Below are positions 1 to 64,000 of a DNA stretch of 64,000 bases, in pieces (positions within the stretch are counted from its first letter, which is position 1; every line of letters begins with the position of its first letter). The DNA is from Bacteroidaceae bacterium (lineage in GTDB: Bacteria > Bacteroidota > Bacteroidia > Bacteroidales > Bacteroidaceae), in assembly GCA_017522785.1 (NCBI GenBank), contig JAFWYF010000004.1, positions 55,480 to 119,479 of the forward strand, in the 5' to 3' direction. Both the position numbers and the translations under genes were made by a program. Under the pieces are notes generated by a model that was not told where the DNA came from, ran no database searches, and saw nothing but the letters and a program-made list of their open reading frames with translations.

Positions 1-556
1 TTTCCACGAAGGTTCGGCTTGGAGTTATACCTTTGCCGTTCCACACGATGTAGACGGACTGACACGATTGATGGGTGGCAAGAGAGCATACGTAAATAGC
101 CTGCAAAAGGTATTCGATGAAGGACATTACGACCCGGCAAACGAACCCGATATAGTATATCCATACCTTTTCAGCCGTTTCAAAGGAGAGGAGTGGCGTA
201 CGCAACGCGAAGTAAAACGTTTGCTCGACAACCACTTCAAAGCTACACCCGACGGCATTCCGGGTAACGATGACACCGGAACAATGTCGGCATGGGCCGT
301 ATTCTCAATGCTTGGTTTATACCCCGACACCCCATCGGAACCCTACTATACTCTCACAACCCCAACTTTCGACAATGTCGAGATTGATACTCCGCAAGGA
401 ACAATCACCATTAAAGCAGAGCGTCCAAATGGCGATTGCCAATACATCGAGAGCATGACATTGGGAGGTGAGCCATTAAAGAGATATCGCATAACACACA
501 GCGAACTATTGAATAAAAAAAATATCACATTCAAATTAAAATCACAAGCAAAATGA
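1..556 (+). CDS. glycoside hydrolase family 92 (alpha-mannosidase), C-terminal part; 5' end lies outside the window
   Basis: The frame is open from the window edge (frame of nt 2). FHEGSAWSYTFAVPHDV and GNDDTGTMSAWAVFSMLGLYP parallel EGNAWQYTWLVPHDV and GNEDVGQMSAWYILSSLGMYE of the downstream GH92 paralog. Confidence 0.85.
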   Translation, partial: FHEGSAWSYTFAVPHDVDGLTRLMGGKRAYVNSLQKVFDEGHYDPANEPDIVYPYLFSRFKGEEWRTQREVKRLLDNHFKATPDGIPGNDDTGTMSAWAVFSMLGLYPDTPSEPYYTLTTPTFDNVEIDTPQGTITIKAERPNGDCQYIESMTLGGEPLKRYRITHSELLNKKNITFKLKSQAK

Positions 557-2727
557 AATTGATAAGATTACTGCTTGCTAGTGCACTTGCAATTACAGCA
601 TGCACTCAAGCCCCAACAGAAAAACTCACGAGCTATGTTAATCCACTCATTGGTTCAGGAGGACACGGGCATGTTTTCGTTGGAGCACATGTACCCTACG
701 GAATGGTACAATTAGGTCCTACTAGCATCACCACAACATGGGATTGGTGTTCAGGTTATCATCAGGACGAAAATTCTGTAATAGGATTCTCTCACACACA
801 CCTTAGCGGAACAGGTATTGGCGACCTATTCGATGTAACTGTCATGCCTGTAACAGGCGACGTAAAGTATGCACGTGGAACACTCGATGATGCGACATCG
901 GGACTGTGGTCTCCTGCCGACCGTACACAAGAAGTGAGCAAAGCAGGCTACTATTCGGTGCCACTTACACGCTATGATATTAAAGCCGAAATGACAGCTA
1001 CCACACGTGTTGGTTTGCACCGCTACACCTACCCTGCTTCGAGCGAAGCTGCCATTGTTTTTGACCTCGAGAACGGAGGATGCTGGGACAAAACAACCGA
1101 AGCATCTATGCAGGCAGAAAGCAAGAACAGCATCAGTGGTTGGCGTTTCTCTACCGGATGGGCAAAAAACCAAAAGGTATATTTCTATGCCGAATTCTCT
1201 AAACCTTTCGAAAAATTTGAGTTACAAGGCATGGGCAACATGTATGGACGTGCTTCATTTGCTACAACAGAGGGCGAAGTGATACAGTTGAAAGTTGCTA
1301 TCTCTCCGGTGAGCATCGAAGGAGCAAAAGCCGCTATGTCGGCAGAATTACCTCACTGGGATTTCGACAGAATTGCACAACAAGCCGACGAAGCTTGGGA
1401 GAGCGAATTGTCGAGAATACGAATCAATTGCGACAGCGAAGCACAAAAACGTACATTCTACACAGCAATGTATCATGTGATGACAGCCCCCATAACCTTT
1501 AACGATGTTAATGGCGACTACAGAGGTGCCGATGGCAATGTATACAATGCATCGCACAACACATATAGCATTTTCTCGCTATGGGACACCTATCGTGCAA
1601 AAATGCCATTGATGACTATTATACAAAACGAGCGTATGGGCGATTTCATTGCAACAATGATAGATATATGCGACAAGCAGGGACGCCTGCCGGTGTGGCA
1701 TCTATGGGGCAACGAAACCGACTGTATGGTTGGCGACCCAGGAATACCTGTAGTAGCCGATGCAATAGTTAAAGGTATCGAAGGATTTGACCGTGAAAAA
1801 GCCTATGAAGCCATAAAGAAGACTCTTGCACAAGATGGTCGTGGTCGTGGATTACGCAAGAAGTACGATTACATCCCTTGCGACTCATTCACAGAATCGG
1901 TAGCATACGACATGGAATATGCTCTTGCCGATGGAGCAGCTGCCCACGCCGCAAAAGCGTTAGGACACAATAGCGATGCAGAGCAACATATCAAGAACAG
2001 CCATTCATACCGTCATTTATTTGACCCTGCCACAGGTTTTGTGAGAGGCAAGAAGACAACAGGCGAGTTCAACACCCCATTTAACCCATTCTACTCTACA
2101 CACCGCGAAGACGACTACTGCGAAGGCAATGCATGGCAATATACATGGCTTGTTCCACACGATGTTCCCGGCCTTGCAAACTGCTTTGGTGGTAATGAAA
2201 AAATGCTTGTAAAGCTCGATTCGCTATTCACTGCACCCTCAACGGTAGAAGGCGACCCCTCACCCGATATTTCGGGATTGATAGGACAGTTTGCCCATGG
2301 CAACGAACCTTCGCACCACATACTTTATCTTTATACAATGTTGGGCGAACCACATAAAGCGGCTGACTATATTCGCGAGGTACTTACCACACAATACACC
2401 GATTCATACGATGGTCTGTCGGGTAACGAAGACGTAGGTCAAATGTCGGCATGGTATATATTGTCATCTCTTGGAATGTATGAAGTAGAGCCCGGTAGTG
2501 GCAGATATTGGTTTGGTTCTCCATTTGTAAACCGTGCAGAACTAACAGTGAAGGAGGGAACATTCACCATTGAAGCTATTAATAATAGTGCAACTAACAA
2601 ATATATTAAAAGTATTAAGTTAGATGGTGCCGATTACACACTACCCTACATAAACCACAGCGACCTGAAGGCAGGCAGCACACTCACGTTCGAAATGAGC
2701 GACACCCCTGCTAAATGGTACGAGTGA
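553..2727 (+). CDS. glycoside hydrolase family 92 alpha-mannosidase, lipoprotein
   Basis: 724-aa ORF with lipobox AITAC. It shows GH92-typical blocks (GSGGHGHVFVGAHVPYGMVQLGP, HTHLSGTG, GNEPSHH, GNEDVGQMSAW). Its start overlaps the upstream stop in ATGA. Confidence 0.9.
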   Translation: MKLIRLLLASALAITACTQAPTEKLTSYVNPLIGSGGHGHVFVGAHVPYGMVQLGPTSITTTWDWCSGYHQDENSVIGFSHTHLSGTGIGDLFDVTVMPVTGDVKYARGTLDDATSGLWSPADRTQEVSKAGYYSVPLTRYDIKAEMTATTRVGLHRYTYPASSEAAIVFDLENGGCWDKTTEASMQAESKNSISGWRFSTGWAKNQKVYFYAEFSKPFEKFELQGMGNMYGRASFATTEGEVIQLKVAISPVSIEGAKAAMSAELPHWDFDRIAQQADEAWESELSRIRINCDSEAQKRTFYTAMYHVMTAPITFNDVNGDYRGADGNVYNASHNTYSIFSLWDTYRAKMPLMTIIQNERMGDFIATMIDICDKQGRLPVWHLWGNETDCMVGDPGIPVVADAIVKGIEGFDREKAYEAIKKTLAQDGRGRGLRKKYDYIPCDSFTESVAYDMEYALADGAAAHAAKALGHNSDAEQHIKNSHSYRHLFDPATGFVRGKKTTGEFNTPFNPFYSTHREDDYCEGNAWQYTWLVPHDVPGLANCFGGNEKMLVKLDSLFTAPSTVEGDPSPDISGLIGQFAHGNEPSHHILYLYTMLGEPHKAADYIREVLTTQYTDSYDGLSGNEDVGQMSAWYILSSLGMYEVEPGSGRYWFGSPFVNRAELTVKEGTFTIEAINNSATNKYIKSIKLDGADYTLPYINHSDLKAGSTLTFEMSDTPAKWYE

Positions 2728-2749
2728 TTAATAAGTTATAAATGAGATT

Positions 2750-2788
2750 AAATATTAGCGAGCAGTAAGTTGCTCGCTAATATTTTTA
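2750..2788 (+). terminator. rho-independent terminator after the GH92 pair
   Basis: Perfect 15-bp stem aaatattagcgagca / tgctcgctaatattt with a 6-nt loop, running into a T tract. Confidence 0.75.
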
Positions 2789-2872
2789 TATACTCACCTA
2801 TGCAAACATATTTTGTTCCTAAAGTGTTTATCATTTGTTGCGAATAAATTGTAGAAAAGAAAATGTTTGCAT

Positions 2873-4258
2873 ATGAGAAAATTTATTCTATTTCTGAGCC
2901 ACATTATTACAATAATGTCTATCTCGGCACAAGAGAACAACTATCTTAAAGAGCCGTTACCACAAAAATGGAGTGATAGCAAACTTTTTGAACAGGTATT
3001 ACCTTCCGAAGACAAGTGGTGGCTACGCTTCGAAGACCCTATCCTCGATTCACTCATTACAATTGCCGGCAAACGAAATCTTTCGGTACTCGAGGCCATT
3101 GAGAACATACGCAATGCAAAAGCATCGTGGCGCATAGCACAGTCGAATTTGTTTCCAACTATAGATTTTGGAGCAGGATGGCAACGCAACAAAACAAGTG
3201 GTAATATTTACTCTACAGGATACAACGAAACATTCGGAGGCTATTTCGATGCCACCCTATCAATGAATTGGCAGTTGGATATCTTTGGGAATATCTATAA
3301 ACGTGCAAAAGCACAAAAAGAGCTATTTTACGCCAGCGAGGAGGAGTATCGTGCAGTACTTGTATCCCTATGTGCGAATGTTGCAACCGCCTATTTCTCC
3401 TTGCGCCAGAGTTTGGCCGAGATTGCTGTATTAAAACGCAATGTAGCATCACAAAAGGAGATAATGGATATTGTAGAGACCCGTTTCAACACAGGCTTGG
3501 CTTCGAAACTCGATGTAGCACAAGCACGTTCGGTCTATTACAGCACATTGGCATCTATTCCCTCGATGGAGTCATCGATACAGCAATATCGTAACGCCCT
3601 TGCTATACTACTTGCAACATACCCCGGTGAGATTTATGTTTGGCTTGGTAGTAGCACCGAACTACCCGAATACATAGACCCTATTGCAGTTGGCATACCT
3701 GCCAATCTGTTGCGCCGGCGTCCCGACATTCGCAGTGCCGAGAGAGAGGTAGAAGCATACGCATCGCTTTTGGGAGCCTCAAAGCGCGATTGGCTACCTG
3801 CATTTTACGTTAATGGCTCTATTGGTTTTGCATCTACCGATATAAAGTATATGCCTCGTTCACGTAGCATGCAATGGAAAATTTCCCCCACCATAACATG
3901 GAATCTGTTCGATGGGGGCAAGACAAGTAAGGAAACTGTTCAGGCACGCGCACAATTGGAACAGAGCATAATTCGTTTCAACAACACCGTGCTCACTGCA
4001 ATGCAAGAAGTTGAAAACGCTATGCAGACATATAAAAGTTCAATAGCAACCATAGTGGCCTTGAGCGAAACGGTTAATCAGAATGAAGAGACACTGCATC
4101 TTTCTTTGGAATTATACAAACAGGGTCTTACACAGTTTCAGAACGTACTCGATGCACAACGTACACTGCTCAACTATCAGGATAATCTTGTTCAGGCAAA
4201 AGGAAGGTCGCTCATTACTCTAATACAGTTATATGAAGCATTAGGTGGCGGTTGGTAG
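2873..4258 (+). CDS. efflux transporter outer membrane factor (TolC/NodT family)
   Basis: The ORF track starts at TTG 2867; I prefer ATG 2873 (MRKFILF...). Signal peptide ends SA-QE. The two-repeat OMF helical pattern is present, and the gene sits directly upstream of MFP and RND genes. Confidence 0.85.
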   Translation: MRKFILFLSHIITIMSISAQENNYLKEPLPQKWSDSKLFEQVLPSEDKWWLRFEDPILDSLITIAGKRNLSVLEAIENIRNAKASWRIAQSNLFPTIDFGAGWQRNKTSGNIYSTGYNETFGGYFDATLSMNWQLDIFGNIYKRAKAQKELFYASEEEYRAVLVSLCANVATAYFSLRQSLAEIAVLKRNVASQKEIMDIVETRFNTGLASKLDVAQARSVYYSTLASIPSMESSIQQYRNALAILLATYPGEIYVWLGSSTELPEYIDPIAVGIPANLLRRRPDIRSAEREVEAYASLLGASKRDWLPAFYVNGSIGFASTDIKYMPRSRSMQWKISPTITWNLFDGGKTSKETVQARAQLEQSIIRFNNTVLTAMQEVENAMQTYKSSIATIVALSETVNQNEETLHLSLELYKQGLTQFQNVLDAQRTLLNYQDNLVQAKGRSLITLIQLYEALGGGW

Positions 4259-4284
4259 GCAATAGAACTAAAAATTCATACATT

Positions 4285-5385
4285 ATGAAACAGATTATAT
4301 ACCTTGTGGCAATATTGGTTACTGCTATTGCCTGTCAAAAGAGAAGCAAAACCCAAAGTCCCGAGATAGCACTACCAATAGAGGTTTCAAAGCCCATAGT
4401 GCGCGAGGTAACCCTCACACGCGAATATCCCGGGTATTTGGATGCCGATGCAACTGTTGCTATAATGGGACGTGTCAATGGCACACTCGAAAGTAGCAAT
4501 TACATTGCCGGTAGCAGAGTTAAACTTGGCGATTTGCTTTTTGTTATAGACCCCACATTATACAAAAACAGTGTTACACAAGCCGAAGCTGCATTAAAAA
4601 CAGCAAAAGCAAACCTTGTCTATTCACGTAGCAACTACGAGAGGATGAAAATTGCCGGCGAGAGCAATGCAGTGAGCCAGATAGAGGTGCTGCAAGCAGA
4701 AACAAATGTAGCAACCGGAGAGGCTTCTGTCAAAAATGCCGAAGCTACACTAAAGAGCGCCCAAACCAATCTAAGTTACTGCTATGTACGCGCTCCGCAC
4801 AACGGGCTCATGGGGTTATCAAACTATTCCACCGGCAGTTACATTGCCGGAGCTGGAGCACCTGTTCAACTTGCCACACTCTACAAAGACGATATTATGT
4901 ATGCCTATTTCAATGTTACCGACAACCAATGGCTACGCCAGCAATATCGTAGCGACGTTGTTGGGAAAGAGCAATATATTACATTCACACTTGGCGAGGA
5001 TAAATATTTCACCCGCAAAGCAAAGATGGATTATCTATCGCCCGATGTACAACTTAGCACTGGAACATTGCGAGTAAGAGCCGAATTAAATAACAGCGAC
5101 GGCTTTCTGAAGCCGGGTAGTTTTATTAGCATCGTGCTACCATACGAAAAGATTCCATTGGGCATATTGGTAACCGATGCCTCTATTGGCACCGACCAGC
5201 TTGGGAAGTTTCTTTATGTAGTAAACGATTCCAACACCATAGAGTATCGCCACATAGAAACAGGCAACATTGTCGATGATAGTTTGCGTCTTGTAACAGC
5301 AGGGCTAAAGCCGAACGAACGCTATGTAAGCAAAGCACTGCTGAAGGTTCGAAACGGCATGAGAGTTGCACCTATTGAGCAATAA
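4285..5385 (+). CDS. efflux RND transporter periplasmic adaptor (membrane fusion protein), lipoprotein
   Basis: Start is set to ATG 4285 (MKQIIYLVAILVTAIAC, a lipobox). Coiled-coil hairpin and barrel-sandwich pattern (VRAPHNGLMG) are present. It lies between the OMF and RND genes. Confidence 0.9.
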   Translation: MKQIIYLVAILVTAIACQKRSKTQSPEIALPIEVSKPIVREVTLTREYPGYLDADATVAIMGRVNGTLESSNYIAGSRVKLGDLLFVIDPTLYKNSVTQAEAALKTAKANLVYSRSNYERMKIAGESNAVSQIEVLQAETNVATGEASVKNAEATLKSAQTNLSYCYVRAPHNGLMGLSNYSTGSYIAGAGAPVQLATLYKDDIMYAYFNVTDNQWLRQQYRSDVVGKEQYITFTLGEDKYFTRKAKMDYLSPDVQLSTGTLRVRAELNNSDGFLKPGSFISIVLPYEKIPLGILVTDASIGTDQLGKFLYVVNDSNTIEYRHIETGNIVDDSLRLVTAGLKPNERYVSKALLKVRNGMRVAPIEQ

Positions 5386-5409
5386 TTATTAAGAAAAGGT
5401 TATTTATAT

Positions 5410-8400
5410 ATGGATTTTGCAAAATTCTTTATACATCGCCCCATATTTGCAACAGTTCTATCTCTGTTGTTGCTCATTGGTGGTATTGTTTGTCTATTCA
5501 TTCTTCCAATTGACCAATATCCGGCTATAACACCTCCAACTGTACAAGTGAATGCAGTGTATCCCGGAGCAAATGCCGAGACAATAGCGCAAACCGTTGG
5601 TATTCCCATTGAGCAACAGGTAAACGGTGTCGATAACATGATTTACATGAGTTCCACATCGTCATCATCGGGCACATATCAACTTACTATAACGTTCGAG
5701 GTAGGTACCGACATAGACATGGCAACGGTGCTTGTTCAAAACAGAGTAAATATTGCGCTTAACTCACTACCCAGCGAGGTAACTCAACAAGGAGTAACCG
5801 TACAGAAGCAATCGTCTAACATTGTGTTGTTCATTACGCTCACAGGCGATTCTCTTTATAACCAATTATATTTGTCGAACTATGCCCAATTGCAAATTGT
5901 AGACCAGCTAACACGTACCCCCGGTGTAGGTGCAGTAAATATTATGGGAGCAGGCAAATATTCGATGCGAATTTGGTTGGACCCCGAGGCTATGCGCATA
6001 CGAGGCATTTCACCTGCTGAAGTATATCAAGCAATATCAAAGCAGAACCTTGCCGTATCGGCCGGATATGTTGGACAAGATTTTGGTAAAGGAGCTGACA
6101 ATGCCTTTCAATACACCCTTAACGTACAGGGGCGACTAAAAAACAGCGAGGAGTTTGGCGAGATTGTTATACGTAACGACGGAGTCGATATGTTACGTCT
6201 GCGCGACATTGCCAGAATTGAGATTGGAAGTGAAACCTACAGTTCTTCATCGCGTTTAAAAGGTAAACCTACTGCGGCTCTTGCAGTGTATCAGTTACCC
6301 GGTTCAAGTTCGCTTGCAGTGTCAAAAGCAGTACGTGCAAAGATGGAAGAATTGGCAAAAGAGATGCCACCCGAGGTGCAGTATCAGATTACGCTCGACA
6401 CCACCGATGTGGTACGCAGTTCAATTCGAGAGGTTCTTTATACCTTTTTAGAGGCTACCATTCTGGTTATATTTGTAATATTCATGTTCCTGCAAAGTTG
6501 GCGTGCCACAATAATTCCATGTCTCACCATACCAATATCTCTGATAGGAACTCTTGCTGTAATGGAGTTATTAGGCTTCTCCATTAACACACTCACTCTC
6601 TTTGGGCTTATTCTTGCGATAGCCATTGTTGTAGACGATGCTATTGTTGTGGTGGAAAATGTTACACGTATATTGGATGAAGAGCAGTTATCGCCACGCG
6701 AAGCAACAGAAAAGGCTATGGAGGAAATTTCGGGACCGATTATTGGTGTAGTACTTGTTATGATGGCTGTATTTATTCCTACCACCATGATAGGAGGTAT
6801 ATCGGGGCAGTTATACAAACAGTTTGCACTAACTATTGCGGCATCTACTCTGTTAAGCGGTATAAACTCACTTACACTCACTCCGGCACTGTGTGCCATT
6901 CTGCTACGCCCTACAGAGCATAATAATAAGAAGAATAGGATTTTTCGTATATTTGACAAAGGATATGGATTTCTGCAGAACATATACGATAAATCGACCA
7001 ATTACCTACTACGCAAAAGTGTTGTTGCCGCACTTCTTTTTGTTGCGATGACAGCCGTTGCCATAGTACTATTTATAAAATGGCCAACTACATTCATTCC
7101 CGAGGAAGATGATGGTTATGCTATAATAGCAGTGCAATTACCACCGGCATCTTCGCTAAACCGAACAGAGGCTGTTACGCGAAAAGTGGAGAAGATTCTC
7201 GACAGTTACCCGGAGATAAAAACCAACATAGCAATTAGTGGTTTCAGTATAATGAACAGTGGTGAACAGAGCAATGCCGCTACTATATTTATTGTTTTAA
7301 AAGATTGGAAAGAGCGTAAAGGAAAAGGGCATAGTGTTGCCGATGTTGTGTCGCGCTTTAACAAGCAGGCGTATGTAGAGATTGAAGAGGCCGAATGCTA
7401 TGCCATTGTACCTCCGGCAATACCGGGAATAGGTAATGTAGGTGGTTTGCAGTTGCAGTTGGAGGATAGGAAATCGTTAGGTGCCACTGAGATGCAAAAA
7501 GCAATAGAAATTCTGCTCGAGAATTACAGTAGCAAGCCCTCGATTGCATCAATGAATAGTTCCTATGAAGCTAATGTACCACAATATTTTCTGAATATAA
7601 ACCGCGAGAAGGCGCTGAGCATGGGATTAGATATTGGAGCTGTACTATCTACACTAAGCTATTACATGGGTTCGGTATATGTAAATGACTTTACCATGTT
7701 AGGACGTATCTGGCAAGTGAAGATGTCGGCAGGTGAACGTAGCCAGAAGGTAATAGACGATGTCTTGAATTTGAGCCTTGCCAACAACAGAGGCGAAATG
7801 GTTCCTTTTAGCAGTTTCATTGCCATTGAGAGCATTTTAGGAATAGACCAGATGAACAGATATAACATGTACAACACCGCTGCCATTACAAGCAACGTAG
7901 CCGATGGGTATAGTTCGAGCCAGATGATAAAAGAGATTGAGGAGCTTGTTGGTGAGCAGTTGGGTAACGAGTTTGGGTATGAATGGACTGGTGTTGCCTA
8001 TCAAGAAGAGAGCGCCGGACAAACAACAGTTATAATACTTATTCTAGCCCTAATTGTAGCCTATTTGGTACTTGCGGCACAATATGAAAGTTGGGCTAGC
8101 CCCATAGCTGCCATAACAGGTGTACCCATTGCCTTGCTAGGCGCCATTTTGGGCTGTTGGATTATGGATATACCGGTAAGTATATACACGCAGATTGGTA
8201 TTATACTGCTCATAGCATTGAGCGCAAAGAATGGTATTCTGATAGTAGAATTTGCACGCGATTTTCGTGCTGCCGGCAACGATATAAGAGATAGCGCACA
8301 AGAGGCGGGCCATGTACGTTTGCGCCCCATTCTAATGACCTCATTTGCTTTTGTTCTGGGTGTTGTTCCTTTGCTTTTTGCCAATGGAGCAGGCGCGGCG

Positions 8401-8529
8401 GCACGTCTTTCGCTAGGTGCAGCCGTTGTCTTTGGAATGTTGCTGAACACAGTTATAGCAACGCTATTCATACCCAATTGGTATGAATGGATGCAGAGTA
8501 TCGAAGAGAAATTTAGGAAAAAGAGATAA
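5410..8529 (+). CDS. efflux RND transporter permease (AcrB/HAE1-like)
   Basis: 1039 aa. N-terminus [14 protein letters not shown], 12-TM architecture with two large periplasmic loops, [11 protein letters not shown] motif. Confidence 0.95.
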
Positions 8530-8554
8530 ATGCTAAATAACAAAGGAGAAGCAA

Positions 8555-8851
8555 CTATTTACCATAGGGAGTATCACTCTCGGCAGCAAGTGGCATTTGT
8601 TCATCTTCAATGGTGTAGCCATGCGAGTTTTTGGATGCAAACATACTATTTTGCAGGCTTTTTAATTCCATAGCCTCTTCGGGCGACAAGTCGTGTGCCA
8701 CCATTTCGGTGCTATCCAGCATTGCTGATGCTACTTCGCTAAAGAGCAGTTCACCCAACCTATTCGAGTTGCGCAATTCGCTGAGCAGACGACGCGATTC
8801 ATCGCTACTCAAACGGCCATCCATTAAATCCTGTATATTCTGTTCGTCCAT
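8555..8851 (-). CDS. small acidic hypothetical protein (98 aa)
   Basis: Start is trimmed to Met22 of the tracked ORF (MDEQNIQDLMDGRLSSDESRRLL...), which removes the overlap with the ABC-F gene. It lies 49 nt downstream of ABC-F on the same strand. No TM segment or signal peptide. Confidence 0.5.
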   Translation of the reverse strand: MDEQNIQDLMDGRLSSDESRRLLSELRNSNRLGELLFSEVASAMLDSTEMVAHDLSPEEAMELKSLQNSMFASKNSHGYTIEDEQMPLAAESDTPYGK

Positions 8852-8900
8852 AATATCTACAAGGCAAAAGTAGTATAATTTATATCGTAGACAAAATTTA

Positions 8901-10772
8901 TCACACAAATTCACTCAGTTCCAACCAACGGGTACTCTTTTGCTCTATCTGTTCCAATAGTTCCGCCACACGCATCGACTTTTGCAATAGGGTGTTGTTG
9001 TCGAGCATGCCACTGCTCATTTCCTGCTCCAACTGAACCTTTTCATTTTCGAGTTGTTCAATCTCGGCTTCTAGAGTCTCATACTCGCGTTGCTCCTTAA
9101 AGGTTAGCTTGCGCTTCACACTATCGTCGCGCCACCCCTGTTTGGCTGGTGCACCTTTGGAGTTCTTTTCTGATGCAACCTTTGCGATAAGCGCCTTTTC
9201 CTCTTCTCGCCAATCGCGATATTCTGTATAGTTACCCGGGAAATCCTTTATATCGCCGTTGCCATTAAAAACAAATATGTGGTCGGAGACACGGTCGGTA
9301 AAATAGCGGTCGTGGCTCACCACTATTACACAACCCTTAAAATTGAAGAGATACTCTTCGAGCACCTGTAAGGTGTCTATATCGAGGTCATTTGTGGGCT
9401 CATCGAGAACAAGAAAGTTGGGATTCGACATGAGCACCGTACAGAGATACAAACGACGTTTCTCGCCACCACTTAACTTATAGACATAGTCGTGTTGCTT
9501 CTCGGGAGTAAAAAGGAAGTGTTGCAGGAACTGCGACGCAGTGAGCATCTTATTACCTACAGGAATGACCTCGGCAATACGTCGCACAGCATCTATCACC
9601 TTCATCTGCTCATCGAATTGCATGCCCTCTTGGCTGTAATATCCCCATTTGACAGTTTCACCAACCTCTATAACACCACTATCGGGAGCAACCTTACCAA
9701 GCAACATTTTTATAAAGGTCGATTTTCCTGTGCCGTTGTTACCTACGATACCTACCTTTTCGTATCTCGAAAATGTGTAAAAGAAATCTTTTATTATCAC
9801 TTTGTCGCCAAAGGCCTTATTCAGTGCTTTGATAACAAAGATCTTGTTGCCTATATATTGTGCTTTTACATCGAGCGACACCGATGCATCGTCGCGCATT
9901 ACAGCGGCTTTCTCTTCCAATTTATAGAATGCCTCAATACGATATTTCGCTTTGTGAGCACGTGCTTGTGGTTGTCTGCGCATCCATTCCAGTTCAGTGC
10001 GCAACAAGTTCCTTGCACGCGCAGTTTCGGCTGCCATATTTTGCAAACGCTCCTCGCGACGCTGAAGAAAATAGTTGTAGTTGCCTTTGTAGCGATATAT
10101 TTTGCTATTGTCAATTTCAATTATCTCGTTGCACACGCGGTCGAGAAAATAGCGGTCGTGGGTAACCATGAGCAAACTGCCTGTGAAACGTGCAAGATAA
10201 TCCTCGAGCCACTCCACCATCTCCATATCGAGATGGTTTGTGGGTTCATCGAGAATCATCAAATCGGGTTGCTCAATGAGCACAGCGGCCAGCGCAATAC
10301 GTTTCTTTTGTCCACCCGACAATTCACGAACAGGCTGTGTAAAACTTACTATTTTAAGTTTAGAGAGCACTTGTCGAGCACGGTTTTCATAATCCCAAGC
10401 ATCCAAACGGTCCATCTCTTCCATCAGATGTTGCAATTCCTGCTCGTTGCCATTTGAGAGAGCATTTTCATATCGGGCAATTAGTTCCGACTTTTCGCTG
10501 TTACGTTGCAGGCAAGCCTCTATCACCGTAAGATTTTCATCGAAGTCGGGCTCTTGTTCAAGGTAACCTACTCTCAAATTATTACGCATCGTAATTTTTC
10601 CACTATCGGGGACATCATCACCTGCAATAATCTTTAACAGTGTACTTTTTCCCTTTCCATTACGTGCAATTAGTCCTATACGTTGTCTCTCCTCGACAAC
10701 GAACGATATATCACTGAAAAGTTGCAGTACTCCGAAACTTTTTGATATGCTGTCTATCTGTAAATCTATCAT
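8901..10772 (-). CDS. ABC-F family ATPase (two ABC domains, no TM domain, C-terminal coiled coil; Uup-like)
   Basis: Start is set to MIDLQIDSISKSF. Two Walker A motifs (ARNGKGKST, GNNGTGKST), two LSGG signatures (LSGGQKKR, LSGGEKRR), and a charged coiled-coil tail. Confidence 0.9.
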   Translation of the reverse strand: MIDLQIDSISKSFGVLQLFSDISFVVEERQRIGLIARNGKGKSTLLKIIAGDDVPDSGKITMRNNLRVGYLEQEPDFDENLTVIEACLQRNSEKSELIARYENALSNGNEQELQHLMEEMDRLDAWDYENRARQVLSKLKIVSFTQPVRELSGGQKKRIALAAVLIEQPDLMILDEPTNHLDMEMVEWLEDYLARFTGSLLMVTHDRYFLDRVCNEIIEIDNSKIYRYKGNYNYFLQRREERLQNMAAETARARNLLRTELEWMRRQPQARAHKAKYRIEAFYKLEEKAAVMRDDASVSLDVKAQYIGNKIFVIKALNKAFGDKVIIKDFFYTFSRYEKVGIVGNNGTGKSTFIKMLLGKVAPDSGVIEVGETVKWGYYSQEGMQFDEQMKVIDAVRRIAEVIPVGNKMLTASQFLQHFLFTPEKQHDYVYKLSGGEKRRLYLCTVLMSNPNFLVLDEPTNDLDIDTLQVLEEYLFNFKGCVIVVSHDRYFTDRVSDHIFVFNGNGDIKDFPGNYTEYRDWREEEKALIAKVASEKNSKGAPAKQGWRDDSVKRKLTFKEQREYETLEAEIEQLENEKVQLEQEMSSGMLDNNTLLQKSMRVAELLEQIEQKSTRWLELSEFV

Positions 10773-10819
10773 CTCTGCTCTTTTACAAGGTGCTAAGATA
10801 GTAATAATATTTATAATAA

Positions 10820-10850
10820 CCCCCAAAGTTCTTTCTACAAACTTTGGGGG
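10820..10850 (-). terminator. hairpin downstream of the 806-aa gene
   Basis: 11-bp stem cccccaaagtt / aactttggggg with a 9-nt loop, about 30 nt past the stop at 10882. The U tract is weak. Confidence 0.4.
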
Positions 10851-10881
10851 CCACCTTTGAACTGTTATATTCTACAAATAT

Positions 10882-13302
10882 TTATTTACGTTCTCTGCGA
10901 ATATATCTCTTTTTGCCATCAACAATAACCAAACCCTCATTAGGCAGTTCGTTGAGTTTCTGTCCTTGCAGGTTATATATGCCACGTGGAGCAACAAACT
11001 CATCCACGTATGTTATCTCGTCGATTGATGTAGTAATATCAACAACATCAACATTTGGGTTCTCTATAATGTACATAATAGAACCATGGTCGTCCCATGT
11101 CCAGTTACGTACTGCTATAGGGTTTTCATTGGTACATATACATGCAAAACTTTGTGAACCTTCGGAGTAACCGCCACCGGCATGAAAACTGAATGTGCCG
11201 TCGCCATTATCGCGAATCTTATCCAAAGCCTTCTTGTTCACTGTAAATTTGTAATCACGTCCTTCACGTGTAACATAACTCTTTTTTGCCGGTTGGTAGA
11301 GATAATAGGAATCGCCCTCTTTCAGTATCTGCCAAACGACAGTCTCATCAAAAGGGGACACCTCCTCTTTATAGATGTTGGCAACTGTAGCATTTCCGGG
11401 TAGTTGGTTATACGACCATGTCGTAACACCTCGCAGGCTCAAATAGGTCTCAGTAACGGTGCTGTTCCAAGCCCAATAACCTTCGCCGGTCTTTGCCTTA
11501 ATGTGATAGGCCATGTCGTTACGTAGTTCATCGAGAGAACTGATATTTCGATATGGCAACACAGGGACGTATGTTACTGTTAATACACGAGTATCAGTAT
11601 CTAGTTCTACAGAAACTCTGTAATCTGCTATTTCAATAGCTTTCACAGCATCTGCAGAGAAGAATTGCGATGCTTTTATTGTAGCACCATTGCCATACGC
11701 GTGTCCAACGTATGTTACACCACCTTCGCCTTCGGGAGCGCCTACAACCTCAACGCTGTAATCGCAAACCTTTTGCATATCGCCAGCAATGCTCACGCTA
11801 CCTCCACGAATATATTCAGCCGGGATTGTATATGTGCTATCGGCGGAAATTTCTGTATCTGCTATATTCACAACAATCCAATTGGGATTGCCATTCTCGT
11901 CTAATTGCTCTGTTGCATTAACATTGTAACCATACTTCAATTGGAAACCGTATTGTACAAAGCCATTCTCGGGAATAATTTTAACTTTGAGAGGCTCATT
12001 ATACTTTGTTTGGTAGTTTTGCAATGGGATAAGACCATCGGCAAGTACAATATCACCATTCAACTGCGAAGCATTCACTATAACATTTTCGCCATGTACA
12101 TCGAGGACAAGATCTACAATGGCACCACCATTTTCCAAGAGTGATGCAGCACCTTTTGGATCGATATAGTCCCAGTCTACCTTATAACGCATACGGTAGA
12201 AGCCCTCTTTTGTAGCAGCAGGAACGGTGAATGAAGGCACTCCACCACCAATTGTATTACCATTAGCAGTTGTTGAACCGTCGCTCTTGCGCCATGTTCC
12301 ATTTATATTTGCAACACTATAAGAGACAATATCACTACCTTCGGCAGGAACACCATTATCCTGTACAGCAAAAGAGAAGACACCGTCATTGCCCCAATCG
12401 ACATAGGTATAAGCACTCATCCAAGAACCGGCATAGTTATATGTAGGTTGCACCTGTTGTCCGGCTGTAGCCGAAAAGACATTTGAGCAAACAAAATCGT
12501 TATACACAAGTTTTTTGTTTGTTGTTGCAGTTTGCGCCACGCCATCCACTGTAAGACCAACACCGTTCAAACTACGGTCGCTACGTATAGGGACCGCCTC
12601 GGGAGAGAAGTCTATAGCATATTTGTCGGTGCTGAAGCGTTTTTCGGGACTATCGTCTACTACAATATTGTCAAAGTATGCAACCCAATCACTTTCATCG
12701 GCATGTGGCGAGCGAAGGTCGGGAACAATTACTAATGAATAGATATCGATTCCGCTATTCTCTTTCTCTTGTTTTGAATATGAGAAGCCCTTGAACCTGA
12801 CAACAATATCTTGCCAACCATCTTTGGGTTTAATATTTGTCGTTGTCATTGCCCAAAACTGCTCATCTTCACCTGTCTGCCAAGACCAACTATCCTCAAC
12901 ACGTTTACCAAGACCAATAACCATCATACGAGAATCGGCAGGTTTGTCTTTGAGATAGGCCATTACGTGGATATACTGAAATTGTTTGGTTACTCTTATA
13001 GGCTCTTTGAGGTCTATTCTGGCACCAAAAGCATTACCGGCATGGCGACTGCGTTGCATTGCAAGTACCTTTGCCGAAGCATTAGGCGCTTTGCCAAGAA
13101 CTTCATCTACCAATGTGTTGGGGTTATCTACAACTGCAACATTACCCTCTAACAAACCTTTGCGGAAAGGGCTCTCTGTCCATTGGTCGTAGACTCCTAA
13201 TTTATTATAATCTTGAGACTCGAAATTAATCGTTGTCTGCGCTACGGCAGTCATACCAAATGTGAGTAGTGCCGCTAAAAATATATTTCTCATATTTTTC
13301 AT
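10882..13302 (-). CDS. secreted multidomain protein with T9SS C-terminal sorting domain (function unknown, probably glycan-binding)
   Basis: Signal peptide ends AVA-QTT. The C-terminus RGIYNLQGQKLNELPNEGLVIVDGKKRYI is a typical Por-secretion-tail pattern. It lies 10 nt downstream of the GH29 gene. YTYVDWGNDGVFSF is a possible GEVED-like segment (weak). Confidence 0.75.
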   Translation of the reverse strand: MKNMRNIFLAALLTFGMTAVAQTTINFESQDYNKLGVYDQWTESPFRKGLLEGNVAVVDNPNTLVDEVLGKAPNASAKVLAMQRSRHAGNAFGARIDLKEPIRVTKQFQYIHVMAYLKDKPADSRMMVIGLGKRVEDSWSWQTGEDEQFWAMTTTNIKPKDGWQDIVVRFKGFSYSKQEKENSGIDIYSLVIVPDLRSPHADESDWVAYFDNIVVDDSPEKRFSTDKYAIDFSPEAVPIRSDRSLNGVGLTVDGVAQTATTNKKLVYNDFVCSNVFSATAGQQVQPTYNYAGSWMSAYTYVDWGNDGVFSFAVQDNGVPAEGSDIVSYSVANINGTWRKSDGSTTANGNTIGGGVPSFTVPAATKEGFYRMRYKVDWDYIDPKGAASLLENGGAIVDLVLDVHGENVIVNASQLNGDIVLADGLIPLQNYQTKYNEPLKVKIIPENGFVQYGFQLKYGYNVNATEQLDENGNPNWIVVNIADTEISADSTYTIPAEYIRGGSVSIAGDMQKVCDYSVEVVGAPEGEGGVTYVGHAYGNGATIKASQFFSADAVKAIEIADYRVSVELDTDTRVLTVTYVPVLPYRNISSLDELRNDMAYHIKAKTGEGYWAWNSTVTETYLSLRGVTTWSYNQLPGNATVANIYKEEVSPFDETVVWQILKEGDSYYLYQPAKKSYVTREGRDYKFTVNKKALDKIRDNGDGTFSFHAGGGYSEGSQSFACICTNENPIAVRNWTWDDHGSIMYIIENPNVDVVDITTSIDEITYVDEFVAPRGIYNLQGQKLNELPNEGLVIVDGKKRYIRRERK

Positions 13303-13312
13303 AGTTGTTTAA

Positions 13313-14839
13313 TCAATATACGCAAAGGTTAGACAATAACGGACAAGCTCTGCTATCGAGTATCTTAATACGAAGCTTCATTGCGTTGTAGCCCTCGCCA
13401 TAACTCTCCGAAGTGCTTCCGTTCAACGGAATAATTCTCTTATAACCAACAGTTGTGGTTTGCATTACAGGACATAGTTCATGCCATGTATTTCCATCGG
13501 CGCTGAACTCCAATGTAAAATCTTTAATGCGCTGTCCCAAAGAGATAGGCTCTTGCATTACCAAATAACGTATTGTTTGAGGAGTATCCCAAGAGAGAGT
13601 GATTGTTGCCGACAAACTACCGTCGTTAGTACCCCAATATGTCTCTTTATCGCCATCGGTGAGATTCTTCACATCATATTTGCCACCGGTGCGCACCTCG
13701 CTTACCTCTATATTTGCACTCTTTGCATAATCAACTGCAGCAGTTGTTTCGTCCATGCCGTCTACAGGCAATGCCAAACGCTTGTGCAACATTTCGCCCA
13801 ACTTCTTTAACTCATTAACGGTGTTGGTTGGCAAAACACCATATTGGTCGGGGGGACAGTTGAGAATGAGTGTGGCATTACGTCCAACTGTCTCCAAATA
13901 CATTTGGAAAAGACGCTCTGCGCTCTTCATCGATTCACCTTGATGCCAGAACCAACCGGCATTTGTAGCTTTGGCATCGCTCTCGCCCGGGTTCCAGAAC
14001 CAACCGTTTATATCACCCTCTTCACGAACACCACTGCCACCGTAATCGGTCATAGCCCAGTTTGTCTCTCCGGCATAGCCCGACTCATTACCTATCCAAC
14101 GAGCCTCGCCACCAACACCCCAAAGAACACAGTTGGGAGCAATTTGGTGCACACGAGCACGAAGGTTGGGAGTATCGTAATAGATTTCAGCATCTACCTG
14201 ACGTGTTCCACCTTCACCACCATAATAACCATTTCCACCATTGGCTCCGTCGAACCACATCTCGAATTGGTCATCGCCATATTTTGCCAACTCCTCGCAC
14301 TGTTTTAGGAACACCTCTGTAACATAGGTATCTTTGCCATAGTGTGCCGAGTTACAGTCCCACGGCGAGATGTAAAAACCATATTTCATATTATGCTTTT
14401 TGCTTGCTGCGGCATACAGTTCGGGAATATTAGCTGTACGACCATACTCATTTCCAGCTTTTGCTATGCTGTGTGTTGTTGTTTCAGTAGGCCACAAGCA
14501 GAAACCGTCATGATGCTTTACAACAGCGATACCTCCGGTCATGCCGGCAGCCTTAACAGAGGTTATCCACTGTTCGGGATTAGGCATGGCTTTAGGAGCA
14601 TAAATAGATTCATCCTCATCACCATGTCCCCACTCATTGCCGGTAAATGTGTTCATACCATAGTGGAAAAAGGCATAGAATTCTGTTTCATTCCATAAAA
14701 TTTGTCGCTTGTGTGGTACCGGATGACAAGGTGCAGGCACATTATCAGGATTGGATAACTCCTGAGATACCATCTGAAACTCTTGGGCAAACCCTGCAAA
14801 AGGTATTAACAACCCAATTAGAAGTGTCTTAATCTTCAT
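13313..14839 (-). CDS. alpha-L-fucosidase (GH29) with C-terminal F5/8 type C (discoidin)-like domain
   Basis: Signal peptide ends FA-QEF. Contains the VVKHHDGFCLWPT block typical of GH29. The C-terminal NLTDGDKETYWGT segment is a discoidin-like pattern. Confidence 0.85.
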   Translation of the reverse strand: MKIKTLLIGLLIPFAGFAQEFQMVSQELSNPDNVPAPCHPVPHKRQILWNETEFYAFFHYGMNTFTGNEWGHGDEDESIYAPKAMPNPEQWITSVKAAGMTGGIAVVKHHDGFCLWPTETTTHSIAKAGNEYGRTANIPELYAAASKKHNMKYGFYISPWDCNSAHYGKDTYVTEVFLKQCEELAKYGDDQFEMWFDGANGGNGYYGGEGGTRQVDAEIYYDTPNLRARVHQIAPNCVLWGVGGEARWIGNESGYAGETNWAMTDYGGSGVREEGDINGWFWNPGESDAKATNAGWFWHQGESMKSAERLFQMYLETVGRNATLILNCPPDQYGVLPTNTVNELKKLGEMLHKRLALPVDGMDETTAAVDYAKSANIEVSEVRTGGKYDVKNLTDGDKETYWGTNDGSLSATITLSWDTPQTIRYLVMQEPISLGQRIKDFTLEFSADGNTWHELCPVMQTTTVGYKRIIPLNGSTSESYGEGYNAMKLRIKILDSRACPLLSNLCVY

Positions 14840-14990
14840 AAGTTAATAATTTGTTTGTTTTTACTCTAAGTTATTTAGTTATCACTAATTATTTTATCAT
14901 TGGCGAATTTAATAAAATTAAATTAACAGAGAGGAGTACAACATATTATTTCATAAATATTAACGTTATTTAGTTAAAATGCATCATAAG

Positions 14991-15030
14991 ATTTGCCGAG
15001 CAGAACTAAATTTAGTTCTGCTCGGCAAAT
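14991..15030 (-). terminator. perfect 40-nt palindrome downstream of glucokinase
   Basis: atttgccgagcagaactaaa/tttagttctgctcggcaaat begins 24 nt past the stop at 15054. There is no clear U tract. Confidence 0.5.
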
Positions 15031-15053
15031 AAGAACAATAACAGAAAACGCGA

Positions 15054-16025
15054 CTAATTACCCTCCCATGCCAAAGCACTTGCGCCAAGTATTGCAGCAT
15101 CGGAATCGCGCAATTGCGATACAAGAATCTGCGTTTTTCCTTTAAAGGTATGCAAAATATTCTTGTCCACAGCACGTTTCACAGGGTCGAGCAGAAAAGC
15201 ACCTGCACGTGTAAGACCGCCAAAGAGAATTACCGCTTCGGGACTGGAGAAGGCGATAAAATCGGCTATTGCCTCGCCCAACATAGTACCTGTACGGTCA
15301 AATATTTTCAGTGCCACATGGTCGCCCTGTTTTGCCGCCTCGTAGACATCGCGAGAGGTTATCTCTTTTACATCGCGCAGCAGACTCTGCTCATTAGTGG
15401 TTGCAAGAATCTCACGTGCAGTACGAGCAACACCTGTAGCCGAGCAATATGCCTCGAGACAACCATGCCTGCCACAACCACAGAGACGTCCCTCCTTGCC
15501 ACGAACCATAGTAACATGGCCCAATTCGCCGGCAAAGCCATCACAGCCGTATACCAACTGTCCATTGATGACAATACCACTGCCTACACCCGTTCCAAGC
15601 GTTATGACAATGAAATTCTTCATACCTTTTGCAGTGCCATAGGTCATTTCACCAATAGCAGGAGCATTAGCATCATTTGTAACATAGACCGGAATACCAC
15701 TCTTTTGTGATAACATATCGGCAAGAGGCAAGACACCTTTCCAAGGGAGGTTAAAAGCATGTTCAATATTTCCGGTGTAGTAATTGCTATCGGGAGCGCC
15801 AACCCCAATACCACGTATGCGTCCTTCACTACCCGTTGCCTTAATCAAACGGCCTATTACAGTGTTCATGGCATCGACAAATGCCTCGAAGGTGGGATAG
15901 GAACCTGTAGCTATACCCTCGTCGCGAGCAAGTATCTCGCCTCGTGCATCTACTATTCCAATTTTTGTTCCTGTGCCTCCTACATCTATTCCTATAACAA
16001 GGTTCTTCTCTACATCTGTTACCAT
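15054..16025 (-). CDS. ROK family glucokinase
   Basis: IGIDVGGTGTKIG ATP-binding motif, GELGH, and the zinc motif CGCGRHGCLEAY. Confidence 0.85.
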   Translation of the reverse strand: MVTDVEKNLVIGIDVGGTGTKIGIVDARGEILARDEGIATGSYPTFEAFVDAMNTVIGRLIKATGSEGRIRGIGVGAPDSNYYTGNIEHAFNLPWKGVLPLADMLSQKSGIPVYVTNDANAPAIGEMTYGTAKGMKNFIVITLGTGVGSGIVINGQLVYGCDGFAGELGHVTMVRGKEGRLCGCGRHGCLEAYCSATGVARTAREILATTNEQSLLRDVKEITSRDVYEAAKQGDHVALKIFDRTGTMLGEAIADFIAFSSPEAVILFGGLTRAGAFLLDPVKRAVDKNILHTFKGKTQILVSQLRDSDAAILGASALAWEGN

Positions 16026-16386
16026 TATTGAATTATTTTAGTTAGACATTATTTATATATAAAGCAATGTAATACTGTTTAAACAAACGAGAAGATTAAT
16101 TGGTAATGGGATTGTCGTTGTTTTATTGATTATTAATATTGTCAATGAGTTTTAATTACTTTTCTCCTTTAAAACCTCGGAATTCAAAGAGTAGTTATTA
16201 CTTTAACCAATTGCTCTTTTGTTTTTCCTTTTTTTAAAAAAGGCTGTTAAAAGCAAAAGGTATAGAGAAAAAACAGTTCGTGAGGCACCTAGAATTATAA
16301 GCTAAGAACTGCAAAAAACATCTCCACTCCCACATTAACACTACCCAAGCAGGGAAAATAGAAGAACAGAAACACTCTATTGAGAT

Positions 16387-16433
16387 TAACACATAAATGG
16401 GGTTGCTAATTTAGCAACCCCATTTATGTGTTA
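16387..16433 (-). terminator. long stem-loop closing the nine-gene operon
   Basis: ttaacacataaatggggttgcta at tagcaaccccatttatgtgttaa forms a stem of about 23 bp, 27 nt past the stop at 16460. No U tract, so it could be a terminator or an RNA-stability/processing element. Confidence 0.5.
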
Positions 16434-16459
16434 GAGAAAATTGAAAGAATAGAGATTTA

Positions 16460-17923
16460 TTATTTCCCTAAATATCTCTTTTGTAATTTAGTAGCCTCGC
16501 CCTTTGCTCTCTCAATAATAGGCTTCCACTGATAGTTGCGATATAATCCAACTACAGTACTATAAGTCATAATGATAAATGATACACAGCAAAGCACTAG
16601 AACTGCTATAATAATCAATGCCAACATCCTTGCAAAGATAAGGAAGTTTCCTGCGTCCACCTCTTTATCTTTACGAACTTGTCCATTGCTAAGATAGGTA
16701 GTAACCTCGATATCAGGCAACAATTTAGTTGCAAGAACAGTACCTAATAAAGAGGCAGCAATACCAAATGCTAAATCACGAATAGAGTTAATGAATTTAG
16801 AATCTTCCTCATATTTCACTATAACATAGCCATACTGATAGGATGCAAGAATGTAGAGAGGAGTCATTACTATAGCAAGGAAGAGCAAAAAGTTCACCCA
16901 TACGGTGCCTCCTTTTAGATGTGATACCATATCTTCACACTCCTCTATAGCAGCATCTTGAACATCGTCGAAGTCCATCTCGTTGAAATCTTCATACTTT
17001 TCGAGATACTCTTCGGCCATATCCTCATACTTCTCTTGCGAATCGAGATATTCATCTCTTTTGTCTGAATCGGCCGCTTTTGCAGCAGATTCTGCATAGT
17101 TTTCGGCACTCTCTTTAGCTTCGTAATGTTCACGATATAACATATGCAACATATATATTTTATAGTTGTTGGCATTGTCATATACGTTCGTAAAGAAGCC
17201 ACCATGTGGCGAAGGATACTCGGTCAGAATAGTATCACACTCTTGCCAATCTTCTACCAATGCAAGTCGTTGTTCAGCCTTATCAATAGCACCTTTATTT
17301 TTCATACTATAATAAAATAGTATGATGATTGATAAAAATACACCACCTATTATCATCCACGAGTGTGTCCACTGACGTGTAAGCGACCAACTGACACTGT
17401 TGCGCAACATGTTGATTCGTTCTACTAGAGTAGACTCGTGAGGGGCATCAGCTGCCTTTTCTGCCTTATCCAAAAGTTCATCGACACGCATAGCCTCTTC
17501 GGGCGATTTAATATTAAAGGCAACTCTTTCATCTTTCAATTCGCGCATTGCCAAGCTATAGGCCTCATTTGCATAAGCCCATGCCTCGTTATTAACATTT
17601 TCGCCTTCTGGTTCTTCGGGATAATCCAATGGACGGGCATAGCCTTCTTCGACACTTTTCCAAAGGCGCCACACCATTTTACATTCCAATCCATTGCTAC
17701 GTAGTTTTCGTGCCAATGTAAATGCCTTGAGCCATTTACCGGCCTCAAACACATAAGGCAGATTTCCTTGCAGGTCGCCTATTTGTGTCAGACTGAGACC
17801 AACATCATACTTTAGTATTTCAATTAATTTCTCTTTCGAAACACCGTCGATGTTTGTAAGTTTTATGTAGTACTTTTTGTATCCAAGAAAGTATACCAAC
17901 AGGAATATTAAGAGTTCAAACAT
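16460..17923 (-). CDS. polytopic membrane protein with N-terminal L7/L12-CTD-like module and a very acidic loop (operon gene 9)
   Basis: 487 aa with hydrophobic segments at about 1-15, 187-205, 350-372, 395-413 and 440-470. Residues 19-84 resemble the ribosomal L7/L12 C-terminal domain. The segment DSDKRDEYLDSQEKYEDMAEEYLEKYEDFNEMDFDD is strongly acidic. Confidence 0.8.
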   Translation of the reverse strand: MFELLIFLLVYFLGYKKYYIKLTNIDGVSKEKLIEILKYDVGLSLTQIGDLQGNLPYVFEAGKWLKAFTLARKLRSNGLECKMVWRLWKSVEEGYARPLDYPEEPEGENVNNEAWAYANEAYSLAMRELKDERVAFNIKSPEEAMRVDELLDKAEKAADAPHESTLVERINMLRNSVSWSLTRQWTHSWMIIGGVFLSIIILFYYSMKNKGAIDKAEQRLALVEDWQECDTILTEYPSPHGGFFTNVYDNANNYKIYMLHMLYREHYEAKESAENYAESAAKAADSDKRDEYLDSQEKYEDMAEEYLEKYEDFNEMDFDDVQDAAIEECEDMVSHLKGGTVWVNFLLFLAIVMTPLYILASYQYGYVIVKYEEDSKFINSIRDLAFGIAASLLGTVLATKLLPDIEVTTYLSNGQVRKDKEVDAGNFLIFARMLALIIIAVLVLCCVSFIIMTYSTVVGLYRNYQWKPIIERAKGEATKLQKRYLGK

Positions 17924-17959
17924 AGTTATATCTGTTTAAAGATGAATATTGTGTGTGTT

Positions 17960-18760
17960 TTATGCACCTTCAGCCTCCATGAGAGCATCGAGATCCTCGG
18001 GCTCTGCATCGAGTGTCTCTCCCTCAACCTCGGGAGCAACAGCAATATTCAAACCACCCATGAGCGCCTCTTGTGCAGCAACTTCTTCGGGAGTAAGTTC
18101 GCGACCTACACTCTTATCGAGTTTAGTGATGAAACAACATTTAGAGAGAGATTTCAACTGTTCCTCGTTCCATATTCCAAGTGTAGCAGGGTCAATTGCA
18201 CCCTCTTTCATTGCCTTCCACTGCTGATACTGCTGACGACGCACTGCTGTAATTTGTTTAATCTCGGCACCACAAAGTTCAATTACTTTAGGACCCGATT
18301 TTAGATATTTACCATAGGAGAGAGCCTGTAAACCCATGTCGGGCAATGCAGTTGTAGCCGAAGCTGTGAGAACACCGATATTTGCAATATCGAGTACAAT
18401 GTTAGTACCCTGCATGATAGCATTAACCAACTGCCATGTTACTGCACCACGAGTAAGGTAAGCACCCGAAGCATCTTCCATGTGAGCCATCACATAGTCG
18501 GCACCATTCACATCACGCAATGTGTCGGTTTTAAATGTATAGGTGTTCATGCTCTCTGCAACCTTTTGAACATCGTTCCAAACGGTATCACATGTGAGCA
18601 GGTAGAGGTCGAAGTCGGCATTACCGCTAAGTTCGGGCATAACCCACTCATATTTTTTCTTCTCTTTCTTTTTCTTCTCTTTTTTAGAGGCCTCAGCATT
18701 CATTGGAGCCAACATAAGAATTGCAAGCATTGCAACCATTACTTTTGAAAGTGTTTTCAT
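17960..18760 (-). CDS. exported hypothetical protein, Lys-rich N-terminus and acidic C-terminus (operon gene 8)
   Basis: 266 aa. Signal peptide ends NA-EAS. This is followed by KKEKKKKEKKK, and the C-terminal tail is EVEGETLDAEPEDLDALMEAEGA. Confidence 0.75.
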   Translation of the reverse strand: MKTLSKVMVAMLAILMLAPMNAEASKKEKKKKEKKKYEWVMPELSGNADFDLYLLTCDTVWNDVQKVAESMNTYTFKTDTLRDVNGADYVMAHMEDASGAYLTRGAVTWQLVNAIMQGTNIVLDIANIGVLTASATTALPDMGLQALSYGKYLKSGPKVIELCGAEIKQITAVRRQQYQQWKAMKEGAIDPATLGIWNEEQLKSLSKCCFITKLDKSVGRELTPEEVAAQEALMGGLNIAVAPEVEGETLDAEPEDLDALMEAEGA

Positions 18761-18804
18761 AATTCTAAATTTTAAGATTAGTATTATATTTGTCTGTTTG
18801 TTTT

Positions 18805-20199
18805 TTATGGAGTAAGCACAACATCGAGTGTTTGTGTTTTATGCTCTACCGGATGCGAACATCCTTCTCCTTGGAAATAGAGATATTTAAAATCTTCGCG
18901 CATTTTTATCGAATATTTACCACCCTGAACTGTACCCACCTTCTTTAGGTTATACTTTTTTACATCCTTTATTTTGCTTATATAAATATTGGAAGCATAG
19001 ATATCCACATCTACAGGGAATATCCATCCTTCGCCTGCAGTAACTGTTCCGCTTATTACAGGATACTCCACTATCGAAGAAGGATGCTGGCCATATTTGT
19101 AATCTATCTCACGCAATAACTTCTTGTAGTACTCCATTTCGGGAAACTCATCTATCAATGTATGCAAGCGCTTACGCTCGAAATTTAGATATTTCCACAC
19201 GTTAGCCGATTCAAAACCCTCTTCGTCTGCCAGCTTGCGCCAACGCTCGTCGGCCTGATTGATAGCATTTGTGTGGTTACGTATCTTCTTGAACTTATTA
19301 GCTTGTATCTGATGAGCATCTTTTTTGTCTATAGGACATTGCAAATGTTTGCTAGCCTTTTCGTATGCATCGGCCACTGACGCAAAGTATGCACTTGTGT
19401 GCTCCTTTTCGTAGCCAGCCTCTTTATTCTGTGCAACAGCAAGCACATCTTCGTATGTCTCGTCGGTAGCCCTTACCACCATGAAGATGTAGGATGTACG
19501 ACCAACTAGTTCTTTTTGTTCAATTTGAACACTGCTAAAGTCGGGCGAACTGATTTTGAATGCTACATTACCTGTTATGTCTTTACTGCTTTTTGTCTTG
19601 GGAGCAAGATTAAAGACAATAGCATAATCTTTTTGCTCACCCACCATTTCGGCCGAAGCTTTAAAGTTACAGCCGGTTAATGTAACAGGTTTACCATTTT
19701 CTATGCATGTAATGCCATTACAAGCAATTGTAAGATTTGTAAAAGCCGACATAAATGTAACCTTTGCAGCGTTTGCGTATGGGTAGACAGCATCGGCCTC
19801 GCGATTTATTGCAACATTAATTTTCTCGTCGTATGAGCCCTCATAAACCTTTCCTTTATACATTACGAGTGGTACAGTCTCTTGCCCCATAGGCAAACGT
19901 AACTGTAGCTGTGTCTTTAGAAAGTCATCGTCATAATCCTCGGGGAATGTATAGTTTATAGTATACTTATAGCGTCCGTTACTTTCGATGCTCTTTGTAC
20001 CTTTTTCTATACCCACACTATGCGACATTATCAGATTGTCGCAATTAGATGTTACAATGATGATAGCCTCGTCAACCCCTGCTGTTTGAGTTTTACTCTC
20101 TGTTGGAGGCACAAGCGTCGTGTTGTCGTCTTGTGCCGTTGTCTTCACTACACCAAGAAACGACAAAAGCGATATAAAGATTATCTTTTTCAATTTCAT
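18805..20199 (-). CDS. exported hypothetical protein (operon gene 7)
   Basis: 464 aa. Signal peptide ends TA-QDD. The C-terminal roughly 90 aa (VISGTVTAGEGWIFPVDVDIY...) resemble a CarboxypepD_reg-like beta-sandwich (tentative). Confidence 0.75.
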   Translation of the reverse strand: MKLKKIIFISLLSFLGVVKTTAQDDNTTLVPPTESKTQTAGVDEAIIIVTSNCDNLIMSHSVGIEKGTKSIESNGRYKYTINYTFPEDYDDDFLKTQLQLRLPMGQETVPLVMYKGKVYEGSYDEKINVAINREADAVYPYANAAKVTFMSAFTNLTIACNGITCIENGKPVTLTGCNFKASAEMVGEQKDYAIVFNLAPKTKSSKDITGNVAFKISSPDFSSVQIEQKELVGRTSYIFMVVRATDETYEDVLAVAQNKEAGYEKEHTSAYFASVADAYEKASKHLQCPIDKKDAHQIQANKFKKIRNHTNAINQADERWRKLADEEGFESANVWKYLNFERKRLHTLIDEFPEMEYYKKLLREIDYKYGQHPSSIVEYPVISGTVTAGEGWIFPVDVDIYASNIYISKIKDVKKYNLKKVGTVQGGKYSIKMREDFKYLYFQGEGCSHPVEHKTQTLDVVLTP

Positions 20200-20210
20200 A
20201 GTTCTTTACA

Positions 20211-21209
20211 TTATAGGTCGATAACGAAATCTCCGGGTGTAAAAATTTCCTCTTTTGCTATTGGCTGAGTCTTGTTCTCGTCCATCCAATAGGGTTGCCA
20301 TGTACGAACATGAATCTGCACATTGTCTTTGTCGCGGAAATCCCACAAAAGGAACAAATAGCCATCGTCGCTGTAGCCACGGCTGTTTGAATATTTTTGA
20401 CGAACAGTTACACCATAGAAACCCTCCATTAGAGGATTAGGGTGTTTAACAACCTTCACATCCTCGAACTGCACATTTATCCAACTGTTGCTGGCAAAAC
20501 TTCTTTTGAGGTTTGTGATATACTCCTGTTTATTTTGTTTCTTGTATGTTACCTTGTTGTATGAGATACCCATTCCATCGGTCTTTTTAACCTTTGTTAC
20601 TGTACCTGTGATGATAAGCGCATCCTCGCTGAAGATATTCTCTAGGAAAACAATATCCTTTTCGTTATACGCTGTACGGAACTGCTCCACGTATGACAAT
20701 ATCTGCTGACGACGGCTGACCTCGGTTACATTTTTTCCCTTTTTCATCACATTCTGATAGACATTTGTGCTAAGTGTGAAATTGAAACGGGTTATTTTAC
20801 CTGTTGCATCGAAATTTATAACTGCCTCTTGATACTCATCGTCGAGTGTTTCACCATTAGGTTTTATCATCAACGGAATTTGACGTACCTGATAAGTGCT
20901 TCCCACAGACAAGCAAGATTGCACGACCTCGCTGTCATCGCAATAGAAATGAGCATTCTCCCAAAGAGCAGAAAGACCACTTACAGCACTCTCGGCAAGG
21001 CCAAGATTAACCAAGTTCAATGCACGATTTTCGTTATATGCGGCATTTATTTCTGTTAGCAAGCGACTGGCCGATTTCTCCATTTTTACTTTAAGGGCAA
21101 TATCGTACAAGCCATCAACAATCTCTAGTTTAACCCCCTCTTGTGCATTAATGGTAACAATCGACAAACAGCAGACTGCAACCATTAGCCAACGTAATAA
21201 ATTTCTCAT
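20211..21209 (-). CDS. exported hypothetical protein, possible NTF2/SnoaL-like C-terminal half (operon gene 6)
   Basis: 332 aa. Signal peptide ends NA-QEG. QQILSYVEQFRTAYNEKDIVFLENIFSEDALIITG resembles the start of an NTF2-like fold (tentative). Confidence 0.75.
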   Translation of the reverse strand: MRNLLRWLMVAVCCLSIVTINAQEGVKLEIVDGLYDIALKVKMEKSASRLLTEINAAYNENRALNLVNLGLAESAVSGLSALWENAHFYCDDSEVVQSCLSVGSTYQVRQIPLMIKPNGETLDDEYQEAVINFDATGKITRFNFTLSTNVYQNVMKKGKNVTEVSRRQQILSYVEQFRTAYNEKDIVFLENIFSEDALIITGTVTKVKKTDGMGISYNKVTYKKQNKQEYITNLKRSFASNSWINVQFEDVKVVKHPNPLMEGFYGVTVRQKYSNSRGYSDDGYLFLLWDFRDKDNVQIHVRTWQPYWMDENKTQPIAKEEIFTPGDFVIDL

Positions 21210-21228
21210 AATATTATCTTTTTATTTT

Positions 21229-22023
21229 TTATTTTAACATAAACCAATAAGCTCCACAACCACTGAAATCAACTATATTCTTTGCACTATTATCCTTTGC
21301 ATCGGTGTATTTGTCGCCACTCTTGCGCACAATAGCTTTTATGTTACCCTCGCGTGTGTAGAACAATAGATAGCACTCATTTACAACTGTTTGAGCATTA
21401 TAACTGCCATAGTTTATTTTGCTCTCGCTTTTTAGTGAAGCAAATACAGGTTTTAAGTCGCTCATTGTTTTTGCAGCCAATATCTGCTCCAATGGAGTTA
21501 CCTCTGCAACAGACTCTTTTACAACAGGCGCTGCTTCATTTTCGACCTTTACAGAATCTGCCACTTGTGTCTCTGCAACATTTTTTGTACTATCGGACTG
21601 TGCCGGAGCGTTAATCTCGGAGAGAGCCTGCAAATCGGCTCCATTCTCTTCGTTGTTGAGAACAATTTGTCCGTCGCCATATATTAATACAATATCTTTT
21701 TTCTTCACATAGACAAAAGCACGTGTTTTTATACCACGTTTCATGTCCATCTCCTGAGCGCAAAGGTTAATATCCTGCAAAACAATCTGCTTTACCTCGG
21801 CACCGTTTCTTTTTGAAGCCACCCAATCGTTAATCTCGCCAACGAGTAACTCGCGTGCCAGACTCAAAGCCTCTTCCTCGGTGGACATGGTAGCCTCAGC
21901 CGATAGATACTGTGATGAACGTTTAATTTTGTTTATCTGCGCCTTTGTATCTGAGTTGTTCTGTGCATTAAGTATGCCACATAAGCAAATACTTAAAATA
22001 AATAGTGTGAAAAACTTTTTCAT
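21229..22023 (-). CDS. exported hypothetical protein (operon gene 5)
   Basis: 264 aa. Signal peptide ends NA-QNN. A low-complexity acidic/Val linker joins two globular halves. Confidence 0.75.
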   Translation of the reverse strand: MKKFFTLFILSICLCGILNAQNNSDTKAQINKIKRSSQYLSAEATMSTEEEALSLARELLVGEINDWVASKRNGAEVKQIVLQDINLCAQEMDMKRGIKTRAFVYVKKKDIVLIYGDGQIVLNNEENGADLQALSEINAPAQSDSTKNVAETQVADSVKVENEAAPVVKESVAEVTPLEQILAAKTMSDLKPVFASLKSESKINYGSYNAQTVVNECYLLFYTREGNIKAIVRKSGDKYTDAKDNSAKNIVDFSGCGAYWFMLK

Positions 22024-22059
22024 GGTTATATGTTTTTATCTCATTACCGTATTCTACAA

Positions 22060-23046
22060 TTACTTGTCGTCGGATGCCTCGTTGAATTCGTCGAAAAGTG
22101 CCGAAATATTATGTGTAGGAACAAACAGGTTAAGGTCGCCTGTTACAGTGCCCTTTCTATCTTTAAAAACAGTGTATGGAACTTCGACATTCATCACATG
22201 ATTGTATTTAAATATGTTGTTTACAGCAAAGAATGCCACTTGAATTGAGTTGGTACCCATCTCCTCTATACCAATATATATATTACAACCTAGTACTTTA
22301 AGATAGGAGAGCCATAATTTCAAAGGTAAAGTACGCTGTTCCTTTTTTAATCCATATTTGCGCACCACCAACTCCAATGACACCTCACCGGGGGAAAGTT
22401 CCGAGAGCAAAAGATTATGACAACTCTCCAGCGGATGGTCGGCATCGAAAACCAACTGTAAGCCAGCACCACTGTTTATTAGATAGAGGTTACTGTTTAT
22501 ATCGTCTATCTGATAGGCACCACCCGGTTTCATATAATAGTTGTCGTGTAGCGGCTTCAGTTCCGATATTTCGGTAGTCAAAGTATCGACTATTCGGTAG
22601 GAGTAGTTATCCAACCCAACAAACAGGTTGTCTTCGAGCTGTTTCAGGTTCTGCCCTGTCATTAATTGACACGATGCCGGGAAAGATATCTCAATAATAG
22701 GGTTCTTGGCATTGAAGACAGCCAAACTATACCTGTTGTTCTCCTCGGCAAATGCCAACGAACTGCTATCATCTATTCGTGCCAGATTTTCAATGCGCCC
22801 TTTTGTTATGCGCACATCATCGCGCTCCATACGCGACGACTGTTCTGTAGCATTCATACCTTGCAACTCAGCCAGATAGCGTTCGACAAAATCGAACACA
22901 ACGGATATTGCCGGAATATCTTTAGATGCCTTTTGCGCCTCATCGCGTAACCTACCGCCCAAAACTCCATTATGCTGCCCCCACACAGATAGTGGGAGTA
23001 GCATAATGAAAATAGAGCAATATACTATTTTAAATAGCTTGTTCAC
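22060..23046 (-). CDS. exported hypothetical protein (operon gene 4)
   Basis: 328 aa. Signal peptide ends WG-QHN. No family recognised. Confidence 0.75.
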   Translation of the reverse strand: MNKLFKIVYCSIFIMLLPLSVWGQHNGVLGGRLRDEAQKASKDIPAISVVFDFVERYLAELQGMNATEQSSRMERDDVRITKGRIENLARIDDSSSLAFAEENNRYSLAVFNAKNPIIEISFPASCQLMTGQNLKQLEDNLFVGLDNYSYRIVDTLTTEISELKPLHDNYYMKPGGAYQIDDINSNLYLINSGAGLQLVFDADHPLESCHNLLLSELSPGEVSLELVVRKYGLKKEQRTLPLKLWLSYLKVLGCNIYIGIEEMGTNSIQVAFFAVNNIFKYNHVMNVEVPYTVFKDRKGTVTGDLNLFVPTHNISALFDEFNEASDDK

Positions 23047-23052
23047 AGGGTC

Positions 23053-23688
23053 TTAAGGAATGATTGTCTCTTTATTACCATCTTTTTTGTGCCATGTACC
23101 GGTTACAAGATGTCCATCTTCAAATATTCCGATAACCTTTTCACCCGGTTGTGCTGTACGCTTTTTAATATCGCGTTGTTCAATGATATGTGTCTCTTTG
23201 AATGTGAGTACGCCATTGTCGTCGTTCATCTTGCCATTTTTCATGCGACCTTTGTACACTGCATAACCCAAATCTTTGGTAACAACCAAATTTGGGTCGG
23301 GTGCAGGAGCCGGTGTAGGCTCTGGTTCCGGGGCAGGTGCTGGTGCAGGAGCTGGGATAGGCTCGGGGGCAGGAACAGGCTCAGGGGCAGGTGCTGGTGC
23401 AGGTTGAACTTTCTTTGGCTCTTTTGCCTTTTTATCCGATTCTGGCATAAAGAACATTGCCGCACCGCCGGCTGCAATTGCAAGAACAGCAATAATTGCT
23501 ATTATTAATCCTTTATTACCACCTTTCTTGGGAGGAGGACACTCACGCAATGCCTTTCCACACTCGGCACAAACAAATTCCTTGCGTGATGGAATCTCTT
23601 GTACCTCTTTTGCTTTTGCCTTTGAACAACCATCGTTCAAACACATTCCATATCTAAAACGAACTCTGTCGTTACTACTACTTGCCAT
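23053..23688 (-). CDS. bitopic membrane protein: zinc ribbon, TM helix, (Pro-X)19 spacer, small C-terminal globular domain (operon gene 3)
   Basis: 211 aa. Cysteines C16-x4-C21 ... C40-x2-C43; TM at about 61-81 (LIIAIIAVLAIAAGGAAMFFM). Residues 96-132 alternate Pro strictly at every second position. The C-terminal YKGRMKNGKMNDDNGVLTF ... GIFEDGHLVTGTW is MORN-like. Confidence 0.8.
   Translation of the reverse strand: MASSSNDRVRFRYGMCLNDGCSKAKAKEVQEIPSRKEFVCAECGKALRECPPPKKGGNKGLIIAIIAVLAIAAGGAAMFFMPESDKKAKEPKKVQPAPAPAPEPVPAPEPIPAPAPAPAPEPEPTPAPAPDPNLVVTKDLGYAVYKGRMKNGKMNDDNGVLTFKETHIIEQRDIKKRTAQPGEKVIGIFEDGHLVTGTWHKKDGNKETIIP
23293..23403 (-). repeat. imperfect tandem GC-rich repeat encoding the (Pro-X)19 spacer
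   Basis: Reiterated ggtgcagg/ggtgctgg/ggctcggg units are visible on the plus strand. They translate as PAPAPAPEPVPAPEPIPAPAPAPAPEPEPTPAPAPDP. Confidence 0.8.
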
Positions 23689-23724
23689 TTTTTATTATTT
23701 TTAAATTGTTATCTATTTATGTTA

Positions 23725-26700
23725 TTACATCATTGGAGGGGGAGGAGGTGTAGGACCACCTGCAGGAGGCAACGGTGGGAAACCGGGTGCTGCAGCAGGA
23801 GGTGCAAACAATGGTTGCAATGCAGGAACCTGTCCGGCAGGCATCCATGCGGGCATACCGTCCATCCAAACTGTGCTTTGTGCTGTCAATTGACCACCCT
23901 GTACCATTTGTTTACACTGCTCATAGGTATAAGGACCATAGTTCTGACCTGCTACAGAGAGGTAGAGACTAATCTTTGGCTCTTCAGCATGAGGTGGAGG
24001 GGGAGGAGGTGTGCTTAAGCCACCGGGAGGTGGAGGAGGCACAGCCATTCCCATTGTAGGTTGCTGAACTTGCGCAGCGGGTTGCATAGTAGCTTGTGCG
24101 GCCTTTGCAGCAACCTCTTCGGCATTTTCTACAGCAAACAATGATGGTAATTGACTACCGTCGCCCTCACTATGTAACAAAATAGAATTGCTTAAGTCTG
24201 TAGCGGGATTTCCTGTGCATAGGAACTTTTCGTAACGTTCTTTATAAGGAGTCATCCACTCGATACCACGTACAGGGAAGCAGTATGATACTGTGATAAT
24301 TGAAAGCTCGTCTTTACGTGGGCTCTTGCGATTTACAGTGATTGTGGTACGTGCTGTACTCTGATTGAACGAATTTTTAAATGCTGCCTCAAGTTTATCT
24401 GCAAATTTCTTCAGGCCCTCATTTTCATCGGGAGAAGGAATAGAAACGAGTATAGCCTTTTTGTTAATACTTGCAGGGTTTGTAGGACTTAGATTTCCTT
24501 CGTTATTACGCAAGTGCAACTGTATCTGGTCGTTGTTCAAACGAAGATATACACCACTTTGACCTACTATCTTAGAAGCAAAGGCTTTGATATCATCATC
24601 GGTCTTAAGCTTTTGTTGTAACTGTGTTAGGATATTCAGGCCCAATACCTTATTGTCGCTATCGGCCTTTTCATTGTGTTTGGTCTTTACAATTTCTGAC
24701 AACTTAACATCAAATGCATCTTTTATATCATCGATGCTGATATTGTTTGCCAAATTACCAAAGTTCAAGAAATCGCCAACAGGTAGTATAGATTCACGCA
24801 ATTGACGTGCAATATTAGGCATATCTACTTTGTCAATCTTAAGTTCTTTCTCAAACTCATCCATTGCCTCCTCTTCGCTAACCTCAATGATTGCACCCTT
24901 CATATCCTCGAGACCTTTGTTCACCTTCTTCTGTGCTGTTACCAAACGCTCGGTTTCATCGATAGCATCATTGATTTTTTGACCAAATGAAGAGATATCG
25001 GCATCCATTTTACCTATTTCAACAAATACTTTTGCTAGAAGTTTCTTTGCAAAATCCCAACCACAAAGCATTGTCTTCGATGTATAGTAATCGGTTAAAA
25101 TACCCTGATGATCGGCATAGCGACGTGCACCAACACCAACCATGCGTTGCAATATACCCAAACGGCTCCACTCCTCGACATTTACTTTGCGGTCCTCTTC
25201 GCAAGCCTCGTAATTGGTTTTTTCCTCTTTTTCTTTTACTTCGAGCTCTTCGCGCATCTCGCCCAAACGCTCAAGCAGAAGTTTTGAAACTTTCTGCAAC
25301 TCAACAATAGAAACATCACCCAATTTCCATTTCTCGAACAGTTCGACCTCAATTGTGTGGCGTATCTCACGTGCTATTTCGGGAATTACACGTTCTTTAC
25401 CTTGGAAGAATGCTTCTACACCCTCTTCTCTGAAATGCTTGTTATAGAACTCGCTCATTATAGTATCGAGTTCATTGAGCGGACAATCGGCCTTCTTTGC
25501 ATCTTCGGCATAGCCAATTGCTTTATCGTGCCAATAATCGTTAAAGCCGGGATAATCAGCATCTGATTCAAGCACTTTAGCCTCCATTGTCAAATGTAGG
25601 TCGTCGAGCATCCATTTTGCGAGATTTTCTTTGTTGAAATACTCTTTGCGATAGTCTTTGTTGCGTTCTTCATCAACATAGCCAAGATTCTCTCGCCAAT
25701 TATTATATTTAAATTGATAGAGTATACTCTCGCCCACTGTATATGTGATATGTTTGAGTACACGAAGCTCAGGATACATCACACGTTTAATTCCGAAAGA
25801 ATTGATTTTCTTGGTACGGGCAACAGGGATACGTCCGTCTGCACCGGCATTTGCAGCCTCATCATACTCCAATGCAAAATCATCCATATTCTCGAAATTG
25901 TATGCACGTATGATATCGCTATTAACCTGATCCTCTTCGTTTATAAAGAATATACGGGCAAATACATAGTCGCTGACAATTTTAGGAAGTTCTGTGAGAG
26001 AATTTATTGTTAAACCATTCTCATTCACATTACTATAAACAGTGAGACCATCTGCAACACCCTTTACGCGGTCGCTATAATATTTAGCTTGTCCACCACC
26101 TGTTACATCGCAAGGGAACCATCGACCAGCCTGCAAAGCATTCAACTCGTTCATTGCAGCGTAACCATTCTGGTAGTAACGACCTTGGTCCATATCGGCT
26201 TTGGGAAGATTCATTTCGGGAATCATTGCATAAACCGAAATTTTTGCATTTGGGAATGTTTTACGTGTTTGTACAACAACGTCGACAATTGAACCCGAAC
26301 CTGTACCACCACAAAGACCGGCAAAGATATGTATATTGGTACTTGTAGCATCGGCAGAAATAGCCTCACAACGTGCATAGGCATCACGAAGGCTATTTAC
26401 ATAACCTACAGCATTTGCAGCAAACAAAAGACGACCAGCACGACGTTTTTGTCCTGCGGCTTGACCCAACGAGCCAATAGCCGACCTTACTGCCGATACA
26501 TTATCTACTATTCCCTTTACAGAAGGATAGTTGTTTATGTGGTCGAGAATATGCTCAACATCAACAGCTTTGATATTTAAAAATTCGTTATTGGTAAACG
26601 AAGCATCCTGTCCCATTACACGAAAGTCGGGACGTGCTCTACCATCTTTTGGCATCATTTCGTCGGTTGAATCGACATACAAAAGAGCAACTGGCAATTG

Positions 26701-26823
26701 CTTGCGCTCGTCAGCTGTTGGGAACTCCTCGAACATACGCATCTTGAATGCACGCAAGATTTTACCACCTGTACCTCCTAGACCAACGAGGATGTGGTTG
26801 CTTTTACAAAAATTAGTCTCCAT
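23725..26823 (-). CDS. tubulin/FtsZ-superfamily GTPase-like protein with long helical region and C-terminal GYF-like domain (operon gene 2)
   Basis: 1032 aa. VGLGGTGGK (T1-like, nt 26761-26784); GSLGQAAGQKRRAGR (FtsZ T3-like GAGxxPxxG, nt 26431-26475); GGTGSG (tubulin signature, nt 26293-26310, checked against the nucleotides). The middle region is rich in charged heptads. The C-terminus has a W/GP/W GYF_2-like pattern between polyproline runs. Confidence 0.85.
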   Translation of the reverse strand: METNFCKSNHILVGLGGTGGKILRAFKMRMFEEFPTADERKQLPVALLYVDSTDEMMPKDGRARPDFRVMGQDASFTNNEFLNIKAVDVEHILDHINNYPSVKGIVDNVSAVRSAIGSLGQAAGQKRRAGRLLFAANAVGYVNSLRDAYARCEAISADATSTNIHIFAGLCGGTGSGSIVDVVVQTRKTFPNAKISVYAMIPEMNLPKADMDQGRYYQNGYAAMNELNALQAGRWFPCDVTGGGQAKYYSDRVKGVADGLTVYSNVNENGLTINSLTELPKIVSDYVFARIFFINEEDQVNSDIIRAYNFENMDDFALEYDEAANAGADGRIPVARTKKINSFGIKRVMYPELRVLKHITYTVGESILYQFKYNNWRENLGYVDEERNKDYRKEYFNKENLAKWMLDDLHLTMEAKVLESDADYPGFNDYWHDKAIGYAEDAKKADCPLNELDTIMSEFYNKHFREEGVEAFFQGKERVIPEIAREIRHTIEVELFEKWKLGDVSIVELQKVSKLLLERLGEMREELEVKEKEEKTNYEACEEDRKVNVEEWSRLGILQRMVGVGARRYADHQGILTDYYTSKTMLCGWDFAKKLLAKVFVEIGKMDADISSFGQKINDAIDETERLVTAQKKVNKGLEDMKGAIIEVSEEEAMDEFEKELKIDKVDMPNIARQLRESILPVGDFLNFGNLANNISIDDIKDAFDVKLSEIVKTKHNEKADSDNKVLGLNILTQLQQKLKTDDDIKAFASKIVGQSGVYLRLNNDQIQLHLRNNEGNLSPTNPASINKKAILVSIPSPDENEGLKKFADKLEAAFKNSFNQSTARTTITVNRKSPRKDELSIITVSYCFPVRGIEWMTPYKERYEKFLCTGNPATDLSNSILLHSEGDGSQLPSLFAVENAEEVAAKAAQATMQPAAQVQQPTMGMAVPPPPPGGLSTPPPPPPHAEEPKISLYLSVAGQNYGPYTYEQCKQMVQGGQLTAQSTVWMDGMPAWMPAGQVPALQPLFAPPAAAPGFPPLPPAGGPTPPPPPMM
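23734..23751 (-). repeat. 18-nt direct repeat copy A (encodes TPPPPP at the extreme C-terminus)
   Basis: tggagggggaggaggtgt is identical to the copy at 23995-24012. The copies are 261 nt (87 codons) apart and in the same frame. Confidence 0.9.
23995..24012 (-). repeat. 18-nt direct repeat copy B (encodes TPPPPP just before the GYF-like domain)
   Basis: tggagggggaggaggtgt is identical to the copy at 23734-23751. Confidence 0.9.
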
Positions 26824-26845
26824 AATACATTATTGTTAAATTAGT

Positions 26846-27472
26846 TTATCTTGTTCTTCTATGTGAATGGCCACTTACACGAGGACGCGAACGGTCGCCA
26901 CCCACAGGTTGGCGTCGGCCGGCACCTTCGCGGGTTCTACCACCAGAGCCATTGTTTATTGATATTGTTTTAATTGCTATGATTGCCGAAACCACTACAA
27001 AGCCTAAGCACCAGAGCAAACGACGAAATATGAAATGGCGCATAAAACTGCGTATTTCGTCTCCTATTGCCGCTGGGAGTGTTTCGACAGTGTATCCCAT
27101 AAAATAGCCTGAACCAAAATAGTTTTCGAATATTGGAAATTCATCTATGAGCAACTGAATTACCTCTTCGCTTTCGGCAATTGAAACAGAGGAATCCAAT
27201 GACACATAGCGCATATCAAGAATTTCCTGAGTTTTTTCCTCTACAATATCGGTAAAACTGATTATTTTTATTGCTCCACAAATCATTATACACTGTACGG
27301 AAAGCAAAACGAAGAGTACAAAGCCCATGATGTAGGTTATGATTGTAAACTCTGCATTCTTCCACCATCCTTTAATGGCAAAGAAAAACAGACACATACA
27401 TACAGCGGCAATAAGTATTCCCCAAAAGAGGCTGCTTATTGAAAATTGAAGTATTTCCCAAAGTGCATTCAT
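26846..27472 (-). CDS. 3-TM membrane protein with Arg/Gly-rich C-terminal tail (operon gene 1)
   Basis: 208 aa with hydrophobic segments at about 14-33, 42-68 and 150-170. The tail is GSGGRTREGAGRRQPVGGDRSRPRVSGHSHRRTR. Confidence 0.75.
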   Translation of the reverse strand: MNALWEILQFSISSLFWGILIAAVCMCLFFFAIKGWWKNAEFTIITYIMGFVLFVLLSVQCIMICGAIKIISFTDIVEEKTQEILDMRYVSLDSSVSIAESEEVIQLLIDEFPIFENYFGSGYFMGYTVETLPAAIGDEIRSFMRHFIFRRLLWCLGFVVVSAIIAIKTISINNGSGGRTREGAGRRQPVGGDRSRPRVSGHSHRRTR

Positions 27473-27580
27473 AGTCCTAAACTTATAGTAGAAGAATTAA
27501 GATATAAGTGATGATAAAAGCCTGCACTACTAAACTATTGTAAAAGCAAGTAATACAAGCACTTATCAACAAAATAGCAG

Positions 27581-27600
27581 TCAAATCTCTTAACAAGAGA
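27581..27600. promoter_or_regulatory. hairpin motif copy 1 in the operon leader/promoter region
   Basis: tcaaatctctt-aac-aagaga. The arms tctctt/aagaga are self-complementary. It shares 11+6 nt with copy 2, with the loop inverted. Confidence 0.4.
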
Positions 27601-27614
27601 CAAACCGAATAATG

Positions 27615-27622
27615 CAAATGTA
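27615..27622 (-). promoter_or_regulatory. candidate Bacteroidetes -7 promoter element (TACATTTG) for the nine-gene operon
   Basis: This is the only exact TAnnTTTG match on the minus strand between 27473 and 27780. It would place hairpin copy 1 at the start of a leader of about 135 nt. Confidence 0.3.
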
Positions 27623-27754
27623 TACAAAATATTGAAATAATCTCTAATTTATTAAAAAAAATCTTACATACCGCAAAAATTTCTATTAAATGTTTAGCAA
27701 ATGGCTCTATATGGTATGGCATTTGTAGTTGATTATCAGCCCATTTAGATTTTG

Positions 27755-27778
27755 TTCAAATCTCTTGTTAAGAGATTT
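27755..27778. promoter_or_regulatory. hairpin motif copy 2 (perfect 9-bp arms)
   Basis: ttcaaatctctt-gtt-aagagattt, with arms aaatctctt / aagagattt. Confidence 0.4.
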
Positions 27779-27905
27779 CGGTACTTACGAAACTTTCCTA
27801 TTCTTTGCGTATTTTTCATTATTTCACTTATAAATAATAGGAAGTTTTTTTACAGCTAAACGCAATAAATTCCCTTTTACTATTATGAATTACCTGTTTT
27901 GTTGC

Positions 27906-27913
27906 TATATTTG
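27906..27913 (+). promoter_or_regulatory. candidate -7 promoter element TATATTTG upstream of tcdA
   Basis: Exact TAnnTTTG match ending 16 nt before ATG 27930. Confidence 0.45.
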
Positions 27914-27929
27914 CTAACAAAAAACAGGT

Positions 27930-28637
27930 ATGGAGAAAAATTGGCTACAACGTGGCGAACTTATATTGGGAGAAGAGAAGCAACAGCGTTTGGCAAATGC
28001 ACATATTCTAATTGTAGGACTTGGCGGTGTTGGTTCTTGGGTTGCCGAAATGCTATGCAGAGCCGGTGTAGGCCAATTTACCATAATAGATGCAGACATT
28101 GTCGATGTTACTAACATTAATCGGCAAATGCCGGCCTTGCAAAGCACAGTGGGAAAAGCCAAATGCGATGTTGTAGCTGAACGTATGCGCGCAATAAACC
28201 CAAAAGTTCAACTTACAGTTGTAAACGAATTTATAGACGAAGAGAATATTCGACAACTTTTGGACAAGACAGAATATGACTTTGTGGTAGATGCAATAGA
28301 TACACTTCCTTCGAAAGCAGCACTGATTGTAGGATGTTGGCAAAGAGATATAAAAATTGTGTCGAGCATGGGAGCCGGAGCAAAGAGCAACCTATCGCAA
28401 ATACGCATCAGCGACCTGTGGAAGACAGAGCACTGCACATTGGCTAAGAACTTGCGCAGATTGTTGCGCGACTACCGCGGAAAGCAACATCTACCGGTTG
28501 TGTTCAGCATGGAGGAGCCAAACAAAAATGCTATTAGACCAAACCCCGTAGGCGGTAAGCCCATTATTGGTTCAATCGGATACTTTACAGCCACTTTCGG
28601 TTGCTACTTAACAGAATATACAATAGAAAATATATGA
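27930..28637 (+). CDS. tcdA: tRNA threonylcarbamoyladenosine dehydratase (ThiF/MoeB-family E1-like)
   Basis: [42 protein letters not shown] is a Rossmann/E1-like motif. The size of 235 aa is typical of TcdA/CsdL. Confidence 0.85.
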
Positions 28638-29299
28638 TTGAGATAAAAGGCGTTACAAAGAGTTTCGACAACCTTCGCGTACTTAAAGGCGTGGACCTTA
28701 AGATTGAAAAAGGAGAGGTTATAAGCATTGTTGGGCCTAGCGGCGCCGGCAAAACAACACTTTTGCAACTTATTGGCACATTAGACAAGCCCGACAGCGG
28801 TTCGATATGTTTTAATGGACGCGACCTTTGCACCATGAGCCAAAAAGAACTAGCGAAATTCCGCAACAAACATATTGGTTTTGTTTTTCAGTTTCATCAA
28901 TTACTACCTGAATTTACAGCATTGGAAAACATCACCATTCCTGCATTAATTGCCGGACGCAATCAACGCGACGCCGAGAAAGAGGCAATGGAGTTACTAA
29001 AGATTATGGGATTGGAAGAGCGTGCACACCACAAGCCTGCACAAATGTCGGGTGGAGAAAACCAGCGTGTAGCAGTTGCCCGTGCGCTTATTAACCACCC
29101 CGACGTGGTTCTTGCCGACGAGCCATCGGGAAGCCTCGACAGCTACAACAAAGAGGAACTGCACCGTCTGTTCTTTGAACTACGCGACCGCTTTGGACAG
29201 ACATTTCTAATTGTTACGCATGATGAAAAATTGGCAAGTATCACAGACAGAACAATCCACATGATTGATGGAACGATAGAAAGCATGTCTGTTAAATAA
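28634..29299 (+). CDS. lolD: ABC transporter ATP-binding protein, LolD/MacB-type
   Basis: Start is set to [11 protein letters not shown] (ATG 28634, an ATGA overlap with tcdA). Walker [10 protein letters not shown], signature [15 protein letters not shown], Walker B VVLADEP. Confidence 0.8.
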
Positions 29300-29453
29300 A
29301 GTTAAATATAGGCATTCTCATTTTACTTTTCAAGAAATCCGATGTCATATAAGTGAGACAATGCTTTTATTGTCTTACTTGTTATTTTTCCAATGTTGGT
29401 GTCTACGGTTTCTTTTTTTTAGGGGAACCGTAGATTTCCCTAAAAAAACGTCT

Positions 29454-29897
29454 ATGAAAAAGGGATTTATTTTATTTACTGTTTGTGCGGTAGTTCTGTC
29501 GCTTAATGCACAAAACAGAGACAGGAGAGAAAAAGAGAGAACACCCGAAGAGGTTGCAACAAACCTCACCGAGGAATTGAACAGAGTTGTTGCACTTGAT
29601 AGTATTCAGTACCAAGCAATTTTTATAATGAATCTTTCAGATGTAATGAATTCATGGGACGAGATGAATGCTAACAGAGAGAGAGCCACTGCGGCGCGAA
29701 AAGAGGGAAGAAAAATTGAACGCCCTCGCTTGACCGAAGAACAGCGCAAAGCGCGCATGGAGGAGCGTCGTAAACGCAAAGAGATTCGAGACAGCAAGAT
29801 TAAGGAGATTTTGAGCAGTGAGCAATATGATAAATATTTAAAAGGCGAAGAAGAAAAGGCTCAGAAACGCAAAAGCCGTTCACATAGAAGAAACTGA
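29454..29897 (+). CDS. exported basic coiled-coil protein, hypothetical
   Basis: Start is set to MKKGFILFTVCAVVLSLNA-QNR, a signal peptide obeying the Q-rule. The rest is Arg/Lys/Glu-rich and helical. Confidence 0.6.
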   Translation: MKKGFILFTVCAVVLSLNAQNRDRREKERTPEEVATNLTEELNRVVALDSIQYQAIFIMNLSDVMNSWDEMNANRERATAARKEGRKIERPRLTEEQRKARMEERRKRKEIRDSKIKEILSSEQYDKYLKGEEEKAQKRKSRSHRRN

Positions 29898-29910
29898 GGA
29901 TAAGAAGAAT

Positions 29911-29954
29911 AAAACCAAAGATACAAGCATCGCGATGCTTGTATCTTTGGTTTT
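29911..29954. terminator. bidirectional rho-independent terminator between convergent genes
   Basis: Perfect palindrome aaaaccaaagatacaagcatcg/cgatgcttgtatctttggtttt flanked by an A run and a T run. It touches the rsgA stop codon. Confidence 0.75.
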
Positions 29955-30885
29955 ATTCTGAAGTTCTATATTTACCTTCGTCTTTGTCTTCGAGCATACT
30001 TAGATAGGATTGATAACGCGAAGGAGCAATGTGCCCCTCTTCCAATGCTTGCAGAACGGCACATCCCGGCTCATGAGTATGGGTGCAGTTTCCATATTTA
30101 CACCCACCCGACAACTCAAAGAATTCTACAAAATAGTGAGCTATCTCCTCACTATCCATGTCGTATGTACCAAAGCCTTTCACGCCCGGGGTATCTACAA
30201 TGAAACTACCGGGCATAAACTCGAACATCTGCGAGAAGGTGGTAGTGTGCATACCTTTATCGTGAGTTCTTGATATTTCTCCTGTGCGGGCGGCCACTTG
30301 CGGGGCAACAGCATTCACAAGGCTCGACTTACCGACTCCGGAGTTGCCTGCCAACAACGAAACTTTGCCACGCATCATCTCTTTTAGTTTGTCGATGCCC
30401 TCCCCTGTTGCAATAGATGTTTTGAGGCATCTGTAGCCAATGCTTTCATAAAGAGCAAACAGATAATCGAGTTCGGACAATTCGTCGGGAGCGTATAGGT
30501 CGGTTTTATTAAAAACCGGAACTACGGGCACACGATAGGCCTGAGCAGATGCTAGAAAACGGTCTATAAAGGTTGTAGAGGTTACTGGATGATTGATAGT
30601 TATCACAAGGAAACATAAATCGAGATTTGCCGCAAGTATGTGCGACTGTTTCGACAAATTAGATGCCTTACGCACAATATAATTTTTTCGTGGCAAAATA
30701 TCGACAATATACGCAGTGCCATCGTCGCGTTGCGACAACGAGACATTGTCGCCAACAGCAACCGGGTTTGTACTTTTAATTCCTTTGAGACGGAAATTAC
30801 CCTTTATTCGACACTCAACCAATGTGCCATCTTCGAGACGAACATCGTAGACGCTGCCGGAACTTTTAACTACTAATCCTTGCAC
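29953..30885 (-). CDS. rsgA: ribosome small subunit-dependent GTPase A
   Basis: N-terminal OB fold, permuted GTPase motifs (NKTDL ... GNSGVGKSSLVN), and the zinc knuckle CKYGNCTHTHEPGCAV. Confidence 0.9.
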   Translation of the reverse strand: MQGLVVKSSGSVYDVRLEDGTLVECRIKGNFRLKGIKSTNPVAVGDNVSLSQRDDGTAYIVDILPRKNYIVRKASNLSKQSHILAANLDLCFLVITINHPVTSTTFIDRFLASAQAYRVPVVPVFNKTDLYAPDELSELDYLFALYESIGYRCLKTSIATGEGIDKLKEMMRGKVSLLAGNSGVGKSSLVNAVAPQVAARTGEISRTHDKGMHTTTFSQMFEFMPGSFIVDTPGVKGFGTYDMDSEEIAHYFVEFFELSGGCKYGNCTHTHEPGCAVLQALEEGHIAPSRYQSYLSMLEDKDEGKYRTSE

Positions 30886-30906
30886 TCTGAACCCTATTTC
30901 GTACCG

Positions 30907-31467
30907 TTAGACGGTCATAATCTCCTTCTCTTTTGTTGCAAAAATCTCTTCGGCTCTCTTAATATATTTGTCGTGAATTTTCTGCAATTTCTCTTCGCCA
31001 TCCTTTGACAAGTCTTCGGGCATGCCATCTTTCACAGCTTTCTTGAGTGAATCGATTCCATCGCGACGCGCATTACGTACACTGATTTTTGCAGTTTCCA
31101 ATTCACGAGAGCACTGCTTAACAAGCTGTTCACGACGCTCACCGGTTAATGGGGGTATTGCAACAATAATTACTTCTCCGTTGTTAGCAGGCATAATTCC
31201 TACAGGAGAATCGATGATAGCCTTTTCTATTGCGCTGAACATACTCTTGTCCCATGGTTTAATGGAGATTGTACGCATGTCGGGTGTGGTAATGGTTGCC
31301 ACATTATTGAGAGGGACCTCGGAACCGTAGGAGCTGACTCTTACACAGTCGAGCAAATGAGGATTTGCTTTTCCGGCACGTATATGTGAATACTCTTCTT
31401 CGAGATGCATTATTGCAAGTTCCATCATCTCTTCGGCTTCGTTCAAACAGGTTTTTACGTCTAACAT
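30907..31467 (-). CDS. frr: ribosome recycling factor
   Basis: 186 aa with full-length RRF pattern (IRAGKANPHLLD ... PPLTGERREQLVK ... VRNARRD). Confidence 0.95.
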   Translation of the reverse strand: MLDVKTCLNEAEEMMELAIMHLEEEYSHIRAGKANPHLLDCVRVSSYGSEVPLNNVATITTPDMRTISIKPWDKSMFSAIEKAIIDSPVGIMPANNGEVIIVAIPPLTGERREQLVKQCSRELETAKISVRNARRDGIDSLKKAVKDGMPEDLSKDGEEKLQKIHDKYIKRAEEIFATKEKEIMTV

Positions 31468-31561
31468 ATCTATTTTGTTTTAGTTAATTATTCAATTAAA
31501 ACAGAAATACCCGCACTTACTCATGAGAATATTTAGTTTTGACAAAAATAAAGAGAAAGAA

Positions 31562-31569
31562 CGAAGATA
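31562..31569 (-). promoter_or_regulatory. candidate -7 element TATCTTCG upstream of frr
   Basis: Minus-strand TATCTTCG about 95 nt upstream of the frr start. It belongs to the recurrent motif listed in the findings. Confidence 0.4.
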
Positions 31570-31785
31570 CTATATAATTAAGTTTTTTTAACAGTTAGGT
31601 GTAAAACTAGTGGAAACCTGCCGAATTCTAAAAAAGGAGAGAGAAAGAACATGTATACATAACTGCTTATTATTTTTTTAACCAACCAACATTGCCGGAT
31701 AATTGTTTCTCATACATAGAAAATGTGTTATCAATAGAACCGAAGGATAAAGAAGTTGGTTTAGTAAAAAAGGAAGGAGAATATT

Positions 31786-32037
31786 ATGAGCAATAGAAGA
31801 GGACAGCGCAACTTTGTACAAGTTTATAGTGGAAACTTGTGGCAGGCACAAATTATTCAAGGCTTGCTGGAGGCGAACAACATTATATGCATATTAAAGA
31901 ACAACAGTGCATCGGCTGTAACATCGCCCTACACAGATACAGCAGGAGAGGTACTGGTTATGGTAGACAACCGCGACACGAAATTTGCTAACATTATTAT
32001 AGAAGAGTGCTCTTTGTCTTCGAACCCTTACAATTAA
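31786..32037 (+). CDS. small DUF2007-like (putative signal-transducing) protein
   Basis: 83 aa. FVQVYSGNLWQAQIIQGLLEANNIICILKN fits the DUF2007 beta-alpha-beta pattern, but the call is weak. Confidence 0.45.
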   Translation: MSNRRGQRNFVQVYSGNLWQAQIIQGLLEANNIICILKNNSASAVTSPYTDTAGEVLVMVDNRDTKFANIIIEECSLSSNPYN

Positions 32038-32136
32038 AAAAAGGGTAATAGATTAGCAGAATTTCTAAAACATTTCTCTTTAGGAATCGAATATTCCCTG
32101 TTCTTTATATTAAAGATGCATATAACAGACAAAAAT

Positions 32137-32165
32137 ATAATGGACACCTTTTGGGTGTCCATTAT
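32137..32165 (-). terminator. rho-independent terminator of rplS
   Basis: 12-bp stem ataatggacacc / ggtgtccattat, followed on the minus strand by ATTTTTG. It lies 27 nt past the rplS stop. Confidence 0.65.
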
Positions 32166-32191
32166 ATTTACAAATTTCTGTGTGGTAATGC

Positions 32192-32542
32192 TTATCCTTT
32201 AATCTCTTTGATACGAGCCTTCTTACCTGTAAGAGCACGAAGATAATAAAGTTTTGCACGACGAACACGACCACGTTTATTAACAGTGATGCTGTCAATA
32301 GAGGGTGAGTTCAATGGGAAGATACGCTCAACACCTACTGTACCCGACATTTTGCGGACAGTGAAACGTTTTTCGTTACCATGTCCACAGATTTTGATAA
32401 CAACACCGCGATACATCTGGATACGCTCTTTTGTTCCCTCGATAATTTTGTATGCTACTGTTACAGTATCACCGGGAGTGAACTCCATTTCACGTTTTAC
32501 ATCAGTAGCAAATGCTTCTTTAGCAATTTTAATTAAATCCAT
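32192..32542 (-). CDS. rplS: 50S ribosomal protein L19
   Basis: Start is set to [38 protein letters not shown] and [10 protein letters not shown] are canonical L19 blocks. Confidence 0.95.
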
Positions 32543-32628
32543 TTTTGTGATTTGTTTAAATTGTTCATTTCTCCAACGCAACATATCAAGTTACCCTTCC
32601 TTGACAGCGATTACGCCGAAAGCGGTTG

Positions 32629-32636
32629 CAAAGATA
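32629..32636 (-). promoter_or_regulatory. candidate -7 element TATCTTTG upstream of rplS
   Basis: Exact TAnnTTTG on the minus strand about 87 nt upstream of the start. Confidence 0.45.
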
Positions 32637-32742
32637 AGACTTTTTTTGTTAAGCTGTTAAAAATTTGAGGATTATTTTTTGATGTTAGAAAAAACCTGCA
32701 TAAAAAAGCGAGAATTATTGCTTGTTATTGGCAACAAAAATG

Positions 32743-32750
32743 TACTTTTG
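32743..32750 (+). promoter_or_regulatory. candidate -7 element TACTTTTG upstream of the 5'-nucleotidase gene pair
   Basis: Exact TAnnTTTG ending 18 nt before ATG 32769. Confidence 0.45.
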
Positions 32751-32768
32751 GGGATCTAAAAAAAGAAG

Positions 32769-33524
32769 ATGGGAACAAGGTTTATAACATTAATTCTTGC
32801 ATTGTCGATATTATTGTCGTGCAGAGAGAAGAGAGAAATAAAAACAATCGAAGGACGTTGCATTGCCGTTACTACAATTGAGCAGAACGGTGTTGCCGAG
32901 CAGGTGCGCAAGCTAATAGAAAATGGAAATGCTGCGGTAGATAGTGTAAAAGCGCCTATCATAGGAGAATGTGCAAAAAGACTCACACTATTCAGCCCCG
33001 AAAGCCCACTAATGAATTTTGCAGCCGACGCTCTTATGAAAATGGCAAAACGTCATAGCAAAGAGAGAATTGACATTGCTATAACAAACAAAGGCGGACT
33101 ACGTAGCGAAATTAACGAAGGGACCATTACATTTGGTGATATTTACAATGTGTTTCCATTCGAGAACACATTGGTTTTGCTCACTTTAGACGGTAAACAG
33201 TTATGGAAGCTATTCGAAGAGATAGCAAAAGAGGATGGTGAAGCTATAAGCGGAGCAAAAATAGAGATGACCCAAAATGGCAAATTAATTAATGCAACAG
33301 TAGCAGGCAAACCTATTGTGCCGACAAAAAGATATCGCATTGCAACGTCGGACTATCTGTCTCAAGGAAACGATGGGTTAAGCACACTTGCCACCGGAAT
33401 CGACAAAATAGAGTACAGCGTAACAATACGCGACCTTATGATTGAATACGTTGAGTCGTTAGACAAACAAGAAGTGGCGGTAGATGCCGATTGTGATGGG
33501 AGAATTAAAATAGTTACCGAATGA
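32769..33524 (+). CDS. 5'-nucleotidase C-terminal (substrate-binding) domain lipoprotein
   Basis: Lipobox ILLSC. NKGGLRSEINEGTITFGDIYNVFPFENTLV and ATSDYLSQGNDG are typical of the UshA C-terminal domain. Confidence 0.75.
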   Translation: MGTRFITLILALSILLSCREKREIKTIEGRCIAVTTIEQNGVAEQVRKLIENGNAAVDSVKAPIIGECAKRLTLFSPESPLMNFAADALMKMAKRHSKERIDIAITNKGGLRSEINEGTITFGDIYNVFPFENTLVLLTLDGKQLWKLFEEIAKEDGEAISGAKIEMTQNGKLINATVAGKPIVPTKRYRIATSDYLSQGNDGLSTLATGIDKIEYSVTIRDLMIEYVESLDKQEVAVDADCDGRIKIVTE

Positions 33525-33534
33525 AAAAGAGTAT

Positions 33535-34350
33535 ATGAAAAAGACAACAATAGTTCTATTATTATCACTTTTAATATGTGCATGTACACACAAAGATAAT
33601 TGTTTAACTATACTGCACACCAACGACACTCACAGCCACATAGAGGCCGAAAAGAATGGAAACGGCGGAGCACTGAACAGAGCATTGCTCATTGAACAAC
33701 TTCGCGACTCTATTGGAAAGGAAAACATGTTACTATTGGATTGTGGAGATTTTTCTCAAGGTTCATTATATTATAATATTTATAAGGGAGCATTTGAGAT
33801 TGATATTATGAATGCCATGGGCTACGATGCCGGCACCATTGGCAACCATGAATTCGATTTTGGCATAGAGAACCTTGCAAATCTTGTAAAGAGAGCCAAA
33901 TTCCCATTTGTATGTGCCAACTACGATTTTACTGACACTCCTTGCGAAGGAGTGATTAGCCCTTATATTATTATTGAACGAGGAGGAAACAAGATTGGGA
34001 TTTTTGGTTTATCACCCGACCCCGAAGGACTTGTACTAAAAGAGAACTACAAAGGGGTGAAGTTCATTTCTCCGATAGATGCAACAAACCGTTGCGTAGA
34101 GGAATTGAGAAAGCAAAACTGCGACATAGTTATTTGCCTTTCGCATTTGGGATGGAAGATTAACAACGAGTACAACGACGAACGACTGGCCACAGAGACA
34201 AGTGGAATAGACATTATTTTGGGTGGGCACTCTCACGACTATTTCGAAGAACCAAAGTTATACAAAAATAGGGAAGGCAAAGATGTACTGATGCAACAAG
34301 CCGGTAAATATGGCAGGTACTTGGGTGAAATAAAGGTTACAGTAAAATGA
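33535..34350 (+). CDS. calcineurin-like metallophosphoesterase (5'-nucleotidase N-terminal catalytic domain) lipoprotein
   Basis: Lipobox LICAC, plus the motifs ILHTNDTHSH, DCGDFSQG, GNHEFDFG and LSHLG ... GGHSH. Confidence 0.85.
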   Translation: MKKTTIVLLLSLLICACTHKDNCLTILHTNDTHSHIEAEKNGNGGALNRALLIEQLRDSIGKENMLLLDCGDFSQGSLYYNIYKGAFEIDIMNAMGYDAGTIGNHEFDFGIENLANLVKRAKFPFVCANYDFTDTPCEGVISPYIIIERGGNKIGIFGLSPDPEGLVLKENYKGVKFISPIDATNRCVEELRKQNCDIVICLSHLGWKINNEYNDERLATETSGIDIILGGHSHDYFEEPKLYKNREGKDVLMQQAGKYGRYLGEIKVTVK

Positions 34351-34423
34351 GTCTTACTCATTTACATTTGTAACTATTTTCTTAAAATTCATTAAGAGGA
34401 GGTATATATTTAACAACTTTATC

Positions 34424-34431
34424 TATTTTTG
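34424..34431 (+). promoter_or_regulatory. candidate -7 element TATTTTTG upstream of the TlpA-like gene
   Basis: Exact TAnnTTTG 45 nt before ATG 34477. A second match, TACATTTG, lies at 34363-34370. Confidence 0.4.
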
Positions 34432-34476
34432 CAACCTACAAACAGATTTCTAATAAACCATATAAATAATTAAAGC

Positions 34477-35553
34477 ATGAAAAAACTTATTTTTTGCACC
34501 GCTGCATTTGCAACATTAATTGCTTGCCAACCTAAACAGACAAGCTTCGTAATTAACGGAACCGTTTCGGACACACTGCTAAACGGCAACCAAATTTATC
34601 TTATTGATATTAACGAAAACAAAGCGGTGGATTCTGTAGCAATTGCCGACTGTAAATTCTCATTCACAGGAATGTTGGAAAAACCGGCAGTACGTCGTAT
34701 ACAAATTGGACGTAATATTGCCGAGGTAATTCTCGACAACAACACAACTGCCAACGTTGCGTTGGGTGAATCACCTCTAAGAATCTCTGACAACGGTGGA
34801 TATAACGACAAATTCTCAGAAATTGCCGAACAAGTTACAACAGGTTTTGCATCGCTCAAAGCTGTGTATGATTCATTGTTAAATACAGAACTATCTAAAG
34901 AGGAAATTTCGGTTATCATGGATAAGAAGCGAGAAGAGACATATAACATTTTCCACACAGCAATAGACAACAACAAAGACAACATTCTTGGAGGATACCT
35001 TTTGATGACAACTGTAAACATGCTTTATCCCAATGTTGCAGCACTCGACTCTATAATGGAAGTCGTTACTACTTCAAAAGATTTCACATACACAAACAAA
35101 TATCGTAATACTTTATTCCACAAGGAGGCAACACAAGCCGGCAAGATGTTTACCGATTTCAACGGCAAGAACATCGATGGTACTGCTACTAAATTATCGG
35201 ACCATGTAGGAAAAGGCAAATATGTACTTGCAGACTTTTGGGCAAGCTGGTGCGCTCCATGCCGTCGCGAAATACCCAACCTCATTGAGTTGCAGAAGAA
35301 ATTTGGCGGTAACAAGTTTACTGTACTTGGAATTAACGTTTGGGACAAAGACGCCGAATTTAAGAAGGCAATAGAAGAGGAGAAGATGAATTACCCACAA
35401 TTGTATGCATCTGACGACAATACAGCAACCGAACTATACGGCATACAAGGAATTCCTCAAATTATTTTATTTGCCCCCGACGGTACAATTATTGCACGCA
35501 ACCTCAGAGGCGAAGCAATGAAAAAATTAGTAGAAGAAGAGATGGGAAAATAA
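34477..35553 (+). CDS. TlpA-family thiol:disulfide oxidoreductase lipoprotein (N-terminal DUF4369-like plus thioredoxin domain)
   Basis: Lipobox LIAC and the active site WASWCAPCRREIP. Confidence 0.85.
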   Translation: MKKLIFCTAAFATLIACQPKQTSFVINGTVSDTLLNGNQIYLIDINENKAVDSVAIADCKFSFTGMLEKPAVRRIQIGRNIAEVILDNNTTANVALGESPLRISDNGGYNDKFSEIAEQVTTGFASLKAVYDSLLNTELSKEEISVIMDKKREETYNIFHTAIDNNKDNILGGYLLMTTVNMLYPNVAALDSIMEVVTTSKDFTYTNKYRNTLFHKEATQAGKMFTDFNGKNIDGTATKLSDHVGKGKYVLADFWASWCAPCRREIPNLIELQKKFGGNKFTVLGINVWDKDAEFKKAIEEEKMNYPQLYASDDNTATELYGIQGIPQIILFAPDGTIIARNLRGEAMKKLVEEEMGK

Positions 35554-35569
35554 ATTATATACGATGAAT

Positions 35570-35597
35570 AAAAAAAGGCTCCTAGGAGCCTTTTTTT
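35570..35597. terminator. bidirectional rho-independent terminator
   Basis: aaaaaaaggctcctaggagccttttttt: a perfect GC-rich palindrome between an A7 run and a T7 run. Confidence 0.8.
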
Positions 35598-35889
35598 ATT
35601 GTATAAATATCTTCTTCACTACAGATAGACCATCTGCCGTTGCAATTTTCACAATATAGAGACCCGAATTATCGAAGTTGATATAATGTATAACAGATAG
35701 GGTGGAGATTGATTTAATTAAAGCTCCACGAGCATCCACTATTTCAATATTGGATATTTTTCTATCAAAAGCATCAATAGTAAGCATTTTATTGTCTACA
35801 TAGACATTTATTGCATTTGTATTTGAGTCTACAGACATTGCTGTATCAGAAAGAGCCACATCTACACTTATACAATTTTCGGGTAACAT
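35596..35889 (-). pseudogene. orphan T9SS C-terminal sorting domain (remnant of a secreted protein gene)
   Basis: 97 codons. INVYVDNKMLTIDAFDRKISNIEIVDARGALIKSIS ... SGLYIVKIATADGLSVVKKIFIQ fits the Por secretion tail. There is no signal peptide and no cargo domain, and stops occur in the 80 nt upstream. Confidence 0.5.
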
Positions 35890-35970
35890 AAATGAGAGTT
35901 CGTTTCCTTCAAAATAATTAACCCTATCATATTTTTGTATAGTTCATAGAAACAGATTTGAATCCATCAC

Positions 35971-36621
35971 TTACTCTTTCTCTCCAAAGCAGAGGTCTCC
36001 GGCATCGCCTAATCCCGGCACTATATAGTAGTGCTCGTTAAGTGTTGGATCGATTGCGGCACAATAGAGTATTGTATTACTTGGAAAATGTTCTTTTACA
36101 TACTCCACAGCCTGACGACTTGCAATGACCGATGCCAACACCACTTTCGAAGGTGTTCCTTTTGTGCATAGTGCGCGGAAACTGAGTTCTGCACTATAGC
36201 CTGTAGCAAGCATTGGATCGACAAGCAACAATGTTTTGTTATCGAGACGAGGAGATGCCAGATATTCCACATGCACGTCAAAGTGAGTTTCATCGGTGTA
36301 TTTACGATAGGCTGAAACAAAAGCATTCTCGGCCCTATCGAAATAGTTATGAAAACCGGCATGCAGAGGCAATCCGGCACGTAATATTGTACCTAGAACT
36401 ACCTTGTCGGCAGGAACATTTTGAACAGACTCTCCCAATGGAGTTGTTACAGTTTGCGCTTCATAAGATAATTCACGACTAATCTCATAGGCCATTATTT
36501 CACCTATGCGCTCTATGTTGCGACGAAAACGCAAACTATCTTTTTGAATATTAACATCTCGTATCTCTGCAACAAAACGGTTAAGGATTGTATTTTGCAA
36601 CGACAAATCTACTATTTTCAT
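35971..36621 (-). CDS. upp: uracil phosphoribosyltransferase
   Basis: 216 aa. PRPP-binding motif LLLVDPMLATGYSA and C-terminal YIVPGLGDAGD. Confidence 0.9.
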   Translation of the reverse strand: MKIVDLSLQNTILNRFVAEIRDVNIQKDSLRFRRNIERIGEIMAYEISRELSYEAQTVTTPLGESVQNVPADKVVLGTILRAGLPLHAGFHNYFDRAENAFVSAYRKYTDETHFDVHVEYLASPRLDNKTLLLVDPMLATGYSAELSFRALCTKGTPSKVVLASVIASRQAVEYVKEHFPSNTILYCAAIDPTLNEHYYIVPGLGDAGDLCFGEKE

Positions 36622-36656
36622 AACTAAAGTCTATTTTAGTAACTATTTTTCACTTG

Positions 36657-36664
36657 CGAAGATA
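36657..36664 (-). promoter_or_regulatory. candidate -7 element TATCTTCG upstream of upp
   Basis: Minus-strand TGTATCTTCGCAAG 36 nt upstream of the start. Confidence 0.45.
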
Positions 36665-36900
36665 CAACAACTTATCGAAATTGCAGGTAAAGAGGTGTCA
36701 ATTATTGAAAATTTAGTGGGAAATAGAATATTTTATTGCAAAAATAAAAATTATTTTTCGCATATCAATAAAGTATTAACATTTTGTTCTACAACTATTT
36801 AGAGAAGACTTTAACAAAAGTAAAGATAAAAGAATACATAATTTCACACTAATTAAAGAAAAATTTCTTTAATAGTTTTCGTAGTTTAACCAAAAAAATA

Positions 36901-36908
36901 TATCTTTG
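36901..36908 (+). promoter_or_regulatory. candidate -7 element TATCTTTG upstream of pckA
   Basis: Exact TAnnTTTG about 100 nt upstream of ATG 37009, at the end of a 387-nt AT-rich spacer. Confidence 0.45.
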
Positions 36909-37008
36909 CACTCGGAGAACTTTGGCAATTGCAAGAATTGCAACAAACAAAGAACTCGAAAGAGAACAGACAAAAAAGATTATTAACAAAATAATTCATT
37001 TATTAATT

Positions 37009-38610
37009 ATGGCAACAATCGATCTTACCAAGTATGGTATTACCGGTGCTACAGAGGTCATTTACAACCCCTCTTACGAGCAACTTTTTACAGAAGAGAC
37101 ATTGCCGGGTCTCGAAGGTTATGAGAAAGGTCAAGTTACTGAACTTGGCGCAGTAAACGTTATGACAGGTGTTTACACCGGTCGTTCACCTAAGGACAAA
37201 TTCATTGTTAAGGATGCAACTTCTGAGAACACTGTATGGTGGACATCTGAGGAGTATAAAAACGATAACAAGCCTGTTACAACAGAGGCTTGGAACGCAT
37301 TGAAAGAGATTGCAGTTAAAGAACTTTCAGGCAAGAAACTTTATGTTGTAGACGCTTTCTGTGGTGCTAACCCCACAACACGTCTCAAAGTACGTTTCGT
37401 GATGGAGGTTGCTTGGCAGGCTCACTTTGTAACAAACATGTTCATTCGCCCCACAGCCGAGGAGTTGGCTAACTTTGGCGAGCCCGATTTCGTTGTTTAC
37501 AACGCTTCAAAGGCAACTGTACCCAACTACAAAGAGCTCGGTTTGAACTCTGAGACAGCAGTTGTATTCAACCTCACAAGCCGTGAGCAGATTATTCTTA
37601 ACACATGGTACGGTGGTGAGATGAAGAAAGGTATGTTCTCTATGATGAACTACTACCTCCCATTGCAAGGTATAGCATCTATGCACTGCTCTGCTAACAC
37701 AAACGAGAAAGGCGAGACAGCTATCTTCTTTGGTCTTAGCGGAACAGGAAAGACTACTCTTTCTACTGACCCCAAACGTATGCTTATCGGTGATGACGAG
37801 CATGGATGGGACGATGAGTCTGTATTCAACTTCGAGGGTGGTTGCTATGCAAAAGTTATCAACCTCGACAAAGAGAGCGAGCCCGATATCTACAACGCTA
37901 TCCGTCGCGACGCACTTTTGGAGAACGTAACTGTTGATGCTAACGGCAAAATCGACTTCACAGACAAGAGCGTTACAGAGAATACACGTGTATCTTATCC
38001 CATCAACCACATCGAGAACATCAAGCCCGGTTCAATGGCAGCTCCCGCTAAGAAAGTTATTTTCTTGTCGGCCGACGCATTCGGAGTGCTTCCTCCCGTA
38101 TCTATCCTTACACCTGAGCAGACTCAGTACTACTTCTTGAGCGGTTTCACAGCTAAGTTGGCAGGTACAGAGCGCGGTATCACTGAACCCACTCCTACAT
38201 TCTCTGCTTGCTTCGGTGCTGCATTCCTTAGCCTCCACCCCACAAAATATGGTGAGGAGTTGGTTAAGAAGATGGAGAAGAACGGTGCTAAGGCATACTT
38301 GGTGAACACAGGTTGGAACGGTACAGGCAAACGTATCTCTATTAAAGATACACGCGGTATCATCGATGCTATCCTCGATGGCTCTATCGATACAGCTCCT
38401 ACAAAGACTATCCCCCACTTCGATTTTGTTGTTCCTACAGCACTGCCCGGTGTTGATCCCGCAATCCTCGATCCTCGCGATACATACGCTGACGCATCTG
38501 AGTGGGAGACAAAGGCACTCGATTTGGCTGGTCGTTTCATTAAGAACTTTACAAAATACACAGGAAACGAGGCAGGTAAGGCTCTTGTTGCAGCAGGTCC
38601 CAAACTCTAA
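37009..38610 (+). CDS. pckA: phosphoenolpyruvate carboxykinase (ATP)
   Basis: Start is set to [11 protein letters not shown] rather than the upstream TTG of the ORF track. Kinase-1a motif [11 protein letters not shown], plus IGDDEHGW and the full-length PckA pattern. Confidence 0.95.
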
Positions 38611-38630
38611 TAAGTGTATTTTATATACCC

Positions 38631-38666
38631 AAAAACGTCTGTTCAATTGTGAACAGACGTTTTTTT
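38631..38666 (+). terminator. rho-independent terminator of pckA
   Basis: 12-bp stem aacgtctgttca / tgaacagacgtt followed by T7. Confidence 0.8.
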
Positions 38667-38669
38667 GTT

Positions 38670-38677
38670 TATCTTCG
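38670..38677 (+). promoter_or_regulatory. candidate -7 element TATCTTCG upstream of the methyltransferase gene
   Basis: GTTTATCTTCGCAAGC ends 13 nt before ATG 38691, so the leader would be very short. Confidence 0.4.
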
Positions 38678-38690
38678 CAAGCAGGTAGTT

Positions 38691-39860
38691 ATGATAGACA
38701 ATTCAACAAAAAAATTCATTCAGGAACACAAGAAGCACGATGTACGTTCACTCGCCTTGCAAGCAAGGCGATATCCCGACGTGGACATGCATGTTGCCGC
38801 AACTCAAATCGAAGGTTGGCAAACAGCATGTATTAAAAACCCTGCATGGGCAGCCACCGACGGGATTATATATCCTCCACGTATTTCAATGGAGCAATGT
38901 TCCTCGGAGGCCACAGCACTATACAAAGCCTCTTTAGCAGAAGGAGATAGTTTTACCGACCTTACCGGAGGTTTTGGCATTGATTGCAGCTACATGGCCC
39001 GTAATTTCTCTAAAGCAACATACATTGAACGTAACAGCGAATTGTGCAAAATTGCTAAACACAACTTTGCACTGTTCGGTTTACAGCATATAGAGGTTAG
39101 AAACAGCAATAGCGAAGATATTCTTGCGACGATACCACAGCAAGATTGGATTTTTGCCGACCCGGCTCGACGCGATGACATAGGCAGAAAAGTTGTTGCA
39201 CTGAGCGATTGCGAACCCGACATCACTAGGATTGAAGAACTGCTGATGCAAAAAACTAAGAGAGCAATGATAAAATGCTCTCCAATGCTAGACATAACAG
39301 CCGCGTGCAAGGAGTTACATTATGTAAGCGAGGTACATGTATTAGCAGTGAACAACGAATGTAAGGAGTTGCTTTTTATTCTCTCTGACAAAGAGAAAGA
39401 GGGGGTTGAATTACACTGCATAAATTTACAGAAAGAAGGCAGGCAACAGTTCTGTTGTTTGTTACAAGAGGAAGATAACCTACCTAACTACACAGCAGAT
39501 GTAAAAGAATATCTATACGAGCCTAATGTTGCTATTCAGAAAGCCGGATGCCACAATAGTTTGGCAAAATATTACAATTTAAAGAAACTACACCCCAACA
39601 GCCATTTATATACATCGGAAAGATTCATAGAAAAGTTTCCCGGACGGGCATTTAAGGTGGTAGGCGTGAGCCGTTTCTCAAAAAGCGATATAAAAGAGAT
39701 GTTAGGAGAGACTAAACAGGCAAACATAACGATACGTAACTTTCCCGAGAGTGTACAGACGTTACGTAAGCGACTAAAGATAGCAGAGGGTGGCGACATT
39801 TATCTGTTTGCAACCACCCTTGCCGACAATAGCAGGGTGCTTATAAAATGTACAAAATAA
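38691..39860 (+). CDS. class I SAM-dependent methyltransferase with THUMP-like C-terminal domain
   Basis: Start is set to MIDNSTKKF. SAM motif I FTDLTGGFGIDCSY. The acidic motif IFADPARR is typical of RNA/DNA methyltransferases of this architecture. Confidence 0.75.
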   Translation: MIDNSTKKFIQEHKKHDVRSLALQARRYPDVDMHVAATQIEGWQTACIKNPAWAATDGIIYPPRISMEQCSSEATALYKASLAEGDSFTDLTGGFGIDCSYMARNFSKATYIERNSELCKIAKHNFALFGLQHIEVRNSNSEDILATIPQQDWIFADPARRDDIGRKVVALSDCEPDITRIEELLMQKTKRAMIKCSPMLDITAACKELHYVSEVHVLAVNNECKELLFILSDKEKEGVELHCINLQKEGRQQFCCLLQEEDNLPNYTADVKEYLYEPNVAIQKAGCHNSLAKYYNLKKLHPNSHLYTSERFIEKFPGRAFKVVGVSRFSKSDIKEMLGETKQANITIRNFPESVQTLRKRLKIAEGGDIYLFATTLADNSRVLIKCTK

Positions 39861-39887
39861 AAAAGTGAGGCGTCCCCTCACTTTTTT
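39860..39887. terminator. bidirectional terminator between the methyltransferase gene and the S41 peptidase gene
   Basis: aaaagtgagg cgtcc cctcactttt: a 7-bp GC stem extended by A/T runs. Confidence 0.7.
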
Positions 39888-39893
39888 ATTTTT

Positions 39894-41501
39894 CTACTTC
39901 TGTTTCTTGGTTAAAACAGCGTCCATGTACTTCTGTTTCACAAGTTCTAGAGCCTTTCTGAAAATCTCATCGTCTTCGTTTATGATTTCCATGTACTCAC
40001 TCACACTCCATAGGCCTCTTGCAAGCAGGGCCTTCATCTGACGGCGGATTTGTGGCAACGATTTCTGATACTCCTCTTCTCCCGAGAGTTTTACACTATC
40101 CGATTCTCCTCGCAAACGCAGGCTTGTCAGCAGAGCCTCATCCACCTCAAAATTCTTATTGAAATCCTCTTTATTGGGATATTTCTTCATTAAAGCAGTG
40201 CGGTTCTCATCGATATAACGCAATGAGGCCTGCAGAACAGAACCATTACGAACCAAGTCGCGATGATACTTTGTATAGCGAGTGGTATCGAATGGAACAA
40301 AGTAGTCGGGCATAATACCTCCACCACCATAAACAACACGCTCAAGACGTTTTGTTTTCATCATCAATGAATCGGGGAAGTGGATACTATCCTCGCTCAT
40401 AAGCTCGCCACTATTATAACGCTTCATAAGGTCATCGGCATACTGTATTGAATCGCCATAAGGTTTTTGTATGTTGCGTCCCGAGGGTGTGTAATAACGC
40501 GCAATGGTAAGACGTATCATTGAGCCGTCGGGAAGATTAAATGAGCGTTGCACAAGTCCTTTACCGAAAGAGCGACGGCCGACAACTACACCTCGGTCCC
40601 AATCTTGTATTGCACCGGCAAGAATCTCTGCGGCCGAAGCCGAAGTTTCATCGACAAGAACAGCTACGTTACCTTTTCTAAATCGTCCGCCACCTGCGGC
40701 GAGGTAGTCGTAACGTGGGAACACACGACCTTCGGTATAAACGACCAACTGGGTAGGCTGAAGCAGTTCATTTGCTATGTCTACGGCAGCCTGCAAATAT
40801 CCGCCACCATTTCCTTGCAAATCGATTATGAGGTTTTTCATTCCACGCTCCTTTAGGGAGTCGAGTTTTGTAACGAACTCCTGATGTGTGGTTGCACCAA
40901 ATGAAGCAATGCGTATATATCCATTCTTTTTGTCAATCATGTAGGCGGCATCTACACTCTCTGTAGATATTTTATCGCGAGTAACCTCGAAGACCAGTTG
41001 ACGGTCCAAGCCACGACGACACACGTTCAGTTTCACCAATGTACCTTTGGGACCACGCAAACGGGAAACAATCTCGTCGCGACTCATTTCGACACCGGCA
41101 ATTGTAGTATCATTCACTGCTACAATGCGATCGCCTGCAAGGATACCCACTTTTTCCGATGGGCCACCTGCAGTTGTTTGGATAACAAAAAGTGTATCAC
41201 TAACAATGTTGAACTGTACGCCTATGCCCTCAAAGCTACCCTGCATAGACTCCATAAGACGTTTAACCTCTTTTGGATCGGAATATGTAGAGTGTGGATC
41301 GAGCTGTTTCAACATTGCCTTTATTCCCGCCTCTACAACCTTTGACTCAGGAACAGAATCGACATAGAAGCGAGATATTATGTTATTGGAAAACATCAGT
41401 TTCGTCAGTTGTTCGGGCATGCGTATCTCGTTCTGCTGTGCATTCAAAGTGCCTAAGAACAACATCATTGCTAATAGAATTGTAAAAAATCTTGTTCTCA
41501 T
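39894..41501 (-). CDS. S41 family C-terminal processing peptidase
   Basis: Signal peptide ends NA-QQN. PDZ segment GILAGDRIVAVND and catalytic-Ser region VLVDETSASAAEILAGAIQD. Confidence 0.9.
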   Translation of the reverse strand: MRTRFFTILLAMMLFLGTLNAQQNEIRMPEQLTKLMFSNNIISRFYVDSVPESKVVEAGIKAMLKQLDPHSTYSDPKEVKRLMESMQGSFEGIGVQFNIVSDTLFVIQTTAGGPSEKVGILAGDRIVAVNDTTIAGVEMSRDEIVSRLRGPKGTLVKLNVCRRGLDRQLVFEVTRDKISTESVDAAYMIDKKNGYIRIASFGATTHQEFVTKLDSLKERGMKNLIIDLQGNGGGYLQAAVDIANELLQPTQLVVYTEGRVFPRYDYLAAGGGRFRKGNVAVLVDETSASAAEILAGAIQDWDRGVVVGRRSFGKGLVQRSFNLPDGSMIRLTIARYYTPSGRNIQKPYGDSIQYADDLMKRYNSGELMSEDSIHFPDSLMMKTKRLERVVYGGGGIMPDYFVPFDTTRYTKYHRDLVRNGSVLQASLRYIDENRTALMKKYPNKEDFNKNFEVDEALLTSLRLRGESDSVKLSGEEEYQKSLPQIRRQMKALLARGLWSVSEYMEIINEDDEIFRKALELVKQKYMDAVLTKKQK

Positions 41502-41528
41502 TATTATTTTAGTTATTTTGTTTCTATA

Positions 41529-41987
41529 TTATTTAGGGATGAAGTCGCTGACATCTTTGCCATAGGAGATTAGTTCGCGCACCACACTGCTACTTATAGA
41601 GGCATACAAAGGATTACTAACCAACAACACTGTTTCCATGCCACTGATACGGCGATTGACCTCGGCCAAATCGCGTTCATAATCGAAATCTTTCATACTG
41701 CGCACACCACGTAGCAAACAGCATGCTCCAATCCCTTTTGCATAATCTACTGTAAGCCCCTCGTAAGCTACCACTGAAACACGTGGTTCATTGGCATATA
41801 GCGAACGTATAGCCAACAAACGTTCATCGAGAGAAGACATTGCCTGTTTTGCACTATTTGACCCTATGGCCACGACTACCTCGTCGAACATGGCAAGAGC
41901 TCGTTTCACAATATCGTGATGCCCGATTGTAAAGGGGTCGAATGTGCCGGCAAACAGAGCTAAGCGATTTTCTTTAGAGTGTTTCAT
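41529..41987 (-). CDS. coaD: phosphopantetheine adenylyltransferase
   Basis: Start is set to [27 protein letters not shown] (the T/HxGH motif). It overlaps the parE stop by 14 nt. Confidence 0.9.
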
Positions 41988-43926
41988 TTGCCTTATCCTC
42001 CTCAACAACCAAATTGTCTATTATAAAATTCTGACGCTCCATAGTATTCTTACCCATGTAATAGCTGAGCAGGTCCTCGACCTTGTCGTCTTTGTGCAAA
42101 GTAACACGCTCCAAACGCATATCAGGGCCTATAAAATTACGGAACTCATCGGGCGATATCTCTCCAAGACCTTTAAATCGGGTTATTTCGGGATTAGGAG
42201 ATAGTTTCTCAATTGCAGCAACACGCTCTTCTTCGGAGTAGCAATATATTGTTTCGAAATCGCCCTTACCCTTAGCCTCTTCGGACGCTTTCTTACCACG
42301 AGCAACCTTGCGTTTGTTACGTACACGGAATAGCGGTGTCTGCAATATATATACATGCCCTTTCTTTATTAGTTCGGGGAAGAATTGCAAGAAGAATGTT
42401 ATCATTAGCAAACGTATGTGCATACCATCTACATCGGCATCGGTAGCCACAATCACCTTGTTGTAACGCAAGCCTTCGAGGCCATCTTCGATGTTCAATG
42501 CTGCTTGCAAAAGATTGAATTCCTCATTCTGATACACAACAGCCCTACTCAAGCCAAAGCAGTTCAAAGGCTTTCCACGCAGACTGAATACTGCTTGCGT
42601 ATTGGCATCGCGACTCTTTGTGATTGAGCCACTTGCAGAATCACCCTCGGTGATGAATATACAACTGTCATCCATGCGGTCGCCTTTGGTGTCGTTGAAG
42701 TGTATGCGACAATCGCGTAGTTTGCGGTTGTGCATATTCACTTTTTTGGCCTTTTCACGCACCTGTTTTGTTAAACCTGCCAACTCCTTGCGCTCCTTTT
42801 CAGAAGCCATGATTTTTGTTAGCATCACATCACTTATTTCGGGGTTGCGATGCAAGAAGTTATCGAGTTCCACTTTCACAAAATCACCAATAAATTTCTT
42901 TACACTGGTGCTGTTCTCGTCGGGAGCAATGCGCAACGAACCAAGTTTCACTTTTGTCTGGCTCTCAAACACCGGCTCCTGAACATTTATTGCAATGGCT
43001 GCAACAATTCCGTTACGTATATCGCTGTACTCAAAGTTCTTTGCGCTAAAAAAGTCGTGTATAGTAGAAGCGACAAGTTCTTTGAACGCGCTCTGATGTG
43101 TTCCACCTTGTGGTGTGTACTGACCATTAACAAAAGAGTAGTACTCCTCGCCATACTGTGCCGCATGAGTAAAGGCTATCTCGATGTCCTCGCCTTTAAG
43201 ATGTATTATAGGATAGAGGCTTTCGGCTGTAACATTGTCGGTAAGTAGGTCGGCCAAACCATTACGCGACAAGATACGTCGGCCGTTAAACATTATTGTG
43301 AGACCTGTGTTCAGATAGGTATAGTTACGCAACAGAGTCTCTATAAAAGCCTGACGATATTCGTAATTGGGGAATAGCTTGTTATCGGGGGTGAATGAGA
43401 TTAATGTACCTGTCTCTTCGGCACTTTTTTCTGTTATATCGGTTTGTTTGACACCCGAAGCAAATGTTGCTGCACGCATCATGCCATCGCGGTAACTACG
43501 GACCTCGAAACGGGTACTTAAAGCATTTACAGCTTTTAGACCGACACCATTCAAACCTACAGATTTTTTAAATGCCTTGCTATCGTATTTGCCACCGGTG
43601 TTCAGCATGCTCACAGCCTCAATCATTTTTCCTTGTGGTATACCACGACCGTAGTCGCGCACCGTTACCGAGTGGTTATCCTCGATATCAATCTCTATGC
43701 GACGACCTGCACTCATTTTGAATTCATCGATACTATTGTCGATAACCTCCTTTAAAAGTACATATATGCCATCGTCGCTTTGCGAGCCATCGCCTAGTTT
43801 TCCGATGTACATACCCGGACGAGTACGTATATGCTCCATATCATCGAGATGACGTATATTGTCGTCGGTATATTCTACCTGTTGCTGTAATATATCCTCG
43901 TTAATCAACAAGTTTTCTTCGTCCAT
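41974..43926 (-). CDS. parE: type IIA topoisomerase B subunit, most likely topoisomerase IV subunit B
   Basis: GHKL ATPase block ([30 protein letters not shown]), Toprim block ([20 protein letters not shown]). At 650 aa and with this N-terminal pattern it looks like Bacteroidales ParE rather than GyrB; that distinction is an inference. Confidence 0.75.
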
Positions 43927-43958
43927 ACCGTTTTCTATTATATGTTATTTCAAACAGT

Positions 43959-45092
43959 TTATACAATCTCTTTCTTGTATGCTCTGCGTCGCTTGTGCTG
44001 GTCTTTCTCGAACATTTGCCACTGCGACTGTATTTTCTCGTTTGTCTCCAGTTCGGGATTACTTTCTATGTCCACTACACCCATCTCCAAATAGCGTGGC
44101 AAAAGGTCATTGATAATCAATGCATTCACTCCCTTACTCTGATATTCAGGTTTCACAGCCATGAGTAGAAAATCGAGGTGTTTTGGATTGCGTGCAAGGA
44201 GAGGCTTTAGGAAATGTATCCACCCGAATGGGAACAGATGTCCTTTGGATTTTTGCAAAGCCTCGGTAAATGATGTGAGACTCACGCCTATTCCTACCAA
44301 GTTGTCATTTTCATCGGCAACCAACGAAATTAGGCGCAAATCGATTAGTGGTATATACATTTTAATGAATTGCGCTATTTGTGCTTTGCTCAGCGGAGAA
44401 TAGCCATAAAGAGGCGAATAAGCCTCATTCACAAGTTCAAAAAGCGCCTCACCATATTGTTTCGCCAATTTGCCACGCGATTTACAATGCACTACATGCA
44501 AATTATAACGACGCGCAACAAGAGCCGACAAACGTTCGGCTTTTGGCCAATTCTCTTTGGGTACGGTAAAGAGATACTCTACCCAATCGATATCTTTCAC
44601 ATAGCCCAACTGCTCCATGTGAACCGGATAATAGGGATAGTTATAGATTGTGGCCATTGTACCTACTCTATCGAAGCCATCTATTAGCATGCCTTCGGGG
44701 TCGAAATCGGTAAAACCCAAAGGACCCTGCACCTCGTTCATGCCACGCTCCTTTCCCCAAGCCTCAACAGTGTCTAACAACGCTTTTGAAACCTCTTTAT
44801 CGTCGATAAAATCTATCCAGCCAAAGCGTACCGCTTTCACATTCCATTTCTCGTTTGCACGATTATTTATGATTGCCGCAACCCTGCCCACGATTTTATT
44901 ATCGCGCATTGCCAAGAAGTAATCGGCATCACAAAATTCAAAAGCGGCGTTACGGTCTTTTCTAAGAGTAGTCAATACATCCTCATAAAGGTCGGGTACA
45001 GCATATTTATTACCCTTATATAGTTCGTTATTAAAACGAACAAACTTTTTGAGTTCTTTGAGTGTAGTTACTTTAACTATTTCTACAGACAT
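43959..45092 (-). CDS. GNAT-like N-acetyltransferase family protein (function unknown)
   Basis: 377 aa. The N-terminal pattern FVRFNNELYKGNKYAVPDL ... IVGRVAAIIN recalls a conserved Bacteroidales GNAT-fold family. The call is weak. Confidence 0.5.
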   Translation of the reverse strand: MSVEIVKVTTLKELKKFVRFNNELYKGNKYAVPDLYEDVLTTLRKDRNAAFEFCDADYFLAMRDNKIVGRVAAIINNRANEKWNVKAVRFGWIDFIDDKEVSKALLDTVEAWGKERGMNEVQGPLGFTDFDPEGMLIDGFDRVGTMATIYNYPYYPVHMEQLGYVKDIDWVEYLFTVPKENWPKAERLSALVARRYNLHVVHCKSRGKLAKQYGEALFELVNEAYSPLYGYSPLSKAQIAQFIKMYIPLIDLRLISLVADENDNLVGIGVSLTSFTEALQKSKGHLFPFGWIHFLKPLLARNPKHLDFLLMAVKPEYQSKGVNALIINDLLPRYLEMGVVDIESNPELETNEKIQSQWQMFEKDQHKRRRAYKKEIV

Positions 45093-45249
45093 GTGAAAGT
45101 ATTTATTCTAAAATTATGGCGAATATACGAAAAAAACGAGAGATATATAAAGCAGTTACTGTAAAAATTTACAACATCTGCTTTATATATTCTATTTTGG
45201 AATTTAATTCCTATAACGATTACTATATTTTGAATTACAGACAAGGAAA

Positions 45250-46203
45250 TCAGCGCATAAGCAGATAGGCTGTATATAAAACATAACCGATAAGGAGCAC
45301 AGCTCCTTCCCAACGATTTATTACACTCTTGCCCCAAAAACGTCCGACACAATATATTAGTAGCGAGGATGCGATGAGAACATAATAATCGACACAACTG
45401 AAGCCTGTGAGTGCTATTGGAGTTATGGTTGCACTACAACCAAGAATAAAGAATATATTGATTATATTGCTACCAAGTACATTACCGAGCGCAATACCTA
45501 CATTCCCTTTTCGAGCCGCACTAACCGACACCGCAAGTTCCGGCAATGAACTGCCGGCCGAAACTATAGTTATTCCTATAACAGCCTCGGAAAGCCCTAA
45601 CACTGTTGCTATTTCCACTGCCCCATCGACAAACAGATTTCCACCAAAAATCAGAGCAGCAAGACCACCTACAATAAACAATACGATTTTTAGCACCGAT
45701 AGAGGTTGAACCGGAGCATCATCTTCTCCATCACTTGGAATGGAAAAAGTATAGCGTATGAACACTGCCAAAAAGCAAAGTAGTATGAGACCGCCACTGC
45801 GCGTTATATACTCACCATCGGCACCACCCATGAGCATACTACCCGACACCAGCAACAACACAATTGATGCCAACATATTGAATGGCAATTCACGTGTAAG
45901 CATTCTTGCATTGAACTTAACCGGTGTAATTAGCGCAGTAGTTCCAAGGATGAGCATCCCATTAAAGATGTTACTACCCAGAATATTACCCAACGAGATA
46001 CCCGAATTACCTTTAATTGCCGACCCTACACTTATGACAAACTCGGGCAACGAAGTTCCCAAAGCAACAATTGTAAGACCTATTACAAGCTCACTTATAT
46101 TAAAACGACGCGCCAACCCAGAGGCCCCTTTTGTAAGCCAGTCGGCGCCTAATATAACAAGAACTATTCCTGCTACAAAACATAAGACAGAGAGTATCAT
46201 CAA
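45250..46203 (-). CDS. calcium/sodium (CaCA family, YrbG-like) antiporter
   Basis: 317 aa, about 10 TM segments, with two alpha-repeats: GTSLPEF ... GNILGSNIFN and GSSLPEL ... GNVLGSNIIN. Confidence 0.85.
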   Translation of the reverse strand: MMILSVLCFVAGIVLVILGADWLTKGASGLARRFNISELVIGLTIVALGTSLPEFVISVGSAIKGNSGISLGNILGSNIFNGMLILGTTALITPVKFNARMLTRELPFNMLASIVLLLVSGSMLMGGADGEYITRSGGLILLCFLAVFIRYTFSIPSDGEDDAPVQPLSVLKIVLFIVGGLAALIFGGNLFVDGAVEIATVLGLSEAVIGITIVSAGSSLPELAVSVSAARKGNVGIALGNVLGSNIINIFFILGCSATITPIALTGFSCVDYYVLIASSLLIYCVGRFWGKSVINRWEGAVLLIGYVLYTAYLLMR

Positions 46204-46222
46204 AGTATTTTTTTATTCTGCG

Positions 46223-46230
46223 CGAAGATA
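46223..46230 (-). promoter_or_regulatory. candidate -7 element TATCTTCG upstream of the antiporter gene
   Basis: Minus-strand CTTATCTTCGCGCAG 20 nt upstream of the start. Confidence 0.4.
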
Positions 46231-46260
46231 AGAAAAAATACCGTTATACTCAACTATTAA

Positions 46261-46410
46261 TTAGGGCCATATATTACTCCAATCATCGGCATGATTGTTT
46301 TCTTTTTCCGGCAGACGCAAACCTTGTACTCGTGCTGTATCCGATGCTGCCAACATCTGTTCAACATGAAACTCAACAACCCGGATAGACATCTTTTTGT
46401 ATTTTCTCAT
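46261..46410 (-). CDS. small ORF (49 aa), paralog of the ORF at 46562-46717; not in the ORF track
   Basis: Hand translation gives MRKYKKMSIRVVEFHVEQMLAASDTARVQGLRLPEKENNHADDWSNIWP. It shares M[KR]KY.K, V.E, LAAS and a W..IW C-terminus with the neighbouring small ORF. Confidence 0.4.
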   Translation of the reverse strand: MRKYKKMSIRVVEFHVEQMLAASDTARVQGLRLPEKENNHADDWSNIWP

Positions 46411-46491
46411 AAAAAATCTCTTTTACATTACTACTGCTATAATACACATTACAAACAACAGCCAAGAGATTTACTTTGTTTTAGAGAGCAA

Positions 46492-46540
46492 CAACGAAAA
46501 AAACAAAAAAAATGTGATAGAAACACATTTCTATCACATT
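46492..46540 (-). terminator. rho-independent terminator after the upstream small ORF
   Basis: 13-bp stem aatgtgatagaaa / tttctatcacatt with loop caca, followed on the minus strand by TTTTTTTTGTTTTTTT. Confidence 0.7.
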
Positions 46541-46561
46541 TTTCATCTATTTCAAACAAGC

Positions 46562-46717
46562 TTATTCACTCCAAATATCTCCCCATGTTCCTCGTCTTTC
46601 TATTGAGCGGTCGGCATTGGAATCTGTAACACCGCCAACACCAATAGAGGCCGCCAAAAGAGCCGTTTCCACCTCGGATATTACCATTTCGGGTTTCTCA
46701 TATTTTTTCATCATCAT
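46562..46717 (-). CDS. small ORF (51 aa; 49 if started at the third Met), possibly co-transcribed with the T9SS cargo gene; not in the ORF track
   Basis: Hand translation gives MMMKKYEKPEMVISEVETALLAASIGVGGVTDSNADRSIERRGTWGDIWSE. It starts 9 nt after the upstream stop codon, in the same frame, and is followed by a strong terminator. Confidence 0.45.
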   Translation of the reverse strand: MMMKKYEKPEMVISEVETALLAASIGVGGVTDSNADRSIERRGTWGDIWSE

Positions 46718-46726
46718 TCCAATATT

Positions 46727-48511
46727 TTACTTGTTAATAAAAACCTTTTTACCATTCACGATATATATTCCCGACTCCACAACATTGTTTACACGACGGC
46801 CTGCGAGGTCGTAAACAACAGCCGTTTCATCACTTTCTACGTTCACGTCGTAGATACCGGTTGTTCCGGGGAAGCCAATGCGCAATGATGCAGATGAACT
46901 CATTCCCGGAATGCAGAGGTATGCCTTACCTGCTGCAACAGAGAAATCGCTAACCTTTTTACCAAACACCAAAACACCATCCTGCTCAACAAGCACATAG
47001 TATGAGTTATTGTCGTTATAATTTACAGCAACGCGCTCTGCCGTAGGATTACCCACCATGTAGTTTGTTGCAACAGAAGAGGCATCACCACCCACAAAGA
47101 GAGTGTAATCACCTTTTGCGGCTGCAAGCAAGCATCCCTCGCCAGCGGGAATAACACCTGTAATTTCCTCTAAAGAGACGTATGAGTCGTTGGCCGCTGT
47201 AGCAGCATAGGCCTTAACTCCATCGGGGATAATAACATTTTCGGAATGGCAGAATGTCACATAGCCTAAATCGTCGGGTACAGAAACAGAGACACTTGCC
47301 GACTCATTTTTATATATTTTTATATCATTTTGAGCACTCGCATAGCAAGCGAATCTTGGATTTTGTTTATTATATCTTAACCAATTTCGTGTTGTTGTTT
47401 CTTCATCAACCATTGATTTAATTACCGCTATGCCGTCAGTGCCGATTTCTATTGTCCATGATGATTTTGCAGTAATTTCATTTTCTGTTCTTAGATAATT
47501 TTTAGTCGAAGTTGAAGCACAGTATATATATCCTCCGGTGTTAGCGTTAAAAGCATATGAATTCGCGGACAATCCTGATTTTAACGTAAATATTTCCGTA
47601 TCATTACCAAACAGCACTATATTATCCTTTTTTTCAATCTCCGTTTGCTTTCTATAATCCGACTCTTGCGTGGTAGACATTGCACAATTTTCGTCAGCTG
47701 CAACTATTACAATTTTATCACCATACCTCAAATCGTTTATATTTGTAACTAAAGAATAAGATGTTAGTTTTACATAGTTCTTTTCTAAAACACTGCTATA
47801 ATTACCTGCCTTATCTTTTGCCACAGCCCTTACAAGTGTACTTATAGAAATTGATATAGGAGAAACATATTCAACTCCGAACTCTTTAGGGTCACTACCA
47901 TCCAAAGTATATAATATAGTATTGTTATCGACATTAGAAAGTTCCAAATCAAATGGTGCTGAAAAACTTTCTTCTTCGACACTGAATATTGGCAATGACA
48001 CATCTATTGCACCAGCCTTTTTATATGTTATAGTAAGTGATTGACAATACAAAGAATTTTGAGTAGCTTTAATTATAAGATTAAAAACTTCATTGGTCTT
48101 AACTTCATAATTATCATCTTCTAAAGTTAAAACTTTATCGACATATGATGTTGTATAAGCACCATTCCAAACATTATTAGAAAATGGAGCATTATCAATA
48201 GAAGCAATGACTGTATTACCAACTGTTGCCGAAAGTGAACCAGCTCCTGCAGATTTATTGGATTTCATACTTAATTTTATGCCAGTTATTATATATCCAT
48301 CCAAACCACTTATTGTGTATGTTACAGAGTTATCCTTAGTCATCTGGCACTTGGTTCCAAAAGTCTGAGAATAAGATACAGAAATACCTGTTGGTAAGTC
48401 TCCGGTTGTTGAAACAGAACTTTTATCTAAGACTTCACATTTAAATTCCTCAGCATGCACACCAAAGATGATTACCAATGATAAGAGACAAGAAAATAAA
48501 AATCTTTTCAT
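46727..48511 (-). CDS. secreted protein with chitobiase/hexosaminidase-C-like (Fn3-associated) segment and T9SS C-terminal sorting domain
   Basis: Signal peptide ends HA-EEF. NNTILYTLDGSDPKEFGVEY resembles the CHB_HEX_C-type motif. The C-terminus VVYDLAGRRVNNVVESGIYIVNGKKVFINK is a T9SS sorting-domain pattern. Confidence 0.8.
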   Translation of the reverse strand: MKRFLFSCLLSLVIIFGVHAEEFKCEVLDKSSVSTTGDLPTGISVSYSQTFGTKCQMTKDNSVTYTISGLDGYIITGIKLSMKSNKSAGAGSLSATVGNTVIASIDNAPFSNNVWNGAYTTSYVDKVLTLEDDNYEVKTNEVFNLIIKATQNSLYCQSLTITYKKAGAIDVSLPIFSVEEESFSAPFDLELSNVDNNTILYTLDGSDPKEFGVEYVSPISISISTLVRAVAKDKAGNYSSVLEKNYVKLTSYSLVTNINDLRYGDKIVIVAADENCAMSTTQESDYRKQTEIEKKDNIVLFGNDTEIFTLKSGLSANSYAFNANTGGYIYCASTSTKNYLRTENEITAKSSWTIEIGTDGIAVIKSMVDEETTTRNWLRYNKQNPRFACYASAQNDIKIYKNESASVSVSVPDDLGYVTFCHSENVIIPDGVKAYAATAANDSYVSLEEITGVIPAGEGCLLAAAKGDYTLFVGGDASSVATNYMVGNPTAERVAVNYNDNNSYYVLVEQDGVLVFGKKVSDFSVAAGKAYLCIPGMSSSASLRIGFPGTTGIYDVNVESDETAVVYDLAGRRVNNVVESGIYIVNGKKVFINK

Positions 48512-48596
48512 AGTAAATTATATTTATGTTTGTATTAAAATTCACGCAAAATTGCCTTCCGACAGGATGCAGAGCTACATAGTAGATTGCTGGCTA

Positions 48597-48604
48597 CAAA
48601 GGTA
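48597..48604 (-). promoter_or_regulatory. candidate -7 element TACCTTTG upstream of the T9SS cargo gene
   Basis: Exact TAnnTTTG on the minus strand 86 nt upstream of the start at 48511. Confidence 0.35.
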
Positions 48605-48684
48605 CAAAAATTAACCGACAAAACCATTAATTATATATTAAATAAAAAATGGACTATAATTGCTTACAATCCATTCTAAACATT

Positions 48685-49266
48685 TTAAACATATCCCTGT
48701 TTTATTAGTTCATCGGCAACAACAAGCAGTTCGTCGTACCACTCTTTGCCAAACCGTTCTATAAGCGGTTCCCGCAGAAATTGATAAGCACGTATTCCTT
48801 TTCGTCGACCTGCCACTTGTGCCGAACGACATACATCCCATTTATGAAAGTTTACGGCTGTCATATCGCCCACTTTACTCAAACGGACCGGATAGAGATA
48901 GCACGATATTGGTTTGCGCCAATTTGTACGTCCTTCGTTATACGCCTTTTCTATGAGACAGATGCAACACCCCTTGTCGTCGTGCGATGCAAAGACACAA
49001 TCTTTTCCATTTACGATGGATGTTACCAAGTCGCCATCGCGGTCGTTATAAACAACGCCCTGCTCGGCCACTACGGCACGTGCCTGTGGCGTCATCTCAT
49101 TCTCGACAATTTCGAATGCCTCTTCGAGCTTTTCTACCTCGTCGATGGCAACAGGTGCACCTGCATCACCCTCGACACAGCAAATTCCTTTGCAATGCGA
49201 GGGTGTACAACAGAAATATTCTTGAAATATAGCAAACGACACAATTGTATCGCCAATCTGCACCAT
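48685..49266 (-). CDS. DUF3109 family Cys-rich protein
   Basis: 193 aa. The N-terminus IGDTIVSFAIFQEYFCCTPSHCKGICCVEGDAGAPV matches my memory of the DUF3109 pattern. It lies 21 nt downstream of gpmI. Confidence 0.7.
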   Translation of the reverse strand: MVQIGDTIVSFAIFQEYFCCTPSHCKGICCVEGDAGAPVAIDEVEKLEEAFEIVENEMTPQARAVVAEQGVVYNDRDGDLVTSIVNGKDCVFASHDDKGCCICLIEKAYNEGRTNWRKPISCYLYPVRLSKVGDMTAVNFHKWDVCRSAQVAGRRKGIRAYQFLREPLIERFGKEWYDELLVVADELIKQGYV

Positions 49267-49287
49267 AATTTTGTCAATTATTTGTTA

Positions 49288-50787
49288 TCAGATGAGGCAG
49301 TTACCTGTCATATCAGCCGGTGCCTCCAAGCCCATTATCTTTAGAATGGTAGGAGCAACGTCGGCAAGAATACCATCTTTTATTGATGCATTCTTGTTCT
49401 CTGTTACATATACACAGGGAACAGGGTTCAATGAGTGTGCTGTATTGGGAGAGCCATCACTATTAACCGCATTGTCGGCATTTCCGTGGTCGGCAATAAT
49501 AATTGCCTCATAGCCATGAGCCTTTGCAGCCTCAATAACATCTTTAACGCATGCATCGACAGCTGTAACAGCTTTCTCTATTGCGCTGTACACTCCGGTG
49601 TGTCCAACCATGTCGCCATTTGCAAAGTTCACCACAATAAATTCATATTTCTCGGAATTTATTTCGGCAACCAATTTATCTTTTACCTCGTAGGCGCTCA
49701 TTTCGGGTTGCAAATCGTAGGTTGCAACTTTGGGAGAGGGAACAAGGATGCGCTCCTCGCCTTCGTAAGGAGCCTCACGACCACCGTTAAAGAAGAATGT
49801 TACGTGAGCATACTTCTCTGTTTCGGCAATGTGCAACTGTTTCATGCCCTGTTTTGAAACATACTCGCCAAGTGTATTCTCGACATTCTCTTTGTCGAAA
49901 AGAATGTGTACTCCTGTGAATTTTGCATCATAGGGTGTCATACAGTAATACTGCAGACCGGGAATTGTATGCATTCCTGCATCGGGCATATCCTCTTGTG
50001 TAAGCACCACTGTAAGCTCTTTTGCACGGTCGTTACGATAGTTGAAGAAGATTACAGCATCGCCCTCGCCTATGCGTCCGTCGAGTGTACTGTTCACAAT
50101 TGGTTTAACGAACTCATCGGTAACTCCATCGGCATAAGATTCCTCCATTGCCTGTACCATGTCGGTTGCAGGTTTACCCTCGCCATTAACCAACAAGTCG
50201 TATGCTATTTTCACACGTTCCCAACGTTTGTCGCGGTCCATTGCATAGTAGCGACCCACTATTGTAGCAAGATTCATACCTTGCTCTGTCAGTTGCTTTA
50301 TGAAGCCTGCACCACTCTTTGGGTCGGTATCGCGACCATCCATGAAACAGTGTACAAAGACCTCTTTTACACCTTCGTCTACAGCCATTTTATACATTGC
50401 CTCGAGATGTTCCAAAGAGCTGTGAACACCACCATCGGATGTTAATCCCATGAAATGGAGCTTTTTGCCGTTTGATTTTGCATACTCTATTGCTGAAACC
50501 AGCTCGGGGTTCTTGCGAATAGAGCCGTCGGCAATGGCGCGATTAATTTTTAAGAGGTCCTGATATACAACTCGACCACCACCGATGTTCAAGTGTCCAA
50601 CCTCGCTATTACCCATTTGTCCTGCAGGCAAACCTACATTCTCGCCACTTGCCTGAAGTTGCGAATTAGGATAGTTGTTTACCAGATAATCCCAATAGGG
50701 AGTAGGAGTATTAAAAATGACATCGCCTTTTCCATGGTTGCCAATACCCCAACCATCTAAAATAACTAAAAGTGCTTTCTTGCTCAT
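49288..50787 (-). CDS. gpmI: 2,3-bisphosphoglycerate-independent phosphoglycerate mutase
   Basis: [29 protein letters not shown]; full-length iPGM pattern. Confidence 0.95.
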
Positions 50788-50832
50788 AATGTATTTTATT
50801 TAAAATGTTTTTACGTTATACCTAAATCTCTG

Positions 50833-50840
50833 CGAAGATA
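50833..50840 (-). promoter_or_regulatory. candidate -7 element TATCTTCG upstream of gpmI
   Basis: Minus-strand AGTTATCTTCGCAGAG 46 nt upstream of the start. It forms an inverted pair with the site at 50991. Confidence 0.45.
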
Positions 50841-50990
50841 ACTCAAATATTTCAGAAACTACTTGTGCTTTAGCAAGAAACTGTTCTAAAATTCCTAAAA
50901 TTTAGTTATACAACAATATCAATTAGTTTAATTTATACTAACAATGAGATAATTTTTGTAAATTCCGCTTATAACCTCTTAAAAAAAGAG

Positions 50991-50998
50991 TATCTTCG
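50991..50998 (+). promoter_or_regulatory. candidate -7 element TATCTTCG upstream of the NUDIX gene
   Basis: GAGTATCTTCGCAGAT ends 24 nt before ATG 51023. Confidence 0.45.
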
Positions 50999-51022
50999 CA
51001 GATTGAAATTCAAAGCACAAAA

Positions 51023-51559
51023 ATGGAGCACCCTTTACGTCTATTCAAATATTGCCCAAAATGTGGGAGCAATAAATTTGTAATCAATGATTTTAAATCG
51101 AAGCGTTGTGAGGATTGCGGTTTTGTATTCTATTTTAATGCCTCAGCCGCAAATGTTGCCATTATTGTGAACAACAAAAACGAACTGCTCGTGGCACGAC
51201 GTGCCAAAGAGCCGGCTAAAGGCACACTCGACCTGCCCGGAGGCTTTGCCGACTGCGGAGAGACGGTGGAAGAGGGTGTTGCACGCGAGGTTATGGAGGA
51301 GACCGGTTTGCATGTTACTGCAACAAAATATCTCTTTTCCTTGCCAAATGTGTACATTTATTCGGGATTCGAGGTGCATACTCTCGACATGTTCTTTTTG
51401 TGCGAAATAGAAAATATGAATTTCATACAGCCCAACGATGATGTAGAGCAGTTGCAATGGATTCCCATTGAAGAGATAGACCCGAGCGAGTTCGGATTAC
51501 AGTCGATAGGCAAGGGAGTGAAAAAGTTTATTAATGAGTTTGTAGAAAAAAGAAAATAG
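51023..51559 (+). CDS. NUDIX hydrolase with N-terminal zinc ribbon
   Basis: CPKCGS ... CEDCGF zinc ribbon, and the Nudix box GGFADCGETVEEGVAREVMEETGL. Confidence 0.85.
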   Translation: MEHPLRLFKYCPKCGSNKFVINDFKSKRCEDCGFVFYFNASAANVAIIVNNKNELLVARRAKEPAKGTLDLPGGFADCGETVEEGVAREVMEETGLHVTATKYLFSLPNVYIYSGFEVHTLDMFFLCEIENMNFIQPNDDVEQLQWIPIEEIDPSEFGLQSIGKGVKKFINEFVEKRK

Positions 51560-54500
51560 ATGAAAAGAATTATTGGTATCATGTTTGCTATCTCGCTTGC
51601 ACTTACCATGCAAGCACAGAACAATGTTTTTTCCGATAGCAAAGAGTGGTTGTTTAAAGAGGGACGTCGCCTATATGCCGACAAGGAGTATGCAACAGCA
51701 CTAACCCTGATTAACCGTCTGCCGAGAAACGAATTCTCGCCAATAGAACGTCAGGAACTAGACTATATGCGTGCTATATCTACATTTGAGACCAACTCAC
51801 TCGAAGGACGTGCATTAATGTTACAATATCTCGACGATTACCCACAAAGTGGCAAGAGAGAGATTTTAGCCATACACATAGCCGAATCCTATTACTTTGA
51901 GCACAACTTTGCACAAGCAAAAAAATGGTTCACCGGTGCCAACTTCGACCGTCTTTCGGCAAAAGAGCGCAACAGAGCTACACTATATTATGCACTCACA
52001 TTGCAGGAACTTAACGAGGGAGAAGTTGCAAAGAGCCTATTAAACAGTTTGCGCTTTACCAGCAAAGAGTATAGTAGCGATGCCATATTCCACTTGGCTG
52101 TGATAGACTATGACAACAACGATTTACAACCTGCATACAATGGGTTTAAATCGATTGAATTTGACGACAAGTATCACCTTGAGATACCCTACTATTTAGC
52201 GGCAATATATCTAAAAAACGGTGAGTATGTACGTGCCGAAAAGGTTGCCGATGCCTTTTTAAAAGACAACAGCAATACCAGACAAGGAGCTGCCATGCAA
52301 CAAATCCTTGGTGCTTCCTATTTTGGGCAAAAACGCTATTCCGAGGCAATAGAGCCACTAAAGTTATATATTTCGAAAAACACTGCCCCACAACGTATTG
52401 CATACTATCAATTGGCTTTGAGCTACTTTGAAACAGGACACTACCAAGATGCCATACCACTATTTGACAAATGTACAGACAGTAACGATGCCATAGCCCA
52501 GAACGCATACCTGCACATTGGCATCATACAGTTAAAACTAAATGACATAACAAAAGCACGTTTAGCATTTGAACAGGCCGCATCTATGAATGGCGACAGC
52601 CGAATACGCGAAGAGGCCCTATACAACTACGCGCTTTGCATACATCAGACACGCTATTCCCCTTTTGCCGAGAGTGTAAAGGTTTTTGAGCAATTTTTGA
52701 ATGAGTATCCAAAATCGAAGCACACTGCACAAGTAAACAGCTATCTTGTTGAGGTGTATATGAATACACGCAACTACGATGTTGCATTACAATCGATAGA
52801 AAAAATCGAACGACCCTCAAAAGCTATTTTGGAAGCAAAACAGAAAGTGCTGTATCGTTTAGGAGTACAATCGTTCATAGACAATGACATGCCACAAGCC
52901 ATTGAGTACATGAACCGTTCTCTTGAACTATCGAAATATAACAAAGAGACACACTCCGATGCTCTCTATTGGCGAGGCGAGGCAAACTATCGTCTAAACA
53001 AATATAATGCAGCCGACAGAGATTATCAGGCGACACTTTCGCTATCGCCACGCAACGCATCTAATGCCATGTACGGCCTTGCATACACCTATTTCCAGCG
53101 TAACAGATACAACGATGCCATAAACAGTTTTAATCGTTTCTTGCAAAATTCCGATGCAAGAAATGCAAAATCGATGCGTGCCGATGCATACAACCGTCTT
53201 GGCGACTGTAATTTCTATAATCGAAATTATGTAGCGGCAGAGCAATATTACCGTAAAGCGACTGAAACGGACAAAAAGCATAGCGACTATGCTCTCTATC
53301 GTTCGGGAATAGCACAGGGCTTGACAAAGAACTACGAAGGGAAAATTGAGACATTGCAAAAACTGATAAATGAACACCCCAAAAGCGTTTATGCCGAACA
53401 GGCATACTACGAACTTGGACGTTCCTATGTCTCTTTGGAGAACTACGAACGTGCAGTAGAGGTTTTCACACAGTTCACCAAACGCTATCCAAAGAGCAAA
53501 ATATCGCGTCGTGCTGTTGCCGAAATTGCCATGATTCACAATCAAAACGGAGAACACGAAAAAGCCATTGTCGCATATAAGCAGATTATTCGCGACTATC
53601 CACAGAGTGAAGAGGCACAGATTGCTGCACAGGATTTGAAAAATATTTATGTAGAAAACGGAAAAGTTGATGAATATGCAACATACGCGGCATCGACTCC
53701 CGGCCTAAAAGCGATGGAGAGTAGCGAACGTGATACGCTCACCTACCTTGCCGCCGAGAAGATTTATGGTAAAGGCAACATGGGCGAAGCAAAAAAAGAG
53801 TTCGAGAAATATCTTAGAAATTTCCCCGAAGGCTCATTTGCCATAAACAGCCACTACTATTGCGGACTTATTTACTACAACCAACAAGCTCCAAAAGATG
53901 CACTTGCACACCTCGAAAAAGTTATTGCCTTCCCTGATAATAAATATAGCGAAGAGGCAATAGCGTTAGCATCGGAACTCTATTACAAAGAGGGAGCATA
54001 TGATAAGGCCTATGAGTTATTCAAACAACTGTCGGAAAAGAGCGATAATGAAGAGCGTCGTAAAGCATGCCTAATGAACATGACACGCTGTGCATATATG
54101 CTTGGCGACAGCGATAATGCTGTTGCTGTAGCCGGCGAGATACTGAAAAATGGGAATATTTCTCCGGAATGGGAGCGTGAAGCGCTATATATTCGTGCAA
54201 AATCACTGATACAAAAGGAGATGAGCGACGTTGCAAGTTCCGATTTAAAGAAGCTTGCAGATGACACACGTAGCAAACAAGGTGCAGAAGCAAAATATTT
54301 GTTGGCACAATACTATTACGACAGCAAACAATATGACAACTGCGAGAAAGAGATATTGAGCTACATAGAGGCAAGCACACCACACTCCTATTGGTTGGCA
54401 CGTAGCTTTGTACTATTAGCCGATTTATATATTACACAAGAACGCAGCATGGAAGCTAAACAATATCTGCTATCGTTACAGAACAATTACACAGGCGATG

Positions 54501-54565
54501 ACGATATTGCAGAACTTATAAAACAACGACTGGAATCCATAGCAAAGTTGGAAAGTAGCAATTAA
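51560..54565 (+). CDS. exported tetratricopeptide-repeat protein (1001 aa)
   Basis: Signal peptide ends QA-QNN. Reiterated TPR-like A..Y/F..A units run throughout. Its ATG directly abuts the NUDIX stop. Confidence 0.85.
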   Translation: MKRIIGIMFAISLALTMQAQNNVFSDSKEWLFKEGRRLYADKEYATALTLINRLPRNEFSPIERQELDYMRAISTFETNSLEGRALMLQYLDDYPQSGKREILAIHIAESYYFEHNFAQAKKWFTGANFDRLSAKERNRATLYYALTLQELNEGEVAKSLLNSLRFTSKEYSSDAIFHLAVIDYDNNDLQPAYNGFKSIEFDDKYHLEIPYYLAAIYLKNGEYVRAEKVADAFLKDNSNTRQGAAMQQILGASYFGQKRYSEAIEPLKLYISKNTAPQRIAYYQLALSYFETGHYQDAIPLFDKCTDSNDAIAQNAYLHIGIIQLKLNDITKARLAFEQAASMNGDSRIREEALYNYALCIHQTRYSPFAESVKVFEQFLNEYPKSKHTAQVNSYLVEVYMNTRNYDVALQSIEKIERPSKAILEAKQKVLYRLGVQSFIDNDMPQAIEYMNRSLELSKYNKETHSDALYWRGEANYRLNKYNAADRDYQATLSLSPRNASNAMYGLAYTYFQRNRYNDAINSFNRFLQNSDARNAKSMRADAYNRLGDCNFYNRNYVAAEQYYRKATETDKKHSDYALYRSGIAQGLTKNYEGKIETLQKLINEHPKSVYAEQAYYELGRSYVSLENYERAVEVFTQFTKRYPKSKISRRAVAEIAMIHNQNGEHEKAIVAYKQIIRDYPQSEEAQIAAQDLKNIYVENGKVDEYATYAASTPGLKAMESSERDTLTYLAAEKIYGKGNMGEAKKEFEKYLRNFPEGSFAINSHYYCGLIYYNQQAPKDALAHLEKVIAFPDNKYSEEAIALASELYYKEGAYDKAYELFKQLSEKSDNEERRKACLMNMTRCAYMLGDSDNAVAVAGEILKNGNISPEWEREALYIRAKSLIQKEMSDVASSDLKKLADDTRSKQGAEAKYLLAQYYYDSKQYDNCEKEILSYIEASTPHSYWLARSFVLLADLYITQERSMEAKQYLLSLQNNYTGDDDIAELIKQRLESIAKLESSN

Positions 54566-54595
54566 CAGTAAAAAAAATAAAGAACCATTATATTT

Positions 54596-56263
54596 ATGAA
54601 AAAAGAGATTATTTTAATAGCTACGTTGCTATTCTCTATAGGCAGTTATGCACAAAAAGATTCACTGAATGCAGTAATTCAGGTAGAGAACGATTACAAT
54701 CCTGTGGTGATAAAAGCAAACAAGCAGAGTTTTACTCCACAAATAGAGATGACAAAGAACAACAATCCATTGGAGTTGGTATTCTCGCAGGAGGCTACAC
54801 CGTACAGAAGATTTACAAGTGAGCGCAATGTTAAAGAGTTGCTTCCGAAACAGGATATTGCCACACCCGGTTACTTGCGTCTGGGATATGGAAATAATAA
54901 CAATGTAGATGCACTACTTGGATATCGTTTGGATATAAGCAAAAATGATAGGATTAATATTTTTGCATCGATGAACGGATTCAACACCGAACTCGAAGGC
55001 TTTTGGAACAATTGGGATTCACGCATGTACGACACATGGCTAACCACTGATTACACACATCAGTTTGAGGCCCTTTCGTTTGGTATAGAAACCGGTATTA
55101 ACAACAAGGTTTTCAACTATCAAACCATCAACCTTGGGAATTTACGTGAGGGTTACACCGATAAACAGCACAGCAATAGTTTCAATTTGATGTTCAATGT
55201 AAAGTCGAACCTTGCAGGACCATTCTCATATAGTGCAAAAGCCGGATACAGATATAATACACGTAAATATTCAGCCGGATTAAAGGAGCGTATAAGCGAA
55301 AACCACATTATTGCAAGTGGAAGTGTTGCCTATGAGCTTCCAAACGATGATATTCAAAAATTGGGCATGAATGTAGACCTTGATGGATTTATATATAGCG
55401 ATGAGCTAAAGCCACAGGAGGGAACAAGTTTCGAGGATTATGCATCTATTAGATTTAATCCCTTCATGAACTTTCGTTTCGATGACTGGAAAATTAGACT
55501 TGGCGTGCATGCCGACATGCTTACAGCAAACGGAACATTCTTTGCCTTTGCTCCCGATTGTAGTATAGAGGGCAGTATAACCGACAGAATTGACCTTTAT
55601 GCTACAGCTACAGGCGGACGCACTTTAAACACCTTTGCAACAATGGAAGAGGCTACACCCTATTGGGAGTATGTTCCCGGAATAACCCAACAGCACACAG
55701 CGACATATAAGATTTTCGATGTGTCGGTTGGAGGACGTATAGCCATTGAGCCATTATCGGTGAACTTATTTACAGGATATGCATATACAAAAGACGACCT
55801 ACTATGCACCAATGAGATTTTCAGAGACCACCAGACAAATGTTTTCAAACAAGAGAACACACGCAATATGTATATTGGCGGACAAATCGGATACGATTAT
55901 GGTGGTTGGTTTGAATTTGCAGCCGATGCACGTTACGACTATTGGAAAAGTAGCGGAGAAGAGTATCATCTACTATACAAGCCCGAAATTACTATTAACC
56001 TGAATGGTAAAGCACAAATTTATAAAGGGTTATGTGCAAATTTGGGATATACCTTTACACGTTACACCAAAAGCAGCGAGGAACCTATAAAAGGACGCAT
56101 AGCAAACAAAAGCAACTTACATGCAAAAATAGGCTACACATTCTTGGACAGATTTGAGGCTTTTGTTTTAGGAGACAACCTGCTTAATTATGACTATCAA
56201 ATATATCCGGGATATTTTGCACAAGGTATAAACTTTTTAATTGGAGCAACTGTTAGTTTCTAG
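54596..56263 (+). CDS. putative outer membrane beta-barrel protein
   Basis: Signal peptide ends YA-QKD. Alternating hydrophobic beta-strand pattern rich in aromatic residues, and a terminal ...IGATVSF ending in Phe. Confidence 0.6.
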   Translation: MKKEIILIATLLFSIGSYAQKDSLNAVIQVENDYNPVVIKANKQSFTPQIEMTKNNNPLELVFSQEATPYRRFTSERNVKELLPKQDIATPGYLRLGYGNNNNVDALLGYRLDISKNDRINIFASMNGFNTELEGFWNNWDSRMYDTWLTTDYTHQFEALSFGIETGINNKVFNYQTINLGNLREGYTDKQHSNSFNLMFNVKSNLAGPFSYSAKAGYRYNTRKYSAGLKERISENHIIASGSVAYELPNDDIQKLGMNVDLDGFIYSDELKPQEGTSFEDYASIRFNPFMNFRFDDWKIRLGVHADMLTANGTFFAFAPDCSIEGSITDRIDLYATATGGRTLNTFATMEEATPYWEYVPGITQQHTATYKIFDVSVGGRIAIEPLSVNLFTGYAYTKDDLLCTNEIFRDHQTNVFKQENTRNMYIGGQIGYDYGGWFEFAADARYDYWKSSGEEYHLLYKPEITINLNGKAQIYKGLCANLGYTFTRYTKSSEEPIKGRIANKSNLHAKIGYTFLDRFEAFVLGDNLLNYDYQIYPGYFAQGINFLIGATVSF

Positions 56264-56384
56264 TATTATTCCGTAGAGAAAAAATTTACACCTAAATAAA
56301 ATAATATATTATTTTAAGGTACAAAATGCAATTTTCGGCTCTTATTTTTTTGAGAAAAGAGGCTTGATATACCGGAAACTTTAA

Positions 56385-56392
56385 TACTTTTG
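56385..56392 (+). promoter_or_regulatory. candidate -7 element TACTTTTG upstream of topA
   Basis: Exact TAnnTTTG, which implies a leader of about 180 nt. Confidence 0.4.
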
Positions 56393-56579
56393 CACCGAAA
56401 TTTAGAAAAAAGGCCTAGAGGCTGTTTGAATTTCTTTGGAATAAGTTAATTATATTGCTCGTAAGTGTTGTGCTTGCTTTTTCAAGGAGATAAATTCAAA
56501 CAACTTCTTAATATTGTGAGTAAATTTTTACCACATTTTTTACACTTATTTGCAAGAGAGCAAAAAGAGACCACGCATT

Positions 56580-58913
56580 ATGCAAAAGAATTTAGTAATA
56601 GTAGAGTCCCCCGCAAAGGCAAAGACAATAGAAAAATTTCTTGGAAAAGAGTATAAGGTGCTGTCGAGTTATGGACACATCTGCGACCTTAAAAAGAAAG
56701 AGTTCAGTATTAACACCGACACCTTTGAACCTGTTTATGAGATACCAAAGGAGAAGGAGAAACTGGTAGCTACATTAAAGAGCGAAGCAAAAAAGGCCGA
56801 TACTGTATGGCTCGCATCCGATGAAGACCGCGAAGGAGAGGCTATTAGCTGGCATCTATACACTGTTCTTGGATTAAACCCCGAGAATACCAAACGCATT
56901 GTATTTCACGAGATTACAAAAAACGCCATACTAAATGCAATTGAAACACCGCGCGATATAAATACAAACCTTGTGTATGCTCAACAAGCCCGTCGAGTGC
57001 TCGACCGTATTGTTGGTTTTAAATTATCACCTGTACTATGGCGAAAAATTAAGCCGGCACTATCGGCAGGACGTGTTCAATCGGTTGCAGTGCGTCTTAT
57101 TGTAGAGCGTGAACGCGAAATTAACAAGTTTGTCAGCGAATCGGGATATAGAATTACTGCACAGTTCGAATTGCCCAATGAAAGCAAGCCTCTTTCAACC
57201 GAATTGTCTAAGCGTTTTGCAACACGTGCCGAAGCAGAGCTATTTTTGGAGTCTTGCAAAGGTGCTGAGTTCACTATAGAGGATATTAGCACAAAACCTC
57301 TGAAGAAAAGCCCGGCAGCGCCATTTACCACATCGACACTGCAACAAGAGGCTGCTCGCAAATTAGGTTTCACAGTATCGCAAACCATGATGGTGGCACA
57401 ACGTCTCTATGAGTCGGGATATATCACATACATGCGTACCGATTCGGTAAACCTATCCTCTTTATGTCTTGGCTCTTGCAAAAAGGTTATCACCGAAACA
57501 TACGGAGAGAACTATCTAAAGACAAGACAATATGCCACAAGTTCAAAAGGAGCACAAGAGGCACACGAGGCAATTCGCCCAACATACATGGAGAATGTAA
57601 CAATAGAGGGTTCTGTACCCGAAAAACGTCTCTATGAACTTATCAGAAAACGTACCATAGCATCGCAAATGGCCGATGCTCAGGTTGAAAAAACCATTGT
57701 AAACATATCTATTGGCGGTCACGAAGAGTACTTTATAGCAACAGGTGAAGTAACAATCTTCGACGGTTTCTTGCATGTATACAAAGAATCAACCGACGAG
57801 GAGAACAACCCCGACGCAATTGCTCTTCCAATAATGAATAAGGGAGATATTTTACAAGTAACCGAGATTACCGCTACAGAACGTTTCACACAACATCCTG
57901 CACGCTACACCGAAGCAAGCCTTGTGCGCAAGTTAGAGGAGTTGGGAATTGGACGACCTTCGACCTATGCACCAACTATAAGCACTATACAACAACGTGG
58001 ATATGTCGAGAAGGGCAACAAGAGTGGTACTACTCGCAAATACGATATTATCACTCTTAAAGGCAATAAGATAACTGCAAAAGAGGGAAAAGAGAATGTA
58101 GGAGCAGAGAAAGCAAAACTTTTGCCTACAGACATTGGCATGGTAGTAAACGATTTTCTGTTGGAATACTTCCCCGAAATAATGGATTACAACTTCACTG
58201 CAACAGTAGAGAAAGATTTCGACGACATTGCCGATGGCAAAAAGCAATGGGTGAGCCTTATTAAGGATTTCTACACCGATTTTGAACCTCAAATTGAAAA
58301 TATCATTCAAACAAAGAATGAGCACAAGGTTGGAGAACGTGTATTGGGCGACGACCCGACAAGCGGAAAACCTGTATCGGTGAAGATAGGTCGTTTTGGT
58401 CCTATTGTACAGATTGGTTCGGCTAACGACACCGAGAAGCCACGTTTTGCACAGATGAAACCCGGACAATCGTTGGAAACCATCACGTTGGAGGAGGCTT
58501 TGGGATTGTTTAGCTTGCCACGCACGCTGGGAGAATTTGAGGGAGAGAGTGTTACTATAGGAGCAGGTCGCTTTGGACCATATATTAAACTTGGTGCATC
58601 GTATGTCTCTTTGCCTAAGACCCACGACCCAATGACAATCTCACTGGAAGAGGCTATAGAGCTAATCATCGAAAAGCGTCAAGCCGAGGCTAAACGAGTC
58701 ATAAAGACATTTGACGAAGAGCCCGACCTACAAGTGCTAAACGGACGTTTCGGACCATACATAGCATATAAAAAGAGCAACTACAAACTACCAAAAACAG
58801 TGGTTCCTGCAGAACTTTCGCTCGAAGAGTGCATGGATATAATAAAGAAACAGGATACCAACGAAGAACCTGCAACCAAAGGACGTAAACGATACACCAA
58901 AAAGAGTAAATGA
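56580..58913 (+). CDS. topA: DNA topoisomerase I
   Basis: Start is set to MQKNLVIVESPAKAKTIEKFLG (Toprim). Active-site region GYITYMRTDS. The C-terminus has repeated GRFGPY segments. Confidence 0.95.
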   Translation: MQKNLVIVESPAKAKTIEKFLGKEYKVLSSYGHICDLKKKEFSINTDTFEPVYEIPKEKEKLVATLKSEAKKADTVWLASDEDREGEAISWHLYTVLGLNPENTKRIVFHEITKNAILNAIETPRDINTNLVYAQQARRVLDRIVGFKLSPVLWRKIKPALSAGRVQSVAVRLIVEREREINKFVSESGYRITAQFELPNESKPLSTELSKRFATRAEAELFLESCKGAEFTIEDISTKPLKKSPAAPFTTSTLQQEAARKLGFTVSQTMMVAQRLYESGYITYMRTDSVNLSSLCLGSCKKVITETYGENYLKTRQYATSSKGAQEAHEAIRPTYMENVTIEGSVPEKRLYELIRKRTIASQMADAQVEKTIVNISIGGHEEYFIATGEVTIFDGFLHVYKESTDEENNPDAIALPIMNKGDILQVTEITATERFTQHPARYTEASLVRKLEELGIGRPSTYAPTISTIQQRGYVEKGNKSGTTRKYDIITLKGNKITAKEGKENVGAEKAKLLPTDIGMVVNDFLLEYFPEIMDYNFTATVEKDFDDIADGKKQWVSLIKDFYTDFEPQIENIIQTKNEHKVGERVLGDDPTSGKPVSVKIGRFGPIVQIGSANDTEKPRFAQMKPGQSLETITLEEALGLFSLPRTLGEFEGESVTIGAGRFGPYIKLGASYVSLPKTHDPMTISLEEAIELIIEKRQAEAKRVIKTFDEEPDLQVLNGRFGPYIAYKKSNYKLPKTVVPAELSLEECMDIIKKQDTNEEPATKGRKRYTKKSK

Positions 58914-59437
58914 CACGCATAATACTCATAGGTTACATGGGAGCCGGCAAAACAACACTTGGACGCGCTCTAGCCGATGAACTCGGCCTCACATTCATAG
59001 ACCTCGACCATTTTATCGAGGAACGCTTTCACAAAAGTATCAGAGATATTTTTGCAGAGCAAGGCGAGTCTGAGTTCCGTCGTATTGAGCAACGTATGTT
59101 GCACGAGGTTGCCGAATTTGAGGATGTTGTAATATCTACCGGCGGAGGAACACCATGTTTCTTCGACAACATCGATTACATGAACCAAATGGGAACAACG
59201 GTCTATTTGAATGTACCTGTTGAGCGTCTTTTTATTCGTTTGAGTATCGCTCGCAAACAACGTCCTTTGATTAAAGACAAGAACGATGCAGAGTTACACA
59301 ATTTCATCGAAGAACAATTGGCTTTGCGCGAACCCTACTACAAAAAAGCACACCACACATTTACAGCCGACAAGTTAGAGGATAAAACTCAGATTTCGGC
59401 TTCGGTAGAGACATTCCGCCGACAATTCGATTTATAA
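58910..59437 (+). CDS. aroK: shikimate kinase
   Basis: IILIGYMGAGKTTLGRALA (Walker A) and ISTGGG. ATGA overlap with the topA stop. Confidence 0.9.
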   Translation: MTRIILIGYMGAGKTTLGRALADELGLTFIDLDHFIEERFHKSIRDIFAEQGESEFRRIEQRMLHEVAEFEDVVISTGGGTPCFFDNIDYMNQMGTTVYLNVPVERLFIRLSIARKQRPLIKDKNDAELHNFIEEQLALREPYYKKAHHTFTADKLEDKTQISASVETFRRQFDL

Positions 59438-59467
59438 CCCTATTACTAACGCAAACATCACACTGAC

Positions 59468-61363
59468 ATGAGAAAATGGCGCATTGAGGACTCCGAGGAA
59501 CTTTACAACATAAATGGTTGGGGAGCATCCTACTTCAGCATCAATGAAAAGGGTAATGTTGCTGTTACCCCTAAAAAGAACGGTGTTTCAATAGACTTAA
59601 GAGAGCTAATGAACGAGTTACAACTACGCGATGTTGTAGCCCCGGTACTTATCCGTTTTCCCGACATTCTCGACAACCGAATAGAAAAGATTTCGGGTTG
59701 TTTCAAAATTGCGGCACAAGAGTATAATTACAAAGGCGAAAACTTTATTGTCTACCCGATAAAGGTGAACCAGATGCGTCCTGTTGTTGAGGAAATCATG
59801 AGCCATGGTAAGAAATATAACATTGGCTTGGAGGCAGGTTCAAAACCCGAACTACATGCAGTCATTGCCATGAATGCCGACAGCGATTCACTAATAATCT
59901 GCAATGGCTATAAGGATGACAGTTATATCGAACTGGCACTTTTGGCCCAGAAGATGGGACGTCGCATATTCTTGGTTGTAGAAAAACTGAACGAGCTGAA
60001 ACGTATTGCAAAGATTGGCAAACGTTTGGGAGTGCGTCCAAACATTGGTATTCGAATTAAATTGGCATCGGAAGGCAGTGGCAAATGGGAAGAGAGCGGC
60101 GGCGATGCAAGCAAGTTTGGTTTGACATCGAGTGAGTTGCTCGAAGCACTGGAGATTCTTGCAAAATATGATATTAACGATTGCTTGAAACTTATTCACT
60201 TTCATATAGGTAGCCAAGTTACAAGAATACGCCACATTAAGACAGCGCTTCGCGAGGCATCGCAGTTCTATGTACAATTGCGCAAATTGGGCTACAACAT
60301 TGAGTTTACCGACATAGGCGGAGGATTAGGTGTCGATTACGATGGTACCCGTTCTTCGAGCAGTGAAAGTAGTGTAAACTACTCTATTCAGGAGTATGTA
60401 AACGATGCTATCTTTACATTTGTGGATGCTGCTGACAAGAACAATATTCCACACCCCAATATTATTACCGAGAGCGGACGTTCAGTTTCGGCACATCATG
60501 CTATTTTGGTGTTCGAGGTGCTGGAAACAGCCGCCCTACCCCAAATGGACGAAGATTGGGAGGTGGGAGCAAACGACCACGATTTAGTTAAGGAGTTGTA
60601 CAAGATTTGGTGCGAACTGGACCAACGAACAATGCTGGAGGCACTACACGATGCACAGCAAATTCGCGAAGAGGCTTTGGAGTTGTTCAGCCATGGAATT
60701 GTAGACCTTAAGACACGTGCACAGATTGAGAGTATGTTCTGGAGCGTAACACGCGAAATTTTGGCTATAGCAAAGAACATGAAACATGTTCCCGACGATT
60801 TTCGCAAATTGCCAAAGTTGCTTGCCGACAAATATTTCTGCAACTTCTCGCTATTCCAGAGCCTGCCCGACAGCTGGGGTATAGACCAGTTCTTCCCTAT
60901 AATGCCTATTCACCGTTTGGATGAACGTCCCGACCGCAGTTGTACAATACAGGACATGACCTGCGACAGCGATGGCAAGATTACCGATTTCATAAACTAC
61001 AACAGCAAAGCCGACTCACTAAAAGTTCACAAAGTTAAGGCTAGCGAACCCTACTACCTTGGTGTGTTCCTTGTAGGTGCCTATCAGGAGATTTTAGGAG
61101 ACATGCATAACCTCTTTGGCGACACCAATGCTGTCCATGTGAGTGTAGATGATGAGGGATATAGCATTGACAAGATTATTGATGGCGAAACAATAGCCGA
61201 TGTGCTCGACTATGTTCAGTACGATGCACGCAAACTTGTGCGTACACTTGAGCGTTGGGTAACAAGTGCAGTGAAAGAGGGACGTATCAGTTTAGAAGAG
61301 GGCAAAGAGTTCCTATCGAACTACCGTTCGGGACTTTACGGCTACACCTATTTGGAGACATGA
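59468..61363 (+). CDS. speA: biosynthetic arginine decarboxylase
   Basis: 631 aa. PLP-lysine region YPIKVNQ, HFHIGSQ, DIGGGLGVDY, and the C-terminal SpeA-specific extension. Confidence 0.95.
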   Translation: MRKWRIEDSEELYNINGWGASYFSINEKGNVAVTPKKNGVSIDLRELMNELQLRDVVAPVLIRFPDILDNRIEKISGCFKIAAQEYNYKGENFIVYPIKVNQMRPVVEEIMSHGKKYNIGLEAGSKPELHAVIAMNADSDSLIICNGYKDDSYIELALLAQKMGRRIFLVVEKLNELKRIAKIGKRLGVRPNIGIRIKLASEGSGKWEESGGDASKFGLTSSELLEALEILAKYDINDCLKLIHFHIGSQVTRIRHIKTALREASQFYVQLRKLGYNIEFTDIGGGLGVDYDGTRSSSSESSVNYSIQEYVNDAIFTFVDAADKNNIPHPNIITESGRSVSAHHAILVFEVLETAALPQMDEDWEVGANDHDLVKELYKIWCELDQRTMLEALHDAQQIREEALELFSHGIVDLKTRAQIESMFWSVTREILAIAKNMKHVPDDFRKLPKLLADKYFCNFSLFQSLPDSWGIDQFFPIMPIHRLDERPDRSCTIQDMTCDSDGKITDFINYNSKADSLKVHKVKASEPYYLGVFLVGAYQEILGDMHNLFGDTNAVHVSVDDEGYSIDKIIDGETIADVLDYVQYDARKLVRTLERWVTSAVKEGRISLEEGKEFLSNYRSGLYGYTYLET

Positions 61364-61365
61364 TA

Positions 61366-62139
61366 ATGAAAGAGAAATTAACCATTATAAAAGTTGGAGG
61401 AAAGATTGTCGAGGAGAAGGAAAGCCTCGATAATCTTCTCAACAACTTTGCAAACATAGAGGGTTGCAAGATACTTATTCATGGTGGTGGACGTTCGGCA
61501 ACACGCATTGCCGAGAAACTAGGCATAGAGAGTCGCATGATAGATGGTAGACGCATCACCGACGAACCAATGTTGCAGGTTGTTACCATGGTCTATGGTG
61601 GATTGGTTAATAAGAACATTGTTGCAGGCCTGCAGGCACGAGGTGTGAATGCTTTGGGGCTTACAGGTGCCGATTGCAATGTACTACAAGCACACAAACG
61701 CATATCGGAAACAATCGATTGGGGCTATGTTGGCGATGTAGACAAGGCCAATGAAACCATGTTCGACAAACTTATTAAGCAGGGTATTGTGCCCATTATG
61801 GCTCCACTGACACACGACGGAAAAGGCAATCTATTAAATACAAATGCCGATACCATTGCTTCGGAAACGGCAAAAGGTGTTGCTAACCTTTATGATGTTA
61901 CACTCATTTACTGCTTTGAACATCCGGGAGTTATGCGTAACCCCAACGACCCTGCAAGTGTCATTCAAAAGATAGATAGCAACAACTACAAGGAACTGCT
62001 GGAGGAGGGTGTTGTAAGTGGAGGCATGATTCCAAAGATAGACAATGCATTCAATGCTCTAAAAGGTGGTGTATCAAAGGTCATTATCACCAAAGCCGAT
62101 GCAATAGATGGTATTTCCGGCACACACATTGTTCTATAA
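61366..62139 (+). CDS. argB: acetylglutamate kinase
   Basis: Start is set to MKEKLTIIKVGGKIVEE (an alternative ATG at 61360 overlaps the speA stop). Amino-acid kinase fold motifs HGGG and NTNAD. Confidence 0.85.
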   Translation: MKEKLTIIKVGGKIVEEKESLDNLLNNFANIEGCKILIHGGGRSATRIAEKLGIESRMIDGRRITDEPMLQVVTMVYGGLVNKNIVAGLQARGVNALGLTGADCNVLQAHKRISETIDWGYVGDVDKANETMFDKLIKQGIVPIMAPLTHDGKGNLLNTNADTIASETAKGVANLYDVTLIYCFEHPGVMRNPNDPASVIQKIDSNNYKELLEEGVVSGGMIPKIDNAFNALKGGVSKVIITKADAIDGISGTHIVL

Positions 62140-62140
62140 T

Positions 62141-62851
62141 ATGACCCTTAAGAAGAGCATTATTACAGACAAAAAATACGGAAGAATTGAGATTACTCGC
62201 AACCCCAGAGCACGTCGCATCATAATGCGTGTTAAAGAGGGATGTATATGCATAACACTACCGGTAATTGCATCGGAGAAAGAGGTTCAAAAGATTCTTG
62301 ACAAATATGGCGACAGATTGCTGATACAGAAAAACAGACAGCCACAAAGAAAAATAGATTTTGAATATAGCATCGATGCCGATAATTTTTCTCTGCGCCT
62401 ATTTCCCGGCAACAACAATAGATTTCAGATAAAAAGAGAGGATGAGCAAAGATTCACTCTTATATGCCCTGCCGATTGTGATTTCACCGATGCAAAAACA
62501 AATGAGTTTCTGCGCAAAGTAATTAAATCGGTTATTCGCAAACGAGCAAAGGAGGTGTTGCCGGCACGCCTAACCTATTTTGCAAAAAAACATGGGTTTA
62601 GCTTTATGGATGTTAAGGTACGCGACAGCCACACTCGCTGGGGCAGTTGTAGCAACAAAGGCAATATCAGCCTTAGCATGTATCTGATGATGTTGAGTAA
62701 TGAACTCATAGATTATGTTCTGCTACATGAATTGTGCCACACAAAAGAGATGAATCATAGCGACTCTTTTTGGAAACTGCTAGATAGTGTAACAGCATCA
62801 CGAGCAAAAGCATTAAGAGCCGAGTTAAAGAGGCACCACACCACTTTCTAA
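62141..62851 (+). CDS. YgjP-like (DUF45/M48-related) metal-dependent hydrolase
   Basis: Start is set to MTLKKSIITD. Contains SHTRWGSCS and the HExxH motif HELCHTKEMNHS. Confidence 0.8.
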   Translation: MTLKKSIITDKKYGRIEITRNPRARRIIMRVKEGCICITLPVIASEKEVQKILDKYGDRLLIQKNRQPQRKIDFEYSIDADNFSLRLFPGNNNRFQIKREDEQRFTLICPADCDFTDAKTNEFLRKVIKSVIRKRAKEVLPARLTYFAKKHGFSFMDVKVRDSHTRWGSCSNKGNISLSMYLMMLSNELIDYVLLHELCHTKEMNHSDSFWKLLDSVTASRAKALRAELKRHHTTF

Positions 62852-63759
62852 AGTATATCAGGTTCTGCAACCTGTTCACCCAATTCGCTCCATGGCTTAT
62901 GCACAGGCGGAGTGCAACGATTCAATTTAATTATTAACCACAACGTTATCACAGCAAAGACAATAGTACTTTGTAATATCATTATATTGTTCTGTTGCGA
63001 ATATATTTCTTCCTCTGCACCCGAGAAGAAGAGTAAAGAGAGACATGCCAAAGAGTTATTCAACACATGCCCTATTACAACAGGCAACAGACTGCCGGTG
63101 CGATAGTAAATCCAACCGAGGATAAAGCCCAACAACGATGCGTAAATAACCTGTATTGGGTTAAGGTGAAAAACACCAAACACCAACGAAGCCACTAATA
63201 TTCCCACATAGGGATTTTTGTAGTTACGCATAAGGTAGCCCTGAATAGCTCCACGAAACATTACCTCTTCGAGTATAGGAGCCAATAGTGTCATAGACAG
63301 TATTCCTAATGGATTGTGCGAAAGACTCTCAAATGTATCTTCCATTAAATCGGGTATGGGATAGTAGATATCTACAAACTGAACAAGATTGTTCAGGAAC
63401 AACATAGAGAAAAAAACCAGTGCAACAGCCACAAACAGCACTTTTCCTTTTATTGCAGTAAATGTTGTCTTGCGCACCTTAACAAGCCCCGATAGAAATA
63501 TTATGAATAGCATTACAAGTGCCGAGAAAAACAGAGCAGAGGCTATTGCCCACACTCCATAATCGGAAGCAACTAACATGTTCTGAAATTCCTCGAATGA
63601 GATTTTGCTACCTAAGTCGGATAGTGAAACATTGATAGTTCCATCCATGCAGGCAACTACACCTGCCACCACATAAGCAACAAACGCGAACCCTCCCTGC
63701 AAAAGAGTGTAAAGGAGTAGCAAACCCAGAACAACTAATGCCGATTTTAAAAATTTCAT
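62848..63759 (-). CDS. CPBP family intramembrane glutamic endopeptidase (CAAX protease-like)
   Basis: Polytopic, with motifs EEVMFRG, FGVFH and HVLNN. Confidence 0.8.
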   Translation of the reverse strand: MKFLKSALVVLGLLLLYTLLQGGFAFVAYVVAGVVACMDGTINVSLSDLGSKISFEEFQNMLVASDYGVWAIASALFFSALVMLFIIFLSGLVKVRKTTFTAIKGKVLFVAVALVFFSMLFLNNLVQFVDIYYPIPDLMEDTFESLSHNPLGILSMTLLAPILEEVMFRGAIQGYLMRNYKNPYVGILVASLVFGVFHLNPIQVIYASLLGFILGWIYYRTGSLLPVVIGHVLNNSLACLSLLFFSGAEEEIYSQQNNIMILQSTIVFAVITLWLIIKLNRCTPPVHKPWSELGEQVAEPDIL

Positions 63760-64000
63760 AATACCATATTATTGTTTTTCAATACATCGGAAACATCTTT
63801 CTCTATTTGACGGCGCAACTCTTCGAGTGAGGCAAAACGTATTTCTTCGCGCAAACGACGTACAAACTGCACTCTGACATTGCAATCGTAAATATCTCCG
63901 CTGAAATTTATTATAAAGACCTCTACTGTGCGCTCATCGGCTCCAAGCGTAGGCTTATGTCCAATATTCATTACACCCACATAACGCTCGCCGTTTATTT
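63756..64000 (-). CDS. ribF: bifunctional riboflavin kinase/FAD synthetase, C-terminal riboflavin kinase part; 5' end lies outside the window
   Basis: NIGHKPTLGADERTVEVFIINFSGDIYDCNVRVQFVRRLREEIRFASLEELRRQIEKD is the canonical riboflavin kinase C-terminus. The ORF is open to the window edge. Confidence 0.85.
   Translation of the reverse strand, partial: INGERYVGVMNIGHKPTLGADERTVEVFIINFSGDIYDCNVRVQFVRRLREEIRFASLEELRRQIEKDVSDVLKNNNMVL

What the first reader, a model, noticed from the sequence alone, without database searches (positions are those of the whole stretch)
23725..26823. Atypical tubulin-superfamily architecture: N-terminal GTPase motifs, about 600 residues of helical/coiled region, then a GYF-like domain
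Seen in sequence:
- VGLGGTGGK at residues 13-21.
- GSLGQAAGQKRRAGR at residues 117-131. This parallels the FtsZ T3 segment GAGxxPxxG.
- GGTGSG at residues 172-177, confirmed as ggtggtacaggttcgggt on the minus strand of 26293-26310. This is the [SAG]GGTG[SAT]G tubulin/FtsZ signature.
- Residues about 480-720 are rich in charged heptad-like sequence (LEVKEKEEKTNYEACEEDRK, VSEEEAMDEFEKELK).
- A beta-rich segment follows, then the proline-flanked GYF-like domain.

The spacing between the T1-like and T4 motifs is about 155 residues, longer than in FtsZ or tubulin. I could not identify a T7 catalytic loop by eye, so filament-dependent GTP hydrolysis is not assured. At 1032 aa the protein is two to three times the size of canonical family members. 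My tentative assignment is to the poorly characterised tubulin-like (Pfam Tubulin_2) group.
Basis: partly seen in the sequence, partly recalled or inferred. Interest (0 to 1): 0.8.

Follow-up and report, generated by a model that had tools for sequence, protein, structure and literature searches.

The report
Tubulin-like GTPase heading an envelope gene cassette
The gene is a real member of the known but never-studied "FtsZ-like 1 / Tubulin_2" branch of the tubulin family; here it carries an extra GYF peptide-binding domain and leads a conserved eight-gene cluster of membrane and exported proteins in gut Bacteroidales, whose function is still unknown.

Summary
The ORF at 23725-26823 (-) encodes 1032 aa, and every quoted motif sits at the stated residues.

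- Pfam Tubulin_2 matches end to end (E=2.6e-45) and GYF_2 matches at 954-1002 (E=5e-14).
- An AlphaFold2 model of residues 1-470 (pLDDT 90.6) hits only tubulin/FtsZ-superfamily structures in the PDB.

The "atypical" architecture is the norm for the FtsZl1 family described by Makarova and Koonin in 2010. That family has an FtsZ-like N-domain with inserts between T1 and T4, a long helical stalk, and a C-terminal domain with no obvious T7 loop.

Three things are specific here:
- The GYF fusion occurs in only 3 of 149 family representatives.
- A cassette conserved in about 70 Bacteroidales species encodes a polytopic membrane protein, the tubulin-like protein, a zinc-ribbon/TM/Pro-rich/MORN-like connector and 4-5 fast-evolving exported proteins. 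It lacks the vWA, GTPase and OmpA partners reported for other FtsZl1 loci.
- A candidate T7-like motif, E311-N312...E319, is near-invariant.

My best reading is a GTP-dependent cytoplasmic scaffold or switch tethered to a trans-envelope complex. Whether that complex remodels the envelope or acts as a surveillance/defence system is unresolved.

Verdict: a new variant of a known, uncharacterised family, of moderate interest.

The parts
23725..26823 (-). Complete ORF, 1032 aa: an FtsZl1/Tubulin_2-family protein with a C-terminal GYF_2 domain.
   Evidence: A 100% identical protein is in NCBI as 'DUF4339 domain-containing protein [Bacteroidaceae bacterium]'.
25723..26793 (-). Tubulin_2 (FtsZ/tubulin-fold GTPase) domain, residues 11-367.
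   Evidence: Pfam E=2.6e-45. AF2 pLDDT 90.6. Foldseek against the PDB: CetZ 3zid E=2.9e-8; tubulins, TubZ, PhuZ, FtsZ and BtubA follow.
26764..26784 (-). T1 loop G14-L-G-G-T-G-G20.
   Evidence: G16, G17 and G19 are invariant in 91 diverse family members.
26431..26475 (-). T3-region motif GSLGQAAGQKRRAGR (117-131). Q125, R127, R128, G130 and R131 are invariant or near-invariant.
   Evidence: The loop lies just before helix H3 in the model. Its equivalence to T3 is tentative.
26293..26310 (-). T4 signature G172-G-T-G-S-G177.
   Evidence: It aligns to beta-tubulin GGGTGSG.
26014..26031 (-). T6-like N265-V-N267-E-N-G, directly after strand S6. N267 is kept in 85/91 sequences.
   Evidence: The T6 assignment is inferred from position.
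25867..25893 (-). Candidate T7-like acidic motif E311-N312-M-D-D-F-A-L-E319, at the end of helix 299-312.
   Evidence: E311 is kept in 87/91 sequences, N312 in 78/91 and E319 in 89/91. Its role is inferred and was not confirmed by superposition.
24559..25545 (-). Helical region, residues about 427-755. It includes a stalk-like pair of long helices at 506-554 and 564-634.
   Evidence: AF2 model of residues 401-1032, pLDDT 86.9. Only weak Foldseek matches, to antiparallel coiled-coil stalks.
24175..24462 (-). Alpha/beta domain, residues 788-883, conserved across the family (P796, P850, R852, E886).
   Evidence: Weak, non-significant tubulin-family Foldseek hits; its identity is unresolved.
23974..24084 (-). 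Disordered proline-rich linker, residues about 914-950 (VPPPPPGGLSTPPPPPP).
   Evidence: pLDDT below 50. 27% Pro.
23818..23964 (-). GYF_2 (DUF4339) domain, residues 954-1002.
   Evidence: Pfam E=5.2e-14. PDB 7z3c GltJ GYF: sequence E=1e-3 and Foldseek probability 1.0.
23728..23805 (-). Conserved proline-rich C-terminal tail, residues 1007-1032 (…PPLPPAGGPTPPPPPMM).
   Evidence: Conserved in 16 Bacteroidales homologues. Disordered in the model.
26846..27472 (-). g208: polytopic inner-membrane protein with an Arg-rich C-tail. It is the first gene of the cassette.
   Evidence: Sequence. Present at position -1 in 72 of 80 related loci.
23053..23688 (-). g211: cytoplasmic zinc ribbon (C16, C21, C40, C43), one TM helix, a PAPAPEP-type spacer and a MORN-like C-terminal domain.
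   Evidence: Position +1 in 71 of 80 loci. A ZnR-TM protein also follows the tubulin gene in the distant loci L081, L082, L083, L085 and L089.
22060..23046 (-). g328: exported protein with no known domain.
   Evidence: Position +2 in 72 loci at a median of 25% identity. No PDB relative.
21229..22023 (-). g264: exported protein with no known domain.
20211..21209 (-). g332: exported protein with a weak NTF2-like (Cds6_C) C-terminal half. It is the best-conserved exported partner.
   Evidence: Position +4 in 71 loci. 49.5% identical in the distant locus L082.
18805..20199 (-). g464: exported protein of the variable 'F5' family. Members elsewhere carry BACON, PEGA, WG-repeat or Sel1 domains.
17960..18760 (-). 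g266: exported, Lys-rich protein, usually the last conserved gene of the cassette.

Best explanation
The ORF encodes a member of the FtsZl1 (Pfam Tubulin_2) branch of the FtsZ/tubulin superfamily.

Domain order:
- a tubulin-fold GTP-binding domain (about residues 8-385)
- a helical stalk of about 330 residues
- a small alpha/beta domain
- in this Bacteroidales clade only, a Pro-rich linker, a GYF_2 domain and a Pro-rich tail

It is the cytoplasmic and by far the most conserved product of an eight-gene cassette: g208, TUB, g211, g328, g264, g332, g464 and g266.

Proposed mechanism; every step is inferred and none is shown:
1. The protein binds GTP and self-assembles, or switches conformation, at the inner face of the cytoplasmic membrane.
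2. It is held there by the conserved cytoplasmic zinc ribbon of the adjacent bitopic protein g211 and/or by its own GYF domain binding Pro-rich peptides. Candidate peptides are its own tails in trans, or the juxtamembrane CPPPK of g211.
3. Through g211's TM helix, rigid Pro-rich spacer and MORN-like tip, it is coupled to a periplasmic or outer-envelope complex built from the exported, rapidly diverging partners.

In short, it is a nucleotide-dependent cytoplasmic scaffold or switch of a trans-envelope machine. The data do not decide what that machine does (envelope or vesicle remodelling versus envelope surveillance).
For: Identity:
- Pfam Tubulin_2 and GYF_2 match.
- The AF2 model has pLDDT 90.6, and its top PDB fold matches are exclusively tubulin-superfamily.
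- Nucleotide-binding motifs T1, T2, T4, T5/H5 and T6 are invariant or near-invariant across 91 members at 27-80% identity.
- The family description in PMC2875224 fits.

Cassette:
- The same gene order occurs in about 70 of 80 Bacteroidales loci, while the flanking genes differ.
- Median identity is 74.5% for TUB against 25-42% for its partners.
- Orthologues of g211, g328, g264, g332 and g266 follow a 36%-identical tubulin gene in a 55% GC contig.

Membrane coupling:
- A ZnR-TM protein lies immediately downstream, and a polytopic membrane protein upstream, in most of the distant loci examined.
- The zinc ribbon is the conserved part of g211.
- All other partners have signal peptides.

GYF logic:
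- The bacterial GYF domain of GltJ binds a Pro-rich sequence of a coiled-coil protein.
- 44% of bacterial GYF proteins carry an adjacent zinc ribbon, proposed to act as a switch module upstream of membrane receptor modules (PMC11135422).
Against: There is no experimental data for any FtsZl1 protein.

Open points on assembly:
- T7 is only a candidate. Profile alignments beyond T5 are unreliable.
- No tubulin-type C-terminal activation domain could be assigned.
- Polymerisation and assembly-stimulated GTPase activity are therefore not assured.

Open points on coupling:
- No direct evidence exists for a TUB-g211 or a GYF-peptide contact.
- The long Pro-rich stretch of g211 is predicted to be periplasmic, so it cannot be the GYF ligand.
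- Most family members work without a GYF domain, so GYF cannot be essential to the core mechanism.
Confidence: 0.55

Rival explanations
1. Envelope-surveillance conflict or defence system. The variable exported proteins sense an invader or envelope damage. g211-type connectors pass the signal inward. The tubulin-like GTPase then assembles as an NTP-dependent threshold device that triggers effectors. This is a functional reading of the same anatomy, not a different anatomy.
For: - Exported partners diverge very fast (22-30% identity) while TUB stays at 61-91%.
- Exported partners elsewhere carry swappable ligand-binding domains: BACON, PEGA, WG repeats, Sel1, Big_2 and FGE-sulfatase.
- Related cassettes end in a caspase-domain protein, a Trypsin_2 lipoprotein, and a TIR_2-TM-MORN-like protein.
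- Distribution is patchy and the genomic neighbourhood is not conserved.
- Some relatives lie next to toxin-antitoxin, restriction-modification or integrase genes.
- Kaur et al. 2020 interpret other tubulin-containing FtsZl1 neighbourhoods as conflict systems.
Against: - No PADLOC model matches any cassette protein.
- No recognisable effector is present in this window's cassette.
- The peptidases seen elsewhere are exported, not cytoplasmic.
- The defining partners of the Kaur systems (GAP1 GTPase, vWA, HSP70) are absent.
- In this genome the cassette sits among housekeeping genes.
Confidence: 0.3
2. Envelope-remodelling or surface-structure machine, as in the original Makarova-Koonin proposal. 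FtsZl1 filaments shape or organise the membrane, or position a periplasm-spanning structure, for example for vesicle biogenesis or anchoring of a surface layer.
For: - Many co-conserved membrane and exported partners keep a fixed gene order across phyla.
- g211 has a TonB/GltJ-like TM-plus-Pro-rich-spacer architecture.
- The closest 2010 relatives (Minf_1491, Pnap_3261) sit next to OmpA-type partners.
- TUB is under very strong purifying selection, as expected for a polymer with many interfaces.
Against: - No phenotype is known.
- Distribution among Bacteroidales is patchy, which argues against a core envelope function.
- The rapid turnover of the exported partners is unusual for a structural machine.
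Confidence: 0.3
3. Non-polymerising GTPase. The tubulin fold is kept only as a nucleotide-binding switch or as an inactive scaffold, and the stalk and GYF domain do the work.
For: - Makarova and Koonin could not find T6-H7/T7 or the C-terminal domain, and they noted the protein might not form filaments.
- TM-scores to tubulins are modest at 0.31-0.49.
- No significant match to a tubulin C-domain was found.
Against: - All nucleotide-contacting motifs are invariant across the family, which argues against an inactive scaffold.
- Near-invariant acidic residues sit where T7 is expected.
- A tandem pair of paralogues in L082 recalls heterodimeric tubulins.
Confidence: 0.2
4. A divergent cell-division FtsZ, or a TubZ/PhuZ-type DNA-segregation tubulin of a mobile element.
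For: It shares the superfamily fold.
Against: - No FtsZ_C domain is found, and the Pfam Tubulin model scores below its cut-off (20.8 bits against 33).
- The N-domain is essentially absent from 50,697 phage records (1 weak hit) and 72,556 plasmid records (2 hits, both on large non-mobilizable replicons of 271 kb and 1.09 Mb).
- The window is chromosomal, with RRF, RsgA, ParE/GyrB-type, TopA and PEPCK genes.
- The partners are envelope proteins, not DNA-binding adaptors.
Confidence: 0.03
5. The glycine-rich motifs belong to a P-loop or other NTPase fold, so the tubulin resemblance is spurious.
For: None was found.
Against: The Pfam Tubulin_2 match is end to end. 430 PDB fold matches have E<=1e-3, and the top 50 are all tubulin/FtsZ superfamily.
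Confidence: 0.01

Closest known systems
FtsZl1 family (Makarova and Koonin 2010, Biol Direct 5:33), which corresponds to Pfam Tubulin_2 PF13809
   Same: - About 1000 aa.
- N-terminal FtsZ-like domain with a GGTGSG T4 loop and large inserts between T1 and T4.
- A long helical or coiled-coil middle region and a further C-terminal domain.
- No easily alignable T7.
- Operon partners are membrane-associated and lineage-specific.
- The N-terminus closely resembles the Methylacidiphilum Minf_1491 and Polaromonas Pnap_3261 members.
   Different: - The C-terminal module is replaced by a Pro-rich linker, a GYF_2 domain and a Pro-rich tail. Only 3 of 149 representatives have this.
- The partners are not vWA, the novel GTPase, a protein kinase or OmpA.
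- Instead there is a fixed set: a polytopic membrane protein, a ZnR-TM-MORN-like connector and 4-5 exported proteins.
- This subgroup and its cassette are not in the 2010 lists, which contain no Prevotella-type entry.
Myxococcus GltJ-AglZ module of the Agl-Glt focal-adhesion machine (Attia et al. 2024, PMC11135422)
   Same: - The same building blocks are present: a cytoplasmic zinc ribbon, a bacterial GYF domain, Pro-rich sequences, a long coiled-coil protein, and a bitopic membrane protein with a Pro-rich periplasmic spacer.
- All are linked to a nucleotide switch and a trans-envelope complex.
- The GYF domain here is the closest solved relative of GltJ GYF.
   Different: - The domains are distributed differently. 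GYF is on the GTPase/coiled-coil protein, and the zinc ribbon is on the neighbouring membrane protein.
- The GTPase is tubulin-fold, not the Ras-like MglA.
- No Agl/Glt homologues are present.
- I know of no gliding motility in these gut anaerobes.
- This is an analogy, not family membership.
Tubulin-containing GAP1-N2 GTPase-centric conflict systems (Kaur, Burroughs, Iyer and Aravind 2020, PMC7159879)
   Same: Tubulin-domain proteins fused to a C-terminal coiled coil, placed in multi-gene neighbourhoods with variable exported or membrane components and occasional peptidase or TIR-type components.
   Different: The defining GAP1 GTPase, vWA and HSP70 genes are absent. The taxonomy also differs: those systems are in Firmicutes and Actinobacteria, and this one is in Bacteroidales.
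CetZ, tubulin, TubZ, PhuZ and FtsZ (solved structures)
   Same: The GTPase-domain fold and the T1/T4 motifs. The S4-T4-H4-S5 segment is most like beta-tubulin in sequence.
   Different: - 10-16% identity and TM-scores of only 0.31-0.49.
- About 70 extra residues between S2/S3 and H3.
- No recognisable FtsZ_C or Tubulin_C domain.
- An extension of more than 600 residues.

Membership tests
Pfam Tubulin_2 (PF13809) / FtsZl1 | Family HMM match above the curated cut-off, covering the whole model. | tested here: met
   155.6 bits against a cut-off of 27, E=2.6e-45, profile positions 1-354 of 356. All 48 diverse relatives also match.
Pfam Tubulin_2 (PF13809) / FtsZl1 | Architecture: N-terminal FtsZ-like domain, extended coiled-coil or helical region and a further C-terminal domain, about 1000 aa in all. 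| tested here: met
   AF2 models. Most representatives are about 1000 aa.
Pfam Tubulin_2 (PF13809) / FtsZl1 | GGGTG(S/T)G-type T4 loop and family-specific inserts between T1 and T4. | tested here: met
   C-G-G-T-G-S-G at residues 171-177. T1-T4 spacing is about 158 residues.
Pfam Tubulin_2 (PF13809) / FtsZl1 | Typical operon partners: vWA protein, diverged P-loop GTPase, Ser/Thr kinase or OmpA-like protein. | tested here: not met
   None of the eight neighbours has such a domain. The 2010 paper treats these partners as frequent, not obligatory. Lineage-specific membrane partners, which it also describes, are present.
FtsZ/tubulin superfamily | Tubulin/FtsZ GTPase-domain fold. | tested here: met
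   Foldseek against the PDB gives 430 hits with E<=1e-3, and the top 50 are all superfamily members.
FtsZ/tubulin superfamily | T7 loop with a catalytic acidic residue that completes the active site of the neighbouring subunit. | tested here: inconclusive
   A near-invariant E311-N312...E319 follows helix 299-312. No reliable alignment or superposition to a known T7 was obtained.
FtsZ/tubulin superfamily | C-terminal (activation/intermediate) domain. | tested here: inconclusive
   - No FtsZ_C or Tubulin_C hit.
- Small beta elements at residues 318-383.
- The alpha/beta domain at 788-883 gives only weak tubulin-family Foldseek hits, E about 1-2.
- Nothing by hhalign.
FtsZ/tubulin superfamily | GTP binding, GTP hydrolysis and protofilament formation. 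| not testable with these tools
   This needs purified protein.
Canonical FtsZ (cell division) | Pfam Tubulin (PF00091) plus FtsZ_C above cut-off, and a short conserved C-terminal peptide that binds FtsA/ZipA. | tested here: not met
   PF00091 scores 20.8 bits against a cut-off of 33, and FtsZ_C is absent.
GYF_2 (PF14237, DUF4339) bacterial GYF domain | HMM match above cut-off and a GYF fold. | tested here: met
   52.2 bits against a cut-off of 25.8. GltJ GYF 7z3c matches by sequence at E=1e-3. Foldseek probability is 0.99-1.0 to the GltJ, Smy2 and GIGYF GYF domains.
GYF_2 (PF14237, DUF4339) bacterial GYF domain | Binding of a proline-rich ligand. | not testable with these tools
   Candidate ligands are only inferred: the protein's own Pro-rich flanks, and CPPPK of g211.
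GAP1-N2/tubulin conflict systems (Kaur 2020) | Linked GAP1-type TRAFAC GTPase, vWA proteins and (in some) HSP70. | tested here: not met
   Pfam, NCBIfam and PADLOC scans of all neighbours are negative.
TubZ/PhuZ segregation tubulins | Encoded on plasmids or phages together with a DNA-binding adaptor. | tested here: not met
   One weak phage hit and two hits on large plasmid-annotated replicons. The context here is chromosomal.

The most novel reading that the evidence does not exclude
A tubulin-superfamily GTPase acts as the cytoplasmic engine or threshold switch of a previously unrecognised trans-envelope apparatus in Gram-negative gut bacteria. It is wired to the periplasm through a split zinc-ribbon/GYF module and a TM-spacer-MORN connector. 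Its outward-facing, rapidly diversifying binding proteins make it an envelope-level sensing or immune device, or a new tubulin-driven envelope machine. Either outcome would be the first assigned function for the FtsZl1 branch.
Probability: 0.3. Interest if true: 0.8.

Novelty: new variant of a known kind. Interest (0 to 1): 0.5.

Why it matters
FtsZl1/Tubulin_2 is one of the most divergent branches of the tubulin superfamily. I found no functional study of it in the searchable literature since its description in 2010.

This subgroup offers a well-defined and strongly conserved genetic unit in animal-gut and rumen Bacteroidales. At least two named, apparently cultured carriers exist: Xylanibacter brevis ATCC 19188 and Prevotella sp. 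MGM1. The family's function could therefore be tested directly.

The work also produces concrete predictions:
- The adjacent zinc-ribbon membrane protein is the conserved partner.
- GYF/Pro-rich contacts contribute to tethering or assembly.
- E311 and E319 are the candidate T7 residues.

If the protein polymerises, it would extend tubulin-type cytomotive or scaffold function to an envelope-spanning system. If it does not, it would show a tubulin fold reused as a pure switch.

Tried and rejected
- P-loop or other fold for the N-domain: rejected.
- Cell-division FtsZ paralogue and TubZ/PhuZ-type segregation tubulin: rejected.
- Membership in the vWA/GTPase/HSP70 tubulin conflict systems: the defining partners are absent.
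- Known defence systems: PADLOC gave nothing meaningful for TUB or its neighbours. The only hits were two weak ones, E about 1e-3, both to low-complexity regions.
- NCBIfam: no hit for TUB. The g211 hits are driven only by the TM segment plus Pro-rich low complexity, matching TonB, GltJ and SslE.
- PDB sequence search with TUB alone or with the family profile: only the GYF domain, plus marginal beta-tubulin T4 hits.
- Profile searches of g332 and g328 against the PDB: nothing significant.
- Locating T7 by hhalign against E. coli FtsZ and human alpha/beta-tubulin. Only S1-T2 and S3-T5 aligned with any confidence.
- Testing whether the alpha/beta domain at 788-883 is a displaced tubulin C-domain: hhalign found nothing significant, the strand/helix order differs from FtsZ, and the question stays unresolved.
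- The sigma-70 promoter and terminator scan is uninformative for a Bacteroidota operon.
- A literature search for 'Cds6', the weak Pfam hit of g332, led nowhere.
- The Paraburkholderia plasmid (1.09 Mb) hit has no annotation.
- Model coordinates are not exposed, so I could not do my own superposition.

Full report
**1. The observation**

The minus-strand ORF 23725-26823 is intact and encodes 1032 aa. The GGTGSG codons are at 26310-26293.

The signal is far above chance:
- Pfam Tubulin_2 (PF13809) matches residues 11-367 over the whole profile, at 155.6 bits and E=2.6e-45.
- GYF_2 (PF14237) matches residues 954-1002 at E=5e-14.
- The canonical Tubulin/FtsZ model gives only a sub-threshold hit, around the T4 loop.
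- NCBIfam and PADLOC have no model for the protein.

An identical protein is already in NCBI as [quoted passage not shown]. More than 120 homologues at 75-84% identity show the same two Pfam domains. One of them is named "tubulin-like domain-containing protein".

**2. The fold**

I aligned 91 family members at 27-80% identity and predicted residues 1-470. The model has mean pLDDT 90.6 and pTM 0.76.

Foldseek against the PDB returned 430 matches with E<=1e-3. The first 50 are all members of the FtsZ/tubulin superfamily: CetZ 3zid at E=2.9e-8, then gamma- and beta-tubulin, TubZ, PhuZ, FtsZ 1w5e and BtubA.

Similarity is nevertheless remote. Identity is 10-16% and TM-scores are 0.31-0.49. Sequence-only searches of the PDB reach only marginal beta-tubulin hits at S4-T4-H4-S5, where FHIxxGLAGGTGSGsivDviaqirkkYPD resembles [29 protein letters not shown]. 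hhalign against beta-tubulin gave 77-81% probability over S3-T5.

**3. Motifs**

Across the 91 sequences, these positions are invariant or nearly so:
- T1: G14, G16, G17, T18, G19, G20
- T2: Y49, D51
- Before helix H3: Q125, R127, R128, G130, R131
- T4 and just after: G169, G172-G-T-G-x-G177, D181
- T5/H5: P202, Y216, N219, Y221, E226
- T6-like: N267 in N-x-N-E-N-G, directly after strand S6; compare tubulin DNEA
- After helix 299-312: E311 (87/91), N312 (78/91), E319 (89/91)

The last group recalls the T7 patterns N-x-D-x-x-D/E of FtsZ and tubulin, with altered spacing. I regard it as a candidate T7.

The protein should therefore bind guanine nucleotide. Whether hydrolysis depends on assembly is open.

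**4. The rest of the protein**

A second model, of residues 401-1032, has pLDDT 86.9. It shows:
- helices from about 427 to 755, including two very long ones (506-554 and 564-634) that look like an antiparallel stalk
- an alpha/beta domain at 788-883 that is conserved family-wide
- a helix at 901-913
- a disordered Pro-rich linker
- the GYF domain at 953-1006
- a disordered but conserved Pro-rich tail ending in PPPPPMM

Foldseek recognises the GYF domain (GltJ 7z3c, Smy2, GIGYF1/2; probability 0.99-1.0). It gives only weak stalk-like hits for the helices. It also gives many non-significant hits to tubulin-family chains, with E about 1-2. I could not substantiate those.

**5. This is a known family**

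Makarova and Koonin (2010, PMC2875224) defined FtsZl1 as proteins of about 1000 aa with the following features:
- family-specific inserts between T1 and T4
- an extended coiled coil
- an alpha-helical C-terminal domain
- no confidently identifiable T6-H7/T7 or tubulin-type C-domain

They noted these proteins may polymerise by a novel mechanism or not at all. A later survey equates the Tubulin_2 Pfam domain with these "FtsZ-like" proteins.

The N-terminus here (NHILVGLGGTGGKILRAFK) closely resembles the Methylacidiphilum Minf_1491 and Polaromonas Pnap_3261 members. Both of those sit next to OmpA-type genes.

I found no functional study of the family.

**6. What is specific here: the GYF fusion**

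A search of the 50%-identity representative library with residues 1-470 found 1121 relatives, 240 of them below E=1e-30. Most are about 1000 aa. Only 3 of the 149 retrieved representatives carry the GYF domain, and all three are at least 56% identical in the N-domain. In the others a different module of about 130 residues occupies the C-terminus.

**7. What is specific here: the cassette**

In 80 genome loci from Bacteroidales, one gene order recurs. The taxa include Prevotella/Xylanibacter (among them X. brevis ATCC 19188), Paraprevotella, Bacteroidaceae, Paludibacteraceae, Muribaculaceae and Alloprevotella, mostly MAGs from rumen or gut.

| Gene | Loci | Position relative to TUB |
|---|---|---|
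| g208 | 72 | -1 |
| TUB | 79 | 0 |
| g211 | 71 | +1 |
| g328 | 72 | +2 |
| g264 | 63 | +3 |
| g332 | 71 | +4 |
| variable "F5" family, including window g464 | 65 | +5 |
| g266 | 42 | +6 |

No flanking gene is shared.

TUB is 61-91% identical across these taxa, with a median of 74.5%. The partners have medians of only 25-42%.

In the window the genes are 6-44 nt apart. They sit among housekeeping genes: RRF, RsgA, a ThiF-family protein, ROK kinase, PEPCK and topoisomerases.

The partners are as follows:
- g208 is a polytopic membrane protein with an Arg-rich tail.
- g211 has a strongly conserved N-terminal zinc ribbon, one TM helix, a PAPAPEP spacer and a MORN-like C-terminal domain. The MORN call is by eye, from the pattern YxGxxxxGxxxGxG; Pfam did not call it.
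- The remaining partners all have signal peptides and no informative domain, apart from a weak NTF2-like hit in g332.

None of the partners is a vWA protein, a GTPase, a kinase or an OmpA protein. This cassette therefore differs from the published FtsZl1 neighbourhoods.

**8. The core is older than the Bacteroidales clade**

- A 55% GC contig (L082) carries two tandem Tubulin_2 genes followed by orthologues of g211, g328, g264, g332 (49.5% identical) and g266.
- In five distant loci (L081, L082, L083, L085, L089) a ZnR-TM protein immediately follows the tubulin gene. In four of them (L082, L083, L085, L089) a polytopic membrane protein precedes it.
- The periplasmic part of the connector varies between a Pro-rich spacer and Big_2 Ig domains.
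- F5-family members carry BACON, PEGA, WG-repeat or Sel1 domains; FGE-sulfatase and other domains also occur among the cassette partners scanned.
- Some variants add an exported caspase-domain protein, Trypsin_2 lipoproteins, or a TIR_2-TM-MORN-like protein that shares its periplasmic module with g211.

**9. How it most likely works**

All of this is inferred. The most economical reading is that the tubulin-like protein is the nucleotide-dependent cytoplasmic scaffold or switch of a trans-envelope complex.

Membrane tethering is most plausibly through the adjacent zinc-ribbon protein. That protein is the partner conserved family-wide and the only conserved cytoplasmic domain besides the g208 tail.

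In the Bacteroidales clade, GYF binding to Pro-rich peptides probably adds to this. The only bacterial GYF domain studied, in GltJ, binds the Pro-rich sequence of a coiled-coil protein. Also, 44% of bacterial GYF proteins carry an adjacent zinc ribbon, proposed to act as a switch upstream of membrane receptor modules (PMC11135422). Here that ZnR/GYF pair is split between two neighbouring gene products.

What the complex does is undecided. Two readings compete:
- Surveillance or conflict role, as Kaur et al. proposed for other tubulin-containing neighbourhoods. In favour: fast-evolving, domain-swapping exported partners, patchy distribution, variable genomic location, and peripheral peptidase or TIR genes.
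- Structural or remodelling machine, the original 2010 proposal. In favour: no PADLOC hit, no effector in this cassette, exported rather than cytoplasmic peptidases, and a fixed multi-gene order.

I give each of these about 0.3 within the general model.

The protein is not a mobile-element segregation tubulin. The N-domain is essentially absent from phage and plasmid collections.

**10. Verdict**

It is a new variant of a known but functionally uncharacterised family. The variant is defined by the GYF fusion and by a distinct conserved envelope cassette with a zinc-ribbon membrane partner.

Interest is moderate. It is not a new fold or a new family. It does offer a tractable entry point to a question open for 15 years, and it gives specific residues and partners to test.

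Noticed in passing
window 16460-17923 (-): A 487-aa polytopic membrane protein begins 36 nt downstream of g266, so it is probably co-transcribed. It has no homologue in any of the 80 related loci and no domain hit. It may be a lineage-specific add-on to the cassette.
   Followed up: partly
window 27483-27722 (-): The 79-aa ORF upstream of g208 lies in the AT-rich intergenic or promoter region shared with the divergent ThiF-family gene. It has no counterpart in related loci and is probably not a gene.
   Followed up: partly
L082:199-8238: Two tandem Tubulin_2 paralogues (1020 and 1032 aa) in a 55% GC contig, each preceded by membrane proteins. The second is followed by the same downstream cassette. 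This recalls heterodimeric tubulins such as BtubA/B.
   Followed up: no
L089:19898-21891: Downstream of a 48%-identical, GYF-less tubulin cassette lie a Trypsin_2 lipoprotein and a protein with an N-terminal TIR_2 domain, one TM helix and a MORN-like periplasmic end like that of g211. A HipA toxin-antitoxin pair and a phage lysozyme gene lie upstream.
   Followed up: partly
L059:21022-22689 (the same family is present in L064 and L066): In Paludibacteraceae loci the cassette ends with an exported 556-aa protein carrying a Peptidase_C14 (caspase) domain.
   Followed up: partly
L015, L019, L037 (about 7 genes downstream of TUB): A second, shorter Tubulin_2-family ORF (about 560-580 aa) lies just after g266 in three Bacteroidaceae loci.
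   Followed up: no
L067 (Xylanibacter muris), about 10001-13111: In this cultured strain the tubulin-like gene appears as two consecutive ORFs of 755 and 265 aa, 63 nt apart. This could be a frameshift, a pseudogene or a sequencing error.
   Followed up: no
window residues 332-351 and 464-469 of the ORF (about 25771-25830 and 25417-25434): A basic beta-hairpin, R336-x-K-K-x-x-x-F343-G344-I-K-R347...P351, and the invariant pair R465/G468 are as conserved as the nucleotide-binding loops across the family. They have no counterpart that I can name in FtsZ or tubulin.
   Followed up: no
model of residues 401-1032 (window about 23728-25623): More than 20 of the top 50 Foldseek matches of the C-terminal model are tubulin, TubZ, FtsZ or BtubA chains at non-significant E-values (about 0.7-2, around 100-190 columns). 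Rid and IspF folds also appear. This could mean the alpha/beta domain at 788-883 is a displaced tubulin-type C-domain, or it could be noise.
   Followed up: partly
L085/L086 (Larkinella, Cytophagales): A 31%-identical family member sits between an OmpA-domain gene, an Ig_7/Por_Secre_tail (T9SS cargo) gene and a ZnR-TM protein. A DUF3871 gene, an HSDR_N-like gene and a tyrosine integrase lie nearby.
   Followed up: no

Follow-up and report, generated by a model that had tools for sequence, protein, structure and literature searches.

Gene content of the locus

The window, by which we mean the whole 64,000-nucleotide stretch of Bacteroidaceae DNA that was analyzed, carries on its minus strand a gene for a tubulin-like protein that ends in a GYF_2 domain, and directly downstream of it a gene for a zinc-ribbon membrane protein. 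The features discussed below are as follows, with the basis of each assignment in parentheses.

23725 to 26823, minus strand: FtsZl1/Tubulin_2 gene with C-terminal GYF_2 tail, 1032 aa (open reading frame; Pfam)
23983 to 24210, minus strand: predicted disordered tether between the body of the protein and the GYF domain, about residues 872-947, poorly conserved (AF2 and column conservation)
23992 to 24042, minus strand: upstream proline tract VPPPPPGGLSTPPPPPP, residues 928-944 (translation)
23818 to 23964, minus strand: GYF_2 domain core, residues 954-1002 (Pfam, AF2, Foldseek)
23728 to 23805, minus strand: C-terminal proline tail APPAAAPGFPPLPPAGGPTPPPPPMM, residues 1007-1032 (translation)
23734 to 23751, strand not assigned: 18-mer direct repeat, copy 1, encoding T1025-P1030 (exact match)
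23995 to 24012, strand not assigned: 18-mer direct repeat, copy 2, encoding T938-P943 (exact match)
23053 to 23688, minus strand: zinc ribbon, single transmembrane (TM) helix, (Pro-X)n spacer and small C-terminal domain, 211 aa (open reading frame)
23530 to 23541, minus strand: juxtamembrane cytoplasmic C50-P51-P52-P53 of the 211-aa protein, candidate trans ligand of the GYF domain (conservation, co-occurrence); residues 44-60 read LRECPPPKKGGN

Residues 11-367 of the 1032-aa protein match Tubulin_2 (PF13809; E=2.6e-45; 155.6 bits, cut-off 27), and GGTGSG, the tubulin G-box, is invariant at residues 172-177. AF2 predicts a long helical region, followed by the tether, for which pLDDT falls below 50 over residues 872-907 and 910-947 of the full-length model. 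Tubulin_2 and GYF_2 are both present in 120/120 best homologs, and FtsZl1 paralogs without the GYF tail also occur in the same genus. The nine-gene operon is found in Prevotella, Paraprevotella, Bacteroides, Muribaculaceae and Paludibacteraceae of animal guts, with 394 matches among species-representative genomes. Its carriers include the cultivable Xylanibacter brevis ATCC 19188, Caecibacteroides pullorum and Hoylesella loescheii. TM and exported proteins are conserved in it, a Ser/Thr kinase gene lies upstream in one ortholog locus (L019), and a Pfam search of the operon found no vWA or OmpA domain.

Two other accounts of the gene were considered and rejected. PADLOC gave no match for the tubulin-like protein, and membership in a defence system was dropped on that ground. 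DNA identity between the window and the related locus L002 is 80-85% in the gene body, and in the flanks it is 67-79%. Divergence of this size is usual between species, so recent import of the gene body from a species like G017 was also rejected. Separately, minor 5x unitigs branch at 23980-24009 and 24192-24221, and the sequence beyond these branch points is found neither in the genome nor in any of the loci compared.

A bacterial GYF_2 domain at the C-terminus

An initial sequence-only reading had recognized a GYF_2 pattern in the last part of the protein, and the tail sequence it quoted is as found here. The HMM search confirmed the assignment with 52.2 bits against a cut-off of 25.8 (PF14237, formerly DUF4339; E=5.2e-14, profile positions 2-50 of 50). 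In a genome-wide scan the domain scored 57.7 bits and was the only GYF_2 domain in the genome. The AF2 model of the core (pLDDT 83-90) has beta-beta-alpha-beta topology with elements in the order E-E-H-E-H, and its best Foldseek match is the GYF domain of Myxococcus GltJ (7z3c, E=1.8e-4), followed by the GYF domains of GIGYF2, Smy2, At5g08430 and CD2BP2 (entries 7rup, 3fma, 1wh2 and 1gyf). A profile of the tail also matches the GltJ GYF chain 7z3c with E=4.2e-13. By both HMM and fold, then, the tail is a bacterial GYF_2 domain.

Its signature is the bacterial one: across 36 aligned tails, including those of SPFH proteins, G35, P36, V57, G61 and W65 show no variation, and conservation of W58 is at least 90%. 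The canonical eukaryotic signature of the CD2BP2 type, W-x-Y...GPF...M-x-x-W-x3-G-Y-F, does not fit the tail domain, and the G-Y-F triad is absent from it (..YGPYTYEQCKQMVQGGQLT.., with GGQL at the triad position). These differences bear on the ligand, which had been argued from eukaryotic GYF domains to be of the PPG type. GltJ is the one bacterial GYF domain that has been studied, and the triad is missing from almost every bacterial GYF domain (PMC11135422). The GltJ domain uses the face of its beta-sheet to bind a proline-rich sequence of AglZ, with micromolar affinity, and the PPG peptide of CD2 is not bound (Attia et al. 2024; PMC11135422). The PPG-based argument therefore does not carry over directly to the tail domain. 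By analogy with GltJ, the only precedent, binding of proline peptides by the tail domain is plausible.

Conserved proline motifs flank the domain

Polyproline was noted from the start on both sides of the GYF domain, and the orthologs retain it. Column conservation reaches 80-90% at the [AV]PPP and [VT]PPP positions of the upstream tract, compared with 20-40% in the preceding linker, and is likewise 80-90% at the C-terminal motifs LFAP, MPPLPP and GGPTPPP (GGPTPPPMM). A PPP lies within 35 aa upstream of GYF_2 in 67/76 species, PPP or PPxPP occurs in the C-terminal tail in 71/76, and the protein ends in PP(P) plus at most three residues in 68/76; proline motifs are found on both sides in 63/76. 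Tract length and composition do vary among orthologs, and LPP units are expanded in one of them (P0128). Both flanks are disordered and undocked in AF2 monomer models, with pLDDT 35-65.

Unrelated Band_7_1 (SPFH) proteins end in the same arrangement, PPPMPG-GYF_2-LFAP..MPPxPP. Since the flanks are conserved and also occur on these unrelated proteins, we read PPP-GYF_2-PPP, from its sequence, as a portable cassette on a predicted disordered tether. Over all six-frame open reading frames of at least 100 aa in this genome, the three longest polyproline runs are those adjoining the GYF_2 domain. As for other cytoplasmic polyproline proteins that might serve as ligands, the remaining PPPP runs of the genome are few and belong to the tail of a lipoprotein, a TonB-like protein and a loop of one histidine kinase.

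In a set of 149 diverse GYF_2 proteins, 88/422 domains (21%) have a PPP no more than 20 aa away on one or both sides, compared with 2.1% of background windows. The 6-7-fold PPP enrichment in this set is not specific proof of a ligand, because proline enrichment beside domains is common in disordered linkers generally. It is plausible that the flanks serve as cis ligands of the GYF_2 domain, an idea that is not new: the passages on bacterial GYF domains in a 2007 paper (PMC2034487) already contain it.

The 18-mer repeat pair is species-specific

The two proline tracts share the 18-mer TGGAGGGGGAGGAGGTGT, which is present in exactly two copies in the 64-kb window. As first reported, their start positions are separated by 261 nt (87 codons), and each copy, read on the minus strand, is ACA CCT CCT CCC CCT CCA and encodes TPPPPP. 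The window holds no further copy when up to two mismatches are allowed, and 100 shuffles produced no match. Given the same peptide and the codon usage of this genome, the chance of identical codon choice is ~5.5e-4, and the codons of the gene's third PPPPP run are different, so the DNA identity of the two copies exceeds what codon bias would give.

The repeat pair had been proposed as a simple route to population heterogeneity, with retention in orthologs as a point of comparison. The conspecific contig L017 has the pair too, and it is absent from the sister lineages L002, L019, L021 and L022, which have different codons or residues at these places. All 28 members of two 90% clusters are 1028-1038 aa long, and none of them is a 945-aa variant. 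Contigs of 12 metagenome runs showed no 261-bp joint over 23400-24400, a result that concerns prevalent forms, as contigs cannot show rare variants. A lone 179-nt joint in one run (X11) had a 21-nt side, lay away from the repeats and was not a multiple of 3; we attributed it to a homolog wrongly aligned to low-complexity sequence. In JGI metagenome contigs the predicted deletion junction, TTACATCAT-18mer-GCTTAAGCC, had 0 matches, but so did the intact context of copy 2, which indicates that the species is missing there and makes the negative result for the junction uninformative. We conclude that the 18-mer pair is a species-specific by-product, by coincidence or copying, and not a programmed deletion switch. 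Its most likely origin is a short intragenic copy or conversion event between two tracts that already encoded [VT]PPPPP.

A cytoplasmic CPPP motif in the neighboring protein tracks the GYF tail

In 75 loci the zinc-ribbon gene immediately follows the FtsZl1-GYF gene, and its 211-aa product has weak NCBIfam matches to TonB and to a GltJ region. Among its orthologs the periplasmic linker is variable, and RECPPP(KKGG) is kept between the zinc ribbon and the TM helix. Scored in a TM-anchored window, with two loci (L075 and L079) reclassified by hand, a PP motif is present at this position in 68/77 GYF-bearing operons, and missing in the other 9/77, versus 1/13 GYF-less paralog operons of the same gene order; the comparison sets one orthologous clade against a few paralog clades, so the co-occurrence reflects few independent evolutionary events. 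The CPPP directly follows the last zinc-ribbon cysteine and may have a structural role. The tracking of the GYF tail by the neighbor's cytoplasmic CPPP is nevertheless a new lead on the ligand.

Proposed explanation and its alternatives

The reading that we favor, at a probability of roughly 0.55, is that the tail is a conserved, portable GYF adaptor that docks on PPP-type motifs, and that the 18-mers are incidental to it. The last ~105 residues would form an adaptor cassette, with GYF_2 joined to the end of an FtsZl1-type GTPase by a disordered tether of ~75 residues and bracketed upstream by [AV]PPPxPG..[VT]PPP and downstream by LFAP..MPPLPP..GGPTPPPMM-COOH. Judging from its homolog in GltJ, GYF_2 most likely docks onto PPP-type motifs, and the contacts that we infer have two likeliest partners. 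One would be the protein's own flanks, where binding in cis would amount to autoinhibition and binding in trans between subunits to cross-linking. The other would be the cytoplasmic CPPP of the zinc-ribbon/TM/spacer protein encoded immediately downstream; a GYF-CPPP contact would tether the cytoplasmic GTPase to a trans-envelope complex that the rest of the operon would supply. A more specific version, offered tentatively and by analogy, is that in gut Bacteroidales a split GltJ-type ZnR/GYF module couples the tubulin-like GTPase to the envelope, with GYF_2 binding the neighbor's CPPP and its own PPP flanks either competing as autoinhibitors or cross-linking subunits.

The proline tracts could instead be mere stiff polyproline-II spacers or low-complexity linker, with GYF_2 binding some other, for example non-proline, partner, as the CD2BP2 GYF domain does with U5-15K. 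The disordered, undocked flanks in the AF2 models are consistent with this, as are the variable length and composition of the tracts, the expansion of LPP units in one ortholog, the presence of adjacent PPP in only 21% of GYF_2 domains of the diverse set, and the mention of a proline-independent GYF interaction in the passages of PMC2034487 on this family. We nevertheless consider it rather unlikely, because the motifs before and after the domain stand out at 80-90% conservation beside a linker at 20-40%, and because the same flanks accompany GYF_2 into SPFH proteins. The C-terminal motif, moreover, is not a spacer, as it is the extreme C-terminus and nothing comes after it. Polyproline is also rare in this proteome and costly to translate. 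A different use of the same runs would be in translation itself, where EF-P-dependent pauses near the stop codon could adjust how the GYF domain folds or how strongly the zinc-ribbon gene is expressed. Runs of 5-6 prolines are strong ribosome stall motifs, the last run here ends two codons before the stop with the next gene starting 36 nt on, and such runs are otherwise almost absent from the genome. Most orthologs, however, have only PPP or PPxPP, which are weak stallers, and still keep the motif positions, and the same motifs flank GYF_2 in SPFH proteins that have other downstream genes; we regard a translational role as quite improbable.

The claim that first drew attention to the locus was that the 18-mers act as a contingency device, with slippage or recombination between them deleting the GYF domain in frame to leave a 945-aa product and so create population heterogeneity. 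Exact direct repeats 87 codons apart would indeed give an in-frame deletion, and their identity is improbable by codon usage alone. Yet the pair is confined to this species, none of the 28 cluster members is near 945 aa, GYF_2 is kept in all of the 120 best homologs, and the expected joint is missing from the contigs of the 12 runs, beyond whose reach rare variants lie. RecA-independent deletions are also rare between repeats of 18 bp that lie a few hundred bp from each other. The repeat-mediated switch does not hold up, and we give it hardly any credence.

Comparison with known systems

The closest counterpart is GltJ, which belongs to the same Pfam family, provides the best structural match and likewise lacks the G-Y-F triad; in both systems a zinc ribbon and a TonB-like single-pass membrane protein go with the GYF domain. 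In GltJ, however, a single chain joins the zinc ribbon by a linker to the GYF domain and carries the TM helix and periplasmic part as well, while its ligand AglZ is another protein. In our case the GYF domain ends a tubulin-like GTPase and the ZnR-TM-spacer protein is the product of a separate adjacent gene, so that a single ZnR-linker-GYF polypeptide is not found. The proline motifs here also flank the GYF domain itself, and no MglA/AglZ context is evident.

Balaji and Aravind (2007; PMC2034487) noted, in their passages on bacterial GYF proteins, several with flanking proline-rich stretches and proposed that these interact with the domain, which is the same observation and inference as for the present flanks and was left there as a hypothesis. 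Those passages also describe TM-protein genes adjoining GYF genes and give SPFH+GYF and GYF+TM+TonB-C architectures; a Tubulin_2/FtsZl1+GYF_2 architecture is not among the ones they describe. The FtsZl1 family (Makarova and Koonin 2010; PMC2875224), which equals Pfam Tubulin_2, shares with our protein the head, GGTGSG, the helical region and, in part, an operon of membrane and exported proteins. FtsZl1 operons encode membrane-associated partners, often with vWA, OmpA, kinase or GTPase domains, whereas we found no vWA or OmpA gene here, and the description of the family does not mention a GYF tail (PMC2875224). No function has been assigned to FtsZl1/Tubulin_2 proteins since 2010, and a GltJ-type GYF tail together with a neighboring proline motif would offer a handle on how a cytoskeletal GTPase is wired to the envelope.

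The eukaryotic GYF domains of CD2BP2, Smy2 and GIGYF1/2 have the same fold and recognize proline-rich ligands, but here GGQL replaces the triad and the bacterial binding mode uses the beta-sheet face. In FtsZ, a C-terminal linker leads to a conserved C-terminal peptide that binds FtsA and ZipA. The terminal element of the present protein is a folded GYF domain with proline motifs and not an amphipathic peptide, and the two have no sequence relationship. By analogy, however, both are tubulin-superfamily GTPases with a disordered linker, a short conserved C-terminal element and, in our case possibly, a tether to a membrane protein. If our reading is true, the protein would have a multivalent GYF-polyproline tether, analogous to the contact of the FtsZ C-terminal peptide with ZipA and FtsA.

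The GYF_2 domain of the FtsZl1 protein

Two adjacent genes of the window are considered here:

23725-26823, minus strand: ORF of 1032 aa, the FtsZl1-GYF gene
23053-23688: ZnR-TM gene, immediately downstream of the FtsZl1-GYF gene, encoding a zinc-ribbon protein with a single TM helix

Pfam assigned residues 11-367 of the ORF to Tubulin_2 (PF13809, E=2.6e-45), which is the functionally uncharacterised FtsZl1 family (Makarova and Koonin 2010, PMC2875224), and residues 954-1002 to GYF_2 (PF14237, E=5.2e-14, 52.2 bits against a cut-off of 25.8). The C-terminal 105 residues read, in order, VPPPPPGGLSTPPPPPP, HAEEPK, ISLYLSVAGQNYGPYTYEQCKQMVQGGQLTAQSTVWMDGMPAWMPAGQVPALQPLF and APPAAAPGFPPLPPAGGPTPPPPPMM, in exact agreement with the tail quoted in the sequence-only reading. 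GYF_2 tails were aligned (n=36) and the structure was predicted with AF2, giving a GYF core of pLDDT 83-90 with strand-strand-helix-strand topology and proline flanks of pLDDT 53-65 on both sides. In the full-length AF2 model the domain stands out as a compact, confidently modelled unit (pLDDT 82-86), preceded by disordered residues 872-947 and followed by a disordered tail. The top Foldseek match in the PDB was 7z3c, the GYF domain of Myxococcus GltJ solved by NMR, followed by GYF-like Tic56 chains and then the GYF domains of GIGYF2, Smy2, At5g08430 and CD2BP2; using sequence only, the tail profile matched 7z3c at E=4.2e-13. Unlike eukaryotic GYF domains, the window's domain lacks the G-Y-F triad, as do nearly all bacterial GYF domains (PMC11135422). 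Both the Pfam score and the Foldseek match uphold the earlier GYF_2 assignment, and the domain is a true GYF_2 adaptor flanked by conserved proline tracts, of a kind described since 2007. No other GYF_2 domain is encoded in the 2.1-Mb genome.

Conservation of the proline flanks

Tubulin_2 and GYF_2 occur together in 120/120 closest homologs (75-100% identity, Bacteroidales MAGs), all sharing the tail pattern AVPPPMPGAAPVPPP..[GYF]..LFAPxxPxMPPLPPTGGPTPPPMM. In a 53-sequence alignment, conservation reaches 80-90% at the [AV]PPP, [VT]PPP, LFAP, MPPLPP and GGPTPPP positions, against 20-40% in the linker just upstream of the proline motifs. A survey taking one genome per GTDB species yielded 394 relatives, including Prevotella, Paraprevotella, Segatella, Xylanibacter brevis, Hoylesella loescheii, Caecibacteroides, Bacteroides, Phocaeicola, Muribaculaceae, Paludibacteraceae and others, from which 76 distinct full-length proteins were scored for flanks. 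PPP lies at most 35 residues upstream of the domain in 67/76, PPP or PPxPP lies downstream in 71/76, and 63/76 have a motif on both sides, so the tracts singled out by the sequence-only reading are kept in orthologs. The C-terminal end is PP(P) plus at most 3 residues in 68/76; because it is conserved at the extreme C-terminus, the downstream motif cannot be a spacer.

The same arrangement (…APPPMPG-[GYF]-LFAPAAPGMPPTPPVV) also terminates unrelated Band_7_1/SPFH proteins of other Bacteroidales, and the GYF domain and its flanks thus form a conserved, portable cassette. A GYF_2 query free of proline bias, because only the core was used and the flanks were left off, was searched against 1.84 billion representatives and found 2875 proteins at E<=1e-3. 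Among the best 149 of these 2875 proteins, one or both flanks of 88/422 GYF_2 domains carry PPP within 20 residues, against a background of 2.1% in other 20-residue windows of the same proteins; the proline bracket is enriched, not universal. The genome's three longest polyproline runs (six-frame ORFs of at least 100 aa) all adjoin its single GYF domain.

P0128, a homolog in the 90% cluster of the window protein, has LPP units expanded in both flanks (PVPPLPPLP and GLPPLPPLPPMGG), a small-scale repeat length change inside proline tracts. Many of the best GYF_2 matches in the representative library (P0137-P0285) carry 2-8 tandem GYF_2 domains joined by short, often proline-rich linkers such as PVIPPPPPPQ.

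The 18-mer pair

The 64-kb window contains exactly two copies of the 18-mer TGGAGGGGGAGGAGGTGT, at 23734-23751 and 23995-24012, with no near-copies there or in shuffled sequence. The copies lie 261 nt apart and each encodes TPPPPP (ACA CCT CCT CCC CCT CCA), as the sequence-only reading had correctly described. Under the codon usage of this genome, the probability that a pair of independent TPPPPP stretches agrees at all six codons is ~5.5e-4; the third PPPPP run of the gene uses different codons. The pair is present in L017, a conspecific contig, and missing from the nearest other lineages compared (L002, L019, L021 and L022), so it is species-specific and not generally retained in orthologs. 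L021 and L022 have GTT CCA CCT CCC CCA CCA upstream and ACA CCT CCT CCA CCA CCA downstream, and L002 and L019 have PPP only at these sites. The best explanation for its origin is a short copying or conversion event within the gene, linking two tracts that already encoded [VT]PPPPP.

Loss of the segment between the copies would preserve the reading frame and leave a 945-aa product, which had been proposed as a route to population heterogeneity. No 945-aa form was found in two 90% clusters, where 28/28 members are 1028-1038 aa; no loss of the GYF domain was found in the 120/120 closest homologs; and no 261-bp deletion joint was found in the assembled contigs of 12 runs, with rare variants below the reach of assembly. 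A junction scan of JGI contigs was uninformative since the intact form was absent too. The deletion switch is therefore unsupported. Low-depth (4-7x) unitigs from sequencing runs X3-X6 share exact 30-41-mers with window 23929-24221 (at 23980-24009, 24192-24221 and 23929-23969) and continue into sequence absent from this genome and every fetched locus.

Divergent alleles and operon context

Within one species, the tubulin-like gene body exists as two deeply divergent alleles (window 24050-26800, L017 10001-13117), each present on several contigs. Over about 26800-24050 the two share 67-80% DNA and 79% aa identity, versus 98-100% DNA identity for every gene on either side. The change is abrupt at both ends: at the start codon, and at the proline tract upstream of the GYF domain (about 23992-24134), where identity returns to 98.7%; the tail and downstream genes are common to both. 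The window gene body is closest to the protein of another species, G017 (94% aa), and the L017 allele to the P0075 group (87%). Recent import from the G017 species was rejected because the divergence from it is at an ordinary inter-species level.

Another genus (L019, 7001-8230) has a Ser/Thr protein kinase gene two genes upstream of its FtsZl1-GYF gene, in agreement with the link to kinases described for operons of this family. The gene also appears in bins labelled Clostridium, Lachnospiraceae, Oscillibacter, Treponema, Acidaminococcaceae, Sphaerochaetaceae, Oribacterium and Lactococcus garvieae (L048, L066, L074, L080, L087, L090, L093, L098), most likely mis-binned contigs carrying a typically Bacteroidales gene. 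Short contigs of a gut metatranscriptome (X25) are 97-99% identical to three operon genes (window 23115-23293, 26588-26774 and 27097-27309), leaving the GYF tail uncovered, and weakly suggest in vivo transcription of the operon.

A candidate partner and known GYF systems

The ZnR-TM gene directly follows the FtsZl1-GYF gene in 75 loci. Its product combines a zinc ribbon and a single TM helix with a (Pro-X)n spacer and a small domain at the C-terminus, and has weak NCBIfam matches to TonB and to the TM/proline region of GltJ. Unlike the variable periplasmic linker, the cytoplasmic stretch ...LRECPPPKKGG..., located after the final zinc-ribbon cysteine and ahead of the TM helix, is kept, and its [C]PPP[K] is similar to the [VT]PPP[M] motifs of the tail itself. 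The spacer (window 23251-23541) shows gaps of 9 and 18 nt between conspecific strains and is unrelated sequence in other genera, where RECPPPKKGG is retained.

A natural control came from paralogous operons in which gene order is the same and the FtsZl1 protein lacks the GYF tail. When the 25 residues N-terminal to the TM helix were scored for a PP motif, with manual reclassification of L075 and L079, 68/77 GYF-bearing operons had one versus 1/13 GYF-less operons. This CPPP motif on a neighbouring zinc-ribbon membrane protein, co-occurring with the GYF tail, is the most useful new lead. Two same-genus paralogous operons (L104 4821-8560, L105 5399-9070) encode a TM protein, FtsZl1, a ZnR-TM protein and exported proteins including an NTF2-like one, as in the GYF operon; their FtsZl1 has a C-terminal helical domain where the GYF tail would be, and the accompanying ZnR protein has no PPP motif.

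Balaji and Aravind 2007 (PMC2034487), which reports the discovery of bacterial GYF domains, proposes flanking proline-rich stretches as the domain's ligands in several proteins, describes adjacent TM-protein genes, and lists SPFH+GYF and GYF+TM+TonB-C architectures. Taking the window's tracts as candidate cis ligands is thus reasonable, and not new, since that proposal dates from 2007. The GltJ GYF domain binds a proline-rich sequence of AglZ with micromolar affinity, through its beta-sheet face instead of the canonical pocket, and shows no binding to the PPG-type CD2 peptide (Attia et al. 2024, PMC11135422), so the earlier argument from PPG-type ligands does not transfer directly. The same study found a zinc ribbon paired with the GYF domain in ~44% of bacterial GYF proteins. 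The FtsZl1-GYF and ZnR-TM pair, compared across few independent clades, would fit a GltJ-type ZnR/GYF module whose parts are split between two genes.

What the first reader, a model, noticed from the sequence alone, without database searches (positions are those of the whole stretch)
46261..46717. Two tandem paralogous roughly 50-codon ORFs, missed by the ORF track, with a conserved leader-like N-terminus and a W-x-x-I-W C-terminus
Seen in sequence (hand translation of the minus strand):
- 46717-46562 gives MMMKKYEKPEMVISEVETALLAASIGVGGVTDSNADRSIERRGTWGDIWSE.
- 46410-46261 gives MRKYKKMSIRVVEFHVEQMLAASDTARVQGLRLPEKENNHADDWSNIWP.

Shared elements appear in the same order: M-[KR]-K-Y-x-K, V-x-E, LAAS, and a C-terminal W-[GS]-[DN]-I-W just before the stop.

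The conserved residues use different synonymous codons. LAAS is ttg gcg gcc tct in one and ttg gca gca tcg in the other, and Ile is att versus ata. This pattern points to selection at the protein level rather than a recent DNA duplication.

The upstream ORF starts 9 nt after the stop of the T9SS cargo gene and is followed by a strong terminator (13-bp stem plus a T run). Neither peptide has a hydrophobic signal sequence. The first contains a Gly-Gly at residues 28-29.

Inference: these could be leader-plus-core precursor peptides (RiPP or bacteriocin-like) or small regulatory or chaperone-like proteins linked to the cargo gene. No maturation enzyme, C39 peptidase or exporter is visible in this window, which weakens the RiPP idea.
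Basis: seen in the sequence. Interest (0 to 1): 0.65.

Follow-up and report, generated by a model that had tools for sequence, protein, structure and literature searches.

The report
Small peptides paired with secreted cargo
The two tiny genes are real members of a very large, unnamed family of about 50-residue peptides that Prevotella-like gut bacteria encode right behind one class of secreted surface proteins, a pairing not found in the databases and papers searched and of unknown function.

Summary
Both ORFs are present exactly as described, pepA at 46717-46562 and pepB at 46410-46261. They are not chance ORFs. They belong to an unannotated family of about 50-aa peptides, with 1,668 clusters at 50% identity in a search of 1.84 billion proteins. 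The family signature is MKK-x-Y-x-x-P, an acidic/hydrophobic strand, [ML]LA-x-S, a variable acidic linker, and RRG-x-WGNLW close to the stop.

Selection acts on the protein. All synonymous codons are used at invariant residues, and median dN/dS is 0.16. AlphaFold predicts disorder. Pfam, NCBIfam, PHROGs, PADLOC, PDB and full-text literature searches found nothing.

The main new result is context. The peptide is the second cistron, ahead of the terminator, behind secreted proteins that end in a roughly 140-aa beta-sandwich plus a Prevotella-type short T9SS C-terminal signal. All 7 cargo genes picked without regard to the peptide had such a peptide. None of 5 tail-bearing genes lacking that domain did. 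A second subgroup heads Mfa-like lipoprotein operons that look phase-variable.

No maturase, RRE protein, peptidase or exporter recurs in about 110 loci. The leader does carry the YxxPxΦ motif of RRE-bound RiPP leaders. The RiPP idea is therefore neither confirmed nor excluded. The link to the cargo gene is strongly confirmed. Function remains unknown.

The parts
46562..46717 (-). pepA, 51 aa (49 aa if it starts at the third ATG, 46711). A typical family member: KKYEKPEM leader, LLAAS, and RRGTWGDIW followed by SE and the stop.
   Evidence: Leave-out family HMM E=2.9e-14. Orthologue P0001 at 98% identity. Intact in L102 and L103.
46261..46410 (-). pepB, 49 aa. A divergent tandem paralogue: Pro8 is Met, RRG is lost, and the ending is DDWSNIWP. 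It lies after the terminator and 57 nt before the antiporter gene.
   Evidence: Leave-out HMM E=1.4e-4. Orthologue P0003. Intact in L102 and L103 with only 2 synonymous changes.
46507..46544 (-). Intrinsic terminator hairpin (17 pairs) plus T run, 18 nt after the pepA stop. It closes the cargo-pepA transcription unit.
   Evidence: The same arrangement is seen in 27 of 39 related loci, against 1 of 26 with a hairpin between cargo and peptide.
46727..48511 (-). 594-aa secreted protein with a signal peptide and Fn3_assoc/CHB_HEX_C_1 domains. It is the first cistron of the operon.
46874..47296 (-). Pre-CTD beta-sandwich domain of the cargo (about residues 406-546). This is the feature that predicts a peptide gene downstream. 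In L102 the homology breakpoint, where a different passenger region is joined on, falls at about 47292.
   Evidence: AF2 pLDDT above 90 over this stretch. No Pfam or NCBIfam hit. No Foldseek PDB match below E=0.01. Contingency table. Breakpoint.
46730..46858 (-). Short T9SS C-terminal signal, 43 aa after the T/GI cleavage-type motif: GIYDVNVESDETAVVYDLAGRRVNNVVESGIYIVNGKKVFINK.
   Evidence: Read directly from the sequence. Its features match the short CTDs described in PMC11969387.

Best explanation
**What is shown.** pepA and pepB are translated small-protein genes of a large unannotated family. pepA is the second cistron of a two-gene operon. The first gene encodes a secreted protein ending in a specific pre-CTD beta-sandwich plus a Prevotella-type short T9SS signal.

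**What is inferred.**
- The peptide has no signal sequence and no predicted fold, so it most likely stays in the cytoplasm as a disordered, two-ended docking peptide.
- Its invariant KK-x-Y-x-x-P-x-Φ strand would bind, as a beta-strand, to one recognition protein encoded elsewhere in the genome. An RRE-like winged-helix peptide-binding domain is the best guess.
- Its invariant RG-x-WGNLW end would be the effector part.
- Because the peptide is made only when its surface-protein operon is transcribed, it would report or couple the ON state of that operon to a shared target. This would be cross-talk regulation or a biogenesis step for this class of adhesin-like surface proteins.
- The same logic would apply where the family heads phase-variable Mfa-like lipoprotein operons.

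**Status of the steps.**
- Shown: coding status, purifying selection, disorder, co-transcription, and strict pairing with the cargo module.
- Inferred: cytoplasmic location, the trans-encoded partner, and the regulatory or coupling role.
For: **Family size and signature.** A profile search found 1,668 clusters at E<=1e-3 and 183 at E<=1e-10, and 118 close relatives. Column statistics give Y5 98%, P8 97%, S24 94%, R46 97%, G47 96%, W49, G50 and W53 99%.

**Selection.** Every synonymous codon is used at the invariant R, G and L positions. NG86 dN/dS has a median of 0.155, and all 25 pairs are below 0.5.

**Disorder.** AF2 gives pTM 0.14 and no secondary structure.

**Pairing with the cargo.**
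- 46 of 97 peptide instances lie directly behind a tail-bearing gene. Another 21 are cut off by a contig end.
- Of genes with the domain plus the tail, 48 of 50 are followed by a peptide. Of complete tail-bearing genes without the domain, 0 of 5 are.

**Same transcript.** Cargo-peptide gaps are mostly 2-140 nt. A terminator follows the peptide in 27 of 39 loci. One lies between cargo and peptide in only 1 of 26.

**The block is kept when the passenger is swapped.** Window versus L102, and L015 versus L018.

**Second context.** 15 instances lie 17-30 nt before Mfa_like_1 lipoprotein genes. These sit behind a tyrosine-integrase gene and 14-nt inverted repeats 162 nt apart.

**Leader motif.** It equals the RRE-binding [Y/W]xxPxΦ motif (PMC13381572).
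Against: - No candidate partner was identified. No RRE or PqqD protein, regulator or other gene recurs near the peptides.
- The cargo is exported while the peptide appears cytoplasmic, so a direct physical role is hard to picture.
- The Mfa-like context lacks the pre-CTD domain, so the domain-specific pairing and the second context do not share an obvious common target.
- There are no expression or proteomic data.
- A disordered 50-mer regulator of this kind has no characterised precedent in Bacteroidota that I could find.
Confidence: 0.4

Rival explanations
1. RiPP or pheromone precursor with unlinked maturation genes. The YxxPxΦ leader is bound by an RRE protein encoded elsewhere. The leader is removed, for example at the A-x-S site by a signal-peptidase-I-like enzyme as in LPP peptides. 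The Trp-containing C-terminal part (RRG-x-WGNLW, with a W-G-N triad) is modified and/or released and exported. Many precursor genes would be scattered through the genome, as with prochlorosins.
For: - Size, disorder and leader motif fit. The LPP leader YxxPxVLxHQxIxFET and its SpI-type cleavage are a precedent.
- Several paralogues occur per genome: IKY85_02750, _04120 and _06055.
- Leader-only truncated paralogues exist.
- More distant relatives keep the leader and vary the C-terminus.
Against: - No RRE, radical SAM, YcaO, LanM, C39-ABC or other maturase or exporter was seen within about 7 kb in about 110 loci or in the 64-kb window.
- This model does not explain why the gene is tied to one cargo domain.
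- The conserved part is the C-terminus and the variable part is the middle, the opposite of most RiPP families.
- There is no conserved ring-forming acidic residue for a lasso (read from the sequences).
- NCBIfam RiPP precursor models do not hit.
Confidence: 0.25
2. Cargo-specific cytoplasmic holdase or targeting peptide. The peptide is made from the same mRNA just after the cargo's C-terminus. It binds the pre-CTD beta-sandwich or the three-stranded short CTD by strand addition and keeps the last-made part of the cargo export-competent until Sec translocation.
For: - Pairing is strict and specific to the pre-CTD domain: 48 of 50 against 0 of 5, and 7 of 7 in unbiased picks.
- The peptide is on the same transcript, with gaps as short as 2-15 nt.
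- The domain, CTD and peptide are inherited as one block when passengers are swapped.
- The peptide has two strand-prone segments.
Against: - The same family also sits in Mfa-like lipoprotein operons that lack the domain, with no dom.hmm hit even at E<=10.
- No dedicated chaperone is known for Sec/T9SS cargo.
- No complex could be modelled with the tools available.
- There is no homology between the peptide and CTD strands.
Confidence: 0.15
3. Cis-acting regulatory nascent peptide (arrest or attenuation type, like TnaC or SecM). The conserved RRG-x-WGNLW segment acts in the ribosome tunnel near the stop codon and controls termination, mRNA stability or translation of the next gene.
For: - The conserved Trp-rich segment usually lies 0-1 residue from the stop: 83 of 113 sequences.
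- In the lipoprotein context the stop is a fixed 17-30 nt before the next start.
- In several loci the terminator hairpin starts 0-3 nt after the stop.
Against: - The N-terminal 24 residues are equally conserved, and no role in a tunnel mechanism is evident for them.
- Tails after WGNLW range from 0 to 13 aa.
- Behind cargo genes there is no consistent downstream gene, and stop-to-hairpin distances vary from 0 to 88 nt.
- More distant relatives lose the motif but keep the leader.
Confidence: 0.08
4. Non-functional ORFs: chance reading frames or remnants of gene 5' ends left by recombination between cargo genes.
For: - pepB is degenerate at several family-invariant positions.
- One relative is frameshifted, L096.
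- The N-terminus looks superficially like a signal peptide with Ser in place of the lipobox Cys.
Against: - 1,668 clusters keep an open frame with invariant residues.
- Synonymous codon diversity and dN/dS of about 0.16 show selection on the protein.
- There is no homology to the cargo or CTD.
- There is no Rfam RNA in the region.
Confidence: 0.02

Closest known systems
RRE-dependent RiPP leader peptides (lasso peptides; linear polyphosphorylated peptides, LPP, PMC13381572)
   Same: A short disordered precursor-like peptide. It has an N-terminal [Y/W]xxPx(hydrophobic) motif followed by a strand and an h-E-T/A element, then a small-x-small (A-x-S) site like a signal-peptidase-I site. Several paralogues occur per genome.
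   Different: No RRE, peptidase, kinase, cyclase or exporter lies next to any of about 110 loci. The C-terminal nonapeptide is the most conserved part. The gene is tied to a secreted-protein module rather than to a biosynthetic cluster. The host is Bacteroidota, not Bacillota or Actinobacteria.
Cargo-linked accessory genes of the T9SS (PorP/SprF-like genes next to type B CTD cargo; from my own knowledge of Flavobacterium work)
   Same: A dedicated small accessory gene sits directly beside the gene for a particular class of T9SS cargo and is inherited with it.
   Different: PorP/SprF proteins are roughly 300-aa outer-membrane proteins with signal peptides. This one is a 50-aa disordered peptide without a signal. 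It pairs with a short, type-A-like CTD plus a pre-CTD domain.
Adhesin-operon cross-talk regulators (MrpJ/PapX at the 3' end of fimbrial operons; UpxZ at the head of phase-variable Bacteroides capsule loci; from my own knowledge)
   Same: Small paralogous genes embedded in many different surface-structure operons. They are expressed only when that operon is ON, sit at the operon's 3' end or directly behind an invertible promoter, and act in trans.
   Different: Those regulators are folded proteins of 100-180 aa, either HTH or NusG-interacting. This family is about 50 aa, disordered and without a DNA-binding fold. A regulatory role here is only inferred.
Regulatory nascent peptides (TnaC, SecM) and Trp-containing peptide pheromones (ComX, XIP GLDWWSL; from my own knowledge)
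   Same: Small ORFs with a conserved Trp-containing segment at or near the C-terminus.
   Different: There is no consistently regulated downstream gene behind cargo genes. No ComQ, Opp or Rgg-type partners were seen. The N-terminal motif is equally conserved.

Membership tests
RRE-dependent RiPP precursor (lasso/LPP type) | Leader carries [Y/W]xxPx[L/V/I/F/A] | tested here: met
   Y5 98%, P8 97%, and position 10 is M/A/I/V in about 80% of 339 sequences. pepA has YEKPEM. pepB has YKKMSI, so the Pro is lost. Motif definition from PMC13381572.
RRE-dependent RiPP precursor (lasso/LPP type) | An RRE (PqqD-like) protein and a modifying enzyme encoded in the same cluster | tested here: not met
   No PqqD, Radical_SAM, YcaO, LanM or kinase family in the Pfam tables of the loci fetched with the look-up of encoding contigs. 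No recurrent neighbour cluster other than cargo, lipoproteins, integrase and AraC. None in the window.
RRE-dependent RiPP precursor (lasso/LPP type) | Post-translational modification and leader removal | not testable with these tools
   Needs mass spectrometry of the peptide from a producing strain.
Double-glycine leader bacteriocin / PCAT substrate | Conserved GG/GA/GS at the leader end and a C39-peptidase ABC exporter nearby | tested here: not met
   pepA's G28-G29 falls in variable columns where Gly is about 15%. No C39 or ABC exporter recurs.
Lasso peptide core | Core starting with G/A/S/C and an Asp or Glu at position 7-9 for the macrolactam | tested here: not met
   The position of the first acidic residue after the A-x-S site varies from 5 to more than 11 among members (sequences). 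No cyclase was seen.
Prevotella short-CTD T9SS cargo (for the upstream 594-aa gene) | C-terminal signal of 43-55 aa after a PT/GI-type cleavage motif. Motif B (Y..G plus a basic residue), 1-6 aa to motif D (GxY-I), and a basic motif E. | tested here: met
   ..GTT/GIYDVNVESDETAVVYDLAGRRVNNVVESGIYIVNGKKVFINK is 43 aa, with 6 aa between motifs B and D. Criteria from PMC11969387.
Prevotella short-CTD T9SS cargo (for the upstream 594-aa gene) | Recognition by the curated T9SS sorting-domain models (TIGR04183 / PF18962) | tested here: not met
   No hit at E<=1 for the window protein. Only 1 of 37 related C-termini hits TIGR04183, at E=0.005.
Prevotella short-CTD T9SS cargo (for the upstream 594-aa gene) | T9SS machinery present in the same genome | not tested
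   Only a weak PorW/SprE-like TPR hit in the window and a PorP_SprF gene in L111. The whole genome is not available.
Ribosome-arrest / leader peptide | Regulated gene immediately downstream and a conserved C-terminal tunnel segment | tested here: inconclusive
   The C-terminal segment is conserved. There is fixed 17-30 nt spacing to a lipoprotein gene in 15 loci, but no consistent downstream gene in 46 cargo-linked loci.
MrpJ/PapX/UpxZ-type operon-embedded regulators | Folded DNA-binding or NusG-binding domain | tested here: not met
   AF2 pTM 0.14 with no secondary structure. No Pfam hit.

The most novel reading that the evidence does not exclude
The peptide is an obligate, previously unseen component of a cargo cassette: pre-CTD beta-sandwich, short T9SS signal and a 50-aa YxxP...WGNLW peptide. 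One possibility is that it is needed for secretion or attachment of that cargo class. Another is that it is a new kind of RRE-read intracellular or exported signal emitted by each adhesin operon, which would make RiPP-style leader recognition part of surface-protein control in Prevotella.
Probability: 0.3. Interest if true: 0.85.

Novelty: categorically new. Interest (0 to 1): 0.72.

Why it matters
Prevotella and its relatives dominate rumen microbiomes and many human gut microbiomes. They coat themselves with T9SS-delivered adhesins and enzymes.

A peptide family this large, with 1,668 clusters at 50% identity, has escaped annotation. It is encoded almost without exception behind one class of those cargo genes, which points to an unknown step in how these bacteria make, sort or coordinate surface proteins.

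It also offers a concrete, testable case. One can delete a 150-nt ORF and look at one cargo. The family also carries the YxxP leader signature of RiPPs, yet no biosynthetic cluster was found within about 7 kb of any locus examined. That bears on whether RRE-type peptide recognition is used outside natural-product biosynthesis.

Tried and rejected
- **Known families.** Pfam, NCBIfam, PHROGs and PADLOC gave no hit for the peptides. A PDB sequence search found none. Rfam found nothing meaningful in the region.
- **Literature.** Full-text searches for motif strings WGNLW, RRGTWG, NMLAAS and GIYIVNGKK found 0 papers.
- **Mobile elements.** There was no match in plasmid records (tblastn with group-B member P0101 only) or in viral contigs (family alignment A2).
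- **Split-CTD or gene-remnant idea.** hhalign of the peptide profile against a long CTD in the window and against the cargo C-terminal profile showed no similarity.
- **Double-glycine leader.** The GG is not conserved.
- **Lasso core.** There is no conserved ring acid.
- **Fold of the pre-CTD domain.** The AF2 model is confident (pLDDT 86), but Foldseek against the PDB gave nothing below E=0.01. The sequence hit to 4kca covers only the tail region.
- **Synteny through the antiporter.** Only 3 related genomes were recovered. In one of them, L002, the cargo and peptide pair sits on the other side of the antiporter.
- **Invertible promoter in front of cargo-type loci.** None was found in the window or in L002.
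- **Source names for the cargo.** Only 'hypothetical protein'.
- **Too weak to use.** dN/dS from the two closest orthologous loci rests on only 1-2 substitutions per ORF.
Full report
**1. The observation**

- pepA, 46717-46562, 51 aa.
- pepB, 46410-46261, 49 aa.

Details that check out:
- The codon differences at the shared LAAS and Ile residues are as stated.
- pepA begins 9 nt after the stop of a 594-aa gene (46727-48511).
- pepA is followed 18 nt later by a 17-pair hairpin and a T run, 46544-46507.
- pepA opens with three ATGs. The family consensus MKK suggests the third may be the true start.

Evidence that this is more than chance:
- The C-terminal W..[ILVM]W motif occurs in only these two of all six-frame segments of the window.
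- The two peptides align with E=0.005.
- A family HMM built without the window sequences or their orthologues finds pepA at E=2.9e-14 and pepB at E=1.4e-4 among 1,834 window segments. Nothing else scores below E=3.7.

**2. A large family under protein-level selection**

A first search with pepA alone found only its orthologue. A homologous peptide then turned up in a related genome, at L002 3446-3622. A three-sequence profile built from these recovered 118 small proteins. An 87-sequence profile, searched exhaustively against 1.84 billion representatives, gave 1,668 clusters at E<=1e-3 and 183 at E<=1e-10. Nearly all are 50-60 aa. Longer ones are upstream mis-starts.

The signature over 339 distinct sequences is:
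- K2 K3
- Y5 (98%)
- P8 (97%)
- an alternating hydrophobic/acidic stretch with E16 (71%)
- M20 L21 A22 x S24 (94%)
- a variable, acidic and polar linker of 15-30 aa
- R46 G47 x W49 G50 N51 L52 W53 (91-99%)
- then 0-13 residues, usually one

pepA is a typical member, with DIW in place of NLW. pepB is divergent: Pro8 is Met, RRG is lost, and WSNIW replaces WGNLW.

Selection is on the protein:
- At the invariant R, G and L positions every synonymous codon is used across 86 distinct genes.
- Nei-Gojobori dN/dS for 25 equal-length pairs has a median of 0.155, with all pairs below 0.5.
- In two contigs 95-97% identical to the window, L102 and L103, both ORFs are intact. They diverge by 0.6-1.3%, against 3.8-4.6% in the longer intergenic stretches and 1.4-8% in the flanking genes.

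AlphaFold2 with the family alignment predicts no structure, with pTM 0.14 and pLDDT 62.

No hit was found in Pfam, NCBIfam, PHROGs, PADLOC or the PDB. Rfam has nothing meaningful here. Motif strings occur in no paper of the searchable library.

**3. What it travels with**

I collected 80 metagenomic loci with the family profile, plus contigs for individual members. I then scanned them with the HMM and a crude gene caller. The 97 peptide instances fall into these groups:

| Context | Instances |
|---|---|
| Directly behind, on the same strand (gaps mostly 2-140 nt), a gene whose product ends ..[IV]YDLxGRRVxxxxKGIYIVNGKKVxxK | 46 |
| 17-30 nt in front of a lipoprotein gene (Mfa_like_1) | 15 |
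| Contig end less than 400 nt upstream | 21 |
| Other | 15 |

The tail matches the 'short CTD' T9SS signal described for Prevotella intermedia. That signal is 43-55 aa after a PT/GI cleavage motif. It has motif B (Y..G followed by a basic residue), 1-6 residues to motif D (GxY-I), and a basic motif E (PMC11969387). [quoted passage not shown] 'T9SS cargo' is therefore a well-founded reading but not a database call.

In front of the tail these proteins share a domain of about 140 aa with no Pfam or NCBIfam model. AF2 folds it confidently as a beta-sandwich, with pLDDT above 90. Foldseek finds no PDB relative below E=0.01.

The peptide follows this domain, not the tail as such:

| Gene class (distinct tail-bearing genes) | Followed by a leader-family ORF |
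|---|---|
| With the pre-CTD domain | 48 of 50 |
| Complete, without the domain (includes window 10882-13302) | 0 of 5 |

Of the two exceptions in the first row, one has a peptide just below the HMM threshold. The other is the first gene of a tandem cargo pair.

Most of those loci were found through the peptide, so I ran an unbiased test. All seven have a leader-family ORF 4-175 nt downstream.

Several of these seven keep the MKKxYxxP...hhAxS leader but end differently: ..SSVWDFDE, ..DEGW, ..GMWEDMK, ..NLWEQGW, ..GIWDSEW. The leader therefore defines a superfamily, and RRGxWGNLW is its largest branch.

The peptide is part of the cargo transcript. A strong hairpin with a T run follows the peptide within 130 nt in 27 of 39 distinct loci. 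Only 1 of 26 loci has one between cargo and peptide.

The block of pre-CTD domain, CTD and peptide is kept when the passenger region is exchanged:
- The window's 594-aa protein corresponds to a 921-aa protein in L102. Homology resumes at about 47292, the start of the domain.
- L015 (937 aa, F5/8 type C) and L018 (741 aa, ricin B) carry the identical peptide.

**4. The second context**

In the lipoprotein-linked subgroup, for example P0101 seen on at least 270 contigs, the peptide lies behind a tyrosine-integrase gene or a divergent AraC gene. It lies in front of two to four Mfa-like lipoprotein genes, often on conjugative-transposon DNA.
- Between the integrase gene and the peptide there are perfect 14-nt inverted repeats 161-162 nt apart in three independent loci. 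This is the anatomy of an invertible promoter.
- These loci also carry leader-only truncated paralogues, YEPPKVEVIEVEVEGGFAISG..DSDDSEFGY.
- The lipoproteins do not contain the pre-CTD domain.
- No such repeats precede the cargo-type loci I checked.

**5. What was not found**

No recognition protein, radical SAM or other maturase, peptidase or exporter recurs within about 7 kb of the peptides.

The 64-kb window has none either. Its other genes are ordinary:
- a GH92 glycosidase and an RND efflux system
- an ABC-F protein and a fucosidase
- PEP carboxykinase and topoisomerase genes
- an S41 peptidase
- a TPR protein with a weak PorW hit
- a distant Rce1-like protease

The family has no match in plasmid records (tblastn with P0101 only) or in viral contigs. 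The peptide is not homologous to CTD strands or to the cargo module.

**6. How it most likely works**

Shown:
- It is a real, selected, disordered 50-mer.
- It is co-transcribed with, and inherited with, a specific exported cargo module.
- The same family also sits in a second type of surface-protein operon.

Inferred:
- Because it has no signal sequence, it probably acts in the cytoplasm.
- Its two invariant ends look like docking motifs.
- The N-terminal one reproduces the [Y/W]xxPx(hydrophobic) motif that RiPP recognition elements bind as a beta-strand. Its continuation (I-E-[AT], then A-x-S) recalls the LPP leader YxxPxVLxHQxIxFET, which is cut by a signal-peptidase-I-like enzyme (PMC13381572).

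My preferred reading, at about 0.4, is a trans-acting docking peptide. It couples the ON state of its surface-protein operon to a shared partner encoded elsewhere, for regulation or biogenesis. I prefer it because it is the only reading that covers both genomic contexts.

| Rival | Confidence | Main point |
|---|---|---|
| RiPP or pheromone precursor with unlinked maturation genes | 0.25 | Explains the leader and the paralogy. Does not explain the cargo-domain pairing or the absence of enzymes. |
| Cargo-specific cytoplasmic holdase | 0.15 | Explains the pairing but not the lipoprotein context. |
| Cis-acting nascent peptide | 0.08 | The N-terminus is equally conserved, and there is no consistent downstream gene behind cargo genes. 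|
| Chance or remnant | 0.02 | Effectively excluded for the family. |

pepB sits after the terminator and is degenerate at invariant positions. It may be a diverging or decaying duplicate. It is nevertheless intact in both relatives, with only synonymous changes.

**7. Comparison with known systems**

It works most like a RiPP leader in how it would be recognised. It resembles cargo-adjacent T9SS accessory genes or adhesin-operon cross-talk regulators in where it sits. It is a member of none of these families: each has at least one defining feature that was tested here and not met (see the membership table).

**8. Verdict**

The cargo link is strong. The RiPP label is unproven. The Gly-Gly site is not real.

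I found no description of this family or of the cargo-peptide pairing. I rate it as new in kind, with function unknown, and of high interest for T9SS biology, small-protein research and RiPP research.

Noticed in passing
window 10882-13302 (-): An 806-aa secreted protein with no Pfam or NCBIfam hit. It ends in a variant short CTD (..RGIYNLQGQKLNELPNEGLVIVDGKKRYIRRERK). It lacks the pre-CTD domain and has no peptide ORF behind it, so it serves as an internal negative control for the pairing.
   Followed up: partly
window 35596-35889 (-): A 97-aa ORF that is essentially a lone long-type T9SS C-terminal domain (..IEIVDARGALIKS..GLYIVKIATADGLSVVKKIFIQ). It may be the remnant of a larger cargo gene.
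   Followed up: no
window 16460-27472 (-): A run of about nine genes, almost all without a meaningful Pfam or NCBIfam match (two have sub-threshold Pfam hits). They surround a 1032-aa protein with Tubulin_2 and GYF_2 domains (23725-26823). This is an uncharacterised gene cluster.
   Followed up: no
L009 7474-7663; L043 821-1010; L058 4102-4290: Perfect 14-nt inverted repeats, CTCTTCAAAAGAGA / TCTCTTTTGAAGAG, lie 161-162 nt apart. They sit between a tyrosine-integrase gene and the peptide plus Mfa-like lipoprotein operon, and probably mark an invertible (phase-variable) promoter.
   Followed up: partly
L008 7864-7986; L010 7834-7986; L056 882-1040; L058 4666-4824: Leader-only truncated paralogues (..YEPPKVEVIEVEVEGGFAISGYGQDSDDSEFGY*) sit next to full-length peptides in the lipoprotein-linked loci. 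They keep the N-terminal strand and the DSDDSEFG segment but lack RRGxWGNLW.
   Followed up: partly
window ~47292 vs L102; L015 5149-7962 vs L018 5737-7962: The passenger regions of the cargo are exchanged between close strains: 594 versus 921 aa, and 937 aa F5/8-type-C versus 741 aa ricin-B. The pre-CTD domain, short CTD and peptide stay the same. The breakpoint falls at the domain boundary.
   Followed up: partly
window 51560-56263 (+) and L012 1385-6047: A roughly 1000-aa TPR protein (weak PorW/SprE hit, far below cutoff) and a roughly 540-aa protein with a weak omptin-like hit lie beside the CHB_HEX_C/Fn3_assoc cargo, both in the window and in a distant relative. This looks like conserved synteny. 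An S41 PDZ peptidase is also nearby in both.
   Followed up: no
L111 1466-2398: A PorP_SprF family gene lies directly after the cargo-peptide pair, followed by an FGE-sulfatase family gene.
   Followed up: no
L096 1446-1670: A family member is split into two frames, MKKTYIKPEMNVEELLL / GMLASS..RGTWGNLWD. This is either a frameshifted pseudogene or an assembly error.
   Followed up: no
PDB 4kca residues ~578-682: A solved GH43 endo-arabinanase (PDB 4kca) ends in the same short-CTD tail (..RIYDLSGRLVTTPLQKGIYIRNGKKYV). A structure that includes this signal may therefore already exist.
   Followed up: no
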